NCBI GenBank assembly: GCA_964483695.1
Contig: CAZACZ010000002.1
Coordinates: 3,171-67,170, forward strand
DNA length: 64,000 nucleotides
Reading direction: 5' to 3'
DNA from: an uncultured bacterium
GTDB lineage: Bacteria; Deinococcota; Deinococci; Deinococcales; Trueperaceae
Shown: positions 1-64,000 of the stretch, in pieces
How the letters are laid out: the number at the start of each line of letters is the position of its first letter
How positions within the stretch are numbered: the first letter of the stretch is position 1
Made by a program: the position numbers and the translations under genes
Notes under the pieces: model-generated
The model's input: the letters and a program-made list of their open reading frames with translations, nothing else
Database searches by the model: none
Told to the model about the DNA's origin: nothing

Positions 1-612
1 GCGGCCCTCGGCGACCGGGTGCCGGTGATGATCGACGCCGCGCACGCGCCCGGCCTGATCGACCGGCCCGTGCCCGACGGCGCCGCGTTCTGGCTCGGCA
101 ACCTGCACAAGTGGGCGTTCTCGGCGCGCACGGCGGCAGCGCTGGTGGTGGCGCCCGGGTTCCGCGCGCAGGTGCGCCCGCTGGTGGCGAGCGCGCGGGC
201 GTCCGCCGGGTACCCCCACGCCTTCGACTACCTGGGAACGCAGGACGCGAGCGCCTTCCTAGCGCTGCCGGAGGCGCTGGCGTTCCCGGAGACGCACCTG
301 GGCGTCGGCTTCGCTGAGCTGCGCGAGCGCAACCACGAGGTCCTGGTGGCCGGCCTGGAGCGTCTGGCCCCCTACCTCCACGCCACCGCCGCTCGCGACG
401 ACGGCCTTCCCATGCGCACCGTCGCGCTCGACACCGAGGGCGGTGCGGACGAGGCGGCGCGATGGAGCACCCGGCTGCGAGACGACGGCGTCGAAGCCGC
501 GATCGTGTCGATCGGCGGGTGCCTGCACGTGCGCGTCTCGGTGCAGGCCTACGTGGCCGTCGAGGACTTCGACCGGTTGGGTGCCGCGCTGAGCCGCCTG
601 TCCCCGAGCTGA
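1..612 (+). CDS. Class V aminotransferase / isopenicillin-N-epimerase-like PLP enzyme, C-terminal part (5' end outside window)
   Basis: The frame is open from nt 1 (listed ORF 19..612). It has a GNLHKW PLP-lysine-type motif and a typical fold-type-I C-terminal domain sequence. Confidence 0.7.
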   Translation, partial: AALGDRVPVMIDAAHAPGLIDRPVPDGAAFWLGNLHKWAFSARTAAALVVAPGFRAQVRPLVASARASAGYPHAFDYLGTQDASAFLALPEALAFPETHLGVGFAELRERNHEVLVAGLERLAPYLHATAARDDGLPMRTVALDTEGGADEAARWSTRLRDDGVEAAIVSIGGCLHVRVSVQAYVAVEDFDRLGAALSRLSPS

Positions 613-700
613 CATCACGCGGCGGTCACGCGGCGCTCACGGTGCCTCTCCTATCTTCGCGCCGGTACGGCATACGCCGACCGATGGAAGGGAGACGCAC

Positions 701-1135
701 ATGATGAGCACGGTTGCAGGCCGCATGGGAGTTCGCATCGTATCGGCCCTCGTCCTCACCCTCGTCGCCTTCACGACGGCGCAGGAGTTGGTGATGGTCG
801 CCGACGGCGGCACTCCGATCCTGGCGACGTTCCTGGATGGGGACAAGAAGGTCCTTCTTGCCGACGTCGCGATCGACGGCGGGACGATCGGTCATCGCTA
901 TGGTGATGACATCGAAGAGGTCGTGTACACGACCCTGACCGTCGGCGGCGTCTCACTCCGGTTCAACACCGCCGGAAACGGAAGCAAGAACTCGATCACC
1001 ATCAGCCTGCGCACCGGTGACGTGACCCTGGCAGACGTCGTGCGCTTGTTGGAGCAGGCCGCGGACGAAGGTCGCGCGCTGCACGTCGAGCACGACGACA
1101 AGGGCTACGTGACGCACCTCGCGCTGGCCCGCTAG
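701..1135 (+). CDS. Hypothetical small secreted protein
   Basis: 144-aa ORF with a signal-like N-terminus (VRIVSALVLTLVAFTTAQE) and a purine-rich GGAAGGGAG stretch just upstream. I recognise no family. Confidence 0.5.
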   Translation: MMSTVAGRMGVRIVSALVLTLVAFTTAQELVMVADGGTPILATFLDGDKKVLLADVAIDGGTIGHRYGDDIEEVVYTTLTVGGVSLRFNTAGNGSKNSITISLRTGDVTLADVVRLLEQAADEGRALHVEHDDKGYVTHLALAR

Positions 1136-1294
1136 GACGGTCGTCGACCGCCGTTCGCCGCCAAGCTGGCGGAACCGAGGCGCCGGGAACCCACCCGGCG
1201 CCCGTTCCCGTGCCGCGCTCGCGGCCGCCACCAACTTTCCTCCGAACGCCGACCTCGAGCACGCCTTCGCGCAGCGCGCGAGGCGCTCGACGCG

Positions 1295-1639
1295 GTGGAC
1301 CCGAACATCGTGCTCGTTGGCCGATGCGAGATCCTGTTGACGGACCAGCAGGCCATCGACGTCGCCGTGGCGCGATTGAGCGCCTACGCCACCGCCGGCG
1401 CCGACTGCCTGTACGCCCCGGGCGCTTCGGACCCGGCGCACATCGCGGCGATCGTCGAGGCCGTGGCTCCGAAGCCCGTCAACGTCTTGCTGTGGGGCGA
1501 GACGATGCACCCGAGGCAGTTGGCGGCCCTGGGAGTTCGCCGCATGAGCGTGGGCGGGAAGCTGGCCAAGGCGGCTTGGCAGGCGTTCGACGCGGCTGCC
1601 GCGGCCCTGATCGGACGCTGGGACCGAGCAAGCAGCTAG
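1295..1639 (+). pseudogene. Isocitrate lyase / PEP mutase family remnant (C-terminal ~115-130 aa only)
   Basis: The translation (NIVLVGRCEILL...ARLSAYATAGADCLYAPG...PVNVLL) matches the C-terminal half of PEP-mutase/methylisocitrate-lyase-like proteins. Only about 160 nt lie between the preceding gene and this ORF, so the N-terminal barrel half is missing. Confidence 0.5.
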
Positions 1640-4600
1640 GAGAGCCCGCCGAGCCCGCCGCCGGCTCCCCCGTCGCCGTCTTCCCAGGCCTCCGCCCAGG
1701 CCTTCTCGAACGCGGCCGCGCCCATCCGCTCGCGTACCGACTCCAGCATCTCGGCATGACGGCGGGCGGCATGGTGCCGCCTCACGGCCCCGATCCGCTG
1801 CCGCAGTGCCGCGGCACGCGATGCCGCACGCACCGCCGCATCCAGATCGTCCCTCCGGTACGCCAGCCCGGCATCGACCTCCAGCGTCTCCGCCGCGAGC
1901 AGCTGCGCTCCGATCTCCTCGGCGATCGCGCGCCCTTCCTCGGCCAAGGCCGACGCCGCCGCGACGTCCCCTTCGGCCAACGCGACCGTCGCCACCGTCG
2001 GCAGCACCGGCGTGAACGCACCCAACCCGCCGATGTCGCGCGAGATGGCCAGGCTCTCGCGCGCCGCACGCACTGCCTCGTCGATGGCGCCTACCGCGAG
2101 CTCGACCTCGGCGATGTCGGCCAAGGTGCGCGCCAAGGCGTCGAGGTTGCCCGATTCGAACCATTGCGTGCGGGCATCGGCCAAGTAGCGGCGGGCGCCG
2201 TCGGCGTCGCCGAGGCCGAGCCGGATCCGCCCCCGGATCTGCGTTGCCCAGGCTCTGATCTGCCGGTCGCCGAGCTCGCGCAGTACCGCGTCCCCTTCCT
2301 CTACGTGCGCCCAGGCGGCGTCGTAGCGCCCTTGATGCTCCTCGATGAACGCCATGGACACCCTGGTGTACGCCTCACCGCGCCGGTCGCCGGAGCGTCG
2401 CCGGAGTTCCGACGCTTGCGTCACCAAGGCGTGGGCCTCGGCGAGGTCGCCCCGGGCCAACGCCACGAACCCCAGGTTGTAGCGCGCCACCGACTCCCCG
2501 CGGACGTCGCCCAGGGTACGCGCGAGCGCCACCGCCTCGGTGGCCAACGCCTCGGCGCGCCGCACGTCGCCGTCCAAGAGCGACGCCCAGGAGAGGCTGT
2601 TGAGCGAGGTAGCGAGCCCACGCTGGTCGCCGAGCTCGCGCCAGATCTCCAGCGCCTCCTCCAGGTAGCGCTTGGCGCGCGGGAAGTCGGCGCGCTCGGC
2701 GAAGATCGTGCCGGCCCCATGCAACGCCCTTGCGCGCACGGCCCCGCGCTCCTGCGCCCCGGGCAGAGCGAGGAGCGCCTCCAGACGGTCGCCTCCGGTC
2801 CGCAGGAGTCCACGCGCCACCCAGAAGCGCCATAGCGCGGCTCCCAGGCGAAGCGCCTGGGCGTGCGCGTCCCGCGCCTGCAGCCAGTCCAGCGCGGCAT
2901 GGAGGTTGCCGCGCTCGCGCTCGAGGCGCTGGATCCAGTGACCCTGGTGCGAGCCGGTGAGGTGCGGCGCCGCCTCCTCGGCCAGCGTCAGGAAGTGCGC
3001 GGCGTGCGCGTCCCGGACCTCTTGGGCTTCCTGCGATTCGTCGAGGAGCTCGGCGGCGTACTCCTGGATGGTCGCCAGCATCGTGAACCGCGGTTCGTCC
3101 GCCACGTCGTCGAGCGTCCGCAGCAGGCTGTTGTCGAGCAGTGTGGCCACCGCATCCTCGGTGTCGAGCGTCGCGCCGTCTGGGGCGTTGCCCACGTCGC
3201 CCACGGCGGCCGCGGCGTCCAGCGCGAAGCCCCCCGAGAAGCACGCCAGCCGCCGGAAGGTCGCGCGTTCGCGGACGCCGAGCAGGTCGTGACTCCAGGC
3301 GATGGCCTGGCGCAGCGTCTGCTGCCGGGCGGGGCGGTCGATGGCGCCTCCCTTGAGCAACTCCAGCCGCCGACCGAGCCTGGCGACCATCGCTTGCGGC
3401 GAGAAGAGCTTGACGCGCGCGGCCGCCAGCTCGATCGCCAGGGGGAGCCCATCGAGGTCCCGGCAGATGCGCCCCACGGCCGACGCGTTCTGCTCGGTGA
3501 GCGCGAAGTCGGGTCGGACGGCGCGAGCGCGCTCGACGAACAACGCGACGGCCGGGAACGACGCCAGGCGCTCGACGGGTTCTTCGCCGGCGGCCTCGGG
3601 CGCGGCGAGCGGCCCCACCGGCACCTCGCGCTCTAGGCTCAAGTGCAGCACGACACGGCTCGTGGCCACGACCTTCAGGCCCGCGCACGCGAGCAGCAAC
3701 CGCGCGACCACGTCGGCGCCGGTAGCAACCTGCTCCACGTTGTCGAGCACGATCAGCGTCCGCCTGGGTTGCAGGTACCACTCGACCACCTCGACCGCAG
3801 GACGCGACCCGCGATCGGCAAGGGACAGCGCCTCCGCGATGCGGTCGGCGATGCCAGAAGGGTCGACGAGCGACGCCAGCGGCACGAAGAACGCACCGTT
3901 CGGGAAGGCGGTGGCGACGCGCTTCGCGACTTCGATGGCGAGGCGCGTCTTCCCCACCCCGCCGGGGCCGGTGAGGGTGACCAGCCGCACCCCATCGCTG
4001 GCGAGAAGCCCGGCCAGCGCCCCCACGTCGGCGTCGCGGCCGATGATCGGCCCGGGGTCGGCGGGCAGGTTGCCGGGATGGACGTCGAGCGACTTCAGCG
4101 CGGGGAACGCGTTGGCGACGCCCGCGATCTCCACCTGCCAGATGCGCTCCGGGCGCTCGAGGTCCTTCAAGGCATGGACGCCCAAGTCGCGAAGCGACAA
4201 GCCGTCGGCCAGGTCGCGCTCGACGAGCCGAGCGGTGACGTCCGAGACGAGCACCTGGCCGCCGTGCCCCGCCGCGGCGATGCGCGCCGCGCGGAAGACG
4301 TCGAGGCCGGCGTAGACCTCGTCCGCCACGGGCGATTCGCCCGAGTGCATGCCCATGCGAACGCGCACCGCCGCGCCCTCGGGCCAGGCGTGCCCCGCCA
4401 GCGCCCGCTGCGCCTCCGCGGCCGCGAGGACGGCGGCGCGCGCGCTGGCGAACACCACCAACGACCCGTCCCCGGCGTTCCCACGCTCCACACCGCCGTG
4501 CCTCGCGGCGGCGTCGAGCAGCAGCCGTCGCTGGTCCACCAGCACCCGCGAGAAGCGCTCGCCCAAGGCCTGCAGGAGCCGCGTCGAGCCCTCGATGTCG

Positions 4601-4686
4601 GTGAACAGGTACGTCTCCGTGCGCTCCGGAGGACGCACCGCGGCGTCGCCGCGGTGCTCAAGGTCCGCCGGGCGGCTGGGATCCAT
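1636..4686 (-). CDS. Signalling protein: class III cyclase-homology domain + STAND/NB-ARC-like P-loop NTPase + C-terminal TPR repeats
   Basis: N-terminus has YLFTDIEGST...GDGSLVVF...RMGMHSGE...FRAARI. Walker A is LTGPGGVGKTRLA. The C-terminal half is long and TPR-like (repeated A..Y..LG motifs). Start placed at ATG 4686 (MDPSRP); the ORF extension to 4821 is implausible. Confidence 0.8.
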   Translation of the reverse strand: MDPSRPADLEHRGDAAVRPPERTETYLFTDIEGSTRLLQALGERFSRVLVDQRRLLLDAAARHGGVERGNAGDGSLVVFASARAAVLAAAEAQRALAGHAWPEGAAVRVRMGMHSGESPVADEVYAGLDVFRAARIAAAGHGGQVLVSDVTARLVERDLADGLSLRDLGVHALKDLERPERIWQVEIAGVANAFPALKSLDVHPGNLPADPGPIIGRDADVGALAGLLASDGVRLVTLTGPGGVGKTRLAIEVAKRVATAFPNGAFFVPLASLVDPSGIADRIAEALSLADRGSRPAVEVVEWYLQPRRTLIVLDNVEQVATGADVVARLLLACAGLKVVATSRVVLHLSLEREVPVGPLAAPEAAGEEPVERLASFPAVALFVERARAVRPDFALTEQNASAVGRICRDLDGLPLAIELAAARVKLFSPQAMVARLGRRLELLKGGAIDRPARQQTLRQAIAWSHDLLGVRERATFRRLACFSGGFALDAAAAVGDVGNAPDGATLDTEDAVATLLDNSLLRTLDDVADEPRFTMLATIQEYAAELLDESQEAQEVRDAHAAHFLTLAEEAAPHLTGSHQGHWIQRLERERGNLHAALDWLQARDAHAQALRLGAALWRFWVARGLLRTGGDRLEALLALPGAQERGAVRARALHGAGTIFAERADFPRAKRYLEEALEIWRELGDQRGLATSLNSLSWASLLDGDVRRAEALATEAVALARTLGDVRGESVARYNLGFVALARGDLAEAHALVTQASELRRRSGDRRGEAYTRVSMAFIEEHQGRYDAAWAHVEEGDAVLRELGDRQIRAWATQIRGRIRLGLGDADGARRYLADARTQWFESGNLDALARTLADIAEVELAVGAIDEAVRAARESLAISRDIGGLGAFTPVLPTVATVALAEGDVAAASALAEEGRAIAEEIGAQLLAAETLEVDAGLAYRRDDLDAAVRAASRAAALRQRIGAVRRHHAARRHAEMLESVRERMGAAAFEKAWAEAWEDGDGGAGGGLGGLS

Positions 4687-6565
4687 GGCGCATTGTAGGC
4701 ACGACCCGCGCCGGGGGACCGGTCGTGACGTCGAGCACCCCGCGCGGCGCCACCAGGATCTCGCGCCCCGCGAGGTCGAGGCGTTCGCCCAGCACGTGCG
4801 ATCCGAGTCCCGGCAGGGCATACGGGTCCGCTGCCGAGGCGTCCACCGCGTACCCCAGGTCGTCGAGCGAGCCCACCGTCACCGTGCTCAACGGTGTCGG
4901 TATGCCGACGTTCAGCCACCCGGTCATCAGCTCGGCGCCGAACGTCGCTTCGTCCCAGTGCCCGCACTGCGTGCCCGGACCGCCCTCGTCCTCCACCGGC
5001 AACGCACCGGAGCCGCCCAGAGCGTTCCACGCCAGGTTCGCCTCGGTGCCCGTGAACGTCGGAGGCACCACGAAGCCGGTCGCCGAGCGGCAATCCGAGG
5101 CACCGACCGGCACGTAGTCGAGCAGGTCGTGGTAGGGCGCGAACTCCCACAGCGTCCCGAACCCCATCACGTGGCCCAGTTCGTGCGTGATGGTGTCGAC
5201 CAGGGCGCCGCTCGACTGCAGCCCCGGTAGGTCGAGTGCGTCGAAGGCCATGAACCCCACGGCAGTGAGGCCCCCGTCGGCACCGCCGCTGCGCAGCAGG
5301 CACGGCCCGGCGTAGCCGAGCAGGCCGCCCGGCGCCTCGCTGAAGGTCGTGACGAACACCACCAGGTCGTCGATGGTGCCGGTGTAGGCGGGCTCCCCAC
5401 GTCCGCAACTGCCGTTGGCGGGAAGCGCGACGGCGATGTCGACCACGTCCTCGATCACGACGTCCTCCCAGCGAGCGGCGGCGGCTTCGAACGTGGCCAT
5501 CTGCGTAGGCGTGAGCAAGTGGTCGAAGAACACGAGGTCGACGTCGTAGGCGGACGTCGGCACGATCGCTTCCCGGACGACGTTGCGCACGGCCGTCGTG
5601 GCGTTACCGCCGTGATCGCGCGCCGTCACGGTGATCTGGGTCGACCCGAGCGGCAGCGGGATCGGACCGCACGGGTAGGCGTCGCCGCTCGGCGGTCCGC
5701 ACGCGTCGGTGTCGCCGTGATCGGTGGCGTACCGAACCGAGGCGACGCCGCCGTCATCGGTGGCGGTGGCGACCAGCTCGATCGACGACACCGTCACGGT
5801 GGCGCCCTCCTCCACCCCGGACAGCGTCAGCGTCGGCGGTGTCCGGTCGGGCGACGCGCGGCGCACGTGAAGCACCACCGACGCCGCGTTCTCGGCGGCG
5901 TCGCGCGCCGTGACGCTCAGGACCGTGTCCCCCAGCGGCAGCGGGACCGGACCGCACGGGTAGATGTCGTCGCCGGCGGGCGCGCATGCGCCGCTGGCGC
6001 CATGGTCGGTGGCGAAGGCCACCGAGGCGACGCCGACGTCGTCGCTGGCCACGGCGGTGACGACCACCACCTCGCTCGTCACCACCGCACCGTCCTCGAG
6101 GCCGAGGAGCGTGAGCGTGGGGGGCGTGACGTCGGCGGGCGCGGCGCGACGCACGCGCAGGACGAGCGAGGCGACGTTGGAGGCAGCGTCGAAGGCGCGC
6201 ACCAGCACGGTGTTGGCCCCGACGACGAGCGGCACGGGGCCGCAGACGTAGTCGTCACCCGCGACTGCGGCGCAGCTTCCGCTGGACGCATGGTCGGTCA
6301 GGAAGGTCACCGCGACGACGCCTCGGTCGTCGATCGCGCGCACGTCGATGGTGATGGAGTCGTGTGCTACCAGTTCGTCGTCCACGAACCCCGGAGCCTG
6401 GAGGACCGGTGGGTCGGTGTCCGTAGGGGCGGCGCATGCTGCCAACGCGATGGCGACGAGGACGACCCACGAGGACGCGCCGCGCTTGCCCCGGCACCCA
6501 ACCGCCGCAAGGCCGTGCAACCGCGTCCACCACGAACCGAAGCCGTGGCGCTGCGGGCGCCTCAC
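4658..6565 (-). CDS. Leishmanolysin-like (peptidase M8-type) zinc metalloprotease lipoprotein with three N-terminal Ig-like repeats
   Basis: Lipobox IALAAC; zinc motif HELGHVMGFG; downstream CGHWDE...ELMTG as in the leishmanolysin family. Three ~93-aa repeats precede the catalytic domain. Confidence 0.7.
   Translation of the reverse strand: MRRPQRHGFGSWWTRLHGLAAVGCRGKRGASSWVVLVAIALAACAAPTDTDPPVLQAPGFVDDELVAHDSITIDVRAIDDRGVVAVTFLTDHASSGSCAAVAGDDYVCGPVPLVVGANTVLVRAFDAASNVASLVLRVRRAAPADVTPPTLTLLGLEDGAVVTSEVVVVTAVASDDVGVASVAFATDHGASGACAPAGDDIYPCGPVPLPLGDTVLSVTARDAAENAASVVLHVRRASPDRTPPTLTLSGVEEGATVTVSSIELVATATDDGGVASVRYATDHGDTDACGPPSGDAYPCGPIPLPLGSTQITVTARDHGGNATTAVRNVVREAIVPTSAYDVDLVFFDHLLTPTQMATFEAAAARWEDVVIEDVVDIAVALPANGSCGRGEPAYTGTIDDLVVFVTTFSEAPGGLLGYAGPCLLRSGGADGGLTAVGFMAFDALDLPGLQSSGALVDTITHELGHVMGFGTLWEFAPYHDLLDYVPVGASDCRSATGFVVPPTFTGTEANLAWNALGGSGALPVEDEGGPGTQCGHWDEATFGAELMTGWLNVGIPTPLSTVTVGSLDDLGYAVDASAADPYALPGLGSHVLGERLDLAGREILVAPRGVLDVTTGPPARVVPTMRHGSQPPGGP
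5573..6424 (-). repeat. Three tandem ~280-nt coding repeats (Ig-like domains) inside the M8-like protease gene
   Basis: Protein residues about 48-140, 145-236 and 240-331 share the pattern TPPTLTL.G.E.GA.V...V...A.DD.GVASV...TDHG....C.....D.Y.CGP.PL..G......V.A.D...N......VRR. Confidence 0.75.
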
Positions 6566-6877
6566 ACCTCACGCTAGCACGGACTGGCGCTCGCCCGATG
6601 ACCGTGCGTGTCGCCCCCCACCGGCTCCCATCGGCCGTGGGTGACGGGAGGGCGGACCGTGCGATCCCACGCATCTCGCGGCCGCCGGCGCTATGCTGGA
6701 AGTACCCTGGCGACGGAAATCGCTTCCCCTGGTCGGAGGTGAAGGAGGCGCGGAGGTTCTCCGCGCATCGCCGCATACCGAGCCGACGCGCAGACCGCCC
6801 GAACCCGGCCCCGCGCCCACGGTCGCGTGCTCGGCCCGGCCCCTTCGGATGCCCTGCGGGGCCGCTAGGGGGAAGGG

Positions 6878-8512
6878 ATGAAACGCCTCGCTTCCGCTCT
6901 GGCCCTAGGCTTCGTGGTGGCCATCGGTTTGTTGTCCGCCTGCAACCAGGCACCGCCCATCGTCCCGGACCTGCAGATCAGTCCGGTCGCCGCGACCGTC
7001 TCGGCGGGTGGCGCCGGTCAGACCTTCACCGCCACTCTCCAGAACAGCAGTGCCACCGTCGTGTGGAGCTTGACCGGGAACGGATCCATCACGCCGTCCA
7101 CCGGGCTCACCACCACGTACACGCCGCCTGCTGCAGTCGCTGCCACCGAGGCGGCCGTACTCACCGCGACAGCGGGGAGCTTGACCGAATCGGCCACCAT
7201 CACCATCAACCCGGCCGCCCCGCCTGCCACCATCACCGTGAGCGGCAGCGTCCTGAAGTTCAACGGGGACGCCGCCAGCGGCATCAACGTGCAGATCGAC
7301 GACGCCGCCGGCATGACGCTGAACACGTTGAGCACCGACCTCGACCCGACGGCCACCGACCCGAGCGGGAACTTCACCATCCCGAACGTCACGCCGCCGT
7401 ACACCCTGTCGGTCATCCCGCCCGTCGGCAACGAAGTGCCGCAGACCTGGACGAACGTGACGCGCGCCGACCCGATCGTGGTCATCAACCCGTTCACCGG
7501 CGCCGCGACCTTCTGCGCCACCCCCGCCCCTGGCACCATCAACGTGACGCTGACCAACGTGGTCGGCGCAGGCAACGTCGGTCAGGTGGTGTTCGTCGGC
7601 GAAGGCATCGATCACCTCGAGATCTACTCCTACGCCGCCTCCGCGCTGATGCTGCCGGGCAGTTCGGCCATCGCCATCACCGTCCCGTTCGACCCGTCGC
7701 TGTGCAAGACGGTGATCAGCGGCAAGCTCATCTACCTCGAGCGCAACGTCAGCGGTGCGATCGTGAACACCGGCACGGCGAACGTCTCGGTGCCCACCGG
7801 GAACGTCGTGGATGCGCAGATCACGGTGCTCACCGGCACCACCAAGAGCGTCGCCGGGACCGTGAACTTCCCGGTCGGCACCACCGACGGCCTCGTCTAC
7901 TTGGTCCTCAAGGTGGGCGGCGCGAGCGTGCTCATCGAGGCCCAAGACGTCGACATCGTGGATCCGGACTACGACATCGCGGCTCCGGAGCTGCCGGGCG
8001 TGCAGTACCGCAGCTTCGTGATCGCCGGCTCGTTCATCGGTGCCCAGGTCCAGTGGGCGTACTCCGACGTGCTCACGCTCCCGGCCTTGAACGTCAACCT
8101 GAACCTGCCGAGCCTCGGTGAGACCATCACCCCGGCCGGTGCGATCGGCACGGACGTCACGCCTACCTTCCGCTACGTGCAGATCACCGGCACGAACCTC
8201 AACTACGCGTACTTCGAGGATGACCCGTTCACGGGCACGGTCCAGTGGATCGGTGCGACGCAGGCCACCTCGATCACCCTGCCCGAACTGGCTGCCCCGG
8301 CGCGGCTGACCGCCGGCACCATGGTGGCCCCCAACTACTACCTGTGGGCGCCGCTGAACTCGCTGAACATCCGGGCGGGCGGCGACTCCGACACCATGCT
8401 CGACGGGCGCCAGGTGAAGAAGCTGTACTTCGGCCTGTTCGCGTTGGCCAACCCCGACGTGATCAGCGCGGGCTCGTACAACATCTGGGCGACCAGCTTC
8501 AACCTGCCGTGA
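6878..8512 (+). CDS. Cell-surface lipoprotein (Big_2-like domain plus carboxypeptidase-regulatory-like domain), function unknown
   Basis: Lipobox LLSAC. It is T/N/V/G-rich and Arg-poor, like surface proteins. The ITVSGSV...DPSGNFTIPNV segment resembles CarboxypepD_reg. A GGGGGAAGGG RBS-like run lies upstream. Confidence 0.6.
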   Translation: MKRLASALALGFVVAIGLLSACNQAPPIVPDLQISPVAATVSAGGAGQTFTATLQNSSATVVWSLTGNGSITPSTGLTTTYTPPAAVAATEAAVLTATAGSLTESATITINPAAPPATITVSGSVLKFNGDAASGINVQIDDAAGMTLNTLSTDLDPTATDPSGNFTIPNVTPPYTLSVIPPVGNEVPQTWTNVTRADPIVVINPFTGAATFCATPAPGTINVTLTNVVGAGNVGQVVFVGEGIDHLEIYSYAASALMLPGSSAIAITVPFDPSLCKTVISGKLIYLERNVSGAIVNTGTANVSVPTGNVVDAQITVLTGTTKSVAGTVNFPVGTTDGLVYLVLKVGGASVLIEAQDVDIVDPDYDIAAPELPGVQYRSFVIAGSFIGAQVQWAYSDVLTLPALNVNLNLPSLGETITPAGAIGTDVTPTFRYVQITGTNLNYAYFEDDPFTGTVQWIGATQATSITLPELAAPARLTAGTMVAPNYYLWAPLNSLNIRAGGDSDTMLDGRQVKKLYFGLFALANPDVISAGSYNIWATSFNLP

Positions 8513-8551
8513 GGTCCGAGCGAAGCCGAGGTAGTAGCCGAACCTCGACTC

Positions 8552-8579
8552 CGTGGGGCGGGTATCGATGCCCGCCCCA
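8552..8579. terminator. Perfect 10-bp stem hairpin between convergent genes (candidate bidirectional intrinsic terminator, no U-tract)
   Basis: GTGGGGCGGG-TATCGATG-CCCGCCCCAC, read directly from the sequence. It lies between the stops at 8512 (+) and 8633 (-). Confidence 0.5.
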
Positions 8580-8632
8580 CGAGCTTCCTCGCGCGCCCTC
8601 GACCCACCGACCAGCAAGGCGCCGTGGTGCCT

Positions 8633-9490
8633 TCATCGCGGCCGGGCGTAGATGGCCACCTCCACCGCACCGGTGTTGCCGCCCGTCGACGCCACCACCC
8701 GGAAGGTGAACTCCTGGCCGCTGCCGGTGGCGGCGAAGTCGTACCTGCCGGCCGCGTCCGGCACGTCGAACGGCCCGAACACCTCGCCGCGCTCGTTGAC
8801 GACCTCGAAGCTCCGGATCTCGGCGCTCGTGACCATGGTGCGCGTCCAGAAGCCGAAGCCCACCACCTCCGTCGGCTCGGCCAAGCGGATGGTCAGGTAG
8901 GCGCCGTCGCCGTCACCACGCGACGACCACTCGCTGCGCGGGTCGCCGTCGATCGCGTTCCGCGCCGCGTACGCGCCGCCGAACTCGCTGCTCACCGCCA
9001 CGATCTCGGCCCCAGCTTCCGCGGTGGCCACGTTCACGCCCAGAGGCGCCGTACCGGCCGCCGCAAGCGTTCGGAAGCGCAAGATCTCGCTGGCATAGAA
9101 TTGTCCGGTCGCGTCGCTTCCTTGCAGTCGGTAGAGGTACTCGGTGTCCGGCTCGAGGCCCCGGAGCAGCACCCGGTGCTCGCGGTGCGCGGCCGCGCCC
9201 ATGTTCGCGTCCAAGGCGAGCTCGCCGAACGCTTCGCTGCGGCCGAACACCACGACGCACGCCAGGTCGACGGTCGTCGTCACGACGAGCGTCGCCGACG
9301 TGGCGGTGACCTCGCTCACGGCGATCGGACCCTCGACCACGGAGTCGATCGGGAGGGAGGCGAGGGGCTGCGACGCGGCCGTCCCGCAGGCGGCCACGAC
9401 GCACAGAGCCGCCAGCCATCGCGGGACGGAAGCTCCACGTGGCGACGGCGCACACGCGCTCCGTTCTTGCGTCTTCGGACCTTCGTGCAT
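8633..9490 (-). CDS. Lipoprotein with FN3-like and F5/8 type C (discoidin)-like domains
   Basis: Lipobox VVAACG. LEPDTEYLYRL is an FN3/PAP-N-terminal-like motif. A.NAIDGDP.SEWSS...YL is a discoidin-like motif. Start is uncertain (ATG 9490, 9508 or 9580). Confidence 0.55.
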   Translation of the reverse strand: MHEGPKTQERSACAPSPRGASVPRWLAALCVVAACGTAASQPLASLPIDSVVEGPIAVSEVTATSATLVVTTTVDLACVVVFGRSEAFGELALDANMGAAAHREHRVLLRGLEPDTEYLYRLQGSDATGQFYASEILRFRTLAAAGTAPLGVNVATAEAGAEIVAVSSEFGGAYAARNAIDGDPRSEWSSRGDGDGAYLTIRLAEPTEVVGFGFWTRTMVTSAEIRSFEVVNERGEVFGPFDVPDAAGRYDFAATGSGQEFTFRVVASTGGNTGAVEVAIYARPR

Positions 9491-9595
9491 GCGCGACCTC
9501 GCTGTCATCGCCCACCTCCTCGTGCTTCGACCGGTGCCACGCATCTCGCCCGTCGTCGGATCCGTCGCCCGCTCCGGCACGCAACCCGACGGCGC

Positions 9596-9892
9596 CTATA
9601 GAACGCGCAGGAGGAACTCGACCTGGTCGCCCGCGGCGAGGCTCGCCGCCTTGCGGACCGCGGCCTTCACGGGAAGAAGATAGCAGCGCAGCGTGGTGTC
9701 GTAGAAGATCGACGTGCGCCACCGGGTATCGCCGATCGTGACGTCCACCCGAAGCGAGCCGAACCCGGGGCTCATCATCCCGAACCGTTCCCGGATGTCC
9801 GCCGACGTGGCCTCCGGGACGGTGATGAAGTACCATCCGTCGGCGCTGGGATGGCGCCACATCTGGGCTTGCAGCTCGAAGCTACCGTCCAT
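9596..9892 (-). CDS. DUF1905 family protein
   Basis: 98 aa with WYFITVP...RVDVTIGDTRWRTSIF...YLLPVKAAVRKAA.L..GD.V, characteristic of DUF1905. Confidence 0.7.
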   Translation of the reverse strand: MDGSFELQAQMWRHPSADGWYFITVPEATSADIRERFGMMSPGFGSLRVDVTIGDTRWRTSIFYDTTLRCYLLPVKAAVRKAASLAAGDQVEFLLRVL

Positions 9893-10009
9893 CGACCCCG
9901 CCTTCCGCTCGTGGACAGGTTCGCTCGGCTACGCGTCGCTCGTGACGTCGCCAAGCGTCGACCGGGCCCCTTGGCGCGAAGGTAGCACGGCGGTCCGCCG
10001 GCCCGTCGC

Positions 10010-11827
10010 TCACACCCCCAGTCGTTCTTGCTGGGCGCGGTACATGCGCGCGTAGCGTCCCCCGCTTGCCAGCAGCTCGCGGTGGGTCCCCCGCTCCAGG
10101 ATCGCGCCGCCTTCCAGCACCACGACCTCGTCGAACGTCTCCAGGCCGACGAGGCGATGGGTGATCATCAGCACGCTCTTGCCGGTCATCGCCCCGTCCA
10201 GGGCGCGCAGCAGGCGCCGCTCGTGGCCGGCGTCGAGGTTGGCAGTGACCTCGTCCAGGACCAGGATCGGGCGATCGGCCAGCACCACCCGCGCCAGCCC
10301 GAGACGCTGCCGTTCCCCGGCGGAGAGCCGCAGCCCCTGCTCGCCGATCTCGGTGTCGATGCCGTGCGGCAGGCCGCGCACGACGTCGTCGAGTTGCGCG
10401 ACGCCCAGCGCTCGCCACAGGGCCTCGTCGTCGGCATCGGGCGCGGCGATGCGCAGGTTGGCGCGCACGCTGGTGGCGAACAGCGTGGTGTGCTGCGAGA
10501 ACACCGCGACCAAGCGGCGCAGCTCGTCCTGGGCGTACTGGGGTAGCTCGTGACCGCCGAGCAGGATGCGCCCCTCGGTGGGGTCCCAGAACCGAACCAG
10601 CAGCTGACCGAGCGTGCTCTTCCCCGCGCCCGACGGGCCCACCACGGCCACGCGCCGGCCGGGCTCGAGGCGGAAGCTGACGTTCCTCAGCACCGGACGC
10701 CGATCGTAGGTGAACCCCACGGCCTCGAACCGCACCGTCGTGTCCTTCGGCGTGGCGGGGTGCTCCGGGTCCCGGACGGCCGGCTCCTCGTCGGCGATCG
10801 CCAGCAACCGCTCGCCGGCGCGGCGCGCGCGCGGTGCCAGCAGCCACGCGCTGCCGAGCGGCTGCACCGCCTCGAAGGCGGCCATGACGCCGAGCGCCAC
10901 CGCCGCCAAGGTGGCCCCGCCGAGCGTCCCGTCCCGCACCGACGGCACGGCCACGACCAGCGTCATCAGCGTGGCCAGGAGCATGCACCCCAGCACCAGC
11001 GCGGCCTGCAGGGCCGATACGGTCGCGAGCCTGCGCTGGGCCCGGGCGACGGCCTCGTCCAGCGCAGCGAGCTCGTCGAGCTGCTCCTGGTCTCGGTTCA
11101 TCAGCAGCAAGTCCGCCATGCCCTGCAGGGCCTCGACCGCTGCCGCGGCGTAGCGGGCGCGGGCGTCTACCAGGTCCCGGCCCGGGGCCGCGGCCAGGCG
11201 TCGCACCAACGCCGGCACCGCCACCCCCGCGAGAAGCAGGAACGCGCCCACCACCAGCGCCAGGCCCGGGTCCAACAGCGCCAGGACCAGCAGCACGATC
11301 GTCGCCGTGCCGGCCGCCACCAGCACCGGCGCGACCACGCGCAGGTAGGCGAACTGCAGGGTATCGACGTCGCCGACGAGGAGGTTCAGGAGGTCCCCGG
11401 AGCGCCGGCCCACCAAGCGCGCCGGCGCCAACGGTTCGAGCCGTTGGTACAGCCAGGTCCGCATCCGCGCCAGCAGACGGAACGTGAGGTCGTGCGACAC
11501 CAGCCGCTCGAGGTACCGCAAGGCGGCACGCGCGATTCCGAAGAAGCGCACCGCGGTGACGAGGAGCATCAACTCGAGGATGGTCTCCGGCCGCAACGCC
11601 GCGCGCGAGATCAAGGAGCCAGAGCTCGCCATCAGGCCAACGCCGGCCAGGAGCATGCCGATGCCGAGCGCCACGGACGCGAGCACGCGCCCCCACTCCG
11701 ACCGCAAGGCGACCGCCAGCCGCGCCAGCGCGTCGGTCCGCTCCGGGTCGTTCGCGCCCACGACTGCCCCAGGCACGGCCCTCCGCGGCCTTCGCGGCGC
11801 CGTTCGCTCGTTCGCGTACGTGCTCAC
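10010..11827 (-). CDS. cydC: Thiol reductant ABC exporter subunit CydC
   Basis: Six-TM ABC exporter domain plus NBD (GPSGAGKST, LSAGERQR, LVLDE). It is the last gene of the cydABDC order, and its start overlaps the cydD stop. Confidence 0.85.
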   Translation of the reverse strand: MSTYANERTAPRRPRRAVPGAVVGANDPERTDALARLAVALRSEWGRVLASVALGIGMLLAGVGLMASSGSLISRAALRPETILELMLLVTAVRFFGIARAALRYLERLVSHDLTFRLLARMRTWLYQRLEPLAPARLVGRRSGDLLNLLVGDVDTLQFAYLRVVAPVLVAAGTATIVLLVLALLDPGLALVVGAFLLLAGVAVPALVRRLAAAPGRDLVDARARYAAAAVEALQGMADLLLMNRDQEQLDELAALDEAVARAQRRLATVSALQAALVLGCMLLATLMTLVVAVPSVRDGTLGGATLAAVALGVMAAFEAVQPLGSAWLLAPRARRAGERLLAIADEEPAVRDPEHPATPKDTTVRFEAVGFTYDRRPVLRNVSFRLEPGRRVAVVGPSGAGKSTLGQLLVRFWDPTEGRILLGGHELPQYAQDELRRLVAVFSQHTTLFATSVRANLRIAAPDADDEALWRALGVAQLDDVVRGLPHGIDTEIGEQGLRLSAGERQRLGLARVVLADRPILVLDEVTANLDAGHERRLLRALDGAMTGKSVLMITHRLVGLETFDEVVVLEGGAILERGTHRELLASGGRYARMYRAQQERLGV

Positions 11828-13707
11828 GCGTCGCCTCGGACGAGGCGCGCGTACACGCCGTCGGCGGCCAGCAACTCGGCGTGGGAGCCGCGCTCCACCA
11901 CGCGGCCGGCGTCGAGCACCACGACGACGTCGGCACGCGCCACGGTAGCGAGGCGGTGCGCGATGACGAGCACGGTGCGGCCCACGGCAAGCCGCTCCAT
12001 GCCCGCCAACGCCTCGGCTTCGGTGTCGACGTCGAGGTGCGCGCTCGCCTCGTCGAGGACCAGCAGCTTGGCGTCCTTCACGAAGGCGCGGGCGAGCGCG
12101 AGGCGCTGGCGCTCGCCACCGGACAACGTGACCCCGTCCTCGCCGAGGACCGTGTCGTACCCCTGGGGCAAGCGCGTGACGAACGCATGCGCGGCGGCCT
12201 CGTTCGCCGCGGCCTCGACGTCGGCGTCGCTAGCGTCGCGGTTCGCCCACCGGAGGTTGTCGCGCACGCTGGCCGCGAACAGGTGGGGACGCTGCCCCAC
12301 CCACCCCACCCGGCGCCGCCACGCGCGGAGATCCAGCGTGTCCAGCGGCACCCCGTCCACCAGGACGCGCCCCTCGTCCGGCTCCAGGAAGCCGAGCACC
12401 AGCGCAGCCGCCGTGCTCTTCCCTGCCCCGCTGGGGCCCACCAGGGCCGTGACGGCGCCGCCGGCGAGGTCGAGGTCGACGCCGTCGAGCGCGGGCCGCG
12501 CCGCGCCCGGGTAGCGCACCGTCACGTGCTCGAGCCGGACGTGGGGCGGCCCGTCCGGCGGGAGCGACGCCTGGCCCGCGACCGCCAGCGGCCGGTCGAG
12601 CAGGCGGTACATCGACTCGGCGGCGGCGACACCTTCCATGCCGGCGTGGTGCTCGGCGGCGAGACGCCGGAACGGCAGGTAGTACTCGGGCGTGAGCAGC
12701 ACCACCAGCAGCGCCGGGGCGAACTCCAGCCGCCCCTCCACCAAGCGGATCCCGATGCCCACGGCCACCATGGCGGTGGCGACGGTGGCGGCGAGCTCGA
12801 GCACGAACCCCGAGAGGAACGCCACCCGCAGGACGTCCATGGTGGCGCGCCGGTAGCTGTCCGCCACGGCCGCGATGGTGTCCGCTTGGGCGCGACCGCG
12901 GCCGAACAGCTTGAGCGTGGGGAGACCCTGCACGACGTCCAGGAAGTGGGCGCTGCTGCGGGTCAGCGTGCGCCACTGGCGGCGCGTCCGGGTGGCGGCC
13001 GCTTGGCCGAGGAGCCACATGAAGAGCGGGACGAGGGGACCGGTGACCAGCAGCAGCGCGCCGCTGAGCGGGTCGACGCGCAACACCACCGCGGCCAGCG
13101 CGAGCGGCACCACGGCGACGGCGAGTGCGGCCGGGACGAAGCGTGCGAAGTACGGCTCGAGCTTGTCGACGCCGTCGCTCAGGGTGGCCACGAGGTCGCC
13201 GGTGCGCTCCGCCATCGACCTGGCAGGGCCGAGCGCCATCAGGTGCCGGGCCAGGCCCTGACGGAGCTCGGTCTGGAGCGCGATCGCCCGGCGCTGCGGC
13301 ACGAGGTCGGCCACGACCTGCAGCGCCACGCGGCCAACGACCACGACGCCCAGCCAACCGAAGGTAGTCCGCAGGTCCGCCAGGTCGTCGCCGTGGAGGA
13401 AGGCGCCGTCGATCGCGCGCGTCAGCAAGCGCGCCTGCACCACCGCCAGGGCGGCGTAGACCAGGGCAGAGCCGAGCCCCGCCAGCACCAAGCGACGGTC
13501 CTGAAGTGCCCGGCGCAGGAGGCGCCGCTCGACCGACCGCGTCTGCAGCGAGGCTTCGTCCGAAGGTACGGCCGTGGCGCCGCGCGGTGCGTCACCGGCG
13601 CCGTCCTCGGCCGCCGCACGCTCCCCGGCGGGCGCGGCGGGCTCGACGGCGCCCGCGGGGTTCTCCCCGGCGAGGGCGACGCCTGGCATCGGACCGCCGA
13701 CCGTCAC
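11824..13707 (-). CDS. cydD: Thiol reductant ABC exporter subunit CydD
   Basis: ABC exporter TMD plus NBD (GPSGAGKST, LSGGERQR, LVLDE), immediately downstream of cydB. Confidence 0.85.
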   Translation of the reverse strand: MTVGGPMPGVALAGENPAGAVEPAAPAGERAAAEDGAGDAPRGATAVPSDEASLQTRSVERRLLRRALQDRRLVLAGLGSALVYAALAVVQARLLTRAIDGAFLHGDDLADLRTTFGWLGVVVVGRVALQVVADLVPQRRAIALQTELRQGLARHLMALGPARSMAERTGDLVATLSDGVDKLEPYFARFVPAALAVAVVPLALAAVVLRVDPLSGALLLVTGPLVPLFMWLLGQAAATRTRRQWRTLTRSSAHFLDVVQGLPTLKLFGRGRAQADTIAAVADSYRRATMDVLRVAFLSGFVLELAATVATAMVAVGIGIRLVEGRLEFAPALLVVLLTPEYYLPFRRLAAEHHAGMEGVAAAESMYRLLDRPLAVAGQASLPPDGPPHVRLEHVTVRYPGAARPALDGVDLDLAGGAVTALVGPSGAGKSTAAALVLGFLEPDEGRVLVDGVPLDTLDLRAWRRRVGWVGQRPHLFAASVRDNLRWANRDASDADVEAAANEAAAHAFVTRLPQGYDTVLGEDGVTLSGGERQRLALARAFVKDAKLLVLDEASAHLDVDTEAEALAGMERLAVGRTVLVIAHRLATVARADVVVVLDAGRVVERGSHAELLAADGVYARLVRGDA

Positions 13708-13717
13708 GCCGCCGGCT

Positions 13718-14728
13718 TCAGTGCGCGATGTCGGCGCGGGTGACGCGCTTGCGGAACACCCAGTAGCTGTAGCCCTGGTACAGCAGCACGACCGGAACGA
13801 AGATCAGCGCGACCACCAACATCACGGTGAGGGTGAGCTGGCTCGAGCTGGCGTTGTAGATGGTGAGGTGGTAGGCCGGATCCAGGCTGGACGGCATCAC
13901 CTGCGGGAACAGGCCCTCGAACGCCACCACCGTGGCGAACACGATCGTGGCGCCGGTGGTGGCGAACGCCCAGCCGGTGCGCTGCAACCGCACGAAGACG
14001 CCCGAGGCGGCGAAGGCGATCATCGCGAGGAGCGGCAGGCTTCCTGGTACCAGACCCATGTCGTCGAACAGGTTGGTCTGCGAGTAGCTGGCAACGAAGA
14101 ACCCGAGCAGCACCGCGGCGGCCGGCAGCCACAGGCGCCTGGCCGCCCGTTCGGCCCGCAGGCGCACCTCGCCGTCCGAGCGCAGCGCCAAGAACAGCGC
14201 ACCGTGGAGCGCGAACATCAGCACCGACACCACGCCACCGGCGAGCGCGAAGGGGTGCACCAGGTCGAGCAGCGACCCGGTGAACTCGAGTTCCGCGCCG
14301 ATGGGGAGTCCCCGCACGATGCCGGTGATCGCGACGCCCCACAGGAACGCGGGAAGTAGGCTGCCCCAGAAGATGCACTGGTCGGCGACGGCGCGCCAGC
14401 GCGGGTCGTCCACCTTGCCGCGGAACTCGAACCCGACGGCCCGCACGATCAACGCCAACAAGACGAAGAAGAGCGGTACGTAGTAGGTGCTGAACAGCGT
14501 CGCGTACCAATGTGGGAAGGCGGCGAACATCGCCCCGCCGGCCGTCAGGAGCCACACCTCGTTGGCGTCCCAGAACGGCCCGATGGTGTTGATGGCAACG
14601 CGACGGTCCAGGTTGTCGCGACCGACGAACGGCAGCAAGATCCCGACACCGAAGTCGAATCCTTCCAGGAAGAAGTAGCCGGTGAACAGAACCGCGATCA
14701 GCACGAACCAGATGGTGGGAAGGTCCAT
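13718..14728 (-). CDS. cydB: Cytochrome bd ubiquinol oxidase subunit II
   Basis: MDLPTIWFVLIAVLFTGYFFLEGFDFGVG is a typical CydB N-terminus. 336 aa and polytopic. Confidence 0.9.
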   Translation of the reverse strand: MDLPTIWFVLIAVLFTGYFFLEGFDFGVGILLPFVGRDNLDRRVAINTIGPFWDANEVWLLTAGGAMFAAFPHWYATLFSTYYVPLFFVLLALIVRAVGFEFRGKVDDPRWRAVADQCIFWGSLLPAFLWGVAITGIVRGLPIGAELEFTGSLLDLVHPFALAGGVVSVLMFALHGALFLALRSDGEVRLRAERAARRLWLPAAAVLLGFFVASYSQTNLFDDMGLVPGSLPLLAMIAFAASGVFVRLQRTGWAFATTGATIVFATVVAFEGLFPQVMPSSLDPAYHLTIYNASSSQLTLTVMLVVALIFVPVVLLYQGYSYWVFRKRVTRADIAH

Positions 14729-14737
14729 GATGCTCCT

Positions 14738-16111
14738 CTAGTAGGCGTACGCGCCGTCGTCCTTGGCCGCGTGGTCGAGTTGCGTGGATCCGGGCCGGCC
14801 GTAACGGTGCATCAGGTAGCCAGCCACGCCCGCCAGGAAGCCGTAGACGAGCGTGAACCCGACCATGCTCAGCCACACCATGGCGCCGCCGACGATCGGG
14901 CTGACGCCGTCGCTGGTGAGTAGGAGCCCCTGCACCACCCACGGCTGCCGACCGATCTCGGTGACGATCCACCCGGCGGTGTTCGCGAGGTACGGGAGGA
15001 ACAGCGCCACCACCGCGACGCGCAGGTACCACATCGCGCGCGCCAGCCGACCGCTCCACCAGAGCGCCAAGCCCACGAGGCTCAGCAGGATGAAGAAGAC
15101 CCCGAGGCCGACCATCCCGCGGAAGCTCCAGTAGACGATCGCCACGGGGGGGATGTAGTCGCCGGGGCCGTAGGTGGCTTCCGCCTCCGCCTGCAGCTCG
15201 TTGATCCCGCGCACCTCGCTAGTGGTGTCGTTGAACGCCAGCACGCTGAGCAGGTACGGCAGGCGGATCTCGCGCGCGCTGGTGCGGTTCTCGCGATCGA
15301 TCACCGCGAAGAGCGAGAAGCTCGCGGGCTGCTCGGTCTCCCACAGCCCCTCCATGGCGGCCAGCTTCATCGGTTGGGCCACGGCGGTGTTCTGGGCGCT
15401 GCCGTGGCCGCTGGTGGCCACCAGCAAAGCGCTGACCGCCACCGCCACCAGCGCGATCTGCGCGCTGCGCGTGAACAGCTCCACCTGACTGCCGCGCAGC
15501 AGGTGCCAGGCGCTGATCCCCAGCACGAACAGGCCACCCGTGACGAACGCCGCGAGGATCGTGTGCTGCGCCTGCACCAGCAGGCGCTCGTTCAGCAGCA
15601 CCGCCACGAAGTCCGCCAGCTCGGCGCGGTCGTTGCGCAGGACGTACCCGACAGGTTGGTGCATCCAGGCGTTCGCCATCAAGATCCAGATCGCCGACAG
15701 GGCGCTGCCGATCGCCACCAGCCAGATCGACAGCAGGTGCACCCGCGGCGAGAGACGGCCACGGCCGAACAACCACAGTCCCAGGAACGTCGACTCGAGG
15801 AAGAACGCCATCAGCGCCTCGATGGCGAGCGGGATGCCGAAGATGTCGCCCACGAAGCGCGAGTACGCCGACCACGCCATGCCGAACTGGAACTCCTGCA
15901 CGATGCCGGTGACGACGCCCACCACGAAGCTGATGACGAACAGCTTGCCGAAGAACCTCGCCATGCGGTCGTAGAGCTCGTTGCGGGTGCGGTAGTGGAA
16001 GGTCTGCATCACCGCCACCAGCAGGCCCAACCCGATGGTCAGGGGCACGAACAGGAAGTGGTAGACGGTGGTGATGCCGAACTGCCACCGGGCCAGGATC
16101 AGAGGCTCCAT
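14738..16111 (-). CDS. cydA: Cytochrome bd ubiquinol oxidase subunit I
   Basis: MEPLILARWQFGITTVYHFLFVPLTIGLG is a typical CydA N-terminus. A Q-loop-like region is present. 457 aa. Confidence 0.9.
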   Translation of the reverse strand: MEPLILARWQFGITTVYHFLFVPLTIGLGLLVAVMQTFHYRTRNELYDRMARFFGKLFVISFVVGVVTGIVQEFQFGMAWSAYSRFVGDIFGIPLAIEALMAFFLESTFLGLWLFGRGRLSPRVHLLSIWLVAIGSALSAIWILMANAWMHQPVGYVLRNDRAELADFVAVLLNERLLVQAQHTILAAFVTGGLFVLGISAWHLLRGSQVELFTRSAQIALVAVAVSALLVATSGHGSAQNTAVAQPMKLAAMEGLWETEQPASFSLFAVIDRENRTSAREIRLPYLLSVLAFNDTTSEVRGINELQAEAEATYGPGDYIPPVAIVYWSFRGMVGLGVFFILLSLVGLALWWSGRLARAMWYLRVAVVALFLPYLANTAGWIVTEIGRQPWVVQGLLLTSDGVSPIVGGAMVWLSMVGFTLVYGFLAGVAGYLMHRYGRPGSTQLDHAAKDDGAYAY

Positions 16112-16407
16112 CGCGGCTCCGTTCCGCGCGCAGCCCCGTCCGAGTCGGCGGCTTCCGCGCCTTTCGCACCAGTCTAGGAAGGCACGTCAGGGACGAACGT
16201 CCCGGCTGCGGGGCCAGCTCGATCTGCGTGCCGTCGGGGCGGTCGAGCCTCGAGGCGCCAGGGTGTGCGGGCCACGGCGGCATAACCCCGCCGCGGACGC
16301 GCCGGAAGCGATAGAGTCGCTCGGTCGGGCGCTCGCCGAGCGACGCGCTCGCCGGCGCGGCGCCCAGCACGGCCCACCCCTAGGGTCGCCGCGCGCGAAA
16401 GGACGAC

Positions 16408-17364
16408 ATGCGCCGCTCCACCGTCACCGGCCTGCTGTTGGCCGCACTCTCCGCCGCTGCCTTCGCGACCTCCGGCTCGCTCGCCAAGGGGCTGCTGGCC
16501 GTCGGCTGGTCGCCTGCCGCCGCGGTGACGTGGCGGGTGGCGCTGGGTGCTGCTGCGTTAGCCGTCCCCGCGGCGCTGGCGATGCGCGGCAGGTGGCACC
16601 GGCTGCGTCGCGGCTGGCCCAGCGTGGTGCTGTTCGGCCTGCTCGCGGTGGCCTGCGCGCAACTGGCGTTCTTCTTCGCGGTCGAGCGCCTTTCCGTCGG
16701 GGTGGCGCTGCTGCTGGAGTACTGCGGTGTCGTCCTCGTCGTCGTCTGGCTGTGGGTGCGGCGGGGCCAGCGCCCCCGGCCGCTCACGTTGATCGGCGCC
16801 GTGCTCGCGGTGGTGGGGCTGGTGCTGGTGCTGAACGTGTTCGGGGAGGCGACCATCGACCTCGTCGGCGCGGCGTGGGGCCTGGTGGCCGCCACCGGGC
16901 TCGCCGGGTACTTCGTCATCTCGGCCGACGAACGCCACGACCTGCCGGCGCTGGTCGTGGCGTCGGGTGGGCTTGCCGTGGGCACCGTGACGCTGCTGCT
17001 GGCGGGGGCGCTGGGGCTGGTCTCGATGACCTGGGTGCCCGCCGACGTGACGCTAGCCGGCAGGACGGTCCCTTGGTGGGCCGACGTGGCCGCCATCGGC
17101 TTGGTCGCGGCTGCCCTGGCGTACGGCTCTGGCGTGATGGCGAACCGCACGCTGGGCTCGAAGCTGGCGTCGTTCGTGGGCCTGTCGGAGGTGCTGTTCG
17201 CGATCCTATGGGCGCGCCTGTTCCTGGGGGAACTCCCGGTCGGTCCGCAACTGCTGGGCGGCACCTTGATCCTCGCCGGAGTGGTGGTGGTGCGGCTCGA
17301 CGAGCCGAGGCGCGGCCGCGTGGTCGCTCCGACGCCGAGCGAGGGCACGCCCCGCGCCGTCTAG
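16408..17364 (+). CDS. EamA/DMT-superfamily transporter
   Basis: About 10 TM segments in two EamA-like halves. A GAAAGGA RBS-like run lies before the ATG. Confidence 0.7.
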   Translation: MRRSTVTGLLLAALSAAAFATSGSLAKGLLAVGWSPAAAVTWRVALGAAALAVPAALAMRGRWHRLRRGWPSVVLFGLLAVACAQLAFFFAVERLSVGVALLLEYCGVVLVVVWLWVRRGQRPRPLTLIGAVLAVVGLVLVLNVFGEATIDLVGAAWGLVAATGLAGYFVISADERHDLPALVVASGGLAVGTVTLLLAGALGLVSMTWVPADVTLAGRTVPWWADVAAIGLVAAALAYGSGVMANRTLGSKLASFVGLSEVLFAILWARLFLGELPVGPQLLGGTLILAGVVVVRLDEPRRGRVVAPTPSEGTPRAV

Positions 17365-17457
17365 GCGCTCGGTCGCGACCGGCACGACCGCCGTCAGGGA
17401 CACCGCACGGCGGGACCGAGGGGGCGTTCGGACCGCAGAGCACCCGCGACTAGCGCG

Positions 17458-18375
17458 TCACGGCAGATGGTGGCCCGCCGCCAAGTACAGGCCGTACCAC
17501 TCCTCGCGCGTGAGATGCACCTCGCTGGCCGCCACGCTGGCGCGCAGCCGGTCTTCGTTGGTGGTGCCGATCACCGGTTGCATCCGCGCCGGATGACGCA
17601 GCAGCCACGCCAGCGCGATGGTGGCGCCGCCGACGCCGTAGCGCTCGCCGATGCGGTCGAGAGCGGCGTTCAGGTCGGGGTAGTCGTCGTTCCCCAGGAA
17701 CACCCCCTGGCTGCCGCCGACCTGGAACGGGGACCACGGCTGCACCGTGATGTCGTGCAACCGGCAGTAGTCGAGCACGTGGCCGTCGCGGTCCACCGCC
17801 CCGTCGCCGTGGATGTTCACGTTCAACCCGCTGGTGATCATCCCGGCGTGGGTGATGCTGAGTTGCAACTGGTTCGCTACCAGCGGCTGACGCACGTGCG
17901 TCCGTAGCAGCTCGATCTGACGCGGGTGATGGTTGCTGACCCCGAAGTGGCGCACCTTGCCGGCGCGCTCCAATGCGTCGAACGCCGCCGCCACCTCCTC
18001 CGGCTCCATCAACGCATCCGGCCGATGCAGCAGGAGCACGTCGAGGTAGTCGGTGCGCAGCCTACGGAGGATGCCGTCGACCGAGGCCAGGATGTGCTCG
18101 CGGGAGAAGTCGTACATCCCCTTGCGGATGCCGCACTTCGACTGCAGGATCACCCGGTCCCGCGGGGTCGTGCCGAGCGCGTGCGCGAACACCTCTTCGC
18201 TCCGGCCGCCACCGTAGATGTCGGCATGGTCGAAGAAGTTCGCACCGGCCTCGAGCGCGGCATGCACGAACCGCTCCGCCGCGAGTCGGTCGAGCCGGTG
18301 CAACCGCATGCAACCGACGGCGACGACGGGGACGGTCAAGTCGGAGGTTCCGAGGCGGATGGTACGCATGAGCAT
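17458..18375 (-). CDS. Aldo/keto reductase family oxidoreductase
   Basis: FFDHADIYGGGRSEE...LQSKCG...HRPD...GVSNH are AKR catalytic-tetrad-type motifs. Confidence 0.8.
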   Translation of the reverse strand: MLMRTIRLGTSDLTVPVVAVGCMRLHRLDRLAAERFVHAALEAGANFFDHADIYGGGRSEEVFAHALGTTPRDRVILQSKCGIRKGMYDFSREHILASVDGILRRLRTDYLDVLLLHRPDALMEPEEVAAAFDALERAGKVRHFGVSNHHPRQIELLRTHVRQPLVANQLQLSITHAGMITSGLNVNIHGDGAVDRDGHVLDYCRLHDITVQPWSPFQVGGSQGVFLGNDDYPDLNAALDRIGERYGVGGATIALAWLLRHPARMQPVIGTTNEDRLRASVAASEVHLTREEWYGLYLAAGHHLP

Positions 18376-18442
18376 GCATCCTACCGCTCTCGGCTACGCG
18401 TAGCCGCCGGACCCTCCTGGGAGATCGGCCCGGTGCCCGACG

Positions 18443-19459
18443 TCAAGCGGCGGCCGACGAGACCGATGCGACGCCCTGAAACATCCGCCGGTACTCCCGG
18501 GGCGTCAACCCCACGCAACGCTTGAACAGACGGCGGAAGAACGACGGGTCCTCGTAGCCGACCGCGAAGCTGATCTCCTCCACCGGCATGCGGCTGGTCT
18601 CCAACGCTCGTTTCGCCTCCTCTACGCGCAGGTTCTGCAGGTACTCGATGAGCGTCGTTCCGGTGGCCTGTTTGAACCGCCGCTTGAGGGTGCGCTCCGC
18701 CAGGCCGACGTGGCCGGCGACGTCGACGAGCACACGGTCGTCACGCAGGTGGTCCTCGAGGTAGCGCTGCGCCTCGCGCACCGCTGCGTCGCCGGTCGGG
18801 GTGGTGCGCACCAGCGGACGGTACGGTAGCTGCCCCTCGGTGTGGAGCTTGAGGAGGTACACCTTGGCGATGCGCAGCGCCTCGCCCGGGCTGGCATGAC
18901 GAGCGATGATGTGCAGCGCGAGATCGTGCCACGAGCTGGTGCCGCCGGCGGTGACGACGCGCCCCTCCTGGTCGGCGAAGGCGAGCGTCGGGCCCGGCCG
19001 GAACCGCACCTTCGGGTAGCGCGTGCGGAACAGGTCCTCGTAGCCCCAGTGCGAGGTGGCATCGCAACCGTCGAGCAGCCCGGTGGCCGCCAACAGGACC
19101 GCACCCGAGCATGCCGAGTAGACCCACGCCCCGTCGTCGTACCGCCTACGCACCCAAGCGACCACGTCCGGGTAGCGCTCGCCGATGTCCTCGTCCGGCC
19201 CCAACCAGACCTCGGGCAGGATCACGATGTCCGCCGGCGGGTCGTCGGTCACCGCCTCCGCCGGTTGGACCGGGATGCCGAAGCCGCACCGGAAGGGCTC
19301 ACGCGCCGTGGACACGATGCGCACGTCGAACACGTTCTCGCGGACCTCGGTCCGGATCAGCGTCTCCCACACGTTCCCCGTCGCCGACAGCACGTCCACC
19401 ATGCCGTACAGCGCAGACCCCGCGGTCTCGGGAACCGCGACGATGGCGACCTTGGGCAT
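18443..19459 (-). CDS. GlxA-family transcriptional regulator (DJ-1/PfpI-like domain + AraC-type HTH)
   Basis: The N-terminal part is DJ-1/PfpI-like (VAIVAVP...ACSGAVLLAATGLLDG). The C-terminal part is an AraC HTH (FAVGYEDPSFFRRLFKR..G.TP.EYR). ATG 19459 is preceded by GGAGGAG. Confidence 0.8.
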   Translation of the reverse strand: MPKVAIVAVPETAGSALYGMVDVLSATGNVWETLIRTEVRENVFDVRIVSTAREPFRCGFGIPVQPAEAVTDDPPADIVILPEVWLGPDEDIGERYPDVVAWVRRRYDDGAWVYSACSGAVLLAATGLLDGCDATSHWGYEDLFRTRYPKVRFRPGPTLAFADQEGRVVTAGGTSSWHDLALHIIARHASPGEALRIAKVYLLKLHTEGQLPYRPLVRTTPTGDAAVREAQRYLEDHLRDDRVLVDVAGHVGLAERTLKRRFKQATGTTLIEYLQNLRVEEAKRALETSRMPVEEISFAVGYEDPSFFRRLFKRCVGLTPREYRRMFQGVASVSSAAA

Positions 19460-19507
19460 CGTCTCTCCTCCCACGTCTGCCGGCGTCTAGGCACCGGGGC
19501 CGCTCGT

Positions 19508-19537
19508 GGCACGAACGACCCGTTTCGGGCACGAACG
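19508..19537. promoter_or_regulatory. Direct repeat GGCACGAACG x2 (20-nt period) in the glxA-like/osmC-like divergent promoter; candidate operator
   Basis: Exact 10-mers at 19508-19517 and 19528-19537, read from the sequence. The function is inferred only. Confidence 0.3.
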
Positions 19538-19620
19538 CATCTTACGAGAACGCCGCGTGGTCCCTAAGGTATGGGCCGTGCCTCGCCGCCCGAGTGCGAG
19601 CGCAACCAGGAGGAACCAAG

Positions 19621-20217
19621 ATGTCGAACGCAACCGTCGAATCCGCCCGGCCCGCCGCCGCGCCCGCCACCCTGAACGGTCTGAACCTGAAGCAGATGAC
19701 CGACACCGTGGCATTGCTCCGGCAGCAGCCCTCCCTCGCGAAGTTCGAGTTCCGGAACCAGAACCGTTGGGTCGACGGAGGTGAGAACCGCTCTCGCATC
19801 CAAGGCTTCTACGGTGCCGGCCAAGAGGACAGCTCGCGCGCCACCGCCTTCGAGTTCGTGAACGGCGAACCACCCGTGCTGCTCGGCAACAACGAGGGCG
19901 CCAACCCGGTCGAGTACCTACTGCACGCGCTGGCCGGTTGCGTCACGACCACTACGGTGGTGCACGCGACCGCCCGCGGGATCAAGGTCAACCGCATCTC
20001 CACCGAGATCGAAGGCGACCTCGACGTGCAGGGCTTCCTCGCGCTCGACGAGTCGGTGACGCCTGGGTACCAGCAGATCCGCTTCCGCATGGACATCGAT
20101 GCCGATTGCAGCGACGAGGAACTCGAGGACCTGCTCTCCTTCGCCCCCTACCTCTCGCCGGTGTTCAACACCATCACGCGACCGGTGCCGATCGCCTTCG
20201 AACGCCGCCGACGTTGA
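19621..20217 (+). CDS. OsmC/Ohr-family peroxiredoxin-like protein
   Basis: The ATG is preceded by AGGAGGA. It has NPVEYLLHALAGCVTTT and a C-terminal OsmC-like fold sequence. The listed ORF 19111.. is an upstream over-extension. Confidence 0.75.
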   Translation: MSNATVESARPAAAPATLNGLNLKQMTDTVALLRQQPSLAKFEFRNQNRWVDGGENRSRIQGFYGAGQEDSSRATAFEFVNGEPPVLLGNNEGANPVEYLLHALAGCVTTTTVVHATARGIKVNRISTEIEGDLDVQGFLALDESVTPGYQQIRFRMDIDADCSDEELEDLLSFAPYLSPVFNTITRPVPIAFERRRR

Positions 20218-20266
20218 CCCAAGCCGCGCCGCACTCGAACCAGAAGGCGCCTCGGTCGAACCGCGG

Positions 20267-20300
20267 AGACGGTGCACGGGAACCATCCCGTCCACCGTCT
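20267..20300 (+). terminator. 15-bp stem (one mismatch) / ACCA loop hairpin downstream of the osmC-like gene
   Basis: AGACGGTGCACGGGA-ACCA-TCCCGTCCACCGTCT followed by TCCTGCTT. It lies between convergent genes. Confidence 0.5.
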
Positions 20301-20336
20301 TCCTGCTTGGGCTTGCCGGCCCCCGCTCGACCGGGC

Positions 20337-20969
20337 TCAGCCAGCGGCGCCCTTCGCCCGCCGCACCTCGTGCAGCAGGAGCCGCGTCACCGCCGCGTGG
20401 CAGGTGGGGCAGGTGCGGTCGGTGCCCAGCACCGGCGCCAGGTCCTCGAAGGTGGTCACGCCGTGGTCGCGGATCGCGCGACGCACGGTGTCGCTGTCCA
20501 GCCGGTGGTGCTCGCACACGTCGTACTGCGGCTTGGCGCGCAGCTTCCAGCGGCCGGGGTCGGCCCGGTACTCGGCGTAGCGCGCCTCCCAGAAGCTGCG
20601 TTCGAACGCCACCATGGCGATCTCGAAGCCGACGGCGTCCGCCGCCAGCGTCTGGCCCGCCGCGACGAGGCGCTCCTCTTCCTCGAGGAACGGCACCTCG
20701 AACGCCACCAGCAGGTCCACGGCGTCGGGCAGCAGCGTGCGCTCGCCCTCCGTGCCCCCGAAGCCGGTGGCGCCGTCCACCGTTCCCGCCAGCGCCCGCA
20801 GCCTCTTCGCCGTCCACGGCGATTCCGGCGCCTCGAGCATCGCGAGCGGCAGCACCAACTCCTTGGCCTCCCGGACCTGGTCCAGGACGGCCTCGATGAA
20901 CGCGCGCTGGGTGCGGATGGCGGCGGTGGCCTCCGCCTGCGCGCCAGGTCGCTCGGCAGCTCCTGGCAT
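20337..20969 (-). CDS. Hydrogenase-cluster-associated hypothetical protein with C-terminal BFD-like (2Fe-2S-type) motif
   Basis: 210-aa ORF. Its ATG overlaps the hypE stop (ATGA at 20967-20971). The C-terminus has C152-x-H154-x32-C187-x2-C190 in a BFD-like context (VRRAIRDHGVTTFEDLAPVLGT..TCPTC). Confidence 0.6.
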   Translation of the reverse strand: MPGAAERPGAQAEATAAIRTQRAFIEAVLDQVREAKELVLPLAMLEAPESPWTAKRLRALAGTVDGATGFGGTEGERTLLPDAVDLLVAFEVPFLEEEERLVAAGQTLAADAVGFEIAMVAFERSFWEARYAEYRADPGRWKLRAKPQYDVCEHHRLDSDTVRRAIRDHGVTTFEDLAPVLGTDRTCPTCHAAVTRLLLHEVRRAKGAAG

Positions 20970-22012
20970 CAGCAGATCCTCGGCAGCTGTTCCTCGATGG
21001 GCATCTCCAGCACCCTCCTGCTGCCGTAGGCGGTCTCGACCAACGCCACCCCCTCGGGCTTCTTCACGATGTCGCCGATGACGGCGGCCTCGCGGCCGAG
21101 CGGGTGCGCCTTCATGGCGCCGAGCGCGGCCTCGGTCTCCTCCGGCGGGACGATCAACAGGACCTTGCCCTCGTTGGCGGCCAGCAGCGGGTCGATGCCG
21201 AGCATCTCGCTGTACTGCGCGACGAGGTCGTGGATCGGAACAGCCACGTCGAACACCCGCAGGCCGAACGGCCGGCGCAGCACCACCTCGTTCGCCACCG
21301 CCGCCAGCCCGCCGCGGGTCACGTCACGCATGAAGCGCACGTTCGGCGCGACCTCCAACACGCGCTCGATCAGGCCGTTCAGCGGCGCCACGTCCGAGAC
21401 GAGATCGACCGAGAGGTCGAGCCCCTCCCGACGCGACATCACCGCGATGCCGTGATCGCCGAGCGTGCCGTTCACCAACACCTTGTCGCCGGGGCGCACG
21501 TGCTCGACGCCGATGCGCACGTGCTCCGGCAAGAACCCGACGCCCGCGGTGGTCACGAAGATGCCGTCGCCCTTGCCGCGCTCGAGCACCTTGGTGTCGC
21601 CCGCCACGATGGCCACGCCGGCCTCGTCGGCGGTCGCTTTCATGGAGCGCACCACCTTCTCGAGCACGGCCATGTCGAAGCCCTCCTCGAGCAGGAACGC
21701 GGCCGTGAGGTAGGCGGGCTTGGCGCCCATCACCGCTAGGTCGTTCACCGTCCCCGCCACCGCCAGGCGACCGATGTCGCCGCCGGGGAAGAACGTCGGC
21801 TTGACGGTGTGCGAGTCGGTGGCGAACGCGATGCGCCCGCCCGGGTTGGCTACGACGGCGGCGTCGGTCAGCTCGCGCAGCGGCGCGCTGCCGAAGGTGG
21901 CCACGAACAGCTCCTCGATCAGCTCGAGGCTGAGCCTGCCGCCCGAACCGTGCGCCAAGCGCACGGTGTCGTAGCGCGAGGCCGGGCCGCTTCGCTCAGA
22001 CGGTCTCGACAT
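20969..22012 (-). CDS. hypE: Hydrogenase maturation protein HypE (carbamoyl dehydratase)
   Basis: AIR-synthase-like sequence ending in the canonical PRIC C-terminus. Start ATG 22012 (MSRPSE). The listed 475-aa ORF is over-extended. Confidence 0.9.
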   Translation of the reverse strand: MSRPSERSGPASRYDTVRLAHGSGGRLSLELIEELFVATFGSAPLRELTDAAVVANPGGRIAFATDSHTVKPTFFPGGDIGRLAVAGTVNDLAVMGAKPAYLTAAFLLEEGFDMAVLEKVVRSMKATADEAGVAIVAGDTKVLERGKGDGIFVTTAGVGFLPEHVRIGVEHVRPGDKVLVNGTLGDHGIAVMSRREGLDLSVDLVSDVAPLNGLIERVLEVAPNVRFMRDVTRGGLAAVANEVVLRRPFGLRVFDVAVPIHDLVAQYSEMLGIDPLLAANEGKVLLIVPPEETEAALGAMKAHPLGREAAVIGDIVKKPEGVALVETAYGSRRVLEMPIEEQLPRIC

Positions 22013-23207
22013 GGAGCCTCTCCTTGTGCATGCCGTAGACGTACCAGGCGCGGCAGGTGCCCTCGTGGCTGACCATGCACGGCCCGTACGGGTTGTCGGG
22101 GGTGCATAGCTTGCCGAACACGCCGCACGCGTCGGGGCGGATCTGCCCGAGGGTGACCTCGGCGCAGCGGCAGCCCTTGGGGTGCTCGGCGCCGCGCAGC
22201 TCGAGCGGATCGAGCTGCCCGGCGAAGCGCCGCGCCGCGCTGAAGCGCTGGTAGGCCGGACGCAGCTTGTACCCCGAGGCGGGGATCTCGGCGATCCCGC
22301 GCCAGCGGATCGGTGCGAGCTCGAACACCTCGTCCAGCTCCTGCTTGGCGCGCTCGTTGCCGTCGTAGCGCACCAGCCGGCCGTAGGGGTTGGCAACGGT
22401 GGGCGCGTCAGCCGCGATCTGCTCCAGCAGCGACAGCACCCCCGCCATCACGTCCACCGGCTCGAAGCCGCCAGAAGCGCACGCGATCCCGCGCCTCGCT
22501 AGGTGCTCGTACACCCGCAGGCCGGTGATGGTGGCGGCGTGCCCAGGCAGCAGGAACCCCTCGATGTCGAAGCCGTCCAGGTCGGGCAGCAAGCTGGTGG
22601 CGGGCGGGGTGTAGTAGTTCGCCTCGATGATGCTGAAGTTCTCCGGCGCACCGCGCTTGAGGAGCGCCGCCACCGCCACCACCGTGGTCTCGAAGCCGAC
22701 CGAGAAGAACACCACCTGCCGTTCGGGGTGGTGCTCGGCCAAGCGCTTGGCGTCGAACACGCTGTACACCGCGCGCACGTCGCCGCCTTGGGCGCGAGCG
22801 TCGAGCAGGCTCATGCGCACGTCGCCGCGCCGTTCGCCCTTCAAGGGGATGCTTCCGGGCACCGCCAGCATGTCGCCGAACGACGCCAGCGTCACGCCGG
22901 GCACGAGCGACAGCTGGATCGCCATGTTGATGTACTCGTTGTCGCACACGCACACCGGGCAGCCGGGGCCCGCCAGGACGCTCACGCTGGACGGCAGCAG
23001 GTCGCGGAGCGCGAAGCGGCCGATCTCGTGCTCGTGCGTCCCGCAGATGTGCATCAGCTTCACCGGCCGCCCGATCTCGGCCGCCACGGCGGCGATCTTC
23101 CGCTGCAGCACTGCCACCAAGCTGGGGTCGCGGTAGGTGTCGGGGCGGTAGCTGTCGGGGCGGTACGACCCGGCGGTCACGGCGCGGACGTCCGCCTCGT
23201 CAGCCAC
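21996..23207 (-). CDS. hypD: Hydrogenase maturation protein HypD
   Basis: Motifs HICGTHEHE, GPGCPVCV and FETT identify HypD. Start tentatively at GTG 23207, overlapping the hypC stop; the ORF is open up to 23264. Confidence 0.85.
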   Translation of the reverse strand: MADEADVRAVTAGSYRPDSYRPDTYRDPSLVAVLQRKIAAVAAEIGRPVKLMHICGTHEHEIGRFALRDLLPSSVSVLAGPGCPVCVCDNEYINMAIQLSLVPGVTLASFGDMLAVPGSIPLKGERRGDVRMSLLDARAQGGDVRAVYSVFDAKRLAEHHPERQVVFFSVGFETTVVAVAALLKRGAPENFSIIEANYYTPPATSLLPDLDGFDIEGFLLPGHAATITGLRVYEHLARRGIACASGGFEPVDVMAGVLSLLEQIAADAPTVANPYGRLVRYDGNERAKQELDEVFELAPIRWRGIAEIPASGYKLRPAYQRFSAARRFAGQLDPLELRGAEHPKGCRCAEVTLGQIRPDACGVFGKLCTPDNPYGPCMVSHEGTCRAWYVYGMHKERLHVETV

Positions 23208-23430
23208 GGGTCTCCGGCTCCAGGTACTCGGCGATGAGCCGTAGGTTCGCCGCCGCTTCTGCACGCTCGATCTTGGCGATCGCGAACCCGGCGTGGACCA
23301 CCACCCAGTCGCCCGGCTTCAGGTCTTCCACCAAGCCGATGAAGCAGTGCTGCGTGCCGTTCCCGAGCCGGATCAGGCAGCTGTCCTGGCTCAGGACGTC
23401 GACGACCTCGTGGGGGATGCCTAGGCACAT
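23200..23430 (-). CDS. hypC: Hydrogenase maturation chaperone HypC/HupF family
   Basis: Starts MCLGIP (essential Cys2). About 76 aa with an OB-fold-like sequence. Confidence 0.85.
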   Translation of the reverse strand: MCLGIPHEVVDVLSQDSCLIRLGNGTQHCFIGLVEDLKPGDWVVVHAGFAIAKIERAEAAANLRLIAEYLEPETRG

Positions 23431-23560
23431 GGGCGCGCTCCCTCGCATGCAGCGGCGGGCCGGGTGGGCCCCTGCGGGCCTCGTCCCCGGTCCTTCGATG
23501 CGTCATGGTGGGCTTCTGCGCCGCAACGCGGCCAGTGCCGAATGTCCTCGCGACCGGCGC

Positions 23561-24301
23561 TCAGCCCGCGCTCGCCGCCAAGCCGGCCGCCTTCTCGCGC
23601 CGGCGATCGCGCAAGTACGCGAGCCACGCGTCAACGCCGTTGCCGGTGCGCGCCGAGAGTTCGAAGACGGTGGCGCCGGGCGCCACCTTGCGCACGTTGT
23701 CGAGCGCGCGCTCGCGGTCGAAGCCGACGGCCTCGGCGATGTCGATCTTGTTGATCACCACGGCGTCGGCGTCCTTGAAGATGCGCGGGTACTTGATGGG
23801 CTTGTCCTCACCCTCGGTGACCGACATCATCGTGACGCGCAGGTCCTCGCCCAAGTCCCAAGCAGCTGGGCACACCAGGTTCCCGACGTTCTCGATCACC
23901 AGCACGTCGAGCCCGGCAAGGTCGAGCTGCTCGACCGCGCGAGCGACCATCTCGGCCTCTAGGTGGCACACCGCGCCGGTGGCGATCTGCACCGACGGCG
24001 CGCCGGCGGCGTTGAGGCGCACCGCGTCGTTGTCGGTCTCGAGGTCGCCCACCACTACTGCCAGCGCCAGCTCGGGCGAGAGCGCACGCACCGTGCGCTC
24101 GAGCAAGGCGGTCTTGCCGGAGCCAGGTGCCGACACCACGTTCAGCACCAGGCACCCGGCGAACGCATCGCGGTTCTGCTTGGCGACCTCGTCGTTGAAC
24201 ACCATCAACGACTTCTGCACTTGCACGACCCGCGCGCCAGGCGCGGCGCCGGTGCCGTGCGGGCTAACGCGTACGTCGCGGGTGGTCGGGTCGGTGGGCA
24301 T
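23561..24301 (-). CDS. hypB: Hydrogenase nickel-incorporation GTPase HypB
   Basis: P-loop SAPGSGKT, metal-site VCHLEA, ENVGNLVCP and NKID motifs. The ATG overlaps the hypA stop (ATGA at 24299-24303). No His-rich or CxxCGC N-terminus. Confidence 0.9.
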   Translation of the reverse strand: MPTDPTTRDVRVSPHGTGAAPGARVVQVQKSLMVFNDEVAKQNRDAFAGCLVLNVVSAPGSGKTALLERTVRALSPELALAVVVGDLETDNDAVRLNAAGAPSVQIATGAVCHLEAEMVARAVEQLDLAGLDVLVIENVGNLVCPAAWDLGEDLRVTMMSVTEGEDKPIKYPRIFKDADAVVINKIDIAEAVGFDRERALDNVRKVAPGATVFELSARTGNGVDAWLAYLRDRRREKAAGLAASAG

Positions 24302-24648
24302 CACGTCACCTCCAGGTGGCTCACGTGCATCTCGCGTCCTTGCCGCAGGTCGGCCGACGGCGTGCCGCAGGTCGGGCACAGGGCGATCCCGAAGCGGTTG
24401 TCGAGTTCGAACGCCGCCTCGCACGTTCGACAGTACGCGATGGCCGGCAGGTACGTCACGTCGAGTCGAGCATGCTCCGCCATGGTGCCTTCGCGCGCGG
24501 CGCCGAAGGCGAACTCGAGCGCTTCCGGCACGACCCCGGCCAGCGCGCCGATCTCGAGGTGGATGGCGTCGATGCGCGACGCGCCGTCCTGGCGCGCCGC
24601 GTCTTCGGCAACGCGCAGCATGCTCAGCACCAGGCTCAGTTCATGCAC
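24301..24648 (-). CDS. hypA: Hydrogenase nickel-insertion protein HypA
   Basis: MHE N-terminus and zinc motifs CRTC...CPTCG. 115 aa. Confidence 0.9.
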   Translation of the reverse strand: MHELSLVLSMLRVAEDAARQDGASRIDAIHLEIGALAGVVPEALEFAFGAAREGTMAEHARLDVTYLPAIAYCRTCEAAFELDNRFGIALCPTCGTPSADLRQGREMHVSHLEVT

Positions 24649-25198
24649 GCCCCAGCACCAACTCCTCGGCGTCCAGCACGTCCTCGGCGCGCACGTCGTG
24701 ACGCACCGAGACGGGCACGGCGCCGTGCCGTTCGAGTTCGGCCAGGACCACGCGCGCGAGCGCCTCCATGCGCCCGCGCACGGCGTCGCCGAGGATCACC
24801 CCGACCTCGCCGGTCTCGAACTGGAGCGGGGCCACGCCGATGGCGACGATCGTCACCTCCGGTAGGTCGCCGTGCAGCTCCATGGCGGTGAGCAGGTCCG
24901 GCACCTCCCACTCGTGCGACGACAGCTTGCCGTACCCCACCTCGGCCGGCACGTGCTTGCGGTCGAAGCGGTACACCTTCCCCGGCGGAGCGGCCACGGC
25001 GTCGACCAACACGACATGATCGTACGCGGCGATGAGGTCGAGCAGGTGCCAGCCGAGGGTGCCGCCGTCGACGAGGTCGACGTGCTCCGGGAACACGTAC
25101 TTCTTGCGCAGGTAGTGCACCAGATGCACGCCCGCTCCTTCGTCCCCGTAGTAGACGTTGCCGACACCCAGGACGAGGAGCGGGCGCGCTTCGCTCAC
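24641..25198 (-). CDS. Hydrogenase maturation endopeptidase (HyaD/HupD-like) for the group-1 enzyme
   Basis: LVLGVGNVYYGDEGAGVH...DGGT...H motifs. The GTG start overlaps the cytochrome b stop (GTGA at 25195-25198). Confidence 0.8.
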   Translation of the reverse strand: MSEARPLLVLGVGNVYYGDEGAGVHLVHYLRKKYVFPEHVDLVDGGTLGWHLLDLIAAYDHVVLVDAVAAPPGKVYRFDRKHVPAEVGYGKLSSHEWEVPDLLTAMELHGDLPEVTIVAIGVAPLQFETGEVGVILGDAVRGRMEALARVVLAELERHGAVPVSVRHDVRAEDVLDAEELVLGRA

Positions 25199-26001
25199 GA
25201 CGCCGTGCCCTTCTTGGTGCCCAGGTCTTCCAGCTCCGCCGGGCGGGCGGCCACGTCGTCGGCGCGGAACCCCGACACCATCGACTCGACCAGCATGTTG
25301 CCGGAGCGGAGGCTGTTCCACACCACCATGTAGAGGTGGATGCCGGTGAAGACCACGAACCACAGCATGGTGAAGCGGTGGATGGCGCGCACGTTGGCGA
25401 GGCCGCCGAGCCACACCTCGATGGGGCGCAGCAGGTTGGCGCCGACGTCGGCCAGGCCGCCGTGCACGTACGGTGACGCCAGCAGGATGCCGGTGACGCT
25501 GATGACCAGCAGCGAAGCGTAGAGCGCGGTGTAGGTCAGGTACTGCAGCGGTCCGTAGTTGCTGTAGGTGAAGTGCGGGTGCTCGCGCTTGAGGAGCAGG
25601 TAGAACCCCAGCTGGTCGCGCCAGGCGCGCCAGTTGAAGAGGATGGGGAACATCCGGACTTCACGCCCCAGCCCCAGCCGGCCGTCGGCGCGCACGAACA
25701 GGAACTGGTAGATGCGCGCCAAGGTGAAGGCCAGCAGCACCCAACCGGCGGCGACGTGCCACCCGCGCACCTGCGCCATGACGAAGTTCGCAGACGTCTC
25801 GGTGAGCAGGTTGCGCGCTAGGAACGGGTTGCCGATGTAGATGCCGGACAGCACCATCCAGATCAGCACGAGGTTGCGGATCCAGTGCGCGATGCGCACG
25901 TAGCGGCCGAAGACGTACACCACCATCTTGGGGCGCCCCGGGCGCTCGAGCACGACCGCGCGCACGCGCCGCGTCCGGCTGGTCTCGGTGGTCACGGTCA
26001 C
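25195..26001 (-). CDS. Ni/Fe-hydrogenase b-type cytochrome subunit (HyaC/HupC-like)
   Basis: Four TM helices with conserved His (RIAHWI, RGWHVAAGW, AIHRF, GIHLY). The GTG start overlaps the large-subunit stop (GTGA at 25998-26001). Confidence 0.8.
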   Translation of the reverse strand: MTVTTETSRTRRVRAVVLERPGRPKMVVYVFGRYVRIAHWIRNLVLIWMVLSGIYIGNPFLARNLLTETSANFVMAQVRGWHVAAGWVLLAFTLARIYQFLFVRADGRLGLGREVRMFPILFNWRAWRDQLGFYLLLKREHPHFTYSNYGPLQYLTYTALYASLLVISVTGILLASPYVHGGLADVGANLLRPIEVWLGGLANVRAIHRFTMLWFVVFTGIHLYMVVWNSLRSGNMLVESMVSGFRADDVAARPAELEDLGTKKGTAS

Positions 26002-27686
26002 ACCTCCACTTCGTGCTGCGCGATCTCCTGCCCGTCGCGGTTGAGCACGTGCACGGCGCACGCCAGGCACGGGTCGAAGGAGTGGATGGTGCGCACCACC
26101 TCGAGCGGGCGGGTCGGGTCGGCCATCGGCTGCCCGACGAGCGACGCCTCGTACGCGCCGCGTTGCTCGCGCGCGTCCTTGGGTCCGGCGTTCCAGGTGG
26201 TCGGCACGATCGCCTGGTAGTTGGCCACGAACCCGCCCTTGACCGTCAGCCAATGGCTGAGGCTGCCGCGCGGCGCTTCGCCCATCGCCCAGCCCTCGCC
26301 GTCCTTGGCGGTGTAGCGGTGGAAGAAGCGGTCGTCGCCGCCCGCCACGCTGCTGGTGAGCTGGCCGATGAGCGTGGGGATGTAGTCACCGACGAGCTTC
26401 GACTCGAGCCCGCGGGCCACGGTGCGGCCTAGGGTGGAGTACCAGAACTCGAACGGGACGCCGAGCTTCTCGGTGTAGCCGTCCATCAGGGTGCGCACGC
26501 GCTCGTTGCCGCCGGCGTACGCCACCAGGAACCGCGCAAGCGGGCCCACCTCGACCGGCATGCCGTCGTAGCGCGGCGCCTTGACCCAGCTGTAGCCGCC
26601 CTCGGTCTTGAGCGTGCCGTCGGCGGCGAACCCTTCGTACGCGGGGTTGGTCTGGCCCTGCAGCGGGTGGAGCGAGGTGGCGCCGCCCTCGTAGGTGTAC
26701 CAGGAGTGCGCGACCTCTTCGCCGATCTTCATCGGATCGACGGGATGCGCCTTGCTCATGTCCCGGTCGATCACCAGGCCGGGCTGCAGCAGGAAGCTGC
26801 TCTGTTCCCACGGCAACTCGTCGAGCGCCATCGCCCCGAAGCTCATGTAGTTGCGCACGCCGGCGCCGTGGCCGGCCAGCGCCTCGTCGCGGTAGCGCCG
26901 CCCGAGCAGCTCGAGGTCGGGCAGGTAGGCGCGCTCCACGAAGTCCATCGTCTTCGCCATCAGGAACTGGTACTCGGCGATGCGGTGCGCGTCGAGCGCG
27001 TCGCGTGCGGCCGTCACGCCCCCCACCACGAGGCTCTGCGGGTGCGGGTTCTTGCCGCCGAAGACGGCGGTCGCCTTGGCGCTGAGGCGCTGGATGGCGA
27101 GGTTGTCGAGGTAGTGCGACGCGAGGATGAGGTTCTCCTCGGGCGTCAGCAGGTACTTCGGGTGGCCCCAGTAGCCGCCCGCGAACGGGCCGAGCTGGCC
27201 GCTCTGCGCGAACGCGCTCAGGCGCTCGAGCACGCCGCGGTAGTGGCTCTCCGAGGCGTTGTAGGCCTGGTCGTGGTACTGCAGCGCGATCTCGGTGGCG
27301 AGGACGGGGTCGGCGCCGAGGGCGCTGATGACGTCCCACCAGTCCATCGAGTGCAGTTGGTAGAAGTGCACGGTGTGGTCGTTGACGTACTGCGCCGCCC
27401 AGATGAGGTTGCGCAGCAGGCGCGCGTTCGGTGGGATGGTCACGCCGTAGGCGCGTTCGGTGGCTTGCACGCCGCGTTCGTAGTGGTGGTAGGTGCACAC
27501 GCCGCAGATGCGCTGGGCGAACAGGCCGACGTCGCGCGGATCGCGCCCTTGCATGATCTTCTCGAAGCCGCGGAAGGCGGTGCTGCTGCTCGAGGCCTCC
27601 TCGACCAGGCCGTCATCGCCGACCTCGATCTCGATCCGCAGGTGCCCCTCGATGCGCGTGATGGGGTCGATCACGTGTTTGGCCAC
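25998..27686 (-). CDS. [NiFe]-hydrogenase large subunit, group 1 (membrane-bound H2-uptake type)
   Basis: PITRIEGH, RICGVCTYHH and C-terminal HSFDPCLACAVH followed by a 15-residue cleavable tail. It is colinear with my recollection of E. coli HyaB. Confidence 0.92.
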   Translation of the reverse strand: MAKHVIDPITRIEGHLRIEIEVGDDGLVEEASSSSTAFRGFEKIMQGRDPRDVGLFAQRICGVCTYHHYERGVQATERAYGVTIPPNARLLRNLIWAAQYVNDHTVHFYQLHSMDWWDVISALGADPVLATEIALQYHDQAYNASESHYRGVLERLSAFAQSGQLGPFAGGYWGHPKYLLTPEENLILASHYLDNLAIQRLSAKATAVFGGKNPHPQSLVVGGVTAARDALDAHRIAEYQFLMAKTMDFVERAYLPDLELLGRRYRDEALAGHGAGVRNYMSFGAMALDELPWEQSSFLLQPGLVIDRDMSKAHPVDPMKIGEEVAHSWYTYEGGATSLHPLQGQTNPAYEGFAADGTLKTEGGYSWVKAPRYDGMPVEVGPLARFLVAYAGGNERVRTLMDGYTEKLGVPFEFWYSTLGRTVARGLESKLVGDYIPTLIGQLTSSVAGGDDRFFHRYTAKDGEGWAMGEAPRGSLSHWLTVKGGFVANYQAIVPTTWNAGPKDAREQRGAYEASLVGQPMADPTRPLEVVRTIHSFDPCLACAVHVLNRDGQEIAQHEVEV

Positions 27687-27689
27687 GGC

Positions 27690-28943
27690 CTACTCCGCCT
27701 CCTGCCCTTTGGCGCTTCGCTGCTCGGTCGCGCTCTTGACGGCCGTCACGCCGGCGTGCGCCACCACGCCCACTGCCGCCGCTCCCAGCGCCACGCGGCC
27801 GATCTTGTCGGCGGTGGCGTCGGTGAAGAACGGCGTCGGGTAGACGCGCCCTGCGAGCGGCACCTCGAACGGGGTGAGCACGTCCCAGAAGCCCGGCTCG
27901 CTGCAGCCGATGCAGCCGTGGCCGGACATGATCGGCCAGGAGGCGCCGTCGTTGTAGCGCACCACGCCGCAGTTGTTGTGCGTCATGGGGCCCTTGCAGC
28001 CGACCTTGAACAGGCACAGCCCTTCCTTCATGCCCTCGATGTCGGTCCAGCCCTCCACGAACTCGCCGGCGTCGAAGTGCCCCCGCCGTTCGCACTTGTC
28101 GTGGATGCGGTCGGCGTACGCCCACAGCGGCCGGCCGAAGGCGTCGAGCGACGGCAGCCGGCCGAACATGGCGTACTCGAGGATGGTGCCGACCACGTTG
28201 GTGCTCGACACCGGGCAGGCGGGCAAGTTGATGACGGGCTTGTGGATGCCGCGGTTGCGCAGGAAGTCGCCGACACCGAGCGCCGTGGTCGGGTTGGGAC
28301 GGGCGGCGGGGATGCCGCCGTAGGACGCGCAACTGCCCGCGGCGATGACGGCGGCGGCGTGCCGGGCGACGTGCTCGACCCGGCTCGCGCCGGTCTCGCC
28401 GGACGGCCCGATGGTGAGGAAGCGCCCGTCGTTGCCTACCGGCACCGAGCCCTCGAACACCGCGATGTACTGGCCGTCGTAGCGATCGATCGATGCCTGC
28501 AGGACGTCCTCGGCCGCCTGGCCCGATGGCGCCATCAGCACCTCGGCGTACTCCAGGCTGAGCAGTTCGAGCACGATGTCGTCGATGCCGGGGTTGGCGT
28601 TGCGGATCAACGCCATGCTGTTGCCGGTGCACGACTGCAGTTCGAGCCACAGGACCGGCAAGCGCGTCGCCAGTTCCTGCGCGCGCGCGACGCGCAGGTC
28701 GAACATCGGCGGCAGCGCCAGCGTCGTGGTCAACACCGCCGACATCTTCAAGAAGTCGCGCCGCGAGATGCCGCGGCGCCTGAGCAGACCCTCGAGGGTG
28801 ATGTCCTTGAGCGGCGGTCTGGCCTCCAGCCGGTCGAGGTGGGCGTCGGCTTCGGCAGCCAGGCGCTCGTAGGATTCGCGTAGGGCACGGTCCAGCGGCG
28901 CGGACGTCGCTTGGGCCGGTGGGTACCTGCGCTGACGAGACAT
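27690..28943 (-). CDS. [NiFe]-hydrogenase small subunit, group 1, Tat-exported with C-terminal membrane anchor
   Basis: The ATG is preceded by GAGGAGG. It has the SRRDFLK twin-arginine motif, Fe-S ligand motifs (SCTGN, GSCAS, ACP, RIHDKC, GLC, VGC, NNC, HGCIGC) and a hydrophobic C-terminal helix. Confidence 0.9.
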   Translation of the reverse strand: MSRQRRYPPAQATSAPLDRALRESYERLAAEADAHLDRLEARPPLKDITLEGLLRRRGISRRDFLKMSAVLTTTLALPPMFDLRVARAQELATRLPVLWLELQSCTGNSMALIRNANPGIDDIVLELLSLEYAEVLMAPSGQAAEDVLQASIDRYDGQYIAVFEGSVPVGNDGRFLTIGPSGETGASRVEHVARHAAAVIAAGSCASYGGIPAARPNPTTALGVGDFLRNRGIHKPVINLPACPVSSTNVVGTILEYAMFGRLPSLDAFGRPLWAYADRIHDKCERRGHFDAGEFVEGWTDIEGMKEGLCLFKVGCKGPMTHNNCGVVRYNDGASWPIMSGHGCIGCSEPGFWDVLTPFEVPLAGRVYPTPFFTDATADKIGRVALGAAAVGVVAHAGVTAVKSATEQRSAKGQEAE

Positions 28944-29130
28944 GCGGACCTCCTCGCCGAGGGGGTGCGCCCGCACCGCACCGAACCTCGAACCAGTTGC
29001 GTTGCCGGTTGCGGGATCCCCCTCCTGGGAAACCGACCTCCTCGCTCTGGTGCACGCCGTCGGGACGACGCAACCCTGGGGCCACGCCGTCCGCACGCGG
29101 TCGTCGTTGGCTCGAAGGTAGCGCCGCCCG

Positions 29131-29988
29131 TCACCGACCGCACGGGGCATCCGTCCCGGTCGTCCGCTGGCGGCGCCGGACGCCGCTCCGCAGACCGCCG
29201 AGGCCGTCCGCCACCAGGTTGATGCCGAGGACCGCCAGCGCGATGGCTGCGCCCGGGAACACCGACAACCACCACGCGCGGCGCACGAACGCCTGCGCGT
29301 TGTTCAACAGGTACCCCCAACTGATCCGGTTCGGGTCGCCGAAGCCGAGGAAGGCAAGGCTCGCTTCGAGCAGCATGGCGTTCCCTACCAGGAGCGCCGC
29401 GTAGGCGAGCGCCGGAGCCGCCACGTTGGGGAGCAGGTGCCGGGCAACTACCCTGCGCCCGCGCGCGCCGAGGGCGCGGGCGGCGAGCGCGTACTCCTGT
29501 TCCTTGGCGGCCAGCACGCCGGCCCGCGTGACGCGCGCGATGACCCCCCAACTCGTCACCGCCAGGACGACGATCACGAGCCCGAGGCGGGCGCCGAACA
29601 GCGCCATCACGACCAGCGCAAGGAAGAAGCGCGGGATCACGAGCACGAACTCGGTCGCGCGCATCAGGGCGTCGTCGACGAAGCCTCCGAACCAACCAGC
29701 CAGCGCCCCGACCGCGAGTCCCAGGACCAGCGAGAAGGTCGCCACGGCGCCGCCCACCAGCAACGACACGCGCGCACCATGCACCACGGCCCGCCACACG
29801 TCGCGCCCCAGGTCGTCGGTGCCGAACGGGTACGCGGGCGATGGCGGCTGGAACGGCGGTCCGACCGACTGGAACGGATCGCCCGGCGCCACCGTCCCCG
29901 CCAGCAGCGCGACGGCAACGAAGCACGCCGTCACCACTCCGCCGATCACGAGGGACGGGGGAAGGCGCCCACGTCGGGGGCTAGGCAT
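29131..29988 (-). CDS. ABC transporter permease (DppC/OppC/NikC-like)
   Basis: Family-5-type permease with an EAA-like loop (AARALGA...RHLLPN). The ATG overlaps the upstream permease stop by 8 nt. Confidence 0.8.
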   Translation of the reverse strand: MPSPRRGRLPPSLVIGGVVTACFVAVALLAGTVAPGDPFQSVGPPFQPPSPAYPFGTDDLGRDVWRAVVHGARVSLLVGGAVATFSLVLGLAVGALAGWFGGFVDDALMRATEFVLVIPRFFLALVVMALFGARLGLVIVVLAVTSWGVIARVTRAGVLAAKEQEYALAARALGARGRRVVARHLLPNVAAPALAYAALLVGNAMLLEASLAFLGFGDPNRISWGYLLNNAQAFVRRAWWLSVFPGAAIALAVLGINLVADGLGGLRSGVRRRQRTTGTDAPCGR

Positions 29989-30943
29989 ACCGGATCCGCG
30001 GGTCGAGGACGGCGTAGAGCAGGTCGACGACGACCGTCGACGCCACGACCGCGGCCGTGACGAGCAGGAAGGTGCTGCTGATGACGGGAAGGTCTCGCGC
30101 CAGCATGGCACTCATCAGCAGGCGCCCCATGCCGGGCCAGGCGAAGACCGTCTCCGTGAGCACCGCGCCCGAGACCATGAACGCTACCTGGGTGCCGATC
30201 ACGGTAACGACCGGCAGGGCGGCGTTGCGCAGGGCATGGCGCCACAGAACGCGCCGACGCGGAAGCCCCTTCGCTACGGCCGTGCGCACGTACTCTCGCT
30301 GCAACGCATCGACCAGGCCGGCCCGCGCCACCCGTGCGACGGGGGCCAAGTACTGCACCGTCAACGCCGTCACCGGCAACACCATGTGACGAGCCACGTC
30401 CAGCACGCCGGCCAGCCCTTCCGCGCCGGCGCGCACGTCACGCATCCCCTGAACGGGGAACAGCGGCAGTTGGTACGCGAAGACGAGCATCAAGAGCTGC
30501 GCGAGCCAGAAGACCGGCACGGCTTGGCCGAGCAACGCTGCTGCGCTCAGCAGCATGTCGCCCGTGGAGTGGGGGCGCACCGCGGCCGCGACGCCCAGCG
30601 CCAAGCCGACCAGGATCGCCAGGCCCAACGCCGGCGCGATCAGCAGCAGCGTCGCCGGAAGCCGCTCCACCACCGCCGCGAGGGCGGGTTGCTGCAACCG
30701 GTACGAGTAGCCCAGGTCGCCTCGCGCGGCGCGCATCAGGAAGATCGCCAGCCGATCGCCGAGAGGCCGATCGAGTCCGAACCGCTCGCGCACCATCTGG
30801 TACGTGGCGGCGTCGCCGTCTTCGCCCACCAACGCCAGGACGGGGTCACCCGGGGCGATCTCTACCAACAGGAACGTGGCGACCAGGACCGCCAGCACCA
30901 GCGGAAGCGTCTGCCATGCACGGCGTGCCGCGTACCGAAGCAC
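29981..30943 (-). CDS. ABC transporter permease (DppB/OppB/NikB-like)
   Basis: MLRYAARR...LVEIAPGDP is a typical DppB-type N-terminus, with YVRTAVAKGL in the EAA loop. Confidence 0.8.
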   Translation of the reverse strand: MLRYAARRAWQTLPLVLAVLVATFLLVEIAPGDPVLALVGEDGDAATYQMVRERFGLDRPLGDRLAIFLMRAARGDLGYSYRLQQPALAAVVERLPATLLLIAPALGLAILVGLALGVAAAVRPHSTGDMLLSAAALLGQAVPVFWLAQLLMLVFAYQLPLFPVQGMRDVRAGAEGLAGVLDVARHMVLPVTALTVQYLAPVARVARAGLVDALQREYVRTAVAKGLPRRRVLWRHALRNAALPVVTVIGTQVAFMVSGAVLTETVFAWPGMGRLLMSAMLARDLPVISSTFLLVTAAVVASTVVVDLLYAVLDPRIRYA

Positions 30944-30961
30944 TGCCGCCTCCCAAACCCG

Positions 30962-32527
30962 TCAGCGGGCCAGCCAGGCGCGCTCGGCCAAGGCGCCGCG
31001 CCACGGCTCGAGCCCCCGGACCTGGGCCCGGTACGCCGTCGCCATCCGCGTCTCGACCAGCCAGAGGTACGGCGCGTCCGCCACGAGGATCTGTTGGGCG
31101 CGGCGGTAGAGCGCGGCGCGCGCCGTGGGGTCGGCTTGCTCGGCCGCTTGCCCGAACAGAAGATCGATCTCCGGGTTGGCGTACGCCGCGGCGTTCGAGA
31201 ACGGCACGTTGCCGATGTTGCTGGAGACGACGGTGCGCGCCACGCCGATCGACGGATCGGTGTTGTTGCAGTAGCTGATGATGGCGGTGTCGAAGTCGCG
31301 GCGCTCGAAGACGCGAGTGACGAACGCGCTTCGGTCGAGCGCGACGAGCTCGAGGCGTACGCCTACGCGGGCGAACTGCTGCCGTAGCACCTCGCCGTAC
31401 TTGGCGAACGTCGGGAAGTGCAGGAACGTCGCCTCGAAGCGCACGCCGTCCGCGCCACGGGGGTACCCCGCCTGGTCCAGCAGCGTCTCGCTGAGCTCGG
31501 GATCGTAGGCGGCGATGGGCACGTCGTCGCTGTATGCCGACGCGAGCTGGCTGCTGATCGGTCCCGTCGCGACCTGGCCGTTGCCGAAGAGCACTTGCTC
31601 GAGGAGTTGCCCGCGATCGACGGCGTGGGCCAAGGCTTGCCGAACCTGCACGTCCTGGAACCGCGAGCGTTCGAGGTTGAACGCCAGCGTCATCACGCAG
31701 AAGCCGCCACCCGGGCCGCTGTTGGTGGTCTGAACGCCCAACTCGGGATCGCTCGCCAGGCGCTCGAGTTCGCTTCCGGGCACGCCGGTGACGACGTCGA
31801 TCTCGCCTCTCTCGAGCGCCAGCAGCCGCGTGTTCGCGTCGGGGATGGCCCGGAAGACGAGCCGATCGAGGTACGGAAGCTCGGGCTGGAAGTAGCCCGC
31901 GAAACGCTCGAGCACCACCATGTCGTCGGGCACGTAGTCGACGAAGCGGAACGGCCCGGTGCCGACGGGATGGAGGTTCTCCGGGGCCTGCTGGAGGTCG
32001 GGCACGCGTGCGTACACGTGCTGCGGCAGGATCGGCGCTTCGGTGACGTCCAGGCGTTGCAGCAGCGCCGCGTACGGTTGCCGGAAGCGGAACACCACGG
32101 TGTGCTCGTCCGGCGTGTCGATGGCGTCGAGCAGCGCCTCGAGCCCGCCGCGCGTACGGGCGTGGTAGAGCAGCAGCGCGTGCTCGAAGGTGAACTTGAC
32201 GTCGGCAGCGGTGAACGGGGCGCCGTCGTGCCAGAGCACGCCCTCGCGCAAGTGGAAGGTGTACGTCCGCGCGTCCGGACTCACCTCCCAGCGGACCGCC
32301 AGGTCGGGAAGCGGCGCCGCGCGATCGTCGAGCCGGACGAGGCCGCTGAAGATCGAGTCGGCCACCGCGTGGACGGCGCCGTCGGTGGTGATGGCCGGGT
32401 TCAGGTGGCCCGGAAGCTGCTCGATGCCGACGACCAGCGTTCCGCCGCGCTGCGGCGCCGACTGCGCAAGCGCGACCCCGTACGGCAAGGTGCACACCCC
32501 GAGTGCCAGCGCCAGCTGCAACCACAT
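30962..32527 (-). CDS. ABC transporter substrate-binding protein, family 5 (peptide/nickel type)
   Basis: Signal peptide MWLQLALALGVCTLPYGVALAQS, then GGTLVVG...L.P and other SBP_bac_5-like sequence. Start ATG 32527 is preferred over 32566. Confidence 0.75.
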   Translation of the reverse strand: MWLQLALALGVCTLPYGVALAQSAPQRGGTLVVGIEQLPGHLNPAITTDGAVHAVADSIFSGLVRLDDRAAPLPDLAVRWEVSPDARTYTFHLREGVLWHDGAPFTAADVKFTFEHALLLYHARTRGGLEALLDAIDTPDEHTVVFRFRQPYAALLQRLDVTEAPILPQHVYARVPDLQQAPENLHPVGTGPFRFVDYVPDDMVVLERFAGYFQPELPYLDRLVFRAIPDANTRLLALERGEIDVVTGVPGSELERLASDPELGVQTTNSGPGGGFCVMTLAFNLERSRFQDVQVRQALAHAVDRGQLLEQVLFGNGQVATGPISSQLASAYSDDVPIAAYDPELSETLLDQAGYPRGADGVRFEATFLHFPTFAKYGEVLRQQFARVGVRLELVALDRSAFVTRVFERRDFDTAIISYCNNTDPSIGVARTVVSSNIGNVPFSNAAAYANPEIDLLFGQAAEQADPTARAALYRRAQQILVADAPYLWLVETRMATAYRAQVRGLEPWRGALAERAWLAR

Positions 32528-32837
32528 GGAGCGGCCGGGTCTGGGCAGGTGCCAAGGACAACGCATCTCTATTCGCCTCCCGAGGGAGCACGGCGACCGG
32601 CCGCGCCTGCGCCCACGCTAGGGGGCGGCTCGAGCGGCCGTCAGAGGCATTCGCCCCCTTCCCGTCTACGCGAGCCAGCAGCGCCACGCGGGCGACGGGC
32701 CGCCACGGGCGTTCGAGATGTGCCGTGCGCGACGCGCTTCACGGCTGGGACGTATGCCTCTGCAGCGGGCAGCCGCCGTCCCGGTAGCGTCGTATCGACT
32801 GTTCCCGAGTCGTGCCGGTCCGCAAGACGCCCGCGGA

Positions 32838-32862
32838 AGGCGCGACCGAGAGGCGCGACCGA
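32838..32862. promoter_or_regulatory. Tandem direct repeat AGGCGCGACCGA x2 (13-nt period) in the long leader upstream of the molybdoenzyme gene
   Basis: Exact 12-mers at 32838-32849 and 32851-32862, read from the sequence. The function is inferred only. Confidence 0.3.
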
Positions 32863-33047
32863 CAGGCGCAAGCCTCTCCGGGGCCCGTCGGGCAACCGGC
32901 CGGCCTGCCACCTTGCGAAGGGACGGACGCGACCCGGACGTCGCGTCGTTCTCCGAGAGGGGGCCGTATCGAGGAACCGCAACGACCTTCCCCGCCGCAG
33001 CACCCGACCGCCTATCGCACCACCACCATCCCCAGAACGGAGACACC

Positions 33048-35468
33048 GTGAGCACCACCCAACGTGGCTTGTTCCGCCGCAACGTCGATCGTCGCACCGT
33101 GTTGAAGGGCATCGGCGCCTCGCTGGTCGGCGCCAACGTGCTGCCCTTGGTGCACGCCCAGGACGCCGGTCGTCCGAACCTCGAGAACTTCACCAGGGTC
33201 TCGACCTCGCACTGGAGCAGCTTCGAAGCGCACGTGCGCGGCGGCCGGCTGATCTACGTCACGCCGATGCCGTTCGACCCCGACCCCACGCCGATCATCC
33301 AAGGCCTTCCGGACCTGGTCTACTCGCCCAACCGCGTCAAGTACCCGATGATCCGCAAGGGCTTCTACGAGAACCGCAGCGGCAACGACCGCAGCAAGCG
33401 CGGCGCCGAGCCGTTCGTGCGCGTCTCGTGGGACGAAGCGCTGGACATCGTGGCAGGCGAGGTCGACCGCGTTCGCACCTCGTACGGCAACGAGGCCATC
33501 TACGCCGGCTCGTACGGCTGGCGCAGCGCAGGCAACCAGCACAACTCCATCAACGCGCTCAAGCGCTTCATGAACCTAGCGGGCGGCTTCGTCGACGCGC
33601 GCGGCAACTACAGCTGGGAGATCCGCCCCATCATCATGCCGTACGTGATCGGCGCGGCGACGCCGGAATCGACCTACTGGCCCACCATCCTGAACAACAG
33701 CACCTTGATCGTGACGTTCGGCCTGGCCGGCATCAAGAACAACGAGATGAACCGCGGCGGCGTCAACTTCAACGCCTTGTACATCCGGCAGTTGAAGGAG
33801 AAAGGCATCCCGGTCGTGTCGTTCAACCCGATGCGCGAGGCCTTCGACGAGTTCCTCGGCACCGAGCAGATCGCCATCCGACCGCACACCGACACGGCGC
33901 TGATGCTCGCCCTGATGCACACCCTCTACACCGAGGGGCTGCACGACCAGGCGTTCATCGACAAGTACACCTCGGGCTTCGAGCAGTTCCTGCCGTACCT
34001 GACGGGCGAGAGCGACGGTCAGCCGAAGAGCGCAGAGTGGGCGGCGCCCATCACCGAGGTCGACGCCGACTTCATCACGCAGTTGGCGCGCCGCATGGCC
34101 GACAACCGCACCATCATCCTCACCGGCGCCTCGCTGCAGCGCGCCGATCACGGCGAACAGCCCGAGTGGGCCATCGTCGCGTTGGCGTCGATGCTGGGCC
34201 AGGTCGGTCTGCCGGGCGGCGGCTTCATGTTCCCGGCCGTCCTCGCCTACGCCGTGCCGCTGGGCACCAGCCCGAGCGTCCCCAGCCTGTCGGCGGGCCA
34301 GAACCCCGTCGGCACCTACGTGCCGGTGTCGCGCTGGTCCGAGTGCTTCCGTGAGCCCGGCAAGGTCATCGACTACAACGGGCAGAAGCTCACCTACCCG
34401 GACATCAAGTTGGTCTACTGGTCGGGCGGCAACCCGTTCCACCACCACCAAGAGACCAACCGCATCCTCGAGGCGTGGCGCAAGCCCGAGACGATCATCG
34501 TCAACGAGTACTCCTGGACCGCCACCGCCAAGCACGCGGACATCGTCCTGCCCGCCACCACCACGTTCGAACGCAACGACATCCAGGACGCGCGTGACAA
34601 GCGCTTCATCTTCGCCATGCCGAAGATCGTCGAGCCGCTGTTCGAAGCGCGCAACGACCTCGACATCTTCACCGGCCTCGCCGAGCGTCTCGGCTTCGCC
34701 GAGCAGTTCACCGAAGGCAAGGACGAGATGACGCGCGTCCGCGAGGCGTACCAGGCCGCGGTGGACCGTAGCCAGAACTCGGGCGTGACGATGCCCGACT
34801 TCGACACCTTCTGGGAGAAGGGCTACGTCGAGTTCCCGATCGCCGCGGCGTCGATGCAGCAGACCGGCTACGCGGCGTTCCGCGCCGACCCGATCGCCAA
34901 CGCGCTCGGCACCGCCTCGGGCCGCATCCACTTCTACTCGCCCGAGATCGCGTCGTACGGCTACGACGACTGCCTGCCGCACCCGGCGTTCTTCGAACCC
35001 TCCGAGTGGGCGAATGCCGACCGGTACCCACTGCATGTGCTGGCGAACCACCCGAAGTACCGCCTGCACTCGCAGCTGGCCAACACCTACCTGCGCCACA
35101 TGCACGAGGTGGCGGAGCGCGAGGACCTGTGGATCAACCCGGTCGACGCGGCGGCGCGTGGCATCGCCAACGGCGACGTGGTGCGCGTCTTCAACGACCG
35201 CGGTCAGTTGCTGGCCGGCGCCCTCGTAACCGACTGGATCCGCCCCGGCGTGTTGAAGCTGTCCGAGGGCGGCTGGTACGACCCGCTCGAGCCGGGCGTC
35301 ATCGGCACGCTCGACAAGCACGGCAACGTCAACACCGTCGCCATGGACAAGGGCGCCTCGAAGCTGTCGCAAGGCAACCCGGGGCACACCACCTTCGTGC
35401 AGGTCGAGAAGTACGAAGGGGAGATCCCGAACGTCACGGCGTTCGACCCACCGACCGGCGCCCTCTGA
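33048..35468 (+). CDS. Periplasmic molybdopterin oxidoreductase, DMSO/TMAO/biotin-sulfoxide reductase family (no N-terminal Fe-S motif)
   Basis: GTG start after GGAGA. Tat signal FRRNVDRRTVLK. TorA/DorA-like motifs YAGSYGWRSAG and GNYSWE (Ser ligand context). About 806 aa. The upstream part of ORF 32718.. is rejected. Confidence 0.85.
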   Translation: MSTTQRGLFRRNVDRRTVLKGIGASLVGANVLPLVHAQDAGRPNLENFTRVSTSHWSSFEAHVRGGRLIYVTPMPFDPDPTPIIQGLPDLVYSPNRVKYPMIRKGFYENRSGNDRSKRGAEPFVRVSWDEALDIVAGEVDRVRTSYGNEAIYAGSYGWRSAGNQHNSINALKRFMNLAGGFVDARGNYSWEIRPIIMPYVIGAATPESTYWPTILNNSTLIVTFGLAGIKNNEMNRGGVNFNALYIRQLKEKGIPVVSFNPMREAFDEFLGTEQIAIRPHTDTALMLALMHTLYTEGLHDQAFIDKYTSGFEQFLPYLTGESDGQPKSAEWAAPITEVDADFITQLARRMADNRTIILTGASLQRADHGEQPEWAIVALASMLGQVGLPGGGFMFPAVLAYAVPLGTSPSVPSLSAGQNPVGTYVPVSRWSECFREPGKVIDYNGQKLTYPDIKLVYWSGGNPFHHHQETNRILEAWRKPETIIVNEYSWTATAKHADIVLPATTTFERNDIQDARDKRFIFAMPKIVEPLFEARNDLDIFTGLAERLGFAEQFTEGKDEMTRVREAYQAAVDRSQNSGVTMPDFDTFWEKGYVEFPIAAASMQQTGYAAFRADPIANALGTASGRIHFYSPEIASYGYDDCLPHPAFFEPSEWANADRYPLHVLANHPKYRLHSQLANTYLRHMHEVAEREDLWINPVDAAARGIANGDVVRVFNDRGQLLAGALVTDWIRPGVLKLSEGGWYDPLEPGVIGTLDKHGNVNTVAMDKGASKLSQGNPGHTTFVQVEKYEGEIPNVTAFDPPTGAL

Positions 35469-35499
35469 GCGCAGGCACGGTCGCGCTACGGCGCAACGC

Positions 35500-35525
35500 G
35501 AAGGGACCGCTTCGGCGGTCCCTTC
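35500..35525. terminator. Perfect 11-bp stem / TTCG tetraloop hairpin between convergent genes
   Basis: GAAGGGACCGC-TTCG-GCGGTCCCTTC, read directly from the sequence. Confidence 0.55.
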
Positions 35526-35550
35526 CTCGTTCGTGGGTCGGGCGGTTCGA

Positions 35551-36159
35551 TCAGGGGGTGTGGTACTGCAGGTACTGCATCACCAACTCGAACTCCTGGG
35601 CGCTCAGTCGGGCGCGCCCACGCTCGGCGCGCATGCGGTCGGGCCAGCGGTACACCGGGAGTTGGCCCGGCATCGGCTCGGCGTGGCACACCGAGCACTT
35701 CTCGGCCTTCACCTGTTCCGCCGCGGCCCACACGTCGGCCAGGTCGGGGGCGAGCGCGCTCGCGGCCACCGTGCCGTGGATGCGCACGTGGACCCAGGCC
35801 ACGCCGTAGCGGTCGTTGGCGGGCTCCAGCACCTCGCGCGCGGCCTGGCCCGCCTCGGTCAACGAGGCGACCGCGATGCGCTGGCCCAGCGCGTAGAAGA
35901 TCAGCGACGGCCCGTCCGCCCACGACCAACCGTCGATCACCACCTCGGCGACGCCGTCGGCTTCGCTCACCGACGACGCGGGTGCGCCGATGCGGAGCGT
36001 CCCCAACTCCACCCCGCCCGCGTCGGTGAGGGGCGTCGCCGCGGTGATCACGAAGCGATCGGGTTCCGGGGGATCGGTCGATTGTGCCGCGGCCACCAGC
36101 CACGCGCCGGCACCTAGCAAGACCGCCAAGGTAAGGGAGAGGGTTCGGGAAGCACGCAT
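35551..36159 (-). CDS. Putative secreted monoheme c-type cytochrome
   Basis: Signal peptide MRASRTLSLTLAVLLGAGAWLVAAAQS. A single CSVCH heme-c motif near the C-terminus. GAAGGAG RBS before ATG 36159. Confidence 0.55.
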   Translation of the reverse strand: MRASRTLSLTLAVLLGAGAWLVAAAQSTDPPEPDRFVITAATPLTDAGGVELGTLRIGAPASSVSEADGVAEVVIDGWSWADGPSLIFYALGQRIAVASLTEAGQAAREVLEPANDRYGVAWVHVRIHGTVAASALAPDLADVWAAAEQVKAEKCSVCHAEPMPGQLPVYRWPDRMRAERGRARLSAQEFELVMQYLQYHTP

Positions 36160-36373
36160 CGCGGCACTCCTTCGGGAGGAGCGTCCGCGCCGTGCATCGC
36201 ACCGCCCGCACCAGCGCACTCCGCACCGCGCCGGTCTCGGCCATGCACCGCGATGCACCGTCCTGCTGGACGATCCTCGCCCTTCACGGTACCCGGGGCT
36301 GGAAGGGCCATTCGTCCCTCGTACGGCCCGGCCCGCGAGCTACGGCACGGCGACCCGTGCGGCGGATCGGCGC

Positions 36374-36856
36374 TCACGCCGCCGGCCACACCCCCAGCAT
36401 CCGCCGCACCGCCACCAACTGCCCCACGTGGTACGCCGCGTGGTCCACGGCCACCAACAGGGTGCGAAGGTACGTATGGCCTTCCCCCCACGGGATCTCC
36501 TGCGTCAGGTCGAGCGACGGTCGGCGCGCCAACGCCTCGAGGGCCTGGCGGTCGCGCACCACCGCGGCCACGCTCGCGTCCCATGCGTCGGCGCCGCCGG
36601 GCGCGGTGGTGGAAGGCCAGTACGCCTTCGGCCACGGCGGCGCCACGTACGCGGCGTTCTCCATGTAGTCGAGCAGATCGGCCTGCGTCAGCCGGATGTG
36701 CTCGACCAACTCCCACCCGGAGTGCGGGTACCCGTCCGGCCGTACACCGCGCGCCTGGATGGGCCACTTCGCCACGGCCTCGTCGAACGAGACGTGCGCT
36801 TGCTGCCAAGCCAGCGCCGAAGCCACGATCTCGCGCCATGCGCCTTCTGCGTTCAT
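36374..36856 (-). CDS. DinB-family (DinB_2-like) metal-dependent protein
   Basis: 160 aa with H..W..VEHI...D and the C-terminal VDHAAYHVGQL His-triad-type pattern. Confidence 0.65.
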   Translation of the reverse strand: MNAEGAWREIVASALAWQQAHVSFDEAVAKWPIQARGVRPDGYPHSGWELVEHIRLTQADLLDYMENAAYVAPPWPKAYWPSTTAPGGADAWDASVAAVVRDRQALEALARRPSLDLTQEIPWGEGHTYLRTLLVAVDHAAYHVGQLVAVRRMLGVWPAA

Positions 36857-36927
36857 GCCGGCCTCCTTCGCCGCATCATGCACCGCCGACGGAGCAGCGC
36901 GTCCACGCCGGCCAGCACAGCCCCCGA

Positions 36928-37872
36928 CTACCGAGAACCGGGCATCACGACGCGCCCCCACACCGCGAAGTGATCGGAGAGGTCGAGGCCGTGGGCCCGC
37001 AACGGCACCACGCGGTTCCAGGCAACCGCGGGCGCGGCGTGGTCGTCGGACGTCAGCACGTAGTCGATCCACTGCGCCTCGCCCGTCGCCCAGGCGTTGC
37101 GCTGCGGGTCCCAGGTGGCGCGGAGCGCCCCCACCACGGGGGGCCAGGTCGCGTCCAGCGCGGCGAGCATCGCGTCGCGCTCGGCGGTGGCGGCGTCGAC
37201 GTTGAAGTCGCCGGCAAGCAGCACCGGCTCGTCCAACGGGATCCGCTGCGCTTCCACGAACCCGCGCAGCAGCGCGAACTGGTGCGCCCGCACGCGCGCC
37301 ACGTTCCAGCCGTAGAGCGACTGGGCGTGCGTCCCGAACACGTGGTACGTGCGGTCGCCCTTGCGCACCGCCACGTACGCCACGCCCTTGTCGGCCAGGC
37401 AGTCGCTGCCGCTGCAGGCCGTCCCGTACGTCATCGTCGCCTGCCGCACGATCGGCCAACGGCTCACGATCACGATGCCGCCGTCCTGCCGCACGGGCAG
37501 GCCGCCGGCGCCGTCTTCCCCCACCACCCTGCCCTGGTACGGGTAGGTGCTCGCCAACGCCGCCAGCAGGTCGTCGCGCCAAGCGTCCACGAACGCCTCC
37601 TGCAGCACCACCACGTCGTAGCCGATGAGGGCGCGCGCCATCGCGGCCGCGCGCTCGGCGGGGCGAGTGGCGGTGACGACCTCGGGGAGCAGGGCGGTGT
37701 TGAAGGTCAGTAGGTCTAGGGTGCGTGGGGCCGTCGCGACGGCCGCTCGGGCGTCGCGTTGCGCGTCCGGCACGGCCACGCCGCGTGGCGATGCCGTTGC
37801 AGGTCCGAGCGCGGTGGGTGCACACCCGGTCGCCACCAGCAAGTACGTCAGGACGACCGCCAGGCGTCGCAT
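36928..37872 (-). CDS. Endonuclease/exonuclease/phosphatase-family lipoprotein, sphingomyelinase-C-like
   Basis: Lipobox LVATGC. EEP motifs LTFN, VLQE, GDFN and SDH are present. Confidence 0.65.
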   Translation of the reverse strand: MRRLAVVLTYLLVATGCAPTALGPATASPRGVAVPDAQRDARAAVATAPRTLDLLTFNTALLPEVVTATRPAERAAAMARALIGYDVVVLQEAFVDAWRDDLLAALASTYPYQGRVVGEDGAGGLPVRQDGGIVIVSRWPIVRQATMTYGTACSGSDCLADKGVAYVAVRKGDRTYHVFGTHAQSLYGWNVARVRAHQFALLRGFVEAQRIPLDEPVLLAGDFNVDAATAERDAMLAALDATWPPVVGALRATWDPQRNAWATGEAQWIDYVLTSDDHAAPAVAWNRVVPLRAHGLDLSDHFAVWGRVVMPGSR

Positions 37873-37965
37873 GAACCATGCTACGCGTCGGCCGAGCCGC
37901 CATCCCGAGGACGCCGTGTCCCGATCGATCCCTCACGGTACGCGCGTGCTGCTAGCATCGACGGC

Positions 37966-38496
37966 ATGCACGACGTCACCCTCGCCTACCCCGAAGCTGC
38001 GTCGGATACACCAAAGGCACAGCACTACCAGGAGCTCCGCCGCCGCATCGCGGCGCTGGTCGAGGGTGAGACCGACTGGCTCGCGAACCTTGCCAACGTC
38101 GCCGCCGAGGTGTTCGCTTGGCTCCCCGACCTCAACTGGTCGGGCTTCTACCTCGTGCGCGGCGACGAGTTGGTGTTGGGGCCGTTCCAGGGCCGGCCGG
38201 CCTGTGTCCGCATCCCGGTCGGGCGGGGCGTTTGCGGCACGGCCGCCGCGACCCGCGCCACCCAGGTCGTTGCCGACGTGCACGCCTTCCCGGGTCACAT
38301 CGCCTGCGACCCGCGCTCCCGGGCGGAGATCGTCGTTCCCATCATCGTCTCGGGACGCGTCGTGGGCGTGCTGGACCTCGACTCCGAGGAGCCCGGACGC
38401 TTCGACGATGCGGACCGTGAAGGGCTCGAAGCGCTCGTCACGGACGTCACGCCCGTCATCGACTGGAGCGCAGCCGGCACCCTCCCGACCCCGTGA
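37966..38496 (+). CDS. GAF-domain protein, free methionine-(R)-sulfoxide reductase (MsrC/YebR)-like
   Basis: WSGFYL......LVLGPFQG.PAC..I..GRGVCG.AA......V.DV..FPGHIACD..S..EIVVP is characteristic of the family. Confidence 0.75.
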   Translation: MHDVTLAYPEAASDTPKAQHYQELRRRIAALVEGETDWLANLANVAAEVFAWLPDLNWSGFYLVRGDELVLGPFQGRPACVRIPVGRGVCGTAAATRATQVVADVHAFPGHIACDPRSRAEIVVPIIVSGRVVGVLDLDSEEPGRFDDADREGLEALVTDVTPVIDWSAAGTLPTP

Positions 38497-40718
38497 CGTC
38501 CCGCCGGACGCGGTCGTCGCTACTCGCGCTCTTGCTCTTCGTCGGCTCGACGGCCGCGCACGCCCAACTGGACGCGACGCACGCGGCGCCGCTCGCCCAA
38601 GCCCGGGCCGATCTCTCGCGCGCACCGAGGGCGTCCACCGATGCCGCCTCTCGCGCCAGCCGCGCCCCCTCCCCCGACATGGTGAACGGCCTCTCGCGCC
38701 TCGCGCGCACCGAGGGCGAGCGGCTGATCCTGTCCGTGGCCGGCGGGGAGATCGACTACCTGGTGGGCGTGAACGTGGGCCCCACCGTGCCGGGCACGCA
38801 ACCGGGCGAGCTCGCGATCCCACGCGAGGTATGGCGCCGCTGGATCGCTGCCATCGCGGACGCGGGCTTCCACGCGCTTCGCGTGTACACCGTGCAGATG
38901 CCAGTCTTCTACCAGGAGCTTCGCGCGCACAACCTGGCGAACCCCGACCGCGCGCTCTACCTGGTGCACGGCGTGTGGCTCGCCCACGACACCTTCCAAG
39001 CGACCGAAGACCTCTTCGAACCGGCGCTGCGGGCGCGCATGCGCCAGGACATCCGCGATGCCGTCGCCGTGGTGCACGGTGACGCGGTGCTTCCGGCACG
39101 ACGCGGGTACGCCAGCGGCACGTTCGATGCCGACGTGAGCCCGTGGCTGCTGTCGTGGGCCATCGGGGTGGAGATGGACCCGCTGCTCACCCTCGCCTCG
39201 GACCAGCGCAACGCCGACGTCGCGCCGTACCGTGGGCGGTACCTCTCGTCCACCGACGACGCATCGCCCACCGAGACCTGGCTGGCCGAGATGCTCGACC
39301 TGGTGGCCGGCGCGTCGGCGGAGCGCGGCGTGACCATGCCGCTGACGTTCACCAACTGGCCCACCACCGACCCGCTGTCGCACCCGACCGAGCCTCTCCC
39401 CCACGAGGACCTCGTCGGCATCGACGCCAACCACGTGACGGCGCACGCCACCTGGCCGGGCGGGTACTACGCCAGCTACCACGCCTACCCGTACTACCCC
39501 GACTTCCAGCGCTACGAGCCCGGCATCGCGGACTTCGCCTACCAGGGCCGCATCGACCCGTACGCCGGGTACCTCACCAAGCTCCGCCAGCATCACCGCG
39601 GCATGCCGGTGGTGGTCCTCGAGACGGGCGTGCCCGGAGCGCTCGGCTCGGCGCACCATGGGCTGCTCGGACGTGACCAGGGCGGGCACGACGAGCGCAC
39701 GCAGTTGGCCATCGACGCCGAGCTTCTCGGCCTGGCCCACGACCTGGGCGTAGCGGGAGGGTTCCTGTTCGCCTGGGCCGACGAGTGGTTCAAGTTCACC
39801 TGGAACACCATCGACCTCGAACTGCCGGCCGACCGGCGTCAGCTGTGGCACAACCCGCTCACCAACGAGTCGTACTTCGGCCTGCTGGCCATCGAGGACG
39901 CCCGGCCCGTGCCGCGGATCGGCACCACCGACGGCTGGGACGGGGTGCCGTCGCAAGTGATCCACGAGGGCCGCGGCCACGTGCGCGAAGTGCGTGCCAC
40001 GCACGACAGCGCCTACCTCTACCTGCGCATCACCCTCGACCAGCCCGAGGCGTGGCGCGAACTGCCCCTGACGATCGGCTTCGACCTGGTACCGGGCGGC
40101 AACGGCGGACTCGCCGGCGTCCCGGGCGTGGGCGCGGGCGCCGACACGGCGTTGGTCGTGTCGAACGCGGGCGCGTTCGCCTACGTGCGCGCCTCGAACG
40201 ACGTCAACGACGTCGTCTACGGCGCGGTCTTCGGCTTCTACCCGGTGGACGACGCCGCGGTCCGCGAGGGTAGCGGCGTGTGGAACCCGCAGCGCCTCAT
40301 CACCAACCGGCCGTTCCGGTTGCCCGTCTCGGGCGAGCAGGTACCTGCCGAGTGGTTCGACCTCAACCCGCTGCCGCGCGGCGTGAGCGACCCCGACCAT
40401 CCCGCCTTCGACAGCCGCACCATCTGGGCGGCATCGGGCTCGGTGGTCGAACTGCGCTTGCCGCACGCCATGGTGGGGTTCGCCGATCCGTCGTCGCTGC
40501 TGGGCCTGGTGGTCGGCGAGGACGGCGCCATCGGCACCACGCCGGTGGACCGCATCCGCCTCACCGTCGTGCTCGACGACGAGGTGGTCGAGACCGACTA
40601 CGGCTGGGACCCATGGAACCGCGTGACGTGGCGCGAGCGGCCCAAGGCCGGCTTCGACGAGCTGGCGCGGACGGTGCAGCGACTGGCGGAACCTTCGGTG
40701 GGCAGCGGAGCGCCGTGA
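38493..40718 (+). CDS. Secreted protein with TIM-barrel glycoside-hydrolase-like features, function unknown
   Basis: Signal peptide LLALLLFVGSTAAHAQ. GVNVGP, VVVLETGVP and FAWADEWFK segments resemble clan GH-A-like enzymes. The GTG start overlaps the preceding stop (GTGA). Confidence 0.4.
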   Translation: MTSRRTRSSLLALLLFVGSTAAHAQLDATHAAPLAQARADLSRAPRASTDAASRASRAPSPDMVNGLSRLARTEGERLILSVAGGEIDYLVGVNVGPTVPGTQPGELAIPREVWRRWIAAIADAGFHALRVYTVQMPVFYQELRAHNLANPDRALYLVHGVWLAHDTFQATEDLFEPALRARMRQDIRDAVAVVHGDAVLPARRGYASGTFDADVSPWLLSWAIGVEMDPLLTLASDQRNADVAPYRGRYLSSTDDASPTETWLAEMLDLVAGASAERGVTMPLTFTNWPTTDPLSHPTEPLPHEDLVGIDANHVTAHATWPGGYYASYHAYPYYPDFQRYEPGIADFAYQGRIDPYAGYLTKLRQHHRGMPVVVLETGVPGALGSAHHGLLGRDQGGHDERTQLAIDAELLGLAHDLGVAGGFLFAWADEWFKFTWNTIDLELPADRRQLWHNPLTNESYFGLLAIEDARPVPRIGTTDGWDGVPSQVIHEGRGHVREVRATHDSAYLYLRITLDQPEAWRELPLTIGFDLVPGGNGGLAGVPGVGAGADTALVVSNAGAFAYVRASNDVNDVVYGAVFGFYPVDDAAVREGSGVWNPQRLITNRPFRLPVSGEQVPAEWFDLNPLPRGVSDPDHPAFDSRTIWAASGSVVELRLPHAMVGFADPSSLLGLVVGEDGAIGTTPVDRIRLTVVLDDEVVETDYGWDPWNRVTWRERPKAGFDELARTVQRLAEPSVGSGAP

Positions 40719-40784
40719 CGATCGGCGGCGGGTAGCGCCCTCTCCTGCGCGAGGTGCTGCCTCGGGGCGCGCACGATGGTGGGA

Positions 40785-42128
40785 TCAGGCTCGAGCTTCG
40801 TCCGCAGCGACCGTCTCCACGCCGCCTCGATCTTCCGCCGCGACATGGTCGGGCAGCAGGGTCTCGACGTGGCGCACGCGGGGCGAGAGGTACCCGACGA
40901 CGCCAAGGGCCACCATCGCGACGCCCGAGAACACCACCATCACGGCCATCCCCGCGCCCGGTCCGGTGCCCACCATCCAGCCCAGCTTGCCGGCCCACGG
41001 TCCGTCCGCCGCCAACGCCGGTTCGAGCCAACGGTCGGCCAGCGGACCGGCCGAGAGGGTGGCAAGCGGCACCGCCAACTGGGCGATCACCTTGCGGGCG
41101 GCGAAGACCTTCCCCTGCACGTCGGGAGCCACCTTCGACTGCCAGATCGCTTGGTTCGAACCGTTCACCAGCGGCAGGAACGCGGTGATCAGGAACGCCG
41201 CCGGCAGCCACGCCGCCACGGACCGCCCCAGGCCGAGCGGCACCGTGCCGAGCACGCCGCTCGCGATCAGGCCGAGGAGCACCCCGTGGATCCTGCGCTT
41301 CGGGCCGCCCCACAGGCTCAGTGCCAGGCCCCCCACCAGGCCGCCAACTCCGAACGCCGACTGCACGCTGGCGAGGGCGATCTGGTCATCGCCGGTGCGC
41401 GCAAGGACCATGGCCGGCGTCACGACCGTGCCGAAGGTCGCGGTGAGGTTGACGCCGAGGTAGATGAGCTGCAACCGCAGCAAGCTCGGCTTGGCCAGGA
41501 TGTACCGCAGGCCGAAGAGCGACTCGTTCCACAGTCCCGTACGGCTGGCCGCGCCCTCCGCGCTGGTCGCGGGTTGCGGGATCGGCACCAGCGCGAGCGT
41601 CACGAGTGCCACCACGAACGTCACGATGTCGATGGCGAAGACCGCGCCGATGCCGACGACGGCCAGGGCCAACCCGGCCAGGACCGGGGCGCCGATGGTG
41701 GCGATCGAGTCCGCCAACGACCACATCCCGCTGGCGCGCGCGTAGTGCTCCTTGCGCACCATGGTGGCGATCGCCGCCGAGGTGGCGGGGAACTGGAACG
41801 CTCCGAACGCGCCGGTCCAAGCGCCCAGCAGGTACAGGTGCCAGATGGCCAAGTCGCCGGCGGCGTAGAGCGCCAGCATGGCGATGGTGGCGACGCCGGC
41901 CCCCAAGTCCGACAACGCCATCACCAGCTTGCGGTTCCAGCGGTCCACCAAGGCGCCCGCCAACGGGCTCAAGAGCACCGAGGGGGCGAAGGTGAAGAAG
42001 CCGACCAGCGCCAGCGTGGTGGCCTGACCCGTCTCCTGCCACGCCCAGATGGTGATGGCGAACTGGGTCATGCCCGAGCCGAGCAGCGACACCAGTTGGC
42101 CAGTCCAGACCAGCGAGAATCCGCGCAT
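40785..42128 (-). CDS. MFS transporter (EntS/macrolide-efflux-like)
   Basis: 12 predicted TM segments. The N-terminus FSLVWTGQLVSLLGSGMTQFA...DRWNRK is typical of this MFS subgroup. Start ATG 42128 (alternative 42182). Confidence 0.75.
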   Translation of the reverse strand: MRGFSLVWTGQLVSLLGSGMTQFAITIWAWQETGQATTLALVGFFTFAPSVLLSPLAGALVDRWNRKLVMALSDLGAGVATIAMLALYAAGDLAIWHLYLLGAWTGAFGAFQFPATSAAIATMVRKEHYARASGMWSLADSIATIGAPVLAGLALAVVGIGAVFAIDIVTFVVALVTLALVPIPQPATSAEGAASRTGLWNESLFGLRYILAKPSLLRLQLIYLGVNLTATFGTVVTPAMVLARTGDDQIALASVQSAFGVGGLVGGLALSLWGGPKRRIHGVLLGLIASGVLGTVPLGLGRSVAAWLPAAFLITAFLPLVNGSNQAIWQSKVAPDVQGKVFAARKVIAQLAVPLATLSAGPLADRWLEPALAADGPWAGKLGWMVGTGPGAGMAVMVVFSGVAMVALGVVGYLSPRVRHVETLLPDHVAAEDRGGVETVAADEARA

Positions 42129-42378
42129 CCCGCCTAGGCGCGAGGCCCGAGCGTGTGTCACCGCCGGGGGCCTCGTAGCCATCCAACGGTGGGACGCGGG
42201 TTCGCGAACGGTGCACGGAGCGACGCAACGACATGGACCACAGGACAAGCCTGCCTACTGCCGAACACGGCGAGAGATGCGCGAGTCTACCACCGCCCAT
42301 GTGCTTCTGAACCGGCTGCGCTGCCGTCTGTGACGGGGATCGGGCCAAGCCGTGCAGCGCGTGCCGTACCATCCTGGT

Positions 42379-44499
42379 ATGACCCAGCGTGTCGATCGTT
42401 CCCTCCGGTACGCACGTGGCTTGGCGCTCGCGGCCGTCCTGACGCTGGCGCCGAACGTCGCGGGGGCGCAGGCCGCGGCCGCGCAAGACGCCTCCCCCGC
42501 CGACCTCCCCATCACCCGGGTGGTGCTGTTCACCAACGGCGTGGGCTACTTCGAACATGAGGGTGTCGTCTCCGACACCCAGGAACTCACGCTCGACGTG
42601 CCGGTCGAGCAGATGGACGACCTGCTGCAGAGCCTGGTGGTCCAGGACTTCGGCGGCGGCAGCATCCGACCCGTGCGCTACGGCTCGCGCGATCCGTTGG
42701 CGCGCATCCTCGACGGGTACGACATCGACCTATCCGGCAACCCGACGCTGATCGAGCTCCTCGGCCAGGCGCGCGGCGAGCGCGTTCGGCTGGCGGCCAC
42801 CCAAGACCTCGAAGGCACCATCGTCGGGGTGGAGCGCGTGACGCTGGTGGACGCGGAGCCGCGCGCCTACATGACGCTCCTCACCAGCACCGGCCTGCGG
42901 CGCGTGGCGCTCGACGAGGTGCGCGAGATCACCTTCGAGAACGAGGCCCTGCGCGCCCAGATCGACGCCGCGCTCGCCGCCATCGCCCAGTACCGCGCCG
43001 GCGACGAGACGCCGGTGCGCCTGCGCTTCGAAGGCCAGGGCGAACGCCGCGTGAAGATCGGCTACGTACGCGAGATGCCGGTGTGGAAGACGAGCTACCG
43101 CCTGGTGCTGGACGGCGACGGGAACGCCGACCTGCAAGGTTGGGCGATCTTCGACAACCCCACCGACCTCGACCTCGAGGACGTCCACGTGGCGTTCGTG
43201 GCGGGCCAGCCGATCTCGTTCATCACCAGCCTGTACGAGCCGGTGTACGTCACGCGGCAGCGGGTCGCCGTGAGCGTCGCGGCCAGCATCGTACCGGGCG
43301 CCGACTCGGGCCAGTTCGCTCCGTCGGCGCAGATCGACGGTCGCGGCGGCGCGCCGGCGATGGCGATGGAGTCGGCGGCCGACGCCGTGTTCGGCGCGGT
43401 GGCGGCGGCACCTCGTCTGGCCGAAGCGGGGGTGGAGGCGATGGCCTCCGGCGTGGCGTTCGGCGCCACCTTCGCCTACGTCGTCGACGAGCCGGTGTCG
43501 GTGGGCCGCCACGAGTCGGCCATGGTACCGATCGTGGTGGCGCCGATCGAGGCACGCCAACTGTCGCTGTTCGACCCCGGCGTGCTTCCCGCCAACCCGC
43601 TCCACGCCGTGCGCCTGGTGAACGACACCGGGCTGCATCTCGCGGCCGGGACGGTGACGGTGTTCGACGAAGGCGGCTTCGTCGGGACGGCGTTGCTGGC
43701 CGACCTGGTGCCGGGCGACGAGCGGGTGCTCAGCTACGCCGTCGACCTCGACCTCGCGCTCGACACCAGCGACGTGCGTTCCACCGAGCAGCTCACGGCC
43801 GCCGCGATCCGCGGCGGGTTCTTGGAGGTCCAGCAGCTACGCCGCATGACGGCCCGCGTGCAGATCGAGCCGCGCGGCGAGGTGAACCGCTTCCTGGTGG
43901 TCGAGGTGCCGCGCCAGAGTGGCTTCGAGGTGGTCGCGCCGACGCCGGCGCCCCCCACCACCGCTACGGCGTACCGTTTCGGCGTGGCCGTCGTCACCGG
44001 CGACGGCGGGGCGCCGTCGGGCGACGGCGAGGCGCCGTCGGACGACGCGGTGCCCACGCACCTCACCTGCCGAGCGGGCGACGCCTGCGTGCTGGAAGTG
44101 GTGCTCGAGCGCGTGGACACCCAACGGTTGGTCATCGCCAACGTCACCAGCGACCAGATCGTGGCCTACCTCGAGAACGTCACCTTGTCGGCCGAGGACC
44201 GCGCCACGCTCCAACGCATCTACGAGCTGCAGCGCGAGATCGCCGGCCTGGACCGGGGGGTGGCGGACGCGCAGCGCCGCATCGACGCGATCTACCAGGA
44301 ACAGAACCGCATCCGCCAGAACATGGCGGCGCTCGACCGGACCTCCGACCTGTACCGCCGCTACGTCGGCCAGCTCGACGAGCAGGAGGACGAACTGGCG
44401 GCGCTGAGCGCCCAGGTCGAAGAGCTCCTGAGCGAACGCGGTGACGTCCAGCAGGAACTCGACGACCTGGTCCAGGGGTTGGCCGGCCAAGGCGGCTGA
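42379..44499 (+). CDS. DUF4139-family secreted protein with C-terminal coiled coil
   Basis: Signal peptide, then VVLFTNGVGYFEH...GYVREMPVWKTSYRL...WAIFDNPT..DLEDV.V.FVAG, typical of DUF4139. The last ~110 aa are heptad-like (LQREIAGLD...QLDEQEDELAAL). Confidence 0.6.
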   Translation: MTQRVDRSLRYARGLALAAVLTLAPNVAGAQAAAAQDASPADLPITRVVLFTNGVGYFEHEGVVSDTQELTLDVPVEQMDDLLQSLVVQDFGGGSIRPVRYGSRDPLARILDGYDIDLSGNPTLIELLGQARGERVRLAATQDLEGTIVGVERVTLVDAEPRAYMTLLTSTGLRRVALDEVREITFENEALRAQIDAALAAIAQYRAGDETPVRLRFEGQGERRVKIGYVREMPVWKTSYRLVLDGDGNADLQGWAIFDNPTDLDLEDVHVAFVAGQPISFITSLYEPVYVTRQRVAVSVAASIVPGADSGQFAPSAQIDGRGGAPAMAMESAADAVFGAVAAAPRLAEAGVEAMASGVAFGATFAYVVDEPVSVGRHESAMVPIVVAPIEARQLSLFDPGVLPANPLHAVRLVNDTGLHLAAGTVTVFDEGGFVGTALLADLVPGDERVLSYAVDLDLALDTSDVRSTEQLTAAAIRGGFLEVQQLRRMTARVQIEPRGEVNRFLVVEVPRQSGFEVVAPTPAPPTTATAYRFGVAVVTGDGGAPSGDGEAPSDDAVPTHLTCRAGDACVLEVVLERVDTQRLVIANVTSDQIVAYLENVTLSAEDRATLQRIYELQREIAGLDRGVADAQRRIDAIYQEQNRIRQNMAALDRTSDLYRRYVGQLDEQEDELAALSAQVEELLSERGDVQQELDDLVQGLAGQGG

Positions 44500-44534
44500 C
44501 GCCGTGCCGGCCGAACCGCGAGTACGCTGACGCC

Positions 44535-45122
44535 ATGAGCCGCGCGTTCGTCAAGGACGACGCCGACCACGAGCAGGTGGTGGTGCCGCACCGCGCCCCG
44601 TTGCCGGCGGGCGTGCCGAACCTCGTCACGCCCGCCGGCCTGGCGGAGCTGAAGCGCGAGCACGCGCAGCTGCTCTCCGAGCGCAGCGCGTTGCAGAGCG
44701 CGCGCGCCAACGCGCCCGAGACGCTCAGGCGCCTGACGGCGCTGGCCGAGGAGCTCGACGCGCTGGAGGAGCGGCTCGCGTCGGCCGAGGTGGTGCCCAC
44801 CCCGCCCGCCGGCACGCGCGAGGTGCGGCTCGGCGCCACCGTGACCGTGCGCGACCTCGGGCCGGCCGGCCGCGGCGCGCCTCCCGGCGGCGGCCTCGAG
44901 CGCTTCACCATCGTGGGCGTCGACCAAGCCGACCCGCTCGAGGGGCGCGTCGCGTTCCCCGCGCCGGCGGCCCAAGCGTTGCTCGGCCGGAGCGTCGGCG
45001 ACGAGGTGCGCGTCGAGGCCGGCGACACCGTGCGCCACCTCCGCATCGAGGCGGTGGCGTACCAGCAGGCAGGCGAGGGGTCCTCCGCCGCCGACGGCTC
45101 CCGCGACGAGCCCGACGCCTAA
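44535..45122 (+). CDS. GreA/GreB-family protein (Rnk-like C-terminal domain)
   Basis: MSRAFVKDD N-terminus, a coiled-coil segment and a C-terminal GreA_GreB-like domain (RLGATVTV...IVGVDQADPLEGRV.F..P.AQALLG..VGDEV). Confidence 0.65.
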   Translation: MSRAFVKDDADHEQVVVPHRAPLPAGVPNLVTPAGLAELKREHAQLLSERSALQSARANAPETLRRLTALAEELDALEERLASAEVVPTPPAGTREVRLGATVTVRDLGPAGRGAPPGGGLERFTIVGVDQADPLEGRVAFPAPAAQALLGRSVGDEVRVEAGDTVRHLRIEAVAYQQAGEGSSAADGSRDEPDA

Positions 45123-45130
45123 GGGACCGC

Positions 45131-47554
45131 GTGCGCACCGACTCTCGCCACGACGCAGCCGCACCCGAAGCTGGCGCATCCGGCGGTGACGCGCCGGCCG
45201 TCGAGGCGACCGGCGAGGCGGCAGGCGACGCCTGGGCGCACGCCCGCGTACGTGTGCGCGGGGTGGTGCAAGGCGTCGGCTTCCGACCGTTCGTCTACCG
45301 CATCGCCCACGAAGACCGCCTCGCCGGCTGGGTCACGAACGACACCGATGGCGTGCTGATCGACGTGCAGGGTGCTGCGGCGGCCGTCGAGCGCTTCTGC
45401 AGGCGCCTGCGCGACGAGCCGCCGCCGGCCGCCCGGGTGGACGCCGTCGAGGTCGAGGCGCTCGAGCCTGCCGTCGCAGCCGACGCGATCGGCACGGCTC
45501 CCGGGGGCGCAGCCGCCGCCCCACGCTTCGTCATCGCCGAGAGCCGCGCAGGGGGGCAGATCACCACCCTGGTGTCGCCCGACCTGCCGGTCTGCGACGA
45601 CTGCCTTCGCGAGATGCGCGACCCGACCGACCGGCGCTACCGCTACCCGTTCATCAACTGCACCAACTGCGGGCCGCGCTACTCGATCATCGCCGACCTC
45701 CCCTACGACCGGCCCAACACCACCATGCGCGGCTTCACCTTGTGCGAAGCGTGCGCGACCGAGTACCACGACCCCGCCGACCGGCGCTTCCACGCCCAAC
45801 CGGTGGCGTGCCCGGTCTGCGGCCCGGAACTCGTGCTGCTGGACGCCGAAGGGGCCGAACTCGCGCGTGCGGAGGGGGTGGTGGAGCGCGCCGCCGCGCT
45901 CCTGGCCGACGGCTGCATCCTGGCGGTGAAAGGCCTCGGCGGGTACCACCTGGCGTGCGACGCCGCCGACGCCCGGGCGGTGGCGGCGCTGCGGACACGC
46001 AAGTTCCGCAAGGAGAAGCCGTTCGCGGTGATGGCGGCGGACGTAGCCGCGCTCGACGGCGCGGTGGTGCTCTCCGACGTCGACCGGGCGCTGCTCACCG
46101 GTCGCGAACGCCCGGTGGTGCTGGCCCCCAAGGGGTCGCGACCCCTGCCCGACGGCCTGGCGCCCGGCCTGGTCGACCTCGGCGTGATGTTGCCGTACAC
46201 GCCGCTGCAGCACCTCCTGTTCGACGCCGGCGCGCCGCGGCTGCTGGTGATGACCAGCGCCAACCGCAGTTCCGAGCCGATCGCGTACCGCGACGACGAG
46301 GCGAAGGAGCGGCTGCGTGGCATCGCCGACGCCTTCGTGGTCGGCACGCGCCCGATCGAGCGGCGCGTCGACGACTCGGTGGCCACCACCATGGCGGGGC
46401 GCCCGGCGGTGATGCGGCGGGCGCGCGGCTACGCCCCCGCCCCGGTGGCGCGCAGCGACCGCTACGCCGCCCCGATCCTGGGGCTCGGCGCCGGCTTGAA
46501 GAACACCATCACCCTGGCCACCGCGGGCCAGGCGTTCACCAGCCAGCACCTCGGAGACCTCGAGCACTACGACGCGTACGTGGCGTTCGAAGAGACGGTG
46601 CGCGACCTAGCACGCCTGTACCACGTGGACCCGGAGCGCGCGACGGTGGTCGTCGACCTGCATCCCGACTACCCCTCCACCCGCTTCGGGGAGCGGCTAG
46701 CGCCGTCACCTACGCGCGTTCAGCACCACCAGGCGCACGTCGCTTCGGTGCTGGCGGAGCGCGAGGCGTTCGAGACGCGCGTGCTCGGGTTCGCGTTCGA
46801 CGGCGCCGGGCTCGGCGACGACGGCACCATCTGGGGTGGCGAGGTCTTCCACGGTTCGCTGACGGAAGGGTTCGCCCGGGTGGCGCACCTCGCGGCCGCG
46901 GCCTTGCCCGGCGGTGACGCCGCGGCACGCAACCCCGTCCAGGCCGCGGTCGGCTTCCTCCACGCCCTTCCCGCGGAGCGTTGGCAGACGCGCCTACCGG
47001 AGCTGCCCGTACGCGTGGCCAGCGGCATGATCGCCAGCCGCACCAACACCCCGGCCACCACCAGCGTCGGCCGCCTGTTCGACACCGTCGCGGCGCTGTG
47101 CGGCTTCCACCGGCCGATGAGCTACGAGGGGCAGGCGGCGATGTGGCTCGAAGGCTTGGCGCGTGCCGAGGCCGCGTCCGCCGACGGCGCAGGCGCGGGC
47201 CGACGAAGCGCGTACCCGCTCCCCTTCGACGGCCGCTCCTTCGACCATGCACGCTTGCTGGACGCCGTGCTCGACGACCTCGATGCCGGAGCGCCGCCCG
47301 GCCGCGTGGCGCTTCGCTTCCACCTGGCGGTGGCCGCCGCGGTGGCCGAGGCCGCCGCGAGGCTGCACGACGACCACCCGGCCCAGGCGGTAGTGCTGTC
47401 CGGCGGGGTGTGGCAGAACCGCCTGCTGTTCGAACGCACCCACGCCCTCCTCGAGCGCGGCGGGTTCGACGTGTGGTGGAACCAGCGCGTGCCGCTGGGG
47501 GACGGCGGGATCTCGCTCGGGCAGGTCGCTTGGGCGGCCGCGCGGCGCACCTGA
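45131..47554 (+). CDS. hypF: [NiFe]-hydrogenase maturation carbamoyltransferase HypF
   Basis: Acylphosphatase domain (VRGVVQGVGFRPFV), two zinc-finger pairs (CDDC...CTNCGPRYS; CEAC...CPVCGP), and YrdC-like and Kae1-like domains. Confidence 0.92.
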   Translation: MRTDSRHDAAAPEAGASGGDAPAVEATGEAAGDAWAHARVRVRGVVQGVGFRPFVYRIAHEDRLAGWVTNDTDGVLIDVQGAAAAVERFCRRLRDEPPPAARVDAVEVEALEPAVAADAIGTAPGGAAAAPRFVIAESRAGGQITTLVSPDLPVCDDCLREMRDPTDRRYRYPFINCTNCGPRYSIIADLPYDRPNTTMRGFTLCEACATEYHDPADRRFHAQPVACPVCGPELVLLDAEGAELARAEGVVERAAALLADGCILAVKGLGGYHLACDAADARAVAALRTRKFRKEKPFAVMAADVAALDGAVVLSDVDRALLTGRERPVVLAPKGSRPLPDGLAPGLVDLGVMLPYTPLQHLLFDAGAPRLLVMTSANRSSEPIAYRDDEAKERLRGIADAFVVGTRPIERRVDDSVATTMAGRPAVMRRARGYAPAPVARSDRYAAPILGLGAGLKNTITLATAGQAFTSQHLGDLEHYDAYVAFEETVRDLARLYHVDPERATVVVDLHPDYPSTRFGERLAPSPTRVQHHQAHVASVLAEREAFETRVLGFAFDGAGLGDDGTIWGGEVFHGSLTEGFARVAHLAAAALPGGDAAARNPVQAAVGFLHALPAERWQTRLPELPVRVASGMIASRTNTPATTSVGRLFDTVAALCGFHRPMSYEGQAAMWLEGLARAEAASADGAGAGRRSAYPLPFDGRSFDHARLLDAVLDDLDAGAPPGRVALRFHLAVAAAVAEAAARLHDDHPAQAVVLSGGVWQNRLLFERTHALLERGGFDVWWNQRVPLGDGGISLGQVAWAAARRT

Positions 47555-47772
47555 GCGTCGGCCGGCGCACCGTCCACACGCACCGCACCGCCGCCGGCAT
47601 GGTGCGCGCCTAGATCGCCTCGGGCAACGCGTCCGGCACCCCGCCTCGAGGGACGTTCCACCCTGGCCGATTGCGACGTCGGCCCACATACTGGCCGGGA
47701 ACCACGGCCCGTCGCCTCGCGCGGCGAACGGGTCCTCGCGCAGCACGGCACCCGTGGCGGAAGGGTGTCGTG

Positions 47773-48942
47773 ATGATTCCATCTCGCATGGACGCCGGAG
47801 GGCTCGGATCCTTGATCCAAGCGCTCCGCCAGCGTGGCTACCAGGTAGTGGGGCCGACCGTGAAAGACGGCGCCATCGTCCTGGCCGAGATCGACGGGGA
47901 GGAAGACCTGCCGCGCGGCTGGACCGAGGTGCAAGACGCCGGGGCGTACCGCCTGGCGCGGCGCCCCGACGCGGCGCGCTTCGGCTACGCCGTCGGACCT
48001 CACGCCTGGAAGCGCTACCTGCTTCCCTCGACGCTGCGGCTCTGGCGCGCCGAACGCGACGGAGCCGGCGGGTTCTCGCTGGACACGCCCGCACCCACGC
48101 CTGCCTACGCCTTCGTCGGGGTCCGGCCCTGCGACGCGCACGCCATCCGCATCCAGGACCGCGTCGTCACCGGCGGCGCTCACGTCGATCCCGACTACCT
48201 CGAGCGCCGTCGCAAAGCGTTCGTGGTGGCGGTGAACTGCACCGAGCCAGGCGGCACCTGCTTCTGCGCCTCGATGGGAACCGGCCCGCGCCTCGAGCCC
48301 GGCCCGCTCGCGATCGACGCCCCGGACGCCCACGCCGCCGCCTGCGACCTGGTGCTCACCGAGCTGACCACGGGAGACGAGGTGGCGTACCTGGTGGAGG
48401 CCGGCTCGGAGCGCGGGGAGGAGCTCCTCGCTGCACTCCCCATCCGGCCCGCCACGCCCGACGAGGTCGCTGCCGCCGACGCTGCCTTGCAGACCGCCGC
48501 TGCCCGCATGGGGCGCTCGCTCGAGCTCGACGGCCTGGCCCAGATCCTCGCCGACAACCTAGAGCACCCGCGCTGGGACGAGGTGGCGGCGCGCTGCGTC
48601 ACCTGCGGCAACTGCACCCTCGCCTGCCCTACGTGCTTCTGCACCACGGTGCAGGACGTGACCGACCTGACCGGCGCCGCCGAACGCACGCGCGTCTGGG
48701 ACTCGTGCTTCACGCTGGAGTACTCCTACGTCCACGGCGGGCCGGTGCGCCCGTCGAACGCGGCCCGCTACCGCCAGTGGCTCACGCACAAGCTGTCGAC
48801 CTGGGTGGCGCAGTTCGGCACCAACGGCTGCGTCGGGTGCGGCCGCTGCATCACCTGGTGCCCGGTGGGCATCGACATCACCGAGGAAGCCGCCGCCATC
48901 CGCGCCCCGAGGGCAGGAGACCACGATGCACCGCACGCCTGA
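47773..48942 (+). CDS. hyhB: Group 3b [NiFe]-hydrogenase beta subunit (4Fe-4S dicluster protein, sulfhydrogenase HydB-like)
   Basis: [16 protein letters not shown] and [12 protein letters not shown] ferredoxin motifs. It is the first gene of a four-gene set with the gamma, delta and alpha subunits. GGAAGGG RBS. Confidence 0.75.
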
Positions 48943-49825
48943 GGCCGCCCCCGCCCACCCGTCCGCGGCACCCACCGCCCAGCAGGGCCCCGCGTTCCAT
49001 CCCGACCCGATGCGGCCGGAGCCGTTCCGCGTGACCGCGTACCACGACGAGACCGAGGACACGTTCACGCTGCGGCTCGAGCCGGCCACGCAGCGCCAGG
49101 CGCTGCGCTTCCTGCCCGGGCAGTTCACCATGCTCTACCTCTTCGGGGTGGGCGAGGTGCCCATCTCCATCTGCGGCGACCCCGCCGAACCGGAGGTGCT
49201 GGTGCACACCACGCGCGCCGTCGGCGCCGTCACCCGTGCTCTGCACGCGCTGCGGCCCGGCGACGTGGTGGGCGTACGCGGGCCGTTCGGCACCAGCTGG
49301 CCCGTCGAGCTGGCCGAGGGCCGCGACCTGGTGGTCATCGCCGGCGGCATCGGCCTCCCGCCGCTTCGGCCGGCGCTCTACCACGTGCTCGCGCACCGCG
49401 CCCGCTACCGCCGGGTGACGCTGCTGTACGGCAGCCGCACACCGACCGAGTTGCTCTACCCAGGGGAACTTGCGACGTGGGCCGCCTCCGGCGCCATCGA
49501 CGTGCGCACCACCGTCGACCGCGCCGACGAGTGCTGGAGCGGCCGCGTGGGGGTGGTCACGCCGCTCATCCAGGACGCCTCGTTCGACCCGGCGCGCGCC
49601 GTGGCGATGGTGTGCGGCCCGGAGATCATGATCCGTTTCGCCGCCAAGGAGCTGCTGCAGCGCGGCATGGCGGCCTCCGACGTGTTCGTCTCGCTCGAAC
49701 GCAACATGAAGTGCGCGGTGGGCCTCTGCGGCCACTGCCAGCTCGGTCCCTACCTGGTGTGCCGCGACGGTCCGGTGTTCGCCTACGACCGCGTCATGCG
49801 CCTCATGGACGTGCGGGAGGTCTGA
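48926..49825 (+). CDS. hyhG: Group 3b [NiFe]-hydrogenase gamma subunit (FAD/NAD(P)-binding, 2Fe-2S)
   Basis: FNR-like fold motifs ([19 protein letters not shown]) and C-terminal [13 protein letters not shown] after AGGAG, overlapping the hyhB end. Confidence 0.75.
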
Positions 49826-49826
49826 C

Positions 49827-50723
49827 ATGCACGCTTCCTCATCCCCGTCGAACCCCGCCGTCAAGCCGAAGCTCGCGGTGTGGAAGTTCGCCTCCTGCGA
49901 CGGCTGCCAGCTCAGCCTGCTCGACTGCGAGGACGAGTTGCTGGCGGTGGCGGGTGCCGTCGACATCGCCTACTTCCTCGAAGCATCCAGCGCGACGGTG
50001 GAGGGCCCCTACGACGTGTCGCTGGTGGAAGGCTCGGTGTGCACCGCCCACGACGAGGAGCGCATCCAGCAGGTGCGCGCGGCGTCGCGCACGCTCGTCG
50101 CCATCGGCGCTTGCGCCACCGCCGGCGGGATCCAGGCGCTGCGCAACTTCCACGACGCCAAGGAGTTCGCCGCCGCCGTCTACGCCCACCCCGAGGTCCT
50201 CGACGCGCTGGCCACCTCGACGCCGATCTCGGATCACGTGCGGGTCGACCTCGAACTCCGCGGCTGCCCCATCGACAAGCACCAGCTCGTGGAGGTGCTG
50301 GCCGCGACCCTGGCCGGCCGCCGACCGAACCTGCCGCACTACAGCGTCTGCCTCGAGTGCAAGCGCCGGGGCACGCCATGCGTGATGGTCGCGCACGGGA
50401 CCCCGTGCCTCGGCCCGGTGACGCAAGCCGGCTGTGGCGCGATCTGCCCCGCGTACGGCCGGGGCTGCTACGGCTGCTTCGGTCCTATGGAGACGCCGAA
50501 CACGGCGTCGTTGGCGACCACCTTCGCGCGCGACTTGGGCATCGACCAGGGCGCCTGGGTGCGCGCGCTGCACACCTTCAACGCCTACGCCGAACCGTTC
50601 CGCGACGCGGCGGCCGCCTACCCCCGGGCGCCGCGCGCCGGTGCGCGGCGCGGCGACGGCGCGCGGCCCGGTTCCGGCGCCGCACGCGCGTCGTCCGTCA
50701 CGCGGTCGACGAGGAAGGGATGA
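49827..50723 (+). CDS. hyhS: Group 3b [NiFe]-hydrogenase small (delta) subunit
   Basis: [19 protein letters not shown] and a C-terminal Cys cluster (CLECK...C...C..AGCGAICP...GCYGC). GGGAGG RBS. Confidence 0.8.
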
Positions 50724-50727
50724 CGCC

Positions 50728-52080
50728 ATGCCGGGCGACGCACGACCCACGATCCACCCGGAACCACCCGCCCGCGACGGCGCGCCGTCGCCCCAGGCCA
50801 CCCGCACCATCGCAGTCGGCGCGCTGGCGCGCGTCGAAGGCGAAGGCGCGCTCTACGTGAACGTCGACGGCGACGTGGTGCAGGACGTACGGCTCGACAT
50901 CTACGAACCGCCGCGGTTCTTCGAGGCGTTCCTGCGCGGCCGGTCGTACACCGAGCCGCCCGACATCACCGCGCGCATCTGCGGCATCTGCCCGGTGGCG
51001 TACCAGATGAGCGCCAGCCACGCCATCGAGGCCGCCTGCGGCGTGCGCGTGACCGGCCCTCTTCGCGACCTGCGGCGCCTGCTGTACTGCGGCGAGTGGA
51101 TCGAGAGCCACGCGCTTCACATCTACTTGCTGCACGCGCCGGACTTCCTGGGGTACCCCAGCGGCATCCACCTGGCCCAGGACCGACCCGACGAGGTGAA
51201 GCGCGGCTTGGCACTGAAGAAGCTCGGCAACGACCTGATGGTGCTGCTGGGCGGGCGCGAGATCCACCCGATCAACGTGCGCCTCGGCGGCTTCTACCGC
51301 GTCCCCACGCGCGCGCAGCTGCTGGCGCTGCGCCCCCGGCTGGTGGCGGCTCGCGACGACGCGCTGGCTACGGTGCGCTGGGTGGCGGGCTTCGCGTTCC
51401 CGTCGTTCGAGCGCGACTACACCTTCGCCGCCCTGCATCACCCGCACGAGTACCCGATGAACGAGGGCCGCATGGTCACCAACCGTGGGCTCGACATCGC
51501 CGTGGACGCGTTCGAGGAGCACTTCCACGAGGAGCACGTGCCGCACTCCACGGCGCTGCACGCCCTGGTGGACGGCCAGCCGTACCTGGTGGGTCCGTTG
51601 GCGCGCTACGCGCTGGCCTTCGAGCAGCTCTCGCCGCTGGCCAAGGAAGCCGCGCTGGAAGCAGGACTCGGCCGCGTGTGCCGCAACCCGTTCCAGAGCA
51701 TCGTGGTGCGCGCCGTCGAGATGCTCTACGCCTGCGACGAGGCGCTGCGGATCGTCGATGCGTACGAGCCGCCAGCCGCACCGTACGTGGACGTGCCGCC
51801 GCGCGCCGGCCGAGGCCACGCCTGCACCGAGGCGCCCCGCGGCACCCTCTACCACCGCTACACGCTGGACGCCACCGGCACCATCGTGGACGCCACCATC
51901 GTCCCGCCGACGGCGCAGAGCCAACGCAGCATCGAAGGCGACCTGCACGGCGTGGTCGAGGCCCACCTGCACGAGCAGAACGACCGCCTGCAGCACCTGT
52001 GCGAGCAGGCCATCCGCAACCACGACCCGTGCATCTCCTGCTCGACGCACTTCCTGAGGCTGGAGGTGGAGCGCGCTTGA
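50728..52080 (+). CDS. hyhL: Group 3b [NiFe]-hydrogenase large (alpha) subunit
   Basis: [16 protein letters not shown] and C-terminal DPCISCSTH plus a 9-residue tail. Start ATG 50728 after GAGGAAGGG. The listed ORF 50434.. is over-extended. Confidence 0.88.
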
Positions 52081-52580
52081 GCGCGGAAGCCCGCGAGCAC
52101 CCGCGCGGCGCTGCTCGGCCCGGGACGCTCGTCGTCGGCATCGGCAACACGGATCGCGGCGACGACGCCGTCGGCGTCGTCGCCGTGCAACGGCTGCTGG
52201 CCCGCTGGGGTGGGGCCGCGCCGCGCGGTGTCCTGGTGCGCACCTGCGAAGGCGACCCGCTTGGGCTGATCGACGGTTGGCGCGACGCCCGGCAGCTGGT
52301 GCTGGTCGACGCGACCGCACCCGCCGGCGCGCCGGGCACAGTGCGCCGCCTCGCCTCGGTCCACGCGCTGCGGGCCGCGGCGCCGTCCTCCTCGCACGGC
52401 CTGGGGCTGGCGGAGGCGATCGCGTTGGCGGCGTCGCTGGGGACGCTCCCACCGACCTGGGTGGTCATCGGCGTGGAAGCGCGGAGCTTCGCGCACGGCG
52501 CGGCGCTCACGCCCGAGGTGGCGGCCGGGGTGCCGCGCGCCGTGGCGGCCGTGGAGCGCGAGGTCCTCGAGCGCCCCTGA
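52077..52580 (+). CDS. Hydrogenase maturation endopeptidase for the group 3b enzyme
   Basis: [16 protein letters not shown]...DA...H motifs. The only in-frame start before the conserved block is TTG 52077, which overlaps the hyhL stop (TTGA). Confidence 0.7.
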
Positions 52581-52633
52581 GCGCAGGCGCCCAGCCCCCG
52601 GCAGCCGAGCCCGTCGTCCGCTACGCTGGGCGG

Positions 52634-53884
52634 ATGCCCGAGACGCTCACGCCGGCGGAAGCCCGGCGCATCTTCCTGCACGCCCAGGGGCTTGCCCGCA
52701 GACGCGCGAAGGGGCGCGTCAGCGACGCGCAGTTCCGCGCCTACCTACGGCGCCAGGGCGTGCTGCAACTCGACAGCGTCAACGTCTTCGCCCGCGCCCA
52801 CACCATGCCGCTCTTCTCGCGCCACGGACCGTACGACGTCGGCGCGCTCGAGCGCTATCTCTGGTCGAGCGGCGAGGTGTTCGAGCACTGGGGCCACGAG
52901 GCCTCGGTGATGCCGATCGACCTGTTGCCGCACTTGCGGCACCGCATGGACGACCTCCACTCGCGGTGGGGCACGTACGTCCACGGCACGCTCGAGCGGC
53001 GCAAGCCGGGCCTGGTTCGCGAGGTCGAAGCGGCGGTGCACGAGGCCGGTCCGCTCACCGCGGCCGACGTCGCGCACCTCGAGGGCGGCGCGACGCGTAG
53101 GCGCGGCGGCTGGTGGAACCTGAGCGACACCAAGCTGGCGCTCGAGTACCTGTTCCTGACGGGCCGGGCGGCGGTGGCGGGCAGGCCGAACTTCCAGCGC
53201 TTGTACGACGCGCCGCAGCGCGTCTGGGGTGACGCCCACCAGAGCAACGGCACCGACCGCGGCGAAGCGCATCAGCAGCTGTTCGACACCGCCTTGCGCG
53301 CCAGCGGCATCGGCACCGTCGGCGACTTGGCCGATCACTTCCGCATCAAGAAGACCCCCGCGAAGCGCCTAGCGGCGTCGACGGTAGAGCGCGGACTGGC
53401 GCGGTGGGTGCAGGTCCAGGGATGGTCCGAGCCGGCGCTCCTGGCGACGGGCGCCGACGACCCGGGTCGCGCCACCGGCGCCGCGCTGCTCTCGCCCTTC
53501 GATCCCGCTTGCTGGTACCGCGATCGCCTGCTTCGCATGTTCGGCATGCACTACCGCATCGAGATCTACACCCCGGCACCCAAGCGCCAGTACGGGTACT
53601 ACACGCTGCCGTTCCTGCTGGGAGACCAGATGGTCGCGCGCGTCGACCTGAAGGCCGACCGCAAGGCGTCTGCCGTGGTGGCGCAGGCGTCGTGGCTGGA
53701 AGGAAGCCCGGCGCCCGGCGCGCGGCGGCGCACCCCGGACGAGGTCGCGACGGCGTTGGCGGACGAACTGCGCCTGGCCGCTTCGTGGCACCGGTTGGAC
53801 GACGTCGTGGTGCGGCCGGTCGGCACCTTGGCGCCGGCCCTGGCGCACGCCGTGGCGCGCTCCGGCGATCCGGGCGCACCGTGA
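52634..53884 (+). CDS. YcaQ-like winged-helix DNA glycosylase (HTH_42/DUF1006 family)
   Basis: N-terminus has GVLQLDSVNVFARAH with the Q-phi-D catalytic motif (Q45, D47). C-terminus has YGYYTLPFL...VARVDLKADR, typical of the family. Confidence 0.75.
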   Translation: MPETLTPAEARRIFLHAQGLARRRAKGRVSDAQFRAYLRRQGVLQLDSVNVFARAHTMPLFSRHGPYDVGALERYLWSSGEVFEHWGHEASVMPIDLLPHLRHRMDDLHSRWGTYVHGTLERRKPGLVREVEAAVHEAGPLTAADVAHLEGGATRRRGGWWNLSDTKLALEYLFLTGRAAVAGRPNFQRLYDAPQRVWGDAHQSNGTDRGEAHQQLFDTALRASGIGTVGDLADHFRIKKTPAKRLAASTVERGLARWVQVQGWSEPALLATGADDPGRATGAALLSPFDPACWYRDRLLRMFGMHYRIEIYTPAPKRQYGYYTLPFLLGDQMVARVDLKADRKASAVVAQASWLEGSPAPGARRRTPDEVATALADELRLAASWHRLDDVVVRPVGTLAPALAHAVARSGDPGAP

Positions 53885-54303
53885 GCCGCGCCACCGAGGA
53901 CCGCAACCGCCGCATGCTCCGTGCGCGGGACGCCATGGACCGCACCTTCGCCGAGCCGCTCGACGTGCGGCGGTTGGCACGCCTCGCCGAGGTGTCCGAG
54001 GCGCACTTCATCCGCACCTTCCGCGCCACGTTCGGGGAGACGCCGCACCGCTACCTGCAGCGCCGCCGCGTGGAGCGTGCCATGTTCCTGCTGCGCGACT
54101 CCGAGCGCAGCATCACCGACGTCTGTCTCGACGTCGGGTTCCAGAGCCTCGGCACCTTCAGCCGGACCTTCCGCGACATCGTCGGCGTCTCGCCCAGCAC
54201 CTACCGGCGCCGCGCCCAGCGGACCGCCGTGCCAACCTGCTTCGCGATGGCGTGGGCAAGGCCGAGCAGTTTCGGAGAAGCGCCGGCGGGCCGCGCCGAC
54301 TAG
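53881..54303 (+). CDS. Small AraC-family (MarA/SoxS-like, HTH-only) transcriptional regulator
   Basis: The GTG overlaps the preceding stop (GTGA). It has a dual HTH_18-like sequence (LARLAEVSEAHFIRTFRATFGETPHRYL...ITDVCLDVGFQSLGTFSRTFR...G.SP..YR). Confidence 0.75.
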   Translation: MSRATEDRNRRMLRARDAMDRTFAEPLDVRRLARLAEVSEAHFIRTFRATFGETPHRYLQRRRVERAMFLLRDSERSITDVCLDVGFQSLGTFSRTFRDIVGVSPSTYRRRAQRTAVPTCFAMAWARPSSFGEAPAGRAD

Positions 54304-54349
54304 CATGACGAGGTCACCGGCTCGAGCGGTGCACGAGAGGAGCGACTCC

Positions 54350-54778
54350 ATGCTGAACGGCATCAACATCACGCACGTGTGGGTCTTCGATCAGGACGAG
54401 GCGCTGGCGTTCTACGTCGGCAAGCTCGGCCTCGAGGTCGGCAGCGACATCGACCTCGGGAACATGCGCTGGCTCACCGTTCGCGTGCCCGGCCGACCCG
54501 AACGCGAGATCCTGCTCGAGCGCCCCGGCCCCCCCTCGGTGGACCCGGAGAGCGGCGCGAAGATCCGCGAGCTGATCGCCAAAGGGGCGTCCGGCTTCAC
54601 CGTCGGCTTCACCACCGACGACTGCCACGGCGTCTACCAGGACCTCAAGGCCAAGGGCGTCGAGTTCACGCAGGAGCCGGTGGAGCACTTCTACGGCACC
54701 GACATCGGCATCCGTGACCCGTTCGGGAACCACATCCGCATCGTGCAGATGAAGCACGCCGCGGCCGCGCCGGCCTGA
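54350..54778 (+). CDS. VOC-family (glyoxalase/bleomycin-resistance-like) protein
   Basis: H.W.FV.D.D.A..FY..KLG...and C-terminal FGNHI motifs. AGAGGAG RBS. Confidence 0.75.
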   Translation: MLNGINITHVWVFDQDEALAFYVGKLGLEVGSDIDLGNMRWLTVRVPGRPEREILLERPGPPSVDPESGAKIRELIAKGASGFTVGFTTDDCHGVYQDLKAKGVEFTQEPVEHFYGTDIGIRDPFGNHIRIVQMKHAAAAPA

Positions 54779-54803
54779 CGCAGGCGGCGCGGCGGCGCCA
54801 CGG

Positions 54804-55769
54804 CTACGCCCTCACGACCACGCTGCCCTCGCGGCTGAACCGCAGCGGCACCTGGCGCAGCTCCGGCAACGCCGCGCGCACCGCCTCCTGCTGCCCATCC
54901 GGGCAGCAGACCAGCACGAACCCGCTGATCTTGCCGCCCGGGAACTGCGCCGCCGCGCCGACGGCGCGGACCCGGGCGGCGACGTCGAGCACCTGGTCGT
55001 CCACGAACCGACCGGGAAGGAGCTGCTTCAGGCGCTGCTGCTCGGCGATGCACGCAGCCAGGCGCGGCACATCGCCCGCCTCGATCGCCGTCGTGGCTTC
55101 GTCGGCCAACGCGCGGATGTCGTGCAGCACCGGGACGGCCTCGTCGAAGCGCGCCGTCAAGGCGTCGAGCGACGGCTTGGTGCGCTCCTGGCGGCCGCTG
55201 GCGAAGAGCAGCAAGGAGCCTTCGATCGCCCGGGTGGCCGCAGCGTCGGTGTCGAGCCGCCGCTCGTGGACCATGGCGCCGTCGTACGTCAGGCGCAGCA
55301 GACCGCCGCGGGCGCAGACGTGCGGGTCGTGGTAGCCGGACGCTCCGCGCAAGCGCTCGACCTCGATGGTCGCCGCCTCCGACGCCAAGGCGCCGGCGCT
55401 CGGCGCTTCGCCACGCGCGGCGCGCAAGGCGTGGAGCAGCGCCACCGTCACCGCGCCCGAAGTGCCCAGGCCGCTGTTGCCGGGCAGGTCGGCCCAGATC
55501 GCCAGGCGCACGGGGGGATGCTCGGGATCCACGCTCGCCAACGCCTCGCGGACCAGCTCGTGGCGCACGGCCCGGGGGGCGTCGGCGTGCTCCACGCCCC
55601 CTTCGGCGTGCACCTCGAAGCGACCGTCGAGGCTCGGCAGGAGCGTGACCCGAACGTAGGCATCGATGGTGGCGCTGACGGTCGCGCCACCGTAGGCCTC
55701 GGCGTACGGCGCCAAGTCGGTCAGCCCGCCGGCGAACGGGACCCGCAACGGCGTGCGCGCGACGATCAT
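54804..55769 (-). CDS. GHMP-family sugar kinase (HddA/heptose-phosphate-kinase-like)
   Basis: MIVARTPLRVPFAGGLTD N-terminus and GHMP motif II PGNSGLGTSGA. The ATG overlaps the upstream stop (ATGA). Confidence 0.7.
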   Translation of the reverse strand: MIVARTPLRVPFAGGLTDLAPYAEAYGGATVSATIDAYVRVTLLPSLDGRFEVHAEGGVEHADAPRAVRHELVREALASVDPEHPPVRLAIWADLPGNSGLGTSGAVTVALLHALRAARGEAPSAGALASEAATIEVERLRGASGYHDPHVCARGGLLRLTYDGAMVHERRLDTDAAATRAIEGSLLLFASGRQERTKPSLDALTARFDEAVPVLHDIRALADEATTAIEAGDVPRLAACIAEQQRLKQLLPGRFVDDQVLDVAARVRAVGAAAQFPGGKISGFVLVCCPDGQQEAVRAALPELRQVPLRFSREGSVVVRA

Positions 55770-56509
55770 GCGAGCGCGTCCTGCGCCAGGGCGTCCGTAT
55801 CGCGCCACACCCGTTCGACCACGGCGCGCACGTTGGCGTCGGGGGTGGGCAGCGTCCCCCCCAGATGCACCCAGGTGCGCGCCTCGACGAAGCCCACCTC
55901 GGCGCCATCGTCGATGCAGCGTTGCAGGTTCGGCAGCATCCGGAACTCGCCCTTCTCGGCGCGCACCTCGGTCATGCGCGTCAACACCTCGGGCGCCAGC
56001 TTCCACGCGCCCACGTCGTAGAGCGGCCCGGCGCCGTCCCACACGCGGGTCACCCGCTCACCGACGACGCTCGCCAGGAGCCGAGGCGACTCGTCGGGGT
56101 GTCCCGGCCCGAGCGTCACCGCGGAGGCGCGCGGGTGCTCCGCCAGCGCGTCGAACACCTCCGCCGGCACGAACAGGTCGGCCTGCCACGCCAGCACGCC
56201 GGCGTTCGGGCGCAGGGCTTCGGCGGCCAACCAGAGGGCGTTGCCGGTTCCTAGCAGCTCCGCCTGACGCACGTAGGTGATGGGCAGACCGCGCCACGCC
56301 TCGCCGAAGTACCCGCGCACCTGCTCCTCGTGATGCCCGACCACCAGCGCCAAGCGCTCGGCGCGTCGCCACGCACGGCTGGCGTGGAGTTGCAGCAAGG
56401 TGTGCTCCAGGAAGGGGCGTAGGCCCACGGGGTACATGCACTTCTGCAGGTAGCGTCCGAGCGCCGCCATGCGCGTGCCCTTGCCGGCGGCGAGGCAGAT
56501 CAGGTCCAT
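55766..56509 (-). CDS. Sugar-phosphate nucleotidyltransferase (NTP_transferase family)
   Basis: The LAAGKGTRM signature sits at the N-terminus. About 247 aa. The listed 637-aa ORF is over-extended. Confidence 0.7.
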   Translation of the reverse strand: MDLICLAAGKGTRMAALGRYLQKCMYPVGLRPFLEHTLLQLHASRAWRRAERLALVVGHHEEQVRGYFGEAWRGLPITYVRQAELLGTGNALWLAAEALRPNAGVLAWQADLFVPAEVFDALAEHPRASAVTLGPGHPDESPRLLASVVGERVTRVWDGAGPLYDVGAWKLAPEVLTRMTEVRAEKGEFRMLPNLQRCIDDGAEVGFVEARTWVHLGGTLPTPDANVRAVVERVWRDTDALAQDALA

Positions 56510-56607
56510 GCCGGAAGGTATCACCTGCCGACGGACCGCAGGAACCCCGATCCTTGGTCGGCGCCCGTACCCAAGCCCACCGAGCTCCGCTGCCGCCGGG
56601 TTGGCGG

Positions 56608-57792
56608 TCAGCCGCAGTAGCGGTCGATCACGCGCTCCAGCACCGCCGCCATCGCGCCGATGCTGGCCACGTCGACCCACTCGTCGGGCTGGTGGATCCC
56701 GCCGCCCACCGGGCCGAACAGCACGGTCGGCACCGCCCCGCCGGCGGCCACCAGTGCCGCGTCCGTCCAGTACGGCGCTCCGAGCAGCGCCGGCGGCGCC
56801 CCGACCACCTCCTGGATGGCGGAGGCGACGACCCGCACGATCTCCGCGTCGGGGTCTGCCTCGAACGGTTCGCGGGCCACGCCGGGGTGAACCGTCGGCG
56901 CGAACGCCGCGTCGCCTGCGCCGGCGCGCTCGAGCATGCCGCGCAGCTCCTGCGCCACCGCGGCCGGGCCTTCCCCCGGCAGGGTGCGGCGTTCGAGCGT
57001 CACCGAAGCGTGCGCCGGGGTGGTGAAGAGCTCCTCGCCCCCCTGCGCCAGCACCGCCTGCCACGAGCCGTGCCCCAGCAGCCGGTGCGGCGCCTTGGCT
57101 CGCAGCCGTCCGTCTTCCGCATCGACCTCGCGCAGGACACGACCCAGGTGGGTCAGCGCGTTCACCCCTTGCTCCGGCTTCGAGGTGTGCGACGCCTTGC
57201 CCGTGAGGCGTACGTCGAACAGCGCGAAGCCGCGATGCGCCACGTGCAGCGCGAGGTCGGTGGGCTCGGTGACGATGGCCGCCACCTCCGCCTGGCCACG
57301 CGCCAGGTCGTCCAGCAGCGGCGTAAGCGCCGCCATGGCCGCCACCGTGCCCGTGCTGCCATGCTCCTCGTCGGGCACCGCCATGAGCGTCACGTCGCCC
57401 GATACGTTGCGGCGAGCCGCGGCCGCCGTCGCCAACAGGCACACCGCCAGGCTGGCCTTCATGTCCATCGCGCCGCGGCCGACCAGCCTGTCGCCCACGC
57501 GCCGGGCGCGGAACGGTTCGCGCATGCCGCGCACACCGACGGTGTCGAGATGCGCGTTCAAGAGGAGCGTCCGCCGCGGGCCCGTCGTCGGCCCGCGCCC
57601 CGGGGCACGCAGCAGCACGGCGGGCCGCCCCGGTCGCCCTTCGTGGAACGTCACCTGCAAGCCACGCGAGCGACCCCACGCCGCCACGAAGTCGGCCAGT
57701 TCGCCTTCCCCGGGGTGGGTGGGGTCGAGGTCGGGGTTCACCGAGTCGATCGCTACCAACTCGGCGAGCAGCGCCAGCGGGTCATCCGTCAC
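56608..57792 (-). CDS. M20-family metallopeptidase / deacylase (ArgE/DapE-like)
   Basis: LVAIDSVNP, NAHLDTV, GRGA.DMK and PDEE motifs. Confidence 0.8.
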   Translation of the reverse strand: MTDDPLALLAELVAIDSVNPDLDPTHPGEGELADFVAAWGRSRGLQVTFHEGRPGRPAVLLRAPGRGPTTGPRRTLLLNAHLDTVGVRGMREPFRARRVGDRLVGRGAMDMKASLAVCLLATAAAARRNVSGDVTLMAVPDEEHGSTGTVAAMAALTPLLDDLARGQAEVAAIVTEPTDLALHVAHRGFALFDVRLTGKASHTSKPEQGVNALTHLGRVLREVDAEDGRLRAKAPHRLLGHGSWQAVLAQGGEELFTTPAHASVTLERRTLPGEGPAAVAQELRGMLERAGAGDAAFAPTVHPGVAREPFEADPDAEIVRVVASAIQEVVGAPPALLGAPYWTDAALVAAGGAVPTVLFGPVGGGIHQPDEWVDVASIGAMAAVLERVIDRYCG

Positions 57793-57819
57793 GCGCCGAG
57801 CCTACCGTTCGGCGAAGGC

Positions 57820-58584
57820 TCAGGCCGCGCGCCAGCCTCCGTCGGCGTTGACGAACGCGCCGTTCACCATCTTCGCTTCGTCGGACGCCAGGAACAGCGC
57901 CACGTTGGCGACGTCCTCGGGCTCGAGCTGGGCCGGGATGACCCCGTAGTACGCCTGGAAGCGTTGCGAGCCGTACGGGTCCATCTTCGACATGTCGACG
58001 CTCTGCATGATGTTGGTCTTGACGGCGCCGATGATGAGCGCGTTGCAGCGGATGCCCTTGGGGCCGTACACGTACGCCGTGCTGCGGGTGAGGCCGAGGA
58101 TGGCGTGCTTGGAGATGGTGTACGCCGCACCCGCAGCCGCGCCGCTGACGGCGGCGACGCTGGCCGAGTTGACGATCGAGCCGCCGCCCAACTCCACCAT
58201 GTGCTTCACCGCGGCGCGCGTGGTGAACACCGGGCCGTCGACGTTGATGCCCATCACGCGGCGGTAGATGTCGTCGGTCATCTCGGCAATGCCCTGGTTC
58301 ACGTCCATCACGCCGGCGTTGTTGGCCAGGACGTCGAGGCGCCCGAAGGTGTCGATGGCCGCCTGCACCATCCCTTCGGCGTCGGCCTTCTCGGCGACGT
58401 TGCCCTTCACGCCATGCACCTCTCCACCCTTGCCGCGGATCTCGGCCACCACCTGGTTCAGCGTGGTCTCGTTCCACTCGGCCGCCACGACCTTGGCGCC
58501 CTCCGCGGCGAACCGCAGCGCCATCGCGCGACCCATGCCCGAACCTGCACCCGTGACGAGCGCGACCTTGCCCTGCAACCTCAT
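57820..58584 (-). CDS. SDR-family oxidoreductase
   Basis: TGAGSGMG cofactor motif, NNAG and YTISK catalytic motif. GAAGGAGG RBS before ATG 58584. Confidence 0.85.
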   Translation of the reverse strand: MRLQGKVALVTGAGSGMGRAMALRFAAEGAKVVAAEWNETTLNQVVAEIRGKGGEVHGVKGNVAEKADAEGMVQAAIDTFGRLDVLANNAGVMDVNQGIAEMTDDIYRRVMGINVDGPVFTTRAAVKHMVELGGGSIVNSASVAAVSGAAAGAAYTISKHAILGLTRSTAYVYGPKGIRCNALIIGAVKTNIMQSVDMSKMDPYGSQRFQAYYGVIPAQLEPEDVANVALFLASDEAKMVNGAFVNADGGWRAA

Positions 58585-58929
58585 GGCGTCCTCCTTCTGG
58601 CAGACCAAGACCGGGCGGGTCCCGTCCTGGGCCTGCGTCCCTTCACGCTACCGACCGTCCGGTACCACGACCGTAGCCAACGCCCTACTCGGCACGTCGG
58701 AGTCTGCCCGACACGCAAGGCGCTCACGGCAGGAACGAAGCACGCCGGGGGGCTGGTCAGCGCCGCGGCACTGCCGTAGAGTGGCGCCGACCCGCGTCGC
58801 CCACGCAGGTCGTACCGGACGCGCGTGCACCGTGGCGCGCCGCCGAGGCTCGATCGCGCGTGGGCGAACCGCCGCGGACACCCCACACCCCCATCGCGCG
58901 GTCGCGGCCGCCCGGGGAAGGACCATCCC

Positions 58930-61389
58930 ATGCGCGTTCCGAATCCGACGTGGCCCGCACGCAAACGGCCCGTCCCCACCCTGCGCGGCTGCTTCGTCGT
59001 GGCGGCCGCGCTGCTGCCGCTGCTGCTAGCCTCCGCTTTCGCGCAGGAGCCGCCCCCCGCCGACACCTTGTTCGCGGTGCTGGAGAGCGCGCTGGACGAA
59101 CTGCCGAAGGACCGCCTCGACCTCGGAGCCGCCCTCGCGCGGATGTCGGGCGGCGCGGACGGCGGCCAGGTCGATGCCGCCACCGTGTTCGCATGGGTCC
59201 GGGACGAGACCGGCTACGTCCCGTACCGCGGCGCCCTGCGGGGCCCCGCCGGCGTGCTGATGGACCGGGTCGGCAACGCCCTCGACCGCGCCACGTTGCT
59301 GCGCGCGCTGCTGCAGCGGGCCGGCTACGACACCGTGCTGGTGCACGGAACGCTGGAGGGCGAGGCGCTGGAGCGCGCCACGGGGGCGCTGCGACTGCCG
59401 CCCGACGCGCGCGCCGCGAGCGCCCAGCCGAGCCTGGATGCCCTGGCGGAACGTGCGGCAGCCACCCTCGGGATGGACGCAGGCATCGTCGGCGAGCGCC
59501 TGGCGCTGGCGGGCGCCGACCGTGCGGCGCTGGAGCGCGCCGTGACGCTGGCGACCGAACGCCAGAGCGAGGCGCTGTTGGGGGTGCTCGGCGGCGTGGA
59601 CCGCGGCGCGGCAGGCTACGACGCCTCCGTGCTCGGCGACCACTGGTGGGTGCAGGTCGCGGCGGACGGCGGCTGGCTCGACCTCGACCCCACCCTGCCC
59701 GACGCCGCCCCGGGCGACACGCTCACCGACGCAACGTTGCGCTTCGACCTGACCGACCTGCGGCAACTGGCCGCCGTCGACGGCGCGTGCACCGACCTCT
59801 CCTGCGGCGATCGGCTGCACCGCGTGGCCGTCCGGGTGATCGCCGAAACCTGGGATGGCGAGGCGCTGAGCGAGCACGAGGTGCTCGCCACCGAGTTGCT
59901 CGCGGCCGAGGCGTTCGGCACGCACATCGGCTTCGCCACGCTGCCGGTGGAGTGGCCGGAGGATCTCGACCTGTTCGGCGTCGCCGCGCCCGTCGATGCG
60001 CTGCGGGAGGCGCTGCTGGCGGTCGAGACGTGGGAACCGGTCCTCACCGTCGGGGACGAACGCATCACCGGCCTGCGCGTGAGCGCCGACGGCACCGTGG
60101 GCCAGCAGCAGGCGGGCGGCAACGCCGGCGCGGTGGGCGGCCTCGGGGGCGGCATCGGCGGCATGTTCGGCGGCTTCGGCGGCGGTGGCGGCGCGGCCGC
60201 CGGCGCCCTCACGGCCATGTGGCTGGAGGTGGAGACGGTCACGCCCACCCGCGGCAGCCGCGTCGAGCGCCGGCAGCTGTTCGACCTGATCGGGCCAGCC
60301 GCGCGCGCCGGCGGGGTCGCGGGCATCGAGGTCGACGACGGCATGACGTACGCGCGCACGCTGGCCTTGGCGGGCGAGACCGAGCTGATGGTGGCGCCCG
60401 CGGCGATCGCGCCGGAAGCGGCTTCGTTCGCGGCGGCCCAACGCCTGCTCGCCCAGCGTGACGCCTGGACCGCGCTCTTCGAGCACGGCGCCACGGCCGA
60501 CCCGGCCGAGCTGAACCAACGCCTGAACGACATGGCGGAGCTGGCGGGCCCGTTGACGGCCTTCGCGCAGCAGCGCGCCGCCGACGCCGGCGGCTTCCTC
60601 GATGCGGCGCTGGTGGTGGCCTACCACCGCGGACTCGACGCCGCACTCGAGCCGACCGGCGCCTTCGACCTGATCCAGGCTCCGACGGCATCGTTGGTGC
60701 CGGCCGAGCAGCTGTTCGAGCAGCGCCTGGTCCAGGGCGTGCGCGACACGGTGCTGGAGGCCGAGTTGCAGCGGCGCGGTCCGACCTACGACATGCAAGC
60801 GCCGACGCCCGGACCCGCCGCCGTGGCCGAGGCGTTCGCCGCCGACCTCGCGGCCGGCCGTGCCTGGCGCCTGGTGACCACCGTGGACGAACTCGGCGCG
60901 GTGGCGCCCGACTTGCCCACCGACCTCGCCGCTCGGGTGCGCGCCGACCTCGACATCGGCCTTCTGGCGGTCGTGCCCGAGGGCGGCCACGATGCCGTTG
61001 GCTGGTGGCGCATCGACCCGTGGACCGGCGCCACGCTCGGCATGGGCGACCTCGGCTGGGGCCAGGCGATGACCGACTACGCCGAGCTCACCAACGTGGT
61101 GCTCCAGCTTCGAAGCGTAGTCAACCAGTACGCCGCCATGGCACAGTGCCTCGGTCTCGCCGTTACGCTGCCACTCCGCGGCGAGACGGGCGTGGACGCG
61201 AAGCTGGCCGAGTGCGTGTTCAACCTCGTGTGCGGTCAGCTCAACTCCGCCCTCAACACCATGCTCGTGCTGGACACGAGCTGGACCAACGTCATCATCT
61301 CGGCCACGCTCGACGCGCTGTGGGGCGGGGTGCCGGAGTCCGGCTACGGCGGCTTCTGCGGCGCGATGTGGAAGCGCATGGCGAACTAG
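58930..61389 (+). CDS. Large secreted transglutaminase-like-fold protein (nucleophile position not Cys) with Gly-rich linker
   Basis: Signal peptide (CFVVAAALLPLLLASAFAQ). G-N-A-L-D-R-A-T-L-L-R-A-L-L and DHWWVQV...GGWLDLDPT resemble the TGase core Cys, His and Asp blocks. A Gly-rich run lies at about 60104-60210. Confidence 0.5.
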   Translation: MRVPNPTWPARKRPVPTLRGCFVVAAALLPLLLASAFAQEPPPADTLFAVLESALDELPKDRLDLGAALARMSGGADGGQVDAATVFAWVRDETGYVPYRGALRGPAGVLMDRVGNALDRATLLRALLQRAGYDTVLVHGTLEGEALERATGALRLPPDARAASAQPSLDALAERAAATLGMDAGIVGERLALAGADRAALERAVTLATERQSEALLGVLGGVDRGAAGYDASVLGDHWWVQVAADGGWLDLDPTLPDAAPGDTLTDATLRFDLTDLRQLAAVDGACTDLSCGDRLHRVAVRVIAETWDGEALSEHEVLATELLAAEAFGTHIGFATLPVEWPEDLDLFGVAAPVDALREALLAVETWEPVLTVGDERITGLRVSADGTVGQQQAGGNAGAVGGLGGGIGGMFGGFGGGGGAAAGALTAMWLEVETVTPTRGSRVERRQLFDLIGPAARAGGVAGIEVDDGMTYARTLALAGETELMVAPAAIAPEAASFAAAQRLLAQRDAWTALFEHGATADPAELNQRLNDMAELAGPLTAFAQQRAADAGGFLDAALVVAYHRGLDAALEPTGAFDLIQAPTASLVPAEQLFEQRLVQGVRDTVLEAELQRRGPTYDMQAPTPGPAAVAEAFAADLAAGRAWRLVTTVDELGAVAPDLPTDLAARVRADLDIGLLAVVPEGGHDAVGWWRIDPWTGATLGMGDLGWGQAMTDYAELTNVVLQLRSVVNQYAAMAQCLGLAVTLPLRGETGVDAKLAECVFNLVCGQLNSALNTMLVLDTSWTNVIISATLDALWGGVPESGYGGFCGAMWKRMAN

Positions 61390-61396
61390 CGGTACG

Positions 61397-63013
61397 GTGG
61401 GCGGCGTGAGCGAGCGCGTAGGCGGCACCGGCGAGCCACCGCCGCACGCGGCGGCCCACGCCGGCGACAGGGGCCCGGCCGACCGACCCGCGCGATCGTC
61501 GGCCGGCGCGCCCAAGCGCAAGCTCCATCGCCTCCCGCCACCGTTCGACGACCTCGCGGCCGGCCTGACCGTCGCCCTCGTGCTCATCCCCCAGTCGATG
61601 GCGTACGCGTCGCTGGCCGGCCTGCCACCATCCGCCGGGTTGATGGCCGCCATCTTCCCGCCGATCGTGACGTCGGCGTTCGCCTCGAGCCCGCACCTAC
61701 AGACCGGCCCCACGGCGCTCACTTCGCTCCTGACGCTCGGCATCCTGTCGTCGCTAGCGGTGCCCGGCACCACCCAGTACGTCGCCATGGCGGCGCTGCT
61801 GGCGTTGATGGTCGGCGGGATCCGCATCGTCATCGGCGCGCTGCGCTTCGGAGCGCTTGCGTACTTCATGAGCCTGCCCGTGCTGCGCGGCTTCACCAGC
61901 GGTGCAGCGGTGCTGATCGTGGCGTCGCAGGTTCCGAGCGTGCTCGGCGTCGACGCCGGCCGCCGGGCGGTGTGGTCGGCGGCCTGGTACGCCTTGCGCG
62001 AGCCACCCGCTTGGAGCCTCGGGGCGCTGACGCTGGCGATCGTGACGCTGGTCCTGGTGCGCGGCCTGCGGCGCGTCTCCCCGCTCGTCCCGGGAACCTT
62101 GCTGGCCGTGATCGTCGGCCTGCTGGTGGCACGCTACCTAGGCCACGTCGGTCCGATGGTCGGTGAGATGCCCACCGTCTTGAACCTGCCGAGCCTGAAC
62201 CTCCCTTGGGCGCGGGCCGCGGACCTGGCCCTCGGCGCCACCGTCATCGCCATCGTCGGCTTCGCCGAACCCGCCGCCATCGCACGCACCTTCGCGGAAC
62301 GCAGCCGGCCGTGGAACGCGGACCGCGAGTTGATGGCGCAGGGCGTCGCCAACGTCGTGTCGGGCGTGGTGGGCGGATTCCCCGTGGGGGGCAGCTTCGG
62401 CCGCTCGGCGCTGGGCCGCCAAGCGGGGGGCCGGACGCGCCTGAGCGGCCTGGTGGCCGGCCTGACGGTGCTGGTGTTCTTCCCCTTCGCCGACGTCCTC
62501 GCGACGCTCCCGAAGGCGGTCCTCGGGGCGGTGGTGATCTCGGCGGCGTCGAGCCTGCTCGACCTGCGCTCGCTGTTCCGTCTATGGCGCTTCGCGAGGC
62601 TGCAAGCCACCACCGCACTCGCCACCTTCGTGCTCACCCTGGTGCTGGCGCCGCGCGTCGACTACGCCGTGATCCTGGGCATCTCCGCCGCGCTCCTCAC
62701 CCACCTCTACCGCGAGGCGCAGCTGGGCGTGAGGTTCACGCGGGAGAACGGCACCATCCGGGTGGAGCTCGACGGCGTGCTGTGGTTCGGCTCGACCCAG
62801 GCGCTGGAGAAGGTGCTGGCGCGGATCGAGAACCAGCTCGCCGGGGTGCACTGCGTGGTGATCGACGCCAACCACTTGGGTCGCATCGACTTCTCGGCGT
62901 TGATGCTGCTGCACGACCTCGAGACGCGCTTGCGCTTGAGCGGTCTCGAGGTGCGCCTCGAGGGCATGCACGGACGCAGCGAGACCATCCTGGAGCGCAT
63001 CCGGCGCGGGTAG
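61397..63013 (+). CDS. SulP-family anion transporter with C-terminal STAS domain
   Basis: L.AG.TVALVLIPQSMAYASLAGLPP is a SulP signature. The protein is polytopic with a STAS-like C-terminus. GTG start at 61397 (alternative 61406). Confidence 0.85.
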   Translation: MGGVSERVGGTGEPPPHAAAHAGDRGPADRPARSSAGAPKRKLHRLPPPFDDLAAGLTVALVLIPQSMAYASLAGLPPSAGLMAAIFPPIVTSAFASSPHLQTGPTALTSLLTLGILSSLAVPGTTQYVAMAALLALMVGGIRIVIGALRFGALAYFMSLPVLRGFTSGAAVLIVASQVPSVLGVDAGRRAVWSAAWYALREPPAWSLGALTLAIVTLVLVRGLRRVSPLVPGTLLAVIVGLLVARYLGHVGPMVGEMPTVLNLPSLNLPWARAADLALGATVIAIVGFAEPAAIARTFAERSRPWNADRELMAQGVANVVSGVVGGFPVGGSFGRSALGRQAGGRTRLSGLVAGLTVLVFFPFADVLATLPKAVLGAVVISAASSLLDLRSLFRLWRFARLQATTALATFVLTLVLAPRVDYAVILGISAALLTHLYREAQLGVRFTRENGTIRVELDGVLWFGSTQALEKVLARIENQLAGVHCVVIDANHLGRIDFSALMLLHDLETRLRLSGLEVRLEGMHGRSETILERIRRG

Positions 63014-63022
63014 CCTGCCTCG

Positions 63023-64000
63023 TCAGGACGACGCACCCGACGCACCCTCCGCTCGTCGCGGCAGCGTCACCGTGAACGACGCGCCCCCCTCGGGGCCGTC
63101 GCCCACCGTCACGCGGCCGCCATGGAGCCCCACGAGCGCCTTCACGATCGCCAACCCGAGCCCGCTCCCGCCCCCCGCCCGGCCGCGGCTCTTCTCCACG
63201 CGGTAGAAGCGCTCGAACACCCGTTCCCGCTCCTCCGGCGGGATCCCGGGGCCCGTGTCCGTCACGCGCAGCTCGATCTCCTCCCCACGCTCCTCCAAGC
63301 CGGCGCGCACCCGGCCGCCACGCGGCGCGTGGCGTAGGGCGTTGTCGATGAGGTTGCCGATCACCTGGCCGATGCGTTCGCGGTCGACGCTCGCCACCAG
63401 CGCCTCGGGAGCCTCGGTGTCCAGGTCGACGCCGAGGTCGTCGGCTCGCGTGCGGAAGCCGTCGACGGTGGTGCGCAGCAGCTCGCTCAGGTCGACGGCG
63501 CGAGGGTGGACGGCCAGGCGGCCGGCCTCGAGCGACGACAGCGTGCGAAGGTCCTCCACCAAGCGCCCCAGCAGCACGACCTGGGCGTGCAGGCCCCGGA
63601 TCTCGCGCATCTCGAGCGGAGCGATGCCGTCCTCCACCGCCTCGAGCCGGCCACGCACGATGGTGAGCGGCGTGCGCAGTTCGTGGGCGATGTCGGCGAT
63701 GGAGGCGCTCCGTTCGCGTTCCAGGCGCTCGAGGCTCTCCGCCATGGCGTTGAAGTCGTGCGCCAAGCGCGCGGTCTCGTCGTGCGCGCCGGCCATGTAG
63801 CTGGGCAGCGCGACGCGCGCGCTCAAGTCGCCGGCGGCGACCCGCGAGGCGGCCGCCGACACGCGGCTCACCGGCAGCGCGATGCGCCGGCTGAGCCACG
63901 CCGCCACCAGCACCCCGACCGCGGCCGCCACCACCGACGCCAGGACCAACCCGCTGGTGCGCCGTGCCAGCAACGACTCGAACAAGCCTCGCAACTCGCC
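63023..64000 (-). CDS. Sensor histidine kinase (TM-HAMP-HisKA-HATPase_c), 5' end outside window
   Basis: H-box IADIAHELRTPL, N-box NLIDNALRH, G-boxes DTGPGI and GSGLGLAIV. The frame stays open to the window edge. Confidence 0.85.
   Translation of the reverse strand, partial: GELRGLFESLLARRTSGLVLASVVAAAVGVLVAAWLSRRIALPVSRVSAAASRVAAGDLSARVALPSYMAGAHDETARLAHDFNAMAESLERLERERSASIADIAHELRTPLTIVRGRLEAVEDGIAPLEMREIRGLHAQVVLLGRLVEDLRTLSSLEAGRLAVHPRAVDLSELLRTTVDGFRTRADDLGVDLDTEAPEALVASVDRERIGQVIGNLIDNALRHAPRGGRVRAGLEERGEEIELRVTDTGPGIPPEERERVFERFYRVEKSRGRAGGGSGLGLAIVKALVGLHGGRVTVGDGPEGGASFTVTLPRRAEGASGASS

Follow-up and report, generated by a model that had tools for sequence, protein, structure and literature searches.

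A candidate enzyme-specific maturation factor with a Cys3His BFD-like domain in the group-1 [NiFe] hydrogenase operon of Trueperaceae

Whether a [NiFe] hydrogenase can be built in the presence of air and then exported depends on enzyme-specific maturation factors; to our knowledge, detailed accounts of such factors exist only for a few model enzymes of proteobacteria. The HoxR/HupI rubredoxin, HyaE/HoxO, HyaF/HoxQ and HybE are small cytoplasmic proteins encoded together with membrane-bound group-1 hydrogenases; they are dispensable for hydrogenases of other types and work on the precursor of the small subunit or on its Fe-S clusters, Tat proofreading being a further task of the proteobacterial group-1-specific helpers. 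Accessory proteins of another kind are HucE and HhyE, putative Fe-S proteins of the mycobacterial Huc and Hhy hydrogenases that are required for H2 oxidation and combine a NifU-like domain with Rieske-type C-x-H-x15-18-C-x2-C or rubredoxin-like motifs (PMC6883350). Here we analyse a protein of 210 amino acids, ORF210, that is encoded behind hypE in the operon of a cytochrome-b-linked group-1 [NiFe] hydrogenase (Table 1). The gene lies in a stretch of 64,000 nucleotides, hereafter the window, from the genome of an uncultured member of the Trueperaceae (Deinococcota).

Table 1. Coordinates of ORF210, its putative ligand codons and the genes discussed in the text (window positions, unless a locus, L, is named).
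Feature	Position	Strand	Remark
ORF210, whole gene, 210-aa hydrogenase-operon protein	20337..20969	minus	helical N-domain and Cys3His BFD-like C-domain
All-helical N-domain, residues 1-145	20535..20969	minus	acidic, pI 4.7; residues 1-16 are a genus-specific extension
BFD-like C-domain, residues 146-210	20340..20534	minus	PF04324 match; basic, pI 8.0
C152 codon, first putative ligand	20514..20516 (TGC at 20516-20514)	minus	invariant
H154 codon	20508..20510 (CAC)	minus	variable position, adjoins H155
H155 codon, putative second ligand	20505..20507 (CAC)	minus	invariant His
C187-P-T-C190, C-x2-C pair	20400..20411	minus	invariant
hypE, directly upstream of ORF210	20969..22012	minus	start approximate; plausibly coupled translationally to ORF210
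hypD, hypC, hypB, hypA	21996..24648	minus	operon without hypF in this genus
Interval between hypB and hypC	23448-23561		hypF absent
Maturation endopeptidase, cytochrome b, large and small subunits of the group-1 [NiFe] hydrogenase	24641..28943	minus	
Group-1 large subunit	25998-27686	minus	co-occurs with ORF210
Group-1 small subunit	27690-28943	minus	Tat signal
Small-subunit extension before the twin-arginine motif	28770-28943	minus	also in L005, L010, L013, L018, L019, L022, L025, L040, L049, L050
OsmC-like gene	19111-20217	+	convergent with ORF210
hypF	45131-47554	+	about 24 kb from the hyp operon
Second hydrogenase with hypF	45131-52080	+	looks like a four-subunit group-3b type
Second hydrogenase, FAD/NAD/Fe-S subunit	48926-49825	+	
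Second hydrogenase, Oxidored_q6 small subunit	49827-50723	+	
Second hydrogenase, NiFe large subunit	inside 50434-52080	+	
DUF302-like gene	L025 8517-8900; L026 1085-1498; L029 2677-3087; L040 10085-10492; L041 4032-4388; L043 178-570		
HemN-like gene	L002/L003 10576-11907; L015 4384-5337; L017 10564-11634; L020 5097-6425; L001 20000-20560		

A two-domain protein encoded behind hypE

The 210-aa reading frame proposed in the first-pass annotation is confirmed as a real gene on the minus strand. Its ATG at 20969 has its A in common with the TGA of hypE and is preceded by GAGGA 7 nt upstream, and its own stop codon is the TGA at 20337-20339. Translational coupling to hypE, which had also been proposed, is plausible, but the junction (...ATC TGC TGA TGC CAG GAG... 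on the coding strand) is a TGATG with one base in common and not the 4-nt ATGA that had been described. Because the OsmC-like gene is convergent with it, ORF210 closes the hydrogenase transcription unit; a simple scan of the space between these two genes found no terminator-like hairpin. The protein has neither a signal peptide nor a transmembrane segment, no hydrophobic segment at all (maximal 19-residue Kyte-Doolittle mean 1.28), and three cysteines only, at positions 152, 187 and 190. The gene had been called unannotated, which is true of the raw window; its relatives, though, already carry labels, '(2Fe-2S)-binding protein' at NCBI and 'bacterioferritin-associated ferredoxin' at JGI. The JGI label is an over-annotation, since the NCBIfam model of Bfd proper (NF007803) scores only 12.8 bits against ORF210 (E 0.11; cut-off 75 bits) and the protein has 210 residues in two domains. 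ORF210 is not an orthologue of Bfd, which is a stand-alone protein of about 64 aa, and no link to bacterioferritin was seen.

The C-terminal domain matches the Pfam family Fer2_BFD (PF04324) over residues 151-198 (profile positions 2-48 of 50, E 3.2e-5) with 24.6 bits, marginally below the gathering score of 26 bits. The same profile matches 18 of 23 diverse family members at E <= 0.01 (best E 2.5e-8), one relative (P0055) exceeding the gathering score with 28.5 bits, and when the family profile was compared with all PDB sequences the sole matches were to Pseudomonas aeruginosa Bfd (E 0.12-0.7). Because PF04324 recognises diverse relatives and Bfd alone was retrieved from the PDB, homology to BFD-like [2Fe-2S] domains is, on sequence grounds, sound at the level of the family, in line with the original reading of the C-terminus as BFD-like. 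NCBIfam gave weak local matches of the C-domain to the central segment of NifU (TIGR02000, positions 136-192) and to the BFD repeat of NirB, while the NifU N-domain, Rieske and rubredoxin had no match to ORF210 in Pfam or NCBIfam. With Bfd (PDB 4E6K, 6E6R), the NifU centre and the NirB repeats the domain has in common a length of about 50 residues, ligand pairs about 31 residues apart, the internal pattern ..VRRAIR..G.t.fe.la..lGt...C..C and a predicted order of loop, helix, helix, loop, helix. It differs from them in being fused behind a novel domain of 145 residues and in its second putative ligand, which is His at +3 (C-x2-H) instead of Cys at +2 (C-x-C).

This substitution is a property of the whole family. 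The signature C-x2-H-x30/31-C-x2-C, in ORF210 C152-x2-H155-x31-C187-x2-C190, was found in 94 of 97 relatives, the remaining three being truncated or frameshifted, and 87 of these 94 have exactly three cysteines. Its four residues remain unchanged in members of three Deinococcota families that are as little as about 30% identical, and the residue after C190 is always basic (H, R or K; H191 in ORF210). A Cys3His motif conserved in this way is far beyond chance. The canonical four-Cys set of PF04324, C-x-C...C-x2-C, does not occur: none of the 94 has Cys at the second position. In an ungapped alignment with P. aeruginosa Bfd, C152 corresponds to C4, position 154 to C6 and H155 to Q7, and position 154 is occupied among the 94 relatives by E, Q, V, A, L, N, R, H, T, K, D or I, never by C.

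The motif had been described as C152-x-H154-x32-C187-x2-C190, at 20400-20516, an interval bounded exactly by the codons of C152 and C190. The three cysteines are indeed invariant, but H154 is not supported as the second ligand, its position being variable even in close relatives (one that is 87% identical reads C-E-Q-H), and the invariant residue is H155. ORF210 happens to have two adjacent histidines, so the C-x-H reading was a coincidence; the idea behind it, that His stands in for the second Cys, holds in the form of a conserved Cys3His set that includes H155.

The N-terminal domain had been said to match nothing recognisable, and this proved right for Pfam, NCBIfam and the folds in the PDB. 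Residues invariant throughout the family are F24, P41, P51, P93, E98, F115, E123 and W127, and ORF210 contains the conserved motifs PW(T/S), (F/Y)E(L/V)P(F/L)..EE and FE..FW. Together with its place in a group-1 [NiFe]/hyp operon, these helical motifs make ORF210 a member of an unnamed family of hydrogenase-operon N-domains. AlphaFold2 modelled the whole protein with a pLDDT of 90.7 and a pTM of 0.77 (alignment of 29 sequences), predicting six helices across residues 8-136, followed by a C-domain made of a short bridge or loop with the C/H pair, a helix (159-169), a second helix (174-181), a loop with the CxxC and a final helix (188-209); the C-domain modelled in isolation had a pLDDT of 82.1. 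Foldseek searches of the PDB returned nothing with E < 1 for the whole model, so that the N-domain has no recognisable solved relative, and folds like those of TorD/DmsD/NarJ, HybE or ferritin are not supported for it. The search with the isolated C-domain was equally empty, Bfd included. Of the two checks that had been suggested for the BFD reading, the HMM search gave a PF04324 match just under the gathering score, and the structure predictions retrieved no BFD fold; what speaks for the predicted fold is the sequence and the succession of modelled elements, not the fold search.

What would the Cys3His site bind? It may hold a single metal, either a structural Zn or a Ni or Fe handled by a metallochaperone, in a BFD fold that has degenerated into a zinc-knuckle-like module. 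Cys3His is a common Zn ligand set, the canonical second Cys has been lost in all 94 members with the spacing changed to C-x2-H, Pfam gives a weak match to Zn_ribbon_8 (E 0.2), and hypA and hypB, close by, encode Ni- and Zn-handling proteins. On the other side, the BFD sequence pattern and the x31 spacing have been retained, and mitoNEET and IscR are familiar examples of a Cys3His-bound [2Fe-2S] cluster in a different fold. We consider a mononuclear Zn or Ni site rather unlikely, yet an alternative to be taken seriously.

The operon and its distribution in Deinococcota

Run exhaustively against 1.84 billion representative proteins, a family profile returned just 29 matches, about 20 of which are true members, full-length or partial, and a homologue search gave 46 clusters of homologues. 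In a first survey of 25 loci (21 GTDB genomes and four metagenome contigs), the homologue (hereafter the target) directly follows hypE in 24 loci and directly follows hypC in one Meiothermus locus. Where it is linked to hypE, the order of genes is small subunit, large subunit, cytochrome b, endopeptidase, hypA, hypB, (hypF), hypC, hypD, hypE, target; in further Thermaceae-type loci the target comes after hypC or hypE and is followed by a gene for a DUF302-like protein. Every homologue that we examined sits in the hyp section of this same type of operon.

The surveyed loci vary in several other respects. Between hypB and hypC, hypF is absent in the genus of the window and in several other Trueperaceae (L005, L006, L010, L013, L014, L018, L019, L022-L024); all Thermaceae-type loci have it there, as do other Trueperaceae. 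The hypF of the window lies instead beside its second hydrogenase. An apparent frameshift in hypE was seen in L022 (8986-9994, two overlapping matches), and the hypE of another genome (G247:C6:508586-509602) has one in-frame TAG. In some loci the target is directly followed on its 3' side by a HemN-like radical SAM gene (NF006385, 'coproporphyrinogen III oxidase family', 482 bits), which overlaps it by 4 nt in L002/L003 and is separated from it by an IS in L001. A heme chaperone that serves the cytochrome b subunit is one possible role for its product. We rejected this gene as an obligate partner of the target, because the genome of the window has no close orthologue (best match 35% identity over part of the length).

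Across 364 Deinococcota genomes, the target was found in 33 and the large subunit of this enzyme (counted at E <= 1e-60) in 32, with 31 genomes having both; the carriers are related, and these counts are not independent. The mismatches concern one genome that is 72% complete, one in 470 contigs and a third, G192. In G192 the target is frameshifted, no small or large subunit was found and cytochrome b is only partial, so the operon appears to be decaying; its hyp locus (L042, G192:C60, 6324-9841) lacks hypF and has the target split by the frameshift, with hypA, hypB, hypC and the DUF302-like gene remaining. The co-distribution of target and enzyme spans three families and 11 genera.

The Hyp machinery itself is distributed differently, with hypE present in 66 of the 364 genomes. 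One genus (g27) is represented by ten genomes, nine of them with hypE; neither the target nor this large subunit occurs in any of the ten. The protease-hypABFCDE operon stops at hypE in the two genomes of this genus whose loci were read (G328 and G330), a universal stress protein gene being next after hypE in G330 (L046), and the three genomes checked encode other [NiFe] large subunits of about 484 aa. The target therefore goes with this group-1 enzyme and not with the Hyp machinery, and the proposal that it is dedicated to this hydrogenase is borne out by its operon position and its near-perfect co-distribution with the large subunit.

This pattern bears on whether ORF210 is a general Hyp helper, that is, a donor of electrons or iron to HypC/HypD/HypE for the Fe(CN)2CO unit that would work by Bfd-like iron mobilisation. 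Such a role would fit the apparent translational coupling of the target to hypE (in Trueperaceae) or hypC (in Thermaceae-type loci), the acidic N-domain with its many conserved Glu, and the retrieval of Bfd alone from the PDB sequences, and small domains of the BFD-like type work as electron-transfer modules. The target is missing, however, from half of the Deinococcota genomes that have hypE, among them close relatives whose hypE is 67-73% identical to that of the window and which have a full protease-hypABFCDE operon and other [NiFe] hydrogenases. The group-3b-like cluster with hypF in the window has no second copy of the target, and the score of Bfd proper is, as given above, far below its cut-off. 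That hyp operons working for other hydrogenases do without the target speaks against a general donor to HypCD, and we regard this role as quite improbable.

Relatives in Bacillota and the DUF302-like partner

Two representatives matched the N-domain only. They belong to a set of Bacillota MAG proteins of 272-277 aa annotated as 'hypothetical protein' (P0067/P0117/P0118), and profile-profile comparison (hhalign) of the N-domains of the ORF210 family and of these proteins gave a probability of 98.5% (E 2.8e-15). Like ORF210, they have a homologous N-domain and are encoded in the same type of operon, the large subunit of which is 54% identical to that of the window over its full length. They differ in that the gene lies between those for the endopeptidase and hypA, and in that an apparently DUF302-like C-domain takes the place of the BFD domain. 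This C-terminal half resembles the hyp-linked DUF302-like proteins in a weak profile-profile match (E 1.3e-3). A BFD domain of the ORF210 type is absent from the Bacillota N-domain proteins and from the rest of that genome. The Bacillota form is confined to an order of three genomes, that of the MAG carrying L049; a sample of 300 further genomes of the phylum did not contain it.

In Thermaceae-type loci a DUF302-like gene of about 136 aa always comes after the target, and in one case (P0061; L031 662-1603) the two are fused into one protein. The only canonical DUF302 gene in the genome of the window lies elsewhere, on contig C51.

Since the Bacillota relatives keep the N-domain without the BFD domain, the helical domain, with its DUF302-like partner, is the conserved module. 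The Cys3His BFD domain is an addition made in Deinococcota, and as the Bacillota relatives lack it, the core function can do without the redox module.

Proposed role and comparison with other hydrogenase helpers

We propose that ORF210 is a cytoplasmic maturation factor specific to one lineage of Tat-exported, cytochrome-b-linked group-1 [NiFe] hydrogenases, a reading to which we assign a probability of about one half. It is favoured because the protein appears to be cytoplasmic and is linked to the enzyme, because the classical helpers are missing, and because group-1 enzymes elsewhere have helpers of this kind. The genome of the window (98.7% complete) encodes no HupH/HyaF, HybE or rubredoxin, and its HyaE-like match is sub-threshold only. 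The location of ORF210 in the hyp section, and not beside the small subunit, counts against this reading, as do the empty fold searches, the marginally low PF04324 score, the Bacillota relatives that lack a BFD domain, the short N-terminal region of the small subunit in locus L043 and the relatedness of the genomes behind the co-distribution.

From sequence and gene context we infer cluster binding, a cytoplasmic site of action, a partner and a step that would be affected. The acidic helical N-domain would dock onto a hydrogenase-specific partner, most plausibly the precursor of the small subunit or another pre-export intermediate, and the C-domain would hold a [2Fe-2S] cluster through C152, H155, C187 and C190. 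In these aerobic bacteria, the BFD domain would then give or take electrons, or a labile cluster, while the enzyme is being assembled. Judging from other Cys3His clusters, such a centre might have a higher potential and be more labile than a Cys4 site.

In both phyla, the twin arginines of the small subunit itself are preceded by an extension, acidic and helix-like, with the consensus ..E.Y..LA.EAD..LD.LE...: it is conserved across the Trueperaceae and Thermaceae-type loci, and a similar one is found in the Bacillota operons with the N-domain protein. One Thermaceae-type locus, L043, carries the target, yet the N-terminal region of its small subunit is no more than short. The N-domain could represent a new class of small-subunit precursor chaperone, of the Tat proofreading type, which reads this acidic extension, with the Cys3His BFD domain and the DUF302-like protein serving as a redox or cluster-loading checkpoint before export; we find this scheme unlikely.

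It is also conceivable that ORF210 regulates the expression or assembly of the hydrogenase as a sensor of redox state, iron or O2, with a labile Cys3His centre as the sensor and the helical domain binding a regulator. Sensory or labile behaviour is frequent among Cys3His [2Fe-2S] clusters, IscR and mitoNEET being examples, no other regulator gene was seen in the operon, and Pfam reports a weak match of the helix-turn-helix type (HTH_Tnp_ISL3, E 0.014). There is, however, no DNA-binding domain above noise, the gene appears to be coupled translationally among maturation genes, and the Bacillota relatives lack the sensor domain, which leaves regulation very improbable. Least probable of all is that ORF210 is the physiological electron-transfer partner of the enzyme, as proposed for HucE/HhyE: its gene belongs to a hydrogenase operon, it is a putative Fe-S protein, and a His ligand would raise the potential of its cluster, an argument made for HucE (PMC6883350), but a presumably cytoplasmic protein without signal peptide, membrane segment, NifU-like or Rieske domain, encoded in the maturation and not the structural section and having Bacillota relatives without an Fe-S domain, is hard to reconcile with electron transfer from a Tat-exported enzyme that has its own cytochrome b subunit.

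If ORF210 is an enzyme-specific maturation factor, an enzyme lineage found in aerobic Deinococcota and in a small order of Bacillota has one compact, uncharacterised protein instead of HyaE/F, HybE and HoxR. Should ORF210 hold a Cys3His [2Fe-2S] cluster, it would be the first case of this ligand set in a BFD fold, and ORF210 would be a new Fe-S player in hydrogenase biogenesis. Heterologous expression of these hydrogenases would have to take ORF210 into account, although the practical reach is limited because the family is narrow.

In a literature search we found no paper on the ORF210 protein, the Cys3His variant of BFD or the N-domain, in agreement with the first-pass annotation, which knew of no described protein of this kind. 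HucE and HhyE resemble it in being lineage-specific, putative Fe-S proteins with Cys/His motifs that are encoded in hydrogenase operons; unlike ORF210, they belong to the structural operons of hydrogenases without cytochrome b. No homology to them was detected, the TIGR02000 match covering just the central BFD-like segment of NifU. With HoxR/HupI, HyaE/HoxO, HyaF/HoxQ and HybE, to which ORF210 has no relationship in sequence or fold, the likeness is one of functional analogy only. Set beside these systems, the ORF210 family is a known domain type in a new variant, fused to a new domain, and forms a narrow but coherent family of hydrogenase accessory proteins.

What the first reader, a model, noticed from the sequence alone, without database searches (positions are those of the whole stretch)
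28620..28631. Group-1 hydrogenase small subunit has C-T-G-N where the proximal Fe-S cluster needs C-x-x-C
The minus-strand translation reads LPVLWLELQSCTGNSMALIRN.

- It aligns position for position with the E. coli Hyd-1 segment WIHGLECTCCTESFIRS and with the standard ECTGCSES pattern (both recalled from memory).
- The first ligand Cys is present (TGC, 28629-28631).
- The second ligand position is AAC = Asn (28620-28622). That is two nucleotide changes away from any Cys codon.
- The other proximal ligands (GSCAS, LPACP) are present.
- All seven medial and distal ligands (RIHDKC, GLC, VGC, NNC, HGC, IGC) are present.
- The two extra Cys of O2-tolerant 1d enzymes are absent.

As I recall, altered proximal-cluster ligation is the hallmark of O2-insensitive or high-affinity lineages: an Asp ligand in actinobacterial type 1h, and 3Fe clusters in Huc-type 2a. 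Yet this enzyme otherwise looks like a classical Tat-exported, cytochrome-b-linked group-1 enzyme. It may therefore have an unusual 3Cys+Asn or 3Fe proximal cluster.
Basis: partly seen in the sequence, partly recalled or inferred. Interest (0 to 1): 0.8.

Follow-up and report, generated by a model that had tools for sequence, protein, structure and literature searches.

The report
Hydrogenase with asparagine iron-sulfur ligand
A hydrogen-oxidising enzyme of a Trueperaceae bacterium really has asparagine where one of four cysteines normally holds its first iron-sulfur cluster, but this is a known, recurrent natural variant, not a new kind of enzyme.

Summary
On the minus strand, 28631-28620 reads TGC ACC GGC AAC (C-T-G-N). 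A gap-free alignment to solved structures puts Asn108 on proximal-cluster ligand Cys20. All other Fe-S ligands are present and the two extra Cys of 1d enzymes are absent.

The Asn is not an error. The AAC codon is identical in 8 independent assemblies, and Asn is invariant in all 80 clade members aligned at this column (58-100% identity; Trueperaceae, Meiothermus).

It is not new chemistry. Cys-to-Asn or Asp at this position is documented for group 2a (Nostoc HupS), group 1f (Roseiflexus, Geobacter, Frankia) and Methylacidimicrobium. HucS reads CSGN, and its 1.52 A structure shows a [3Fe-4S] proximal cluster. About 27% of diverse small subunits carry N, D or E here.

What I add:
- Large-subunit phylogeny places the enzyme on the prototypical 1b side, sister to Sulfobacillus-type C-D-G-N enzymes. 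Its nearest outgroups have CTGC. Asn therefore arose here separately from the 1f-like radiation.
- N/D/E at this column never co-occurs with the Pro two residues after the third ligand (0 of 102, against 53 of 84 for Cys).

Best mechanism: a three-Cys, Huc-like [3Fe-4S] proximal cluster (about 0.55). The rival is [4Fe-4S] with Asn or solvent on the fourth iron. Interest is modest.

The parts
28620..28631 (-). C-T-G-N: Cys105 (TGC, first proximal ligand) to Asn108 (AAC, in place of ligand Cys20 in R. eutropha / E. coli Hyd-1 numbering)
27690..28943 (-). [NiFe]-hydrogenase small subunit, 417 aa. It has a long pre-Tat N-terminal extension and a C-terminal membrane helix with a conserved His.
   Evidence: Pfam Oxidored_q6 + NiFe_hyd_SSU_C + TAT_signal. 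100% identical to P0001. PDB alignment.
28710..28769 (-). Twin-arginine signal motif (RRRGISRRDFLK...), residues 59-78
   Evidence: Pfam PF10518, 23.5 bits against a cut-off of 22.7
28215..28331 (-). Remaining proximal-cluster ligands: Cys205 (28329-28331) and Cys243 (28215-28217)
   Evidence: conserved-column analysis
28209..28211 (-). Val245, at the position of Pro151 (C149-P-P151) in CTGC-type enzymes. Pro here never co-occurs with Asn, Asp or Glu at column 20.
27903..28103 (-). Canonical distal ligands (His281, Cys284, Cys310, Cys316) and medial ligands (Cys325, Cys344, Cys347)
25998..27686 (-). [NiFe]-hydrogenase large subunit, 562 aa. It has RICGVC and DPCLACAVH motifs, a C-terminal extension for protease cleavage, and His215, the equivalent of the D. 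vulgaris MF His235 that contacts the proximal cluster.
   Evidence: Pfam NiFeSe_Hases, E 2e-190. PDB alignment.
25195..26001 (-). Cytochrome b subunit (HupC/HyaC type). The start is either GTG 26001 or ATG 25926.
   Evidence: Pfam Ni_hydr_CYTB. Start positions.
24641..25198 (-). Large-subunit maturation endopeptidase (HupD/HyaD/HycI family)
   Evidence: Pfam HycI. Start.
20969..24648 (-). Maturation genes: hypA (24301-24648), hypB (23561-24424, start uncertain), hypC (23200-23448), hypD (21996-23264, start uncertain), hypE (20969-22003)
   Evidence: Pfam HypA, cobW, HupF_HypC, HypD. AIRS/AIRS_C.

Best explanation
What it is (shown). This is a functional respiratory uptake [NiFe]-hydrogenase operon of a Trueperaceae (Deinococcota) bacterium. 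The gene order is small subunit, large subunit, cytochrome b, maturation protease, then hypABCDE. The small subunit is Tat-exported and membrane-anchored.

The electron relay (shown).
- The distal site is canonical: His plus three Cys, expected to hold [4Fe-4S].
- The medial site is canonical: three Cys, expected to hold [3Fe-4S].
- The proximal site has only three Cys (105, 205, 243), plus a clade-invariant Asn108 where the fourth ligand, Cys20, normally sits.
- This is the same Cys-to-Asn or Asp variant already catalogued in groups 2a and 1f and in Methylacidimicrobium.

How it works (inferred).
- By analogy with Huc, which has the same C-x-G-N motif and was solved at 1.52 A, the three Cys hold a [3Fe-4S] cluster. 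Asn fills the space of the missing iron and its ligand rather than binding iron.
- The relay would then be 3Fe / 3Fe / 4Fe.
- A higher-potential proximal cluster should bias the enzyme toward H2 oxidation and feed electrons through cytochrome b to the quinone pool of an aerobe.
- Loss of the Pro two residues after Cys243 (Val245 here) is part of the same pocket remodelling.

Confidence. About 0.95 that this is a real, selected, already documented type of variant in a working uptake hydrogenase. About 0.55 that the cluster is specifically [3Fe-4S]. The confidence field gives the latter.
For: Real and selected:
- The AAC codon is identical in 8 independent assemblies.
- Asn is invariant in all 80 clade members aligned at this column, down to 58% identity.
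- In diverged relatives both synonymous codons are used at this column: Asn AAC 39 / AAT 8, Asp GAC 13 / GAT 11.

Intact enzyme:
- Pfam finds the small and large subunits, cytochrome b, the protease and HypA-E.
- The large-subunit Ni-Fe motifs and His215 are conserved.

Documented variant:
- Literature.
- Roseiflexus has CAGN, and Geobacter and Geomonas have CTGD, in the same column.

Precedent for [3Fe-4S]:
- HucS (PDB 7utd_B) reads ...GGACSGNTMSF.
- Huc's three clusters were assigned as [3Fe-4S] from 1.52 A maps and EPR.
- There is no compensating Cys anywhere in either subunit.

Pocket remodelling:
- Substitutions E16S, C20N, Q122P, P151V and others cluster around the proximal site.
- Pro151 is present in 0 of 102 N/D/E sequences, against 53 of 84 Cys sequences.
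Against: - No group-1 Asn enzyme has been characterised spectroscopically or structurally, as far as I could find.
- Wild-type Nostoc HupS has the same C-x-x-N motif and was interpreted as having a [4Fe-4S] proximal cluster that becomes [3Fe-4S] only after a C12P mutation (review cited).
- Huc is a distant cytosolic group 2a enzyme in which all three clusters are unusual, so its proximal pocket need not predict this one.
- In group 1h a non-Cys ligand (Asp) does bind a [4Fe-4S] cluster.
- The Pro151 association is not corrected for phylogeny.
- I could not inspect side-chain geometry, because the structure tools return no coordinates.
Confidence: 0.55

Rival explanations
1. The proximal cluster is a [4Fe-4S] cubane. 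Its fourth iron is held by the Asn108 side chain (amide O or N) or by water or hydroxide positioned by Asn. This would parallel the 3Cys+Asp cluster of group 1h enzymes.
For: - Nostoc HupS, with the same C-x-x-N motif, was interpreted as having a [4Fe-4S] proximal cluster.
- Yonemoto 2014 lists the N. punctiforme cluster as 'Proximal (4Fe4S)', and the engineered C81N and C81D variants of A. macleodii HynS retained activity.
- Group 1h uses Asp on a [4Fe-4S] cluster.
- Asn and Asp interchange freely at this column in the 1f-like radiation (47 N, 24 D). That fits a ligating role shared by both residues.
Against: - The only high-resolution structure of a C-x-G-N small subunit (Huc) shows [3Fe-4S].
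- A neutral amide is a poor iron ligand (general coordination chemistry; my own knowledge).
- The Nostoc assignment came from spectroscopy, with no structure behind it.
Confidence: 0.35
2. Another residue, not aligned with Cys20, supplies the fourth ligand, and Asn108 is a bystander. Candidates are a nearby Ser, Asp or His of the small subunit, or a large-subunit residue such as His215.
For: - Several pocket residues changed together with C20N: E16S, Q122P, P151V.
- The large-subunit His that contacts the proximal cluster is conserved.
Against: - No new conserved Cys or His column appears in the clade relative to CTGC enzymes.
- The co-varying residues (Ser, Pro, Val, Ala, Tyr) are mostly non-ligating.
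- The Asn itself is invariant, which would be unexpected for a bystander.
Confidence: 0.05
3. The Asn codon is a sequencing or assembly error, or the gene is a decaying pseudogene.
For: None found.
Against: - The codon is identical in 8 assemblies from different runs.
- Asn is invariant across all 80 clade members aligned at this column.
- The ORFs and the complete maturation operon are intact.
Confidence: 0.01

Closest known systems
Sulfobacillus / 'Ca. Hydrogenisulfobacillus filiaventi' HynAB (labelled HydDB group 1b in Hogendoorn 2023)
   Same: - It is the sister lineage: large-subunit bootstrap 99, small-subunit bootstrap 82.
- It has Asn at the same column (C-D-G-N).
- It has cytochrome b, the same operon order and a long N-terminal extension.
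- Its host is an aerobic H2 oxidiser.
   Different: - It is only about 50-53% identical.
- It has Asp instead of Thr after the first Cys.
- That paper reports no Tat signal and does not mention the Asn. The window protein has a Pfam-detected Tat motif.
Prototypical group 1b/1e periplasmic hydrogenases (D. vulgaris Miyazaki F, A. vinosum; Campylobacterota HydAB)
   Same: - They are the best solved-structure matches of the large subunit (1h2a_L E 2e-155; 3myr_B).
- They fall on the same side of the bootstrap-100 split in the large-subunit tree.
- Close 1b-like relatives share the S-L-cytb-protease-hyp operon.
   Different: - They have the canonical four-Cys proximal site (E-C-T-G-C) followed by C-P-P.
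- The window enzyme has Q-S-C-T-G-N and C-P-V.
HydDB group 1f hydrogenases (Roseiflexus, Geobacter Hya, Frankia synton-3)
   Same: - They have Cys20 replaced by Asn or Asp in the same column.
- They are cytochrome-b-type group-1 enzymes.
- Subunit sizes match: HupS 410-420 aa and HupL about 573 aa in Frankia, against 417 and 562 aa here.
- They also lack Pro151.
   Different: - Small-subunit identity is 42-50%.
- Their large subunits are separated from the window's at bootstrap 100.
- Pocket motifs differ: Q-D-C-A-G-N and often G-S-C-A-F/W-D-G-G.
- The Asn here is best explained as a separate origin.
Group 2a Huc (M. smegmatis) and cyanobacterial HupS
   Same: - They have the same C-x-G-N motif; HucS reads CSGNTMSF.
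- The Met two residues after the Asn is shared with the Trueperaceae subclade (CTGNSMAL).
- Huc is the only structural precedent, and its proximal cluster is [3Fe-4S].
   Different: - Huc has no cytochrome b and reduces menaquinone directly; its medial and distal clusters are also [3Fe-4S]. That it is cytosolic with no Tat signal rests on my own knowledge.
- The matches are very distant: small subunit E about 1e-24, large subunit about 1e-53.
O2-tolerant group 1d MBH (R. eutropha HoxKG, E. coli Hyd-1)
   Same: - They are the best solved-structure matches of the small subunit (E 3e-87).
- They are Tat-exported, cytochrome-b-linked and membrane-anchored.
   Different: - They have a six-Cys [4Fe-3S] proximal cluster.
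- The window enzyme has Gly at both supernumerary positions and lacks Cys20 itself.

Membership tests
Group 1 membrane-bound respiratory uptake [NiFe]-hydrogenase | Large subunit with N- and C-terminal CxxC Ni-Fe motifs and a cleavable C-terminal extension | tested here: met
   RICGVC and DPCLACAVH plus a tail; Pfam NiFeSe_Hases E 2e-190. A HycI-family protease gene is present.
Group 1 membrane-bound respiratory uptake [NiFe]-hydrogenase | Small subunit with a twin-arginine signal | tested here: met
   RRRGISRRDFLK; Pfam TAT_signal 23.5 bits against a cut-off of 22.7
Group 1 membrane-bound respiratory uptake [NiFe]-hydrogenase | Cytochrome b partner encoded downstream | tested here: met
   Pfam Ni_hydr_CYTB, E 5e-25
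Group 1 membrane-bound respiratory uptake [NiFe]-hydrogenase | Three Fe-S clusters with 4 (proximal) + 3 (medial) + 4 (distal) protein ligands | tested here: not met
   The medial and distal sets are complete. The proximal set has 3 Cys plus Asn108. The same deviation is known within group 1.
HydDB group 1b (prototypical) | Large-subunit phylogenetic affiliation (HydDB classifier) | tested here: inconclusive
   The HydDB classifier is not available here. In my NJ tree the window's large subunit groups with D. vulgaris MF and with the enzyme that the literature labels 1b, at bootstrap 99-100 and apart from the 1f-like set. No 1c, 1d or 1e large-subunit references were in that tree.
HydDB group 1b (prototypical) | Four-Cys [4Fe-4S] proximal cluster | tested here: not met
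   Asn108 replaces Cys20
HydDB group 1f | Large-subunit clustering with Roseiflexus, Geobacter or Acidobacteriota-type enzymes | tested here: not met
   The split is at bootstrap 100 in the large-subunit tree. The small-subunit tree is unresolved, with bootstrap at most 27.
HydDB group 1f | Cys-to-Asn or Asp at the second proximal ligand | tested here: met
   Same column as Roseiflexus CAGN and Geobacter CTGD. Literature.
HydDB group 1d (O2-tolerant MBH) | Supernumerary Cys19 and Cys120 forming a [4Fe-3S] cluster | tested here: not met
   Gly at both positions
HydDB group 2a (Huc / cyanobacterial HupSL) | Cytosolic enzyme without a Tat signal or cytochrome b; non-His distal ligand | tested here: not met
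   A Tat motif, cytochrome b and distal His281 are all present. Only the C-x-G-N motif is shared.

The most novel reading that the evidence does not exclude
The Deinococcota plus Bacillota (Sulfobacillus-type) lineage is an independent origin of Cys20-to-Asn inside otherwise prototypical, periplasmic, cytochrome-b-linked 1b-type hydrogenases of aerobes. The change converts the proximal cluster to a Huc-like high-potential [3Fe-4S], giving a 3Fe/3Fe/4Fe relay, and is coupled to loss of Pro151. That would be a route to aerobic respiratory H2 oxidation distinct from the six-Cys [4Fe-3S] cluster of 1d enzymes and from the Asp-ligated cluster of 1h enzymes. It would also show that evolution has repeatedly used the same two-residue pocket change.
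Probability: 0.3. Interest if true: 0.55.

Novelty: new member of a known kind. Interest (0 to 1): 0.3.

Why it matters
The proximal Fe-S cluster sets the catalytic bias and the oxygen behaviour of [NiFe]-hydrogenases. The Cys-to-Asn variant is common in sequence databases. It has been resolved structurally only in the very different Huc enzyme, and the spectroscopic reading of Nostoc HupS disagrees with that structure.

A Tat-exported, cytochrome-b-linked enzyme that is otherwise textbook would be a clean system for settling what C-x-G-N does. It has cultivable relatives in Meiothermus and Sulfobacillus, and CTGC sister enzymes for comparison. It could also test whether the coupled loss of Pro151 is required.

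As a genome-scan finding, though, it is a known type of variation, not a discovery of new chemistry.

Tried and rejected
- Sequencing error or pseudogene: rejected.
- A compensating Cys elsewhere: none in either subunit.
- Membership of group 1f: considered first, because of the subunit sizes and the Asn. Rejected on the large-subunit tree.
- Greening et al. 2016, the primary source for ligand tables, is not held. I relied on papers that cite it.
- A short-fragment PDB search did not bring up the Huc or 1h alignments. A 2a-style bait peptide then retrieved HucS.
- P0178 was tried as a group 1h proxy. It is [NiFeSe]/1a-like and carries C-T-G-D, so I did not verify the 1h column myself.
- Organism names for the Asn-bearing representatives: the cluster look-ups gave none. 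The CMGN protein P0457 is from Deltaproteobacteria MAGs, not Methylacidimicrobium.
- The supplement of Mohammadi 2016 holds no retrievable motif. My last homologue search did not surface Methylacidimicrobium. Its relation to this lineage is therefore untested.
- Structure prediction was not run, because the tool returns no coordinates and could not show side-chain-to-cluster geometry.
- A first MAFFT --auto run timed out and was repeated with faster settings.

Full report
**Observation.** The minus strand at 28700-28560 encodes ...LPVLWLELQSCTGNSMALIRN.... The gene is 27690-28943 (minus strand) and encodes a 417-aa protein. It is 100% identical to the database protein P0001. Within it, Cys105 is TGC at 28629-28631 and Asn108 is AAC at 28620-28622. 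Pfam finds Oxidored_q6, NiFe_hyd_SSU_C and a twin-arginine signal. phmmer against all PDB chains gives R. eutropha HoxK and E. coli Hyd-1 small subunits as the best matches (E 3e-87). The alignment has no gap over residues 91-192 and puts Asn108 on ligand Cys20. The other ligands are present:
- proximal: Cys205 and Cys243;
- distal: His281, Cys284, Cys310 and Cys316;
- medial: Cys325, Cys344 and Cys347.

Positions 19 and 120, which are the extra Cys of 1d enzymes, are both Gly. Neither subunit has a spare Cys. Every factual element of the finding is therefore correct.

**Not an error.** The exact protein occurs on 18 contigs. In eight assemblies from eight different sequencing runs the gene differs from the window at 0-2 of 1254 nt, and the codon block TGCACCGGCAACAGC is identical in all of them. 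Among the 120 best homologues, all 80 members of the clade aligned at this column (58-100% identity; Trueperaceae MAGs and Meiothermus cerbereus) carry Q-S-C-[TSA]-G-N, while neighbouring residues vary. A second group (Sulfobacillus, 'Ca. Hydrogenisulfobacillus', Bacillota MAGs) has C-D-G-N. The next relatives, Campylobacterota and others, have E-C-T-G-C.

**Context.** The operon on the minus strand runs in this order:

| Gene | Coordinates |
|---|---|
| small subunit | 27690-28943 |
| large subunit (562 aa) | 25998-27686 |
| cytochrome b | 25195-26001 |
| HycI-family protease | 24641-25198 |
| hypA | 24301-24648 |
| hypB | 23561-24424 |
| hypC | 23200-23448 |
| hypD | 21996-23264 |
| hypE | 20969-22003 |

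The large subunit has intact Ni-Fe motifs and His215. His215 is the equivalent of the D. vulgaris MF His235 that contacts the proximal cluster. This is a complete uptake-hydrogenase locus with every sign of being functional.

**Already documented.**
- Mohammadi et al. 2016 state that HupS of the mesophilic verrucomicrobial methanotrophs has one of the four proximal Cys replaced by Asn. They say the same change, to Asn or Asp, occurs in group 1f enzymes of Roseiflexus, Geobacter and Frankia, and that Asn is also found in group 2a.
- Yonemoto et al. 2014 tabulate 'Proximal, position 2, Cys to Asn' for N. punctiforme and 'Cys to Asp' for G. metallireducens as recurrent natural variants. They found that engineered C81N and C81D enzymes are active.
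- I checked that the column is the same. HucS (PDB 7utd_B) reads GGACSGNTMSF.
- In 80 named GTDB genomes retrieved with an alignment of Asn/Asp-type small subunits, the column is Asn in 47, Asp in 24 and Cys in 9. Roseiflexus has CAGN, and Geobacter and Geomonas have CTGD.
- Across 50%-identity representatives of the whole family the column is Cys 86, Asn 22, Asp 9 and Glu 3.
- Both synonymous codons occur at the conserved Asn and Asp.

**Where the window's enzyme sits.**
- The small-subunit NJ tree supports the Deinococcota clade at bootstrap 99 and its union with the Sulfobacillus type at 82. Deeper nodes are unresolved.
- The large-subunit tree is decisive for one question. The nesting runs Deinococcota clade (100), then Bacillota/Hydrogenisulfobacillus (99), then a set of 557-aa large subunits (100), then D. 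vulgaris MF (100). This whole side is split from all 1f-like large subunits at bootstrap 100.
- The Hydrogenisulfobacillus enzyme is labelled HydDB group 1b in the literature. That paper does not mention the Asn.
- The small subunits partnered with two of the intermediate 557-aa large subunits have ECTGC and C-P-P. The Bacillota sister has DCDGN and C-P-A. All share the window's operon order and the long pre-Tat extension.
- New neighbours of the Sulfobacillus-type small subunit are CTGC in 43 of 45 cases.
- The most parsimonious reading is that Cys-to-Asn arose in the ancestor of the Deinococcota plus Bacillota lineage, within a Cys-bearing 1b-like group and independently of the 1f-like radiation. 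Its independence from group 2a is inferred from that group's great sequence distance, since no 2a sequence was in either tree.
- The tree lacked 1c, 1d and 1e large-subunit references, and the HydDB classifier could not be run. The subgroup label therefore stays provisional.

**Pocket remodelling.** Compared with the CTGC set, the clade differs consistently at positions that cluster around the proximal site in R. eutropha numbering: L15Q, E16S, C20N, I/W112A, F/W118Y, Q122P and P151V. Across 186 diverse small subunits, Pro151 (C149-P-P151) is present in 53 of 84 Cys20 sequences and in 0 of 102 Asn/Asp/Glu20 sequences. Fisher p is about 8e-25, not corrected for phylogeny. The loss is seen both in the 1f-like radiation and in the separately derived Deinococcota/Bacillota lineage, so it looks like a coupled change. 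I found no mention of this in the papers I read.

**Mechanism.** It is shown that only three Cys are available. The cluster type is inferred.
- The one high-resolution structure with C-x-G-N is Huc. Its proximal cluster is [3Fe-4S], supported by density and EPR.
- Wild-type Nostoc HupS, with the same motif, was interpreted as [4Fe-4S].
- In group 1h, Asp does ligate a [4Fe-4S] cluster.
- I favour a Huc-like [3Fe-4S] proximal cluster at about 0.55. This would give a 3Fe/3Fe/4Fe relay with a raised proximal potential, biased toward H2 oxidation into cytochrome b and the quinone pool of an aerobe.
- The main rival, at about 0.35, is a [4Fe-4S] cluster with Asn or solvent on the fourth iron.

**Oxygen tolerance.** The suggested link between altered ligation and O2 insensitivity is not general. 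The Asn-bearing Methylacidimicrobium enzyme works only below 40 uM O2. The Asp form dominates in anaerobic Desulfuromonadales, Thermodesulfovibrionales and Syntrophales. The Hydrogenisulfobacillus enzyme is expressed at all tested O2 levels, with no sign of O2 sensitivity. Whether Methylacidimicrobium belongs to the window's lineage could not be tested.

**Verdict.** The window provides a new member of that kind: a Deinococcota lineage with an apparently independent origin of the Asn inside 1b-type enzymes. The one small new observation is the coupled loss of Pro151. Interest is modest (0.3). It would rise if spectroscopy showed a Huc-like [3Fe-4S] proximal cluster in a classical periplasmic respiratory hydrogenase.

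Noticed in passing
window 29131-32566 (-): A family-5 solute-binding protein (30962-32566) and two BPD_transp_1 permeases (29981-30943 and 29131-30111) lie directly upstream of the hydrogenase small subunit on the same strand. The two permeases are syntenic in independent assemblies of the same organism (L081-L085, L088). This may be a Nik-type nickel importer serving the hydrogenase, but substrate specificity was not tested and no ATPase genes were looked for.
   Followed up: partly
window 32718-35468 (+): A 916-aa molybdopterin oxidoreductase (Molybdopterin_N, Molybdopterin and Molydop_binding domains), with an RR-containing N-terminal region, is divergently oriented from the ABC transporter and hydrogenase block. 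It may be a respiratory partner. Substrate unknown.
   Followed up: no
window 28209-28211 (-) (Val245); alignment of 186 small subunits: Pro at C149-P-P151 never co-occurs with Asn, Asp or Glu at ligand column 20 (0 of 102, against 53 of 84 for Cys). The loss appears in both the 1f-like radiation and the separately derived Deinococcota/Bacillota lineage. This suggests a structurally coupled two-site change. It is not corrected for phylogeny.
   Followed up: partly
window 28614-28616 (-) (Met110); HucS PDB 7utd_B: The Trueperaceae subclade has Met two residues after the Asn (CTGNSMAL), as does HucS (CSGNTMSF). Meiothermus, the Sulfobacillus type, the 1f-like enzymes and the CTGC enzymes mostly keep Glu there. 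This may be a second convergence with group 2a.
   Followed up: partly
L001-L080: In the 1f-like radiation, Asp at column 20 is concentrated in anaerobic lineages (Desulfuromonadales, Geobacteraceae, Thermodesulfovibrionales, Syntrophales, Dissulfurispiraceae). Asn dominates in Acidobacteriota, Chloroflexia, Limnocylindrales, Acidimicrobiia, Gemmatimonadota and Vicinamibacteria. Nine genomes (for example L016, L046, L059, L073, L080) have Cys there, nested among Asn or Asp relatives. Lifestyle was judged from record titles only.
   Followed up: partly
window 28770-28943 (-); L089-L091: The small subunit has a roughly 55-residue extension before the twin-arginine motif (...ESYERLAAEADAHLDRLE...). 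It is conserved across the clade and has a counterpart in the CTGC-type 1b-like relatives (for example MRRKEIRNYYHTLMKKCDDHLEQMDK...). Its function is unknown.
   Followed up: no
P0121, P0132 (representatives): Some Asn-type small subunits are much longer (600-809 aa). The hydrogenase domain sits at the C-terminus (for example residues 470-795 of P0121), so there is an N-terminal fusion partner or a mis-called start.
   Followed up: no
P0178, P0184, P0203, P0457: Further separate lineages carry Asp or Asn at the same column. One is [NiFeSe]/1a-like with C-T-G-D-F-M-S-F. Another is from Deltaproteobacteria MAGs with C-M-G-N. The substitution therefore recurs even more widely than the literature I read states.
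   Followed up: partly
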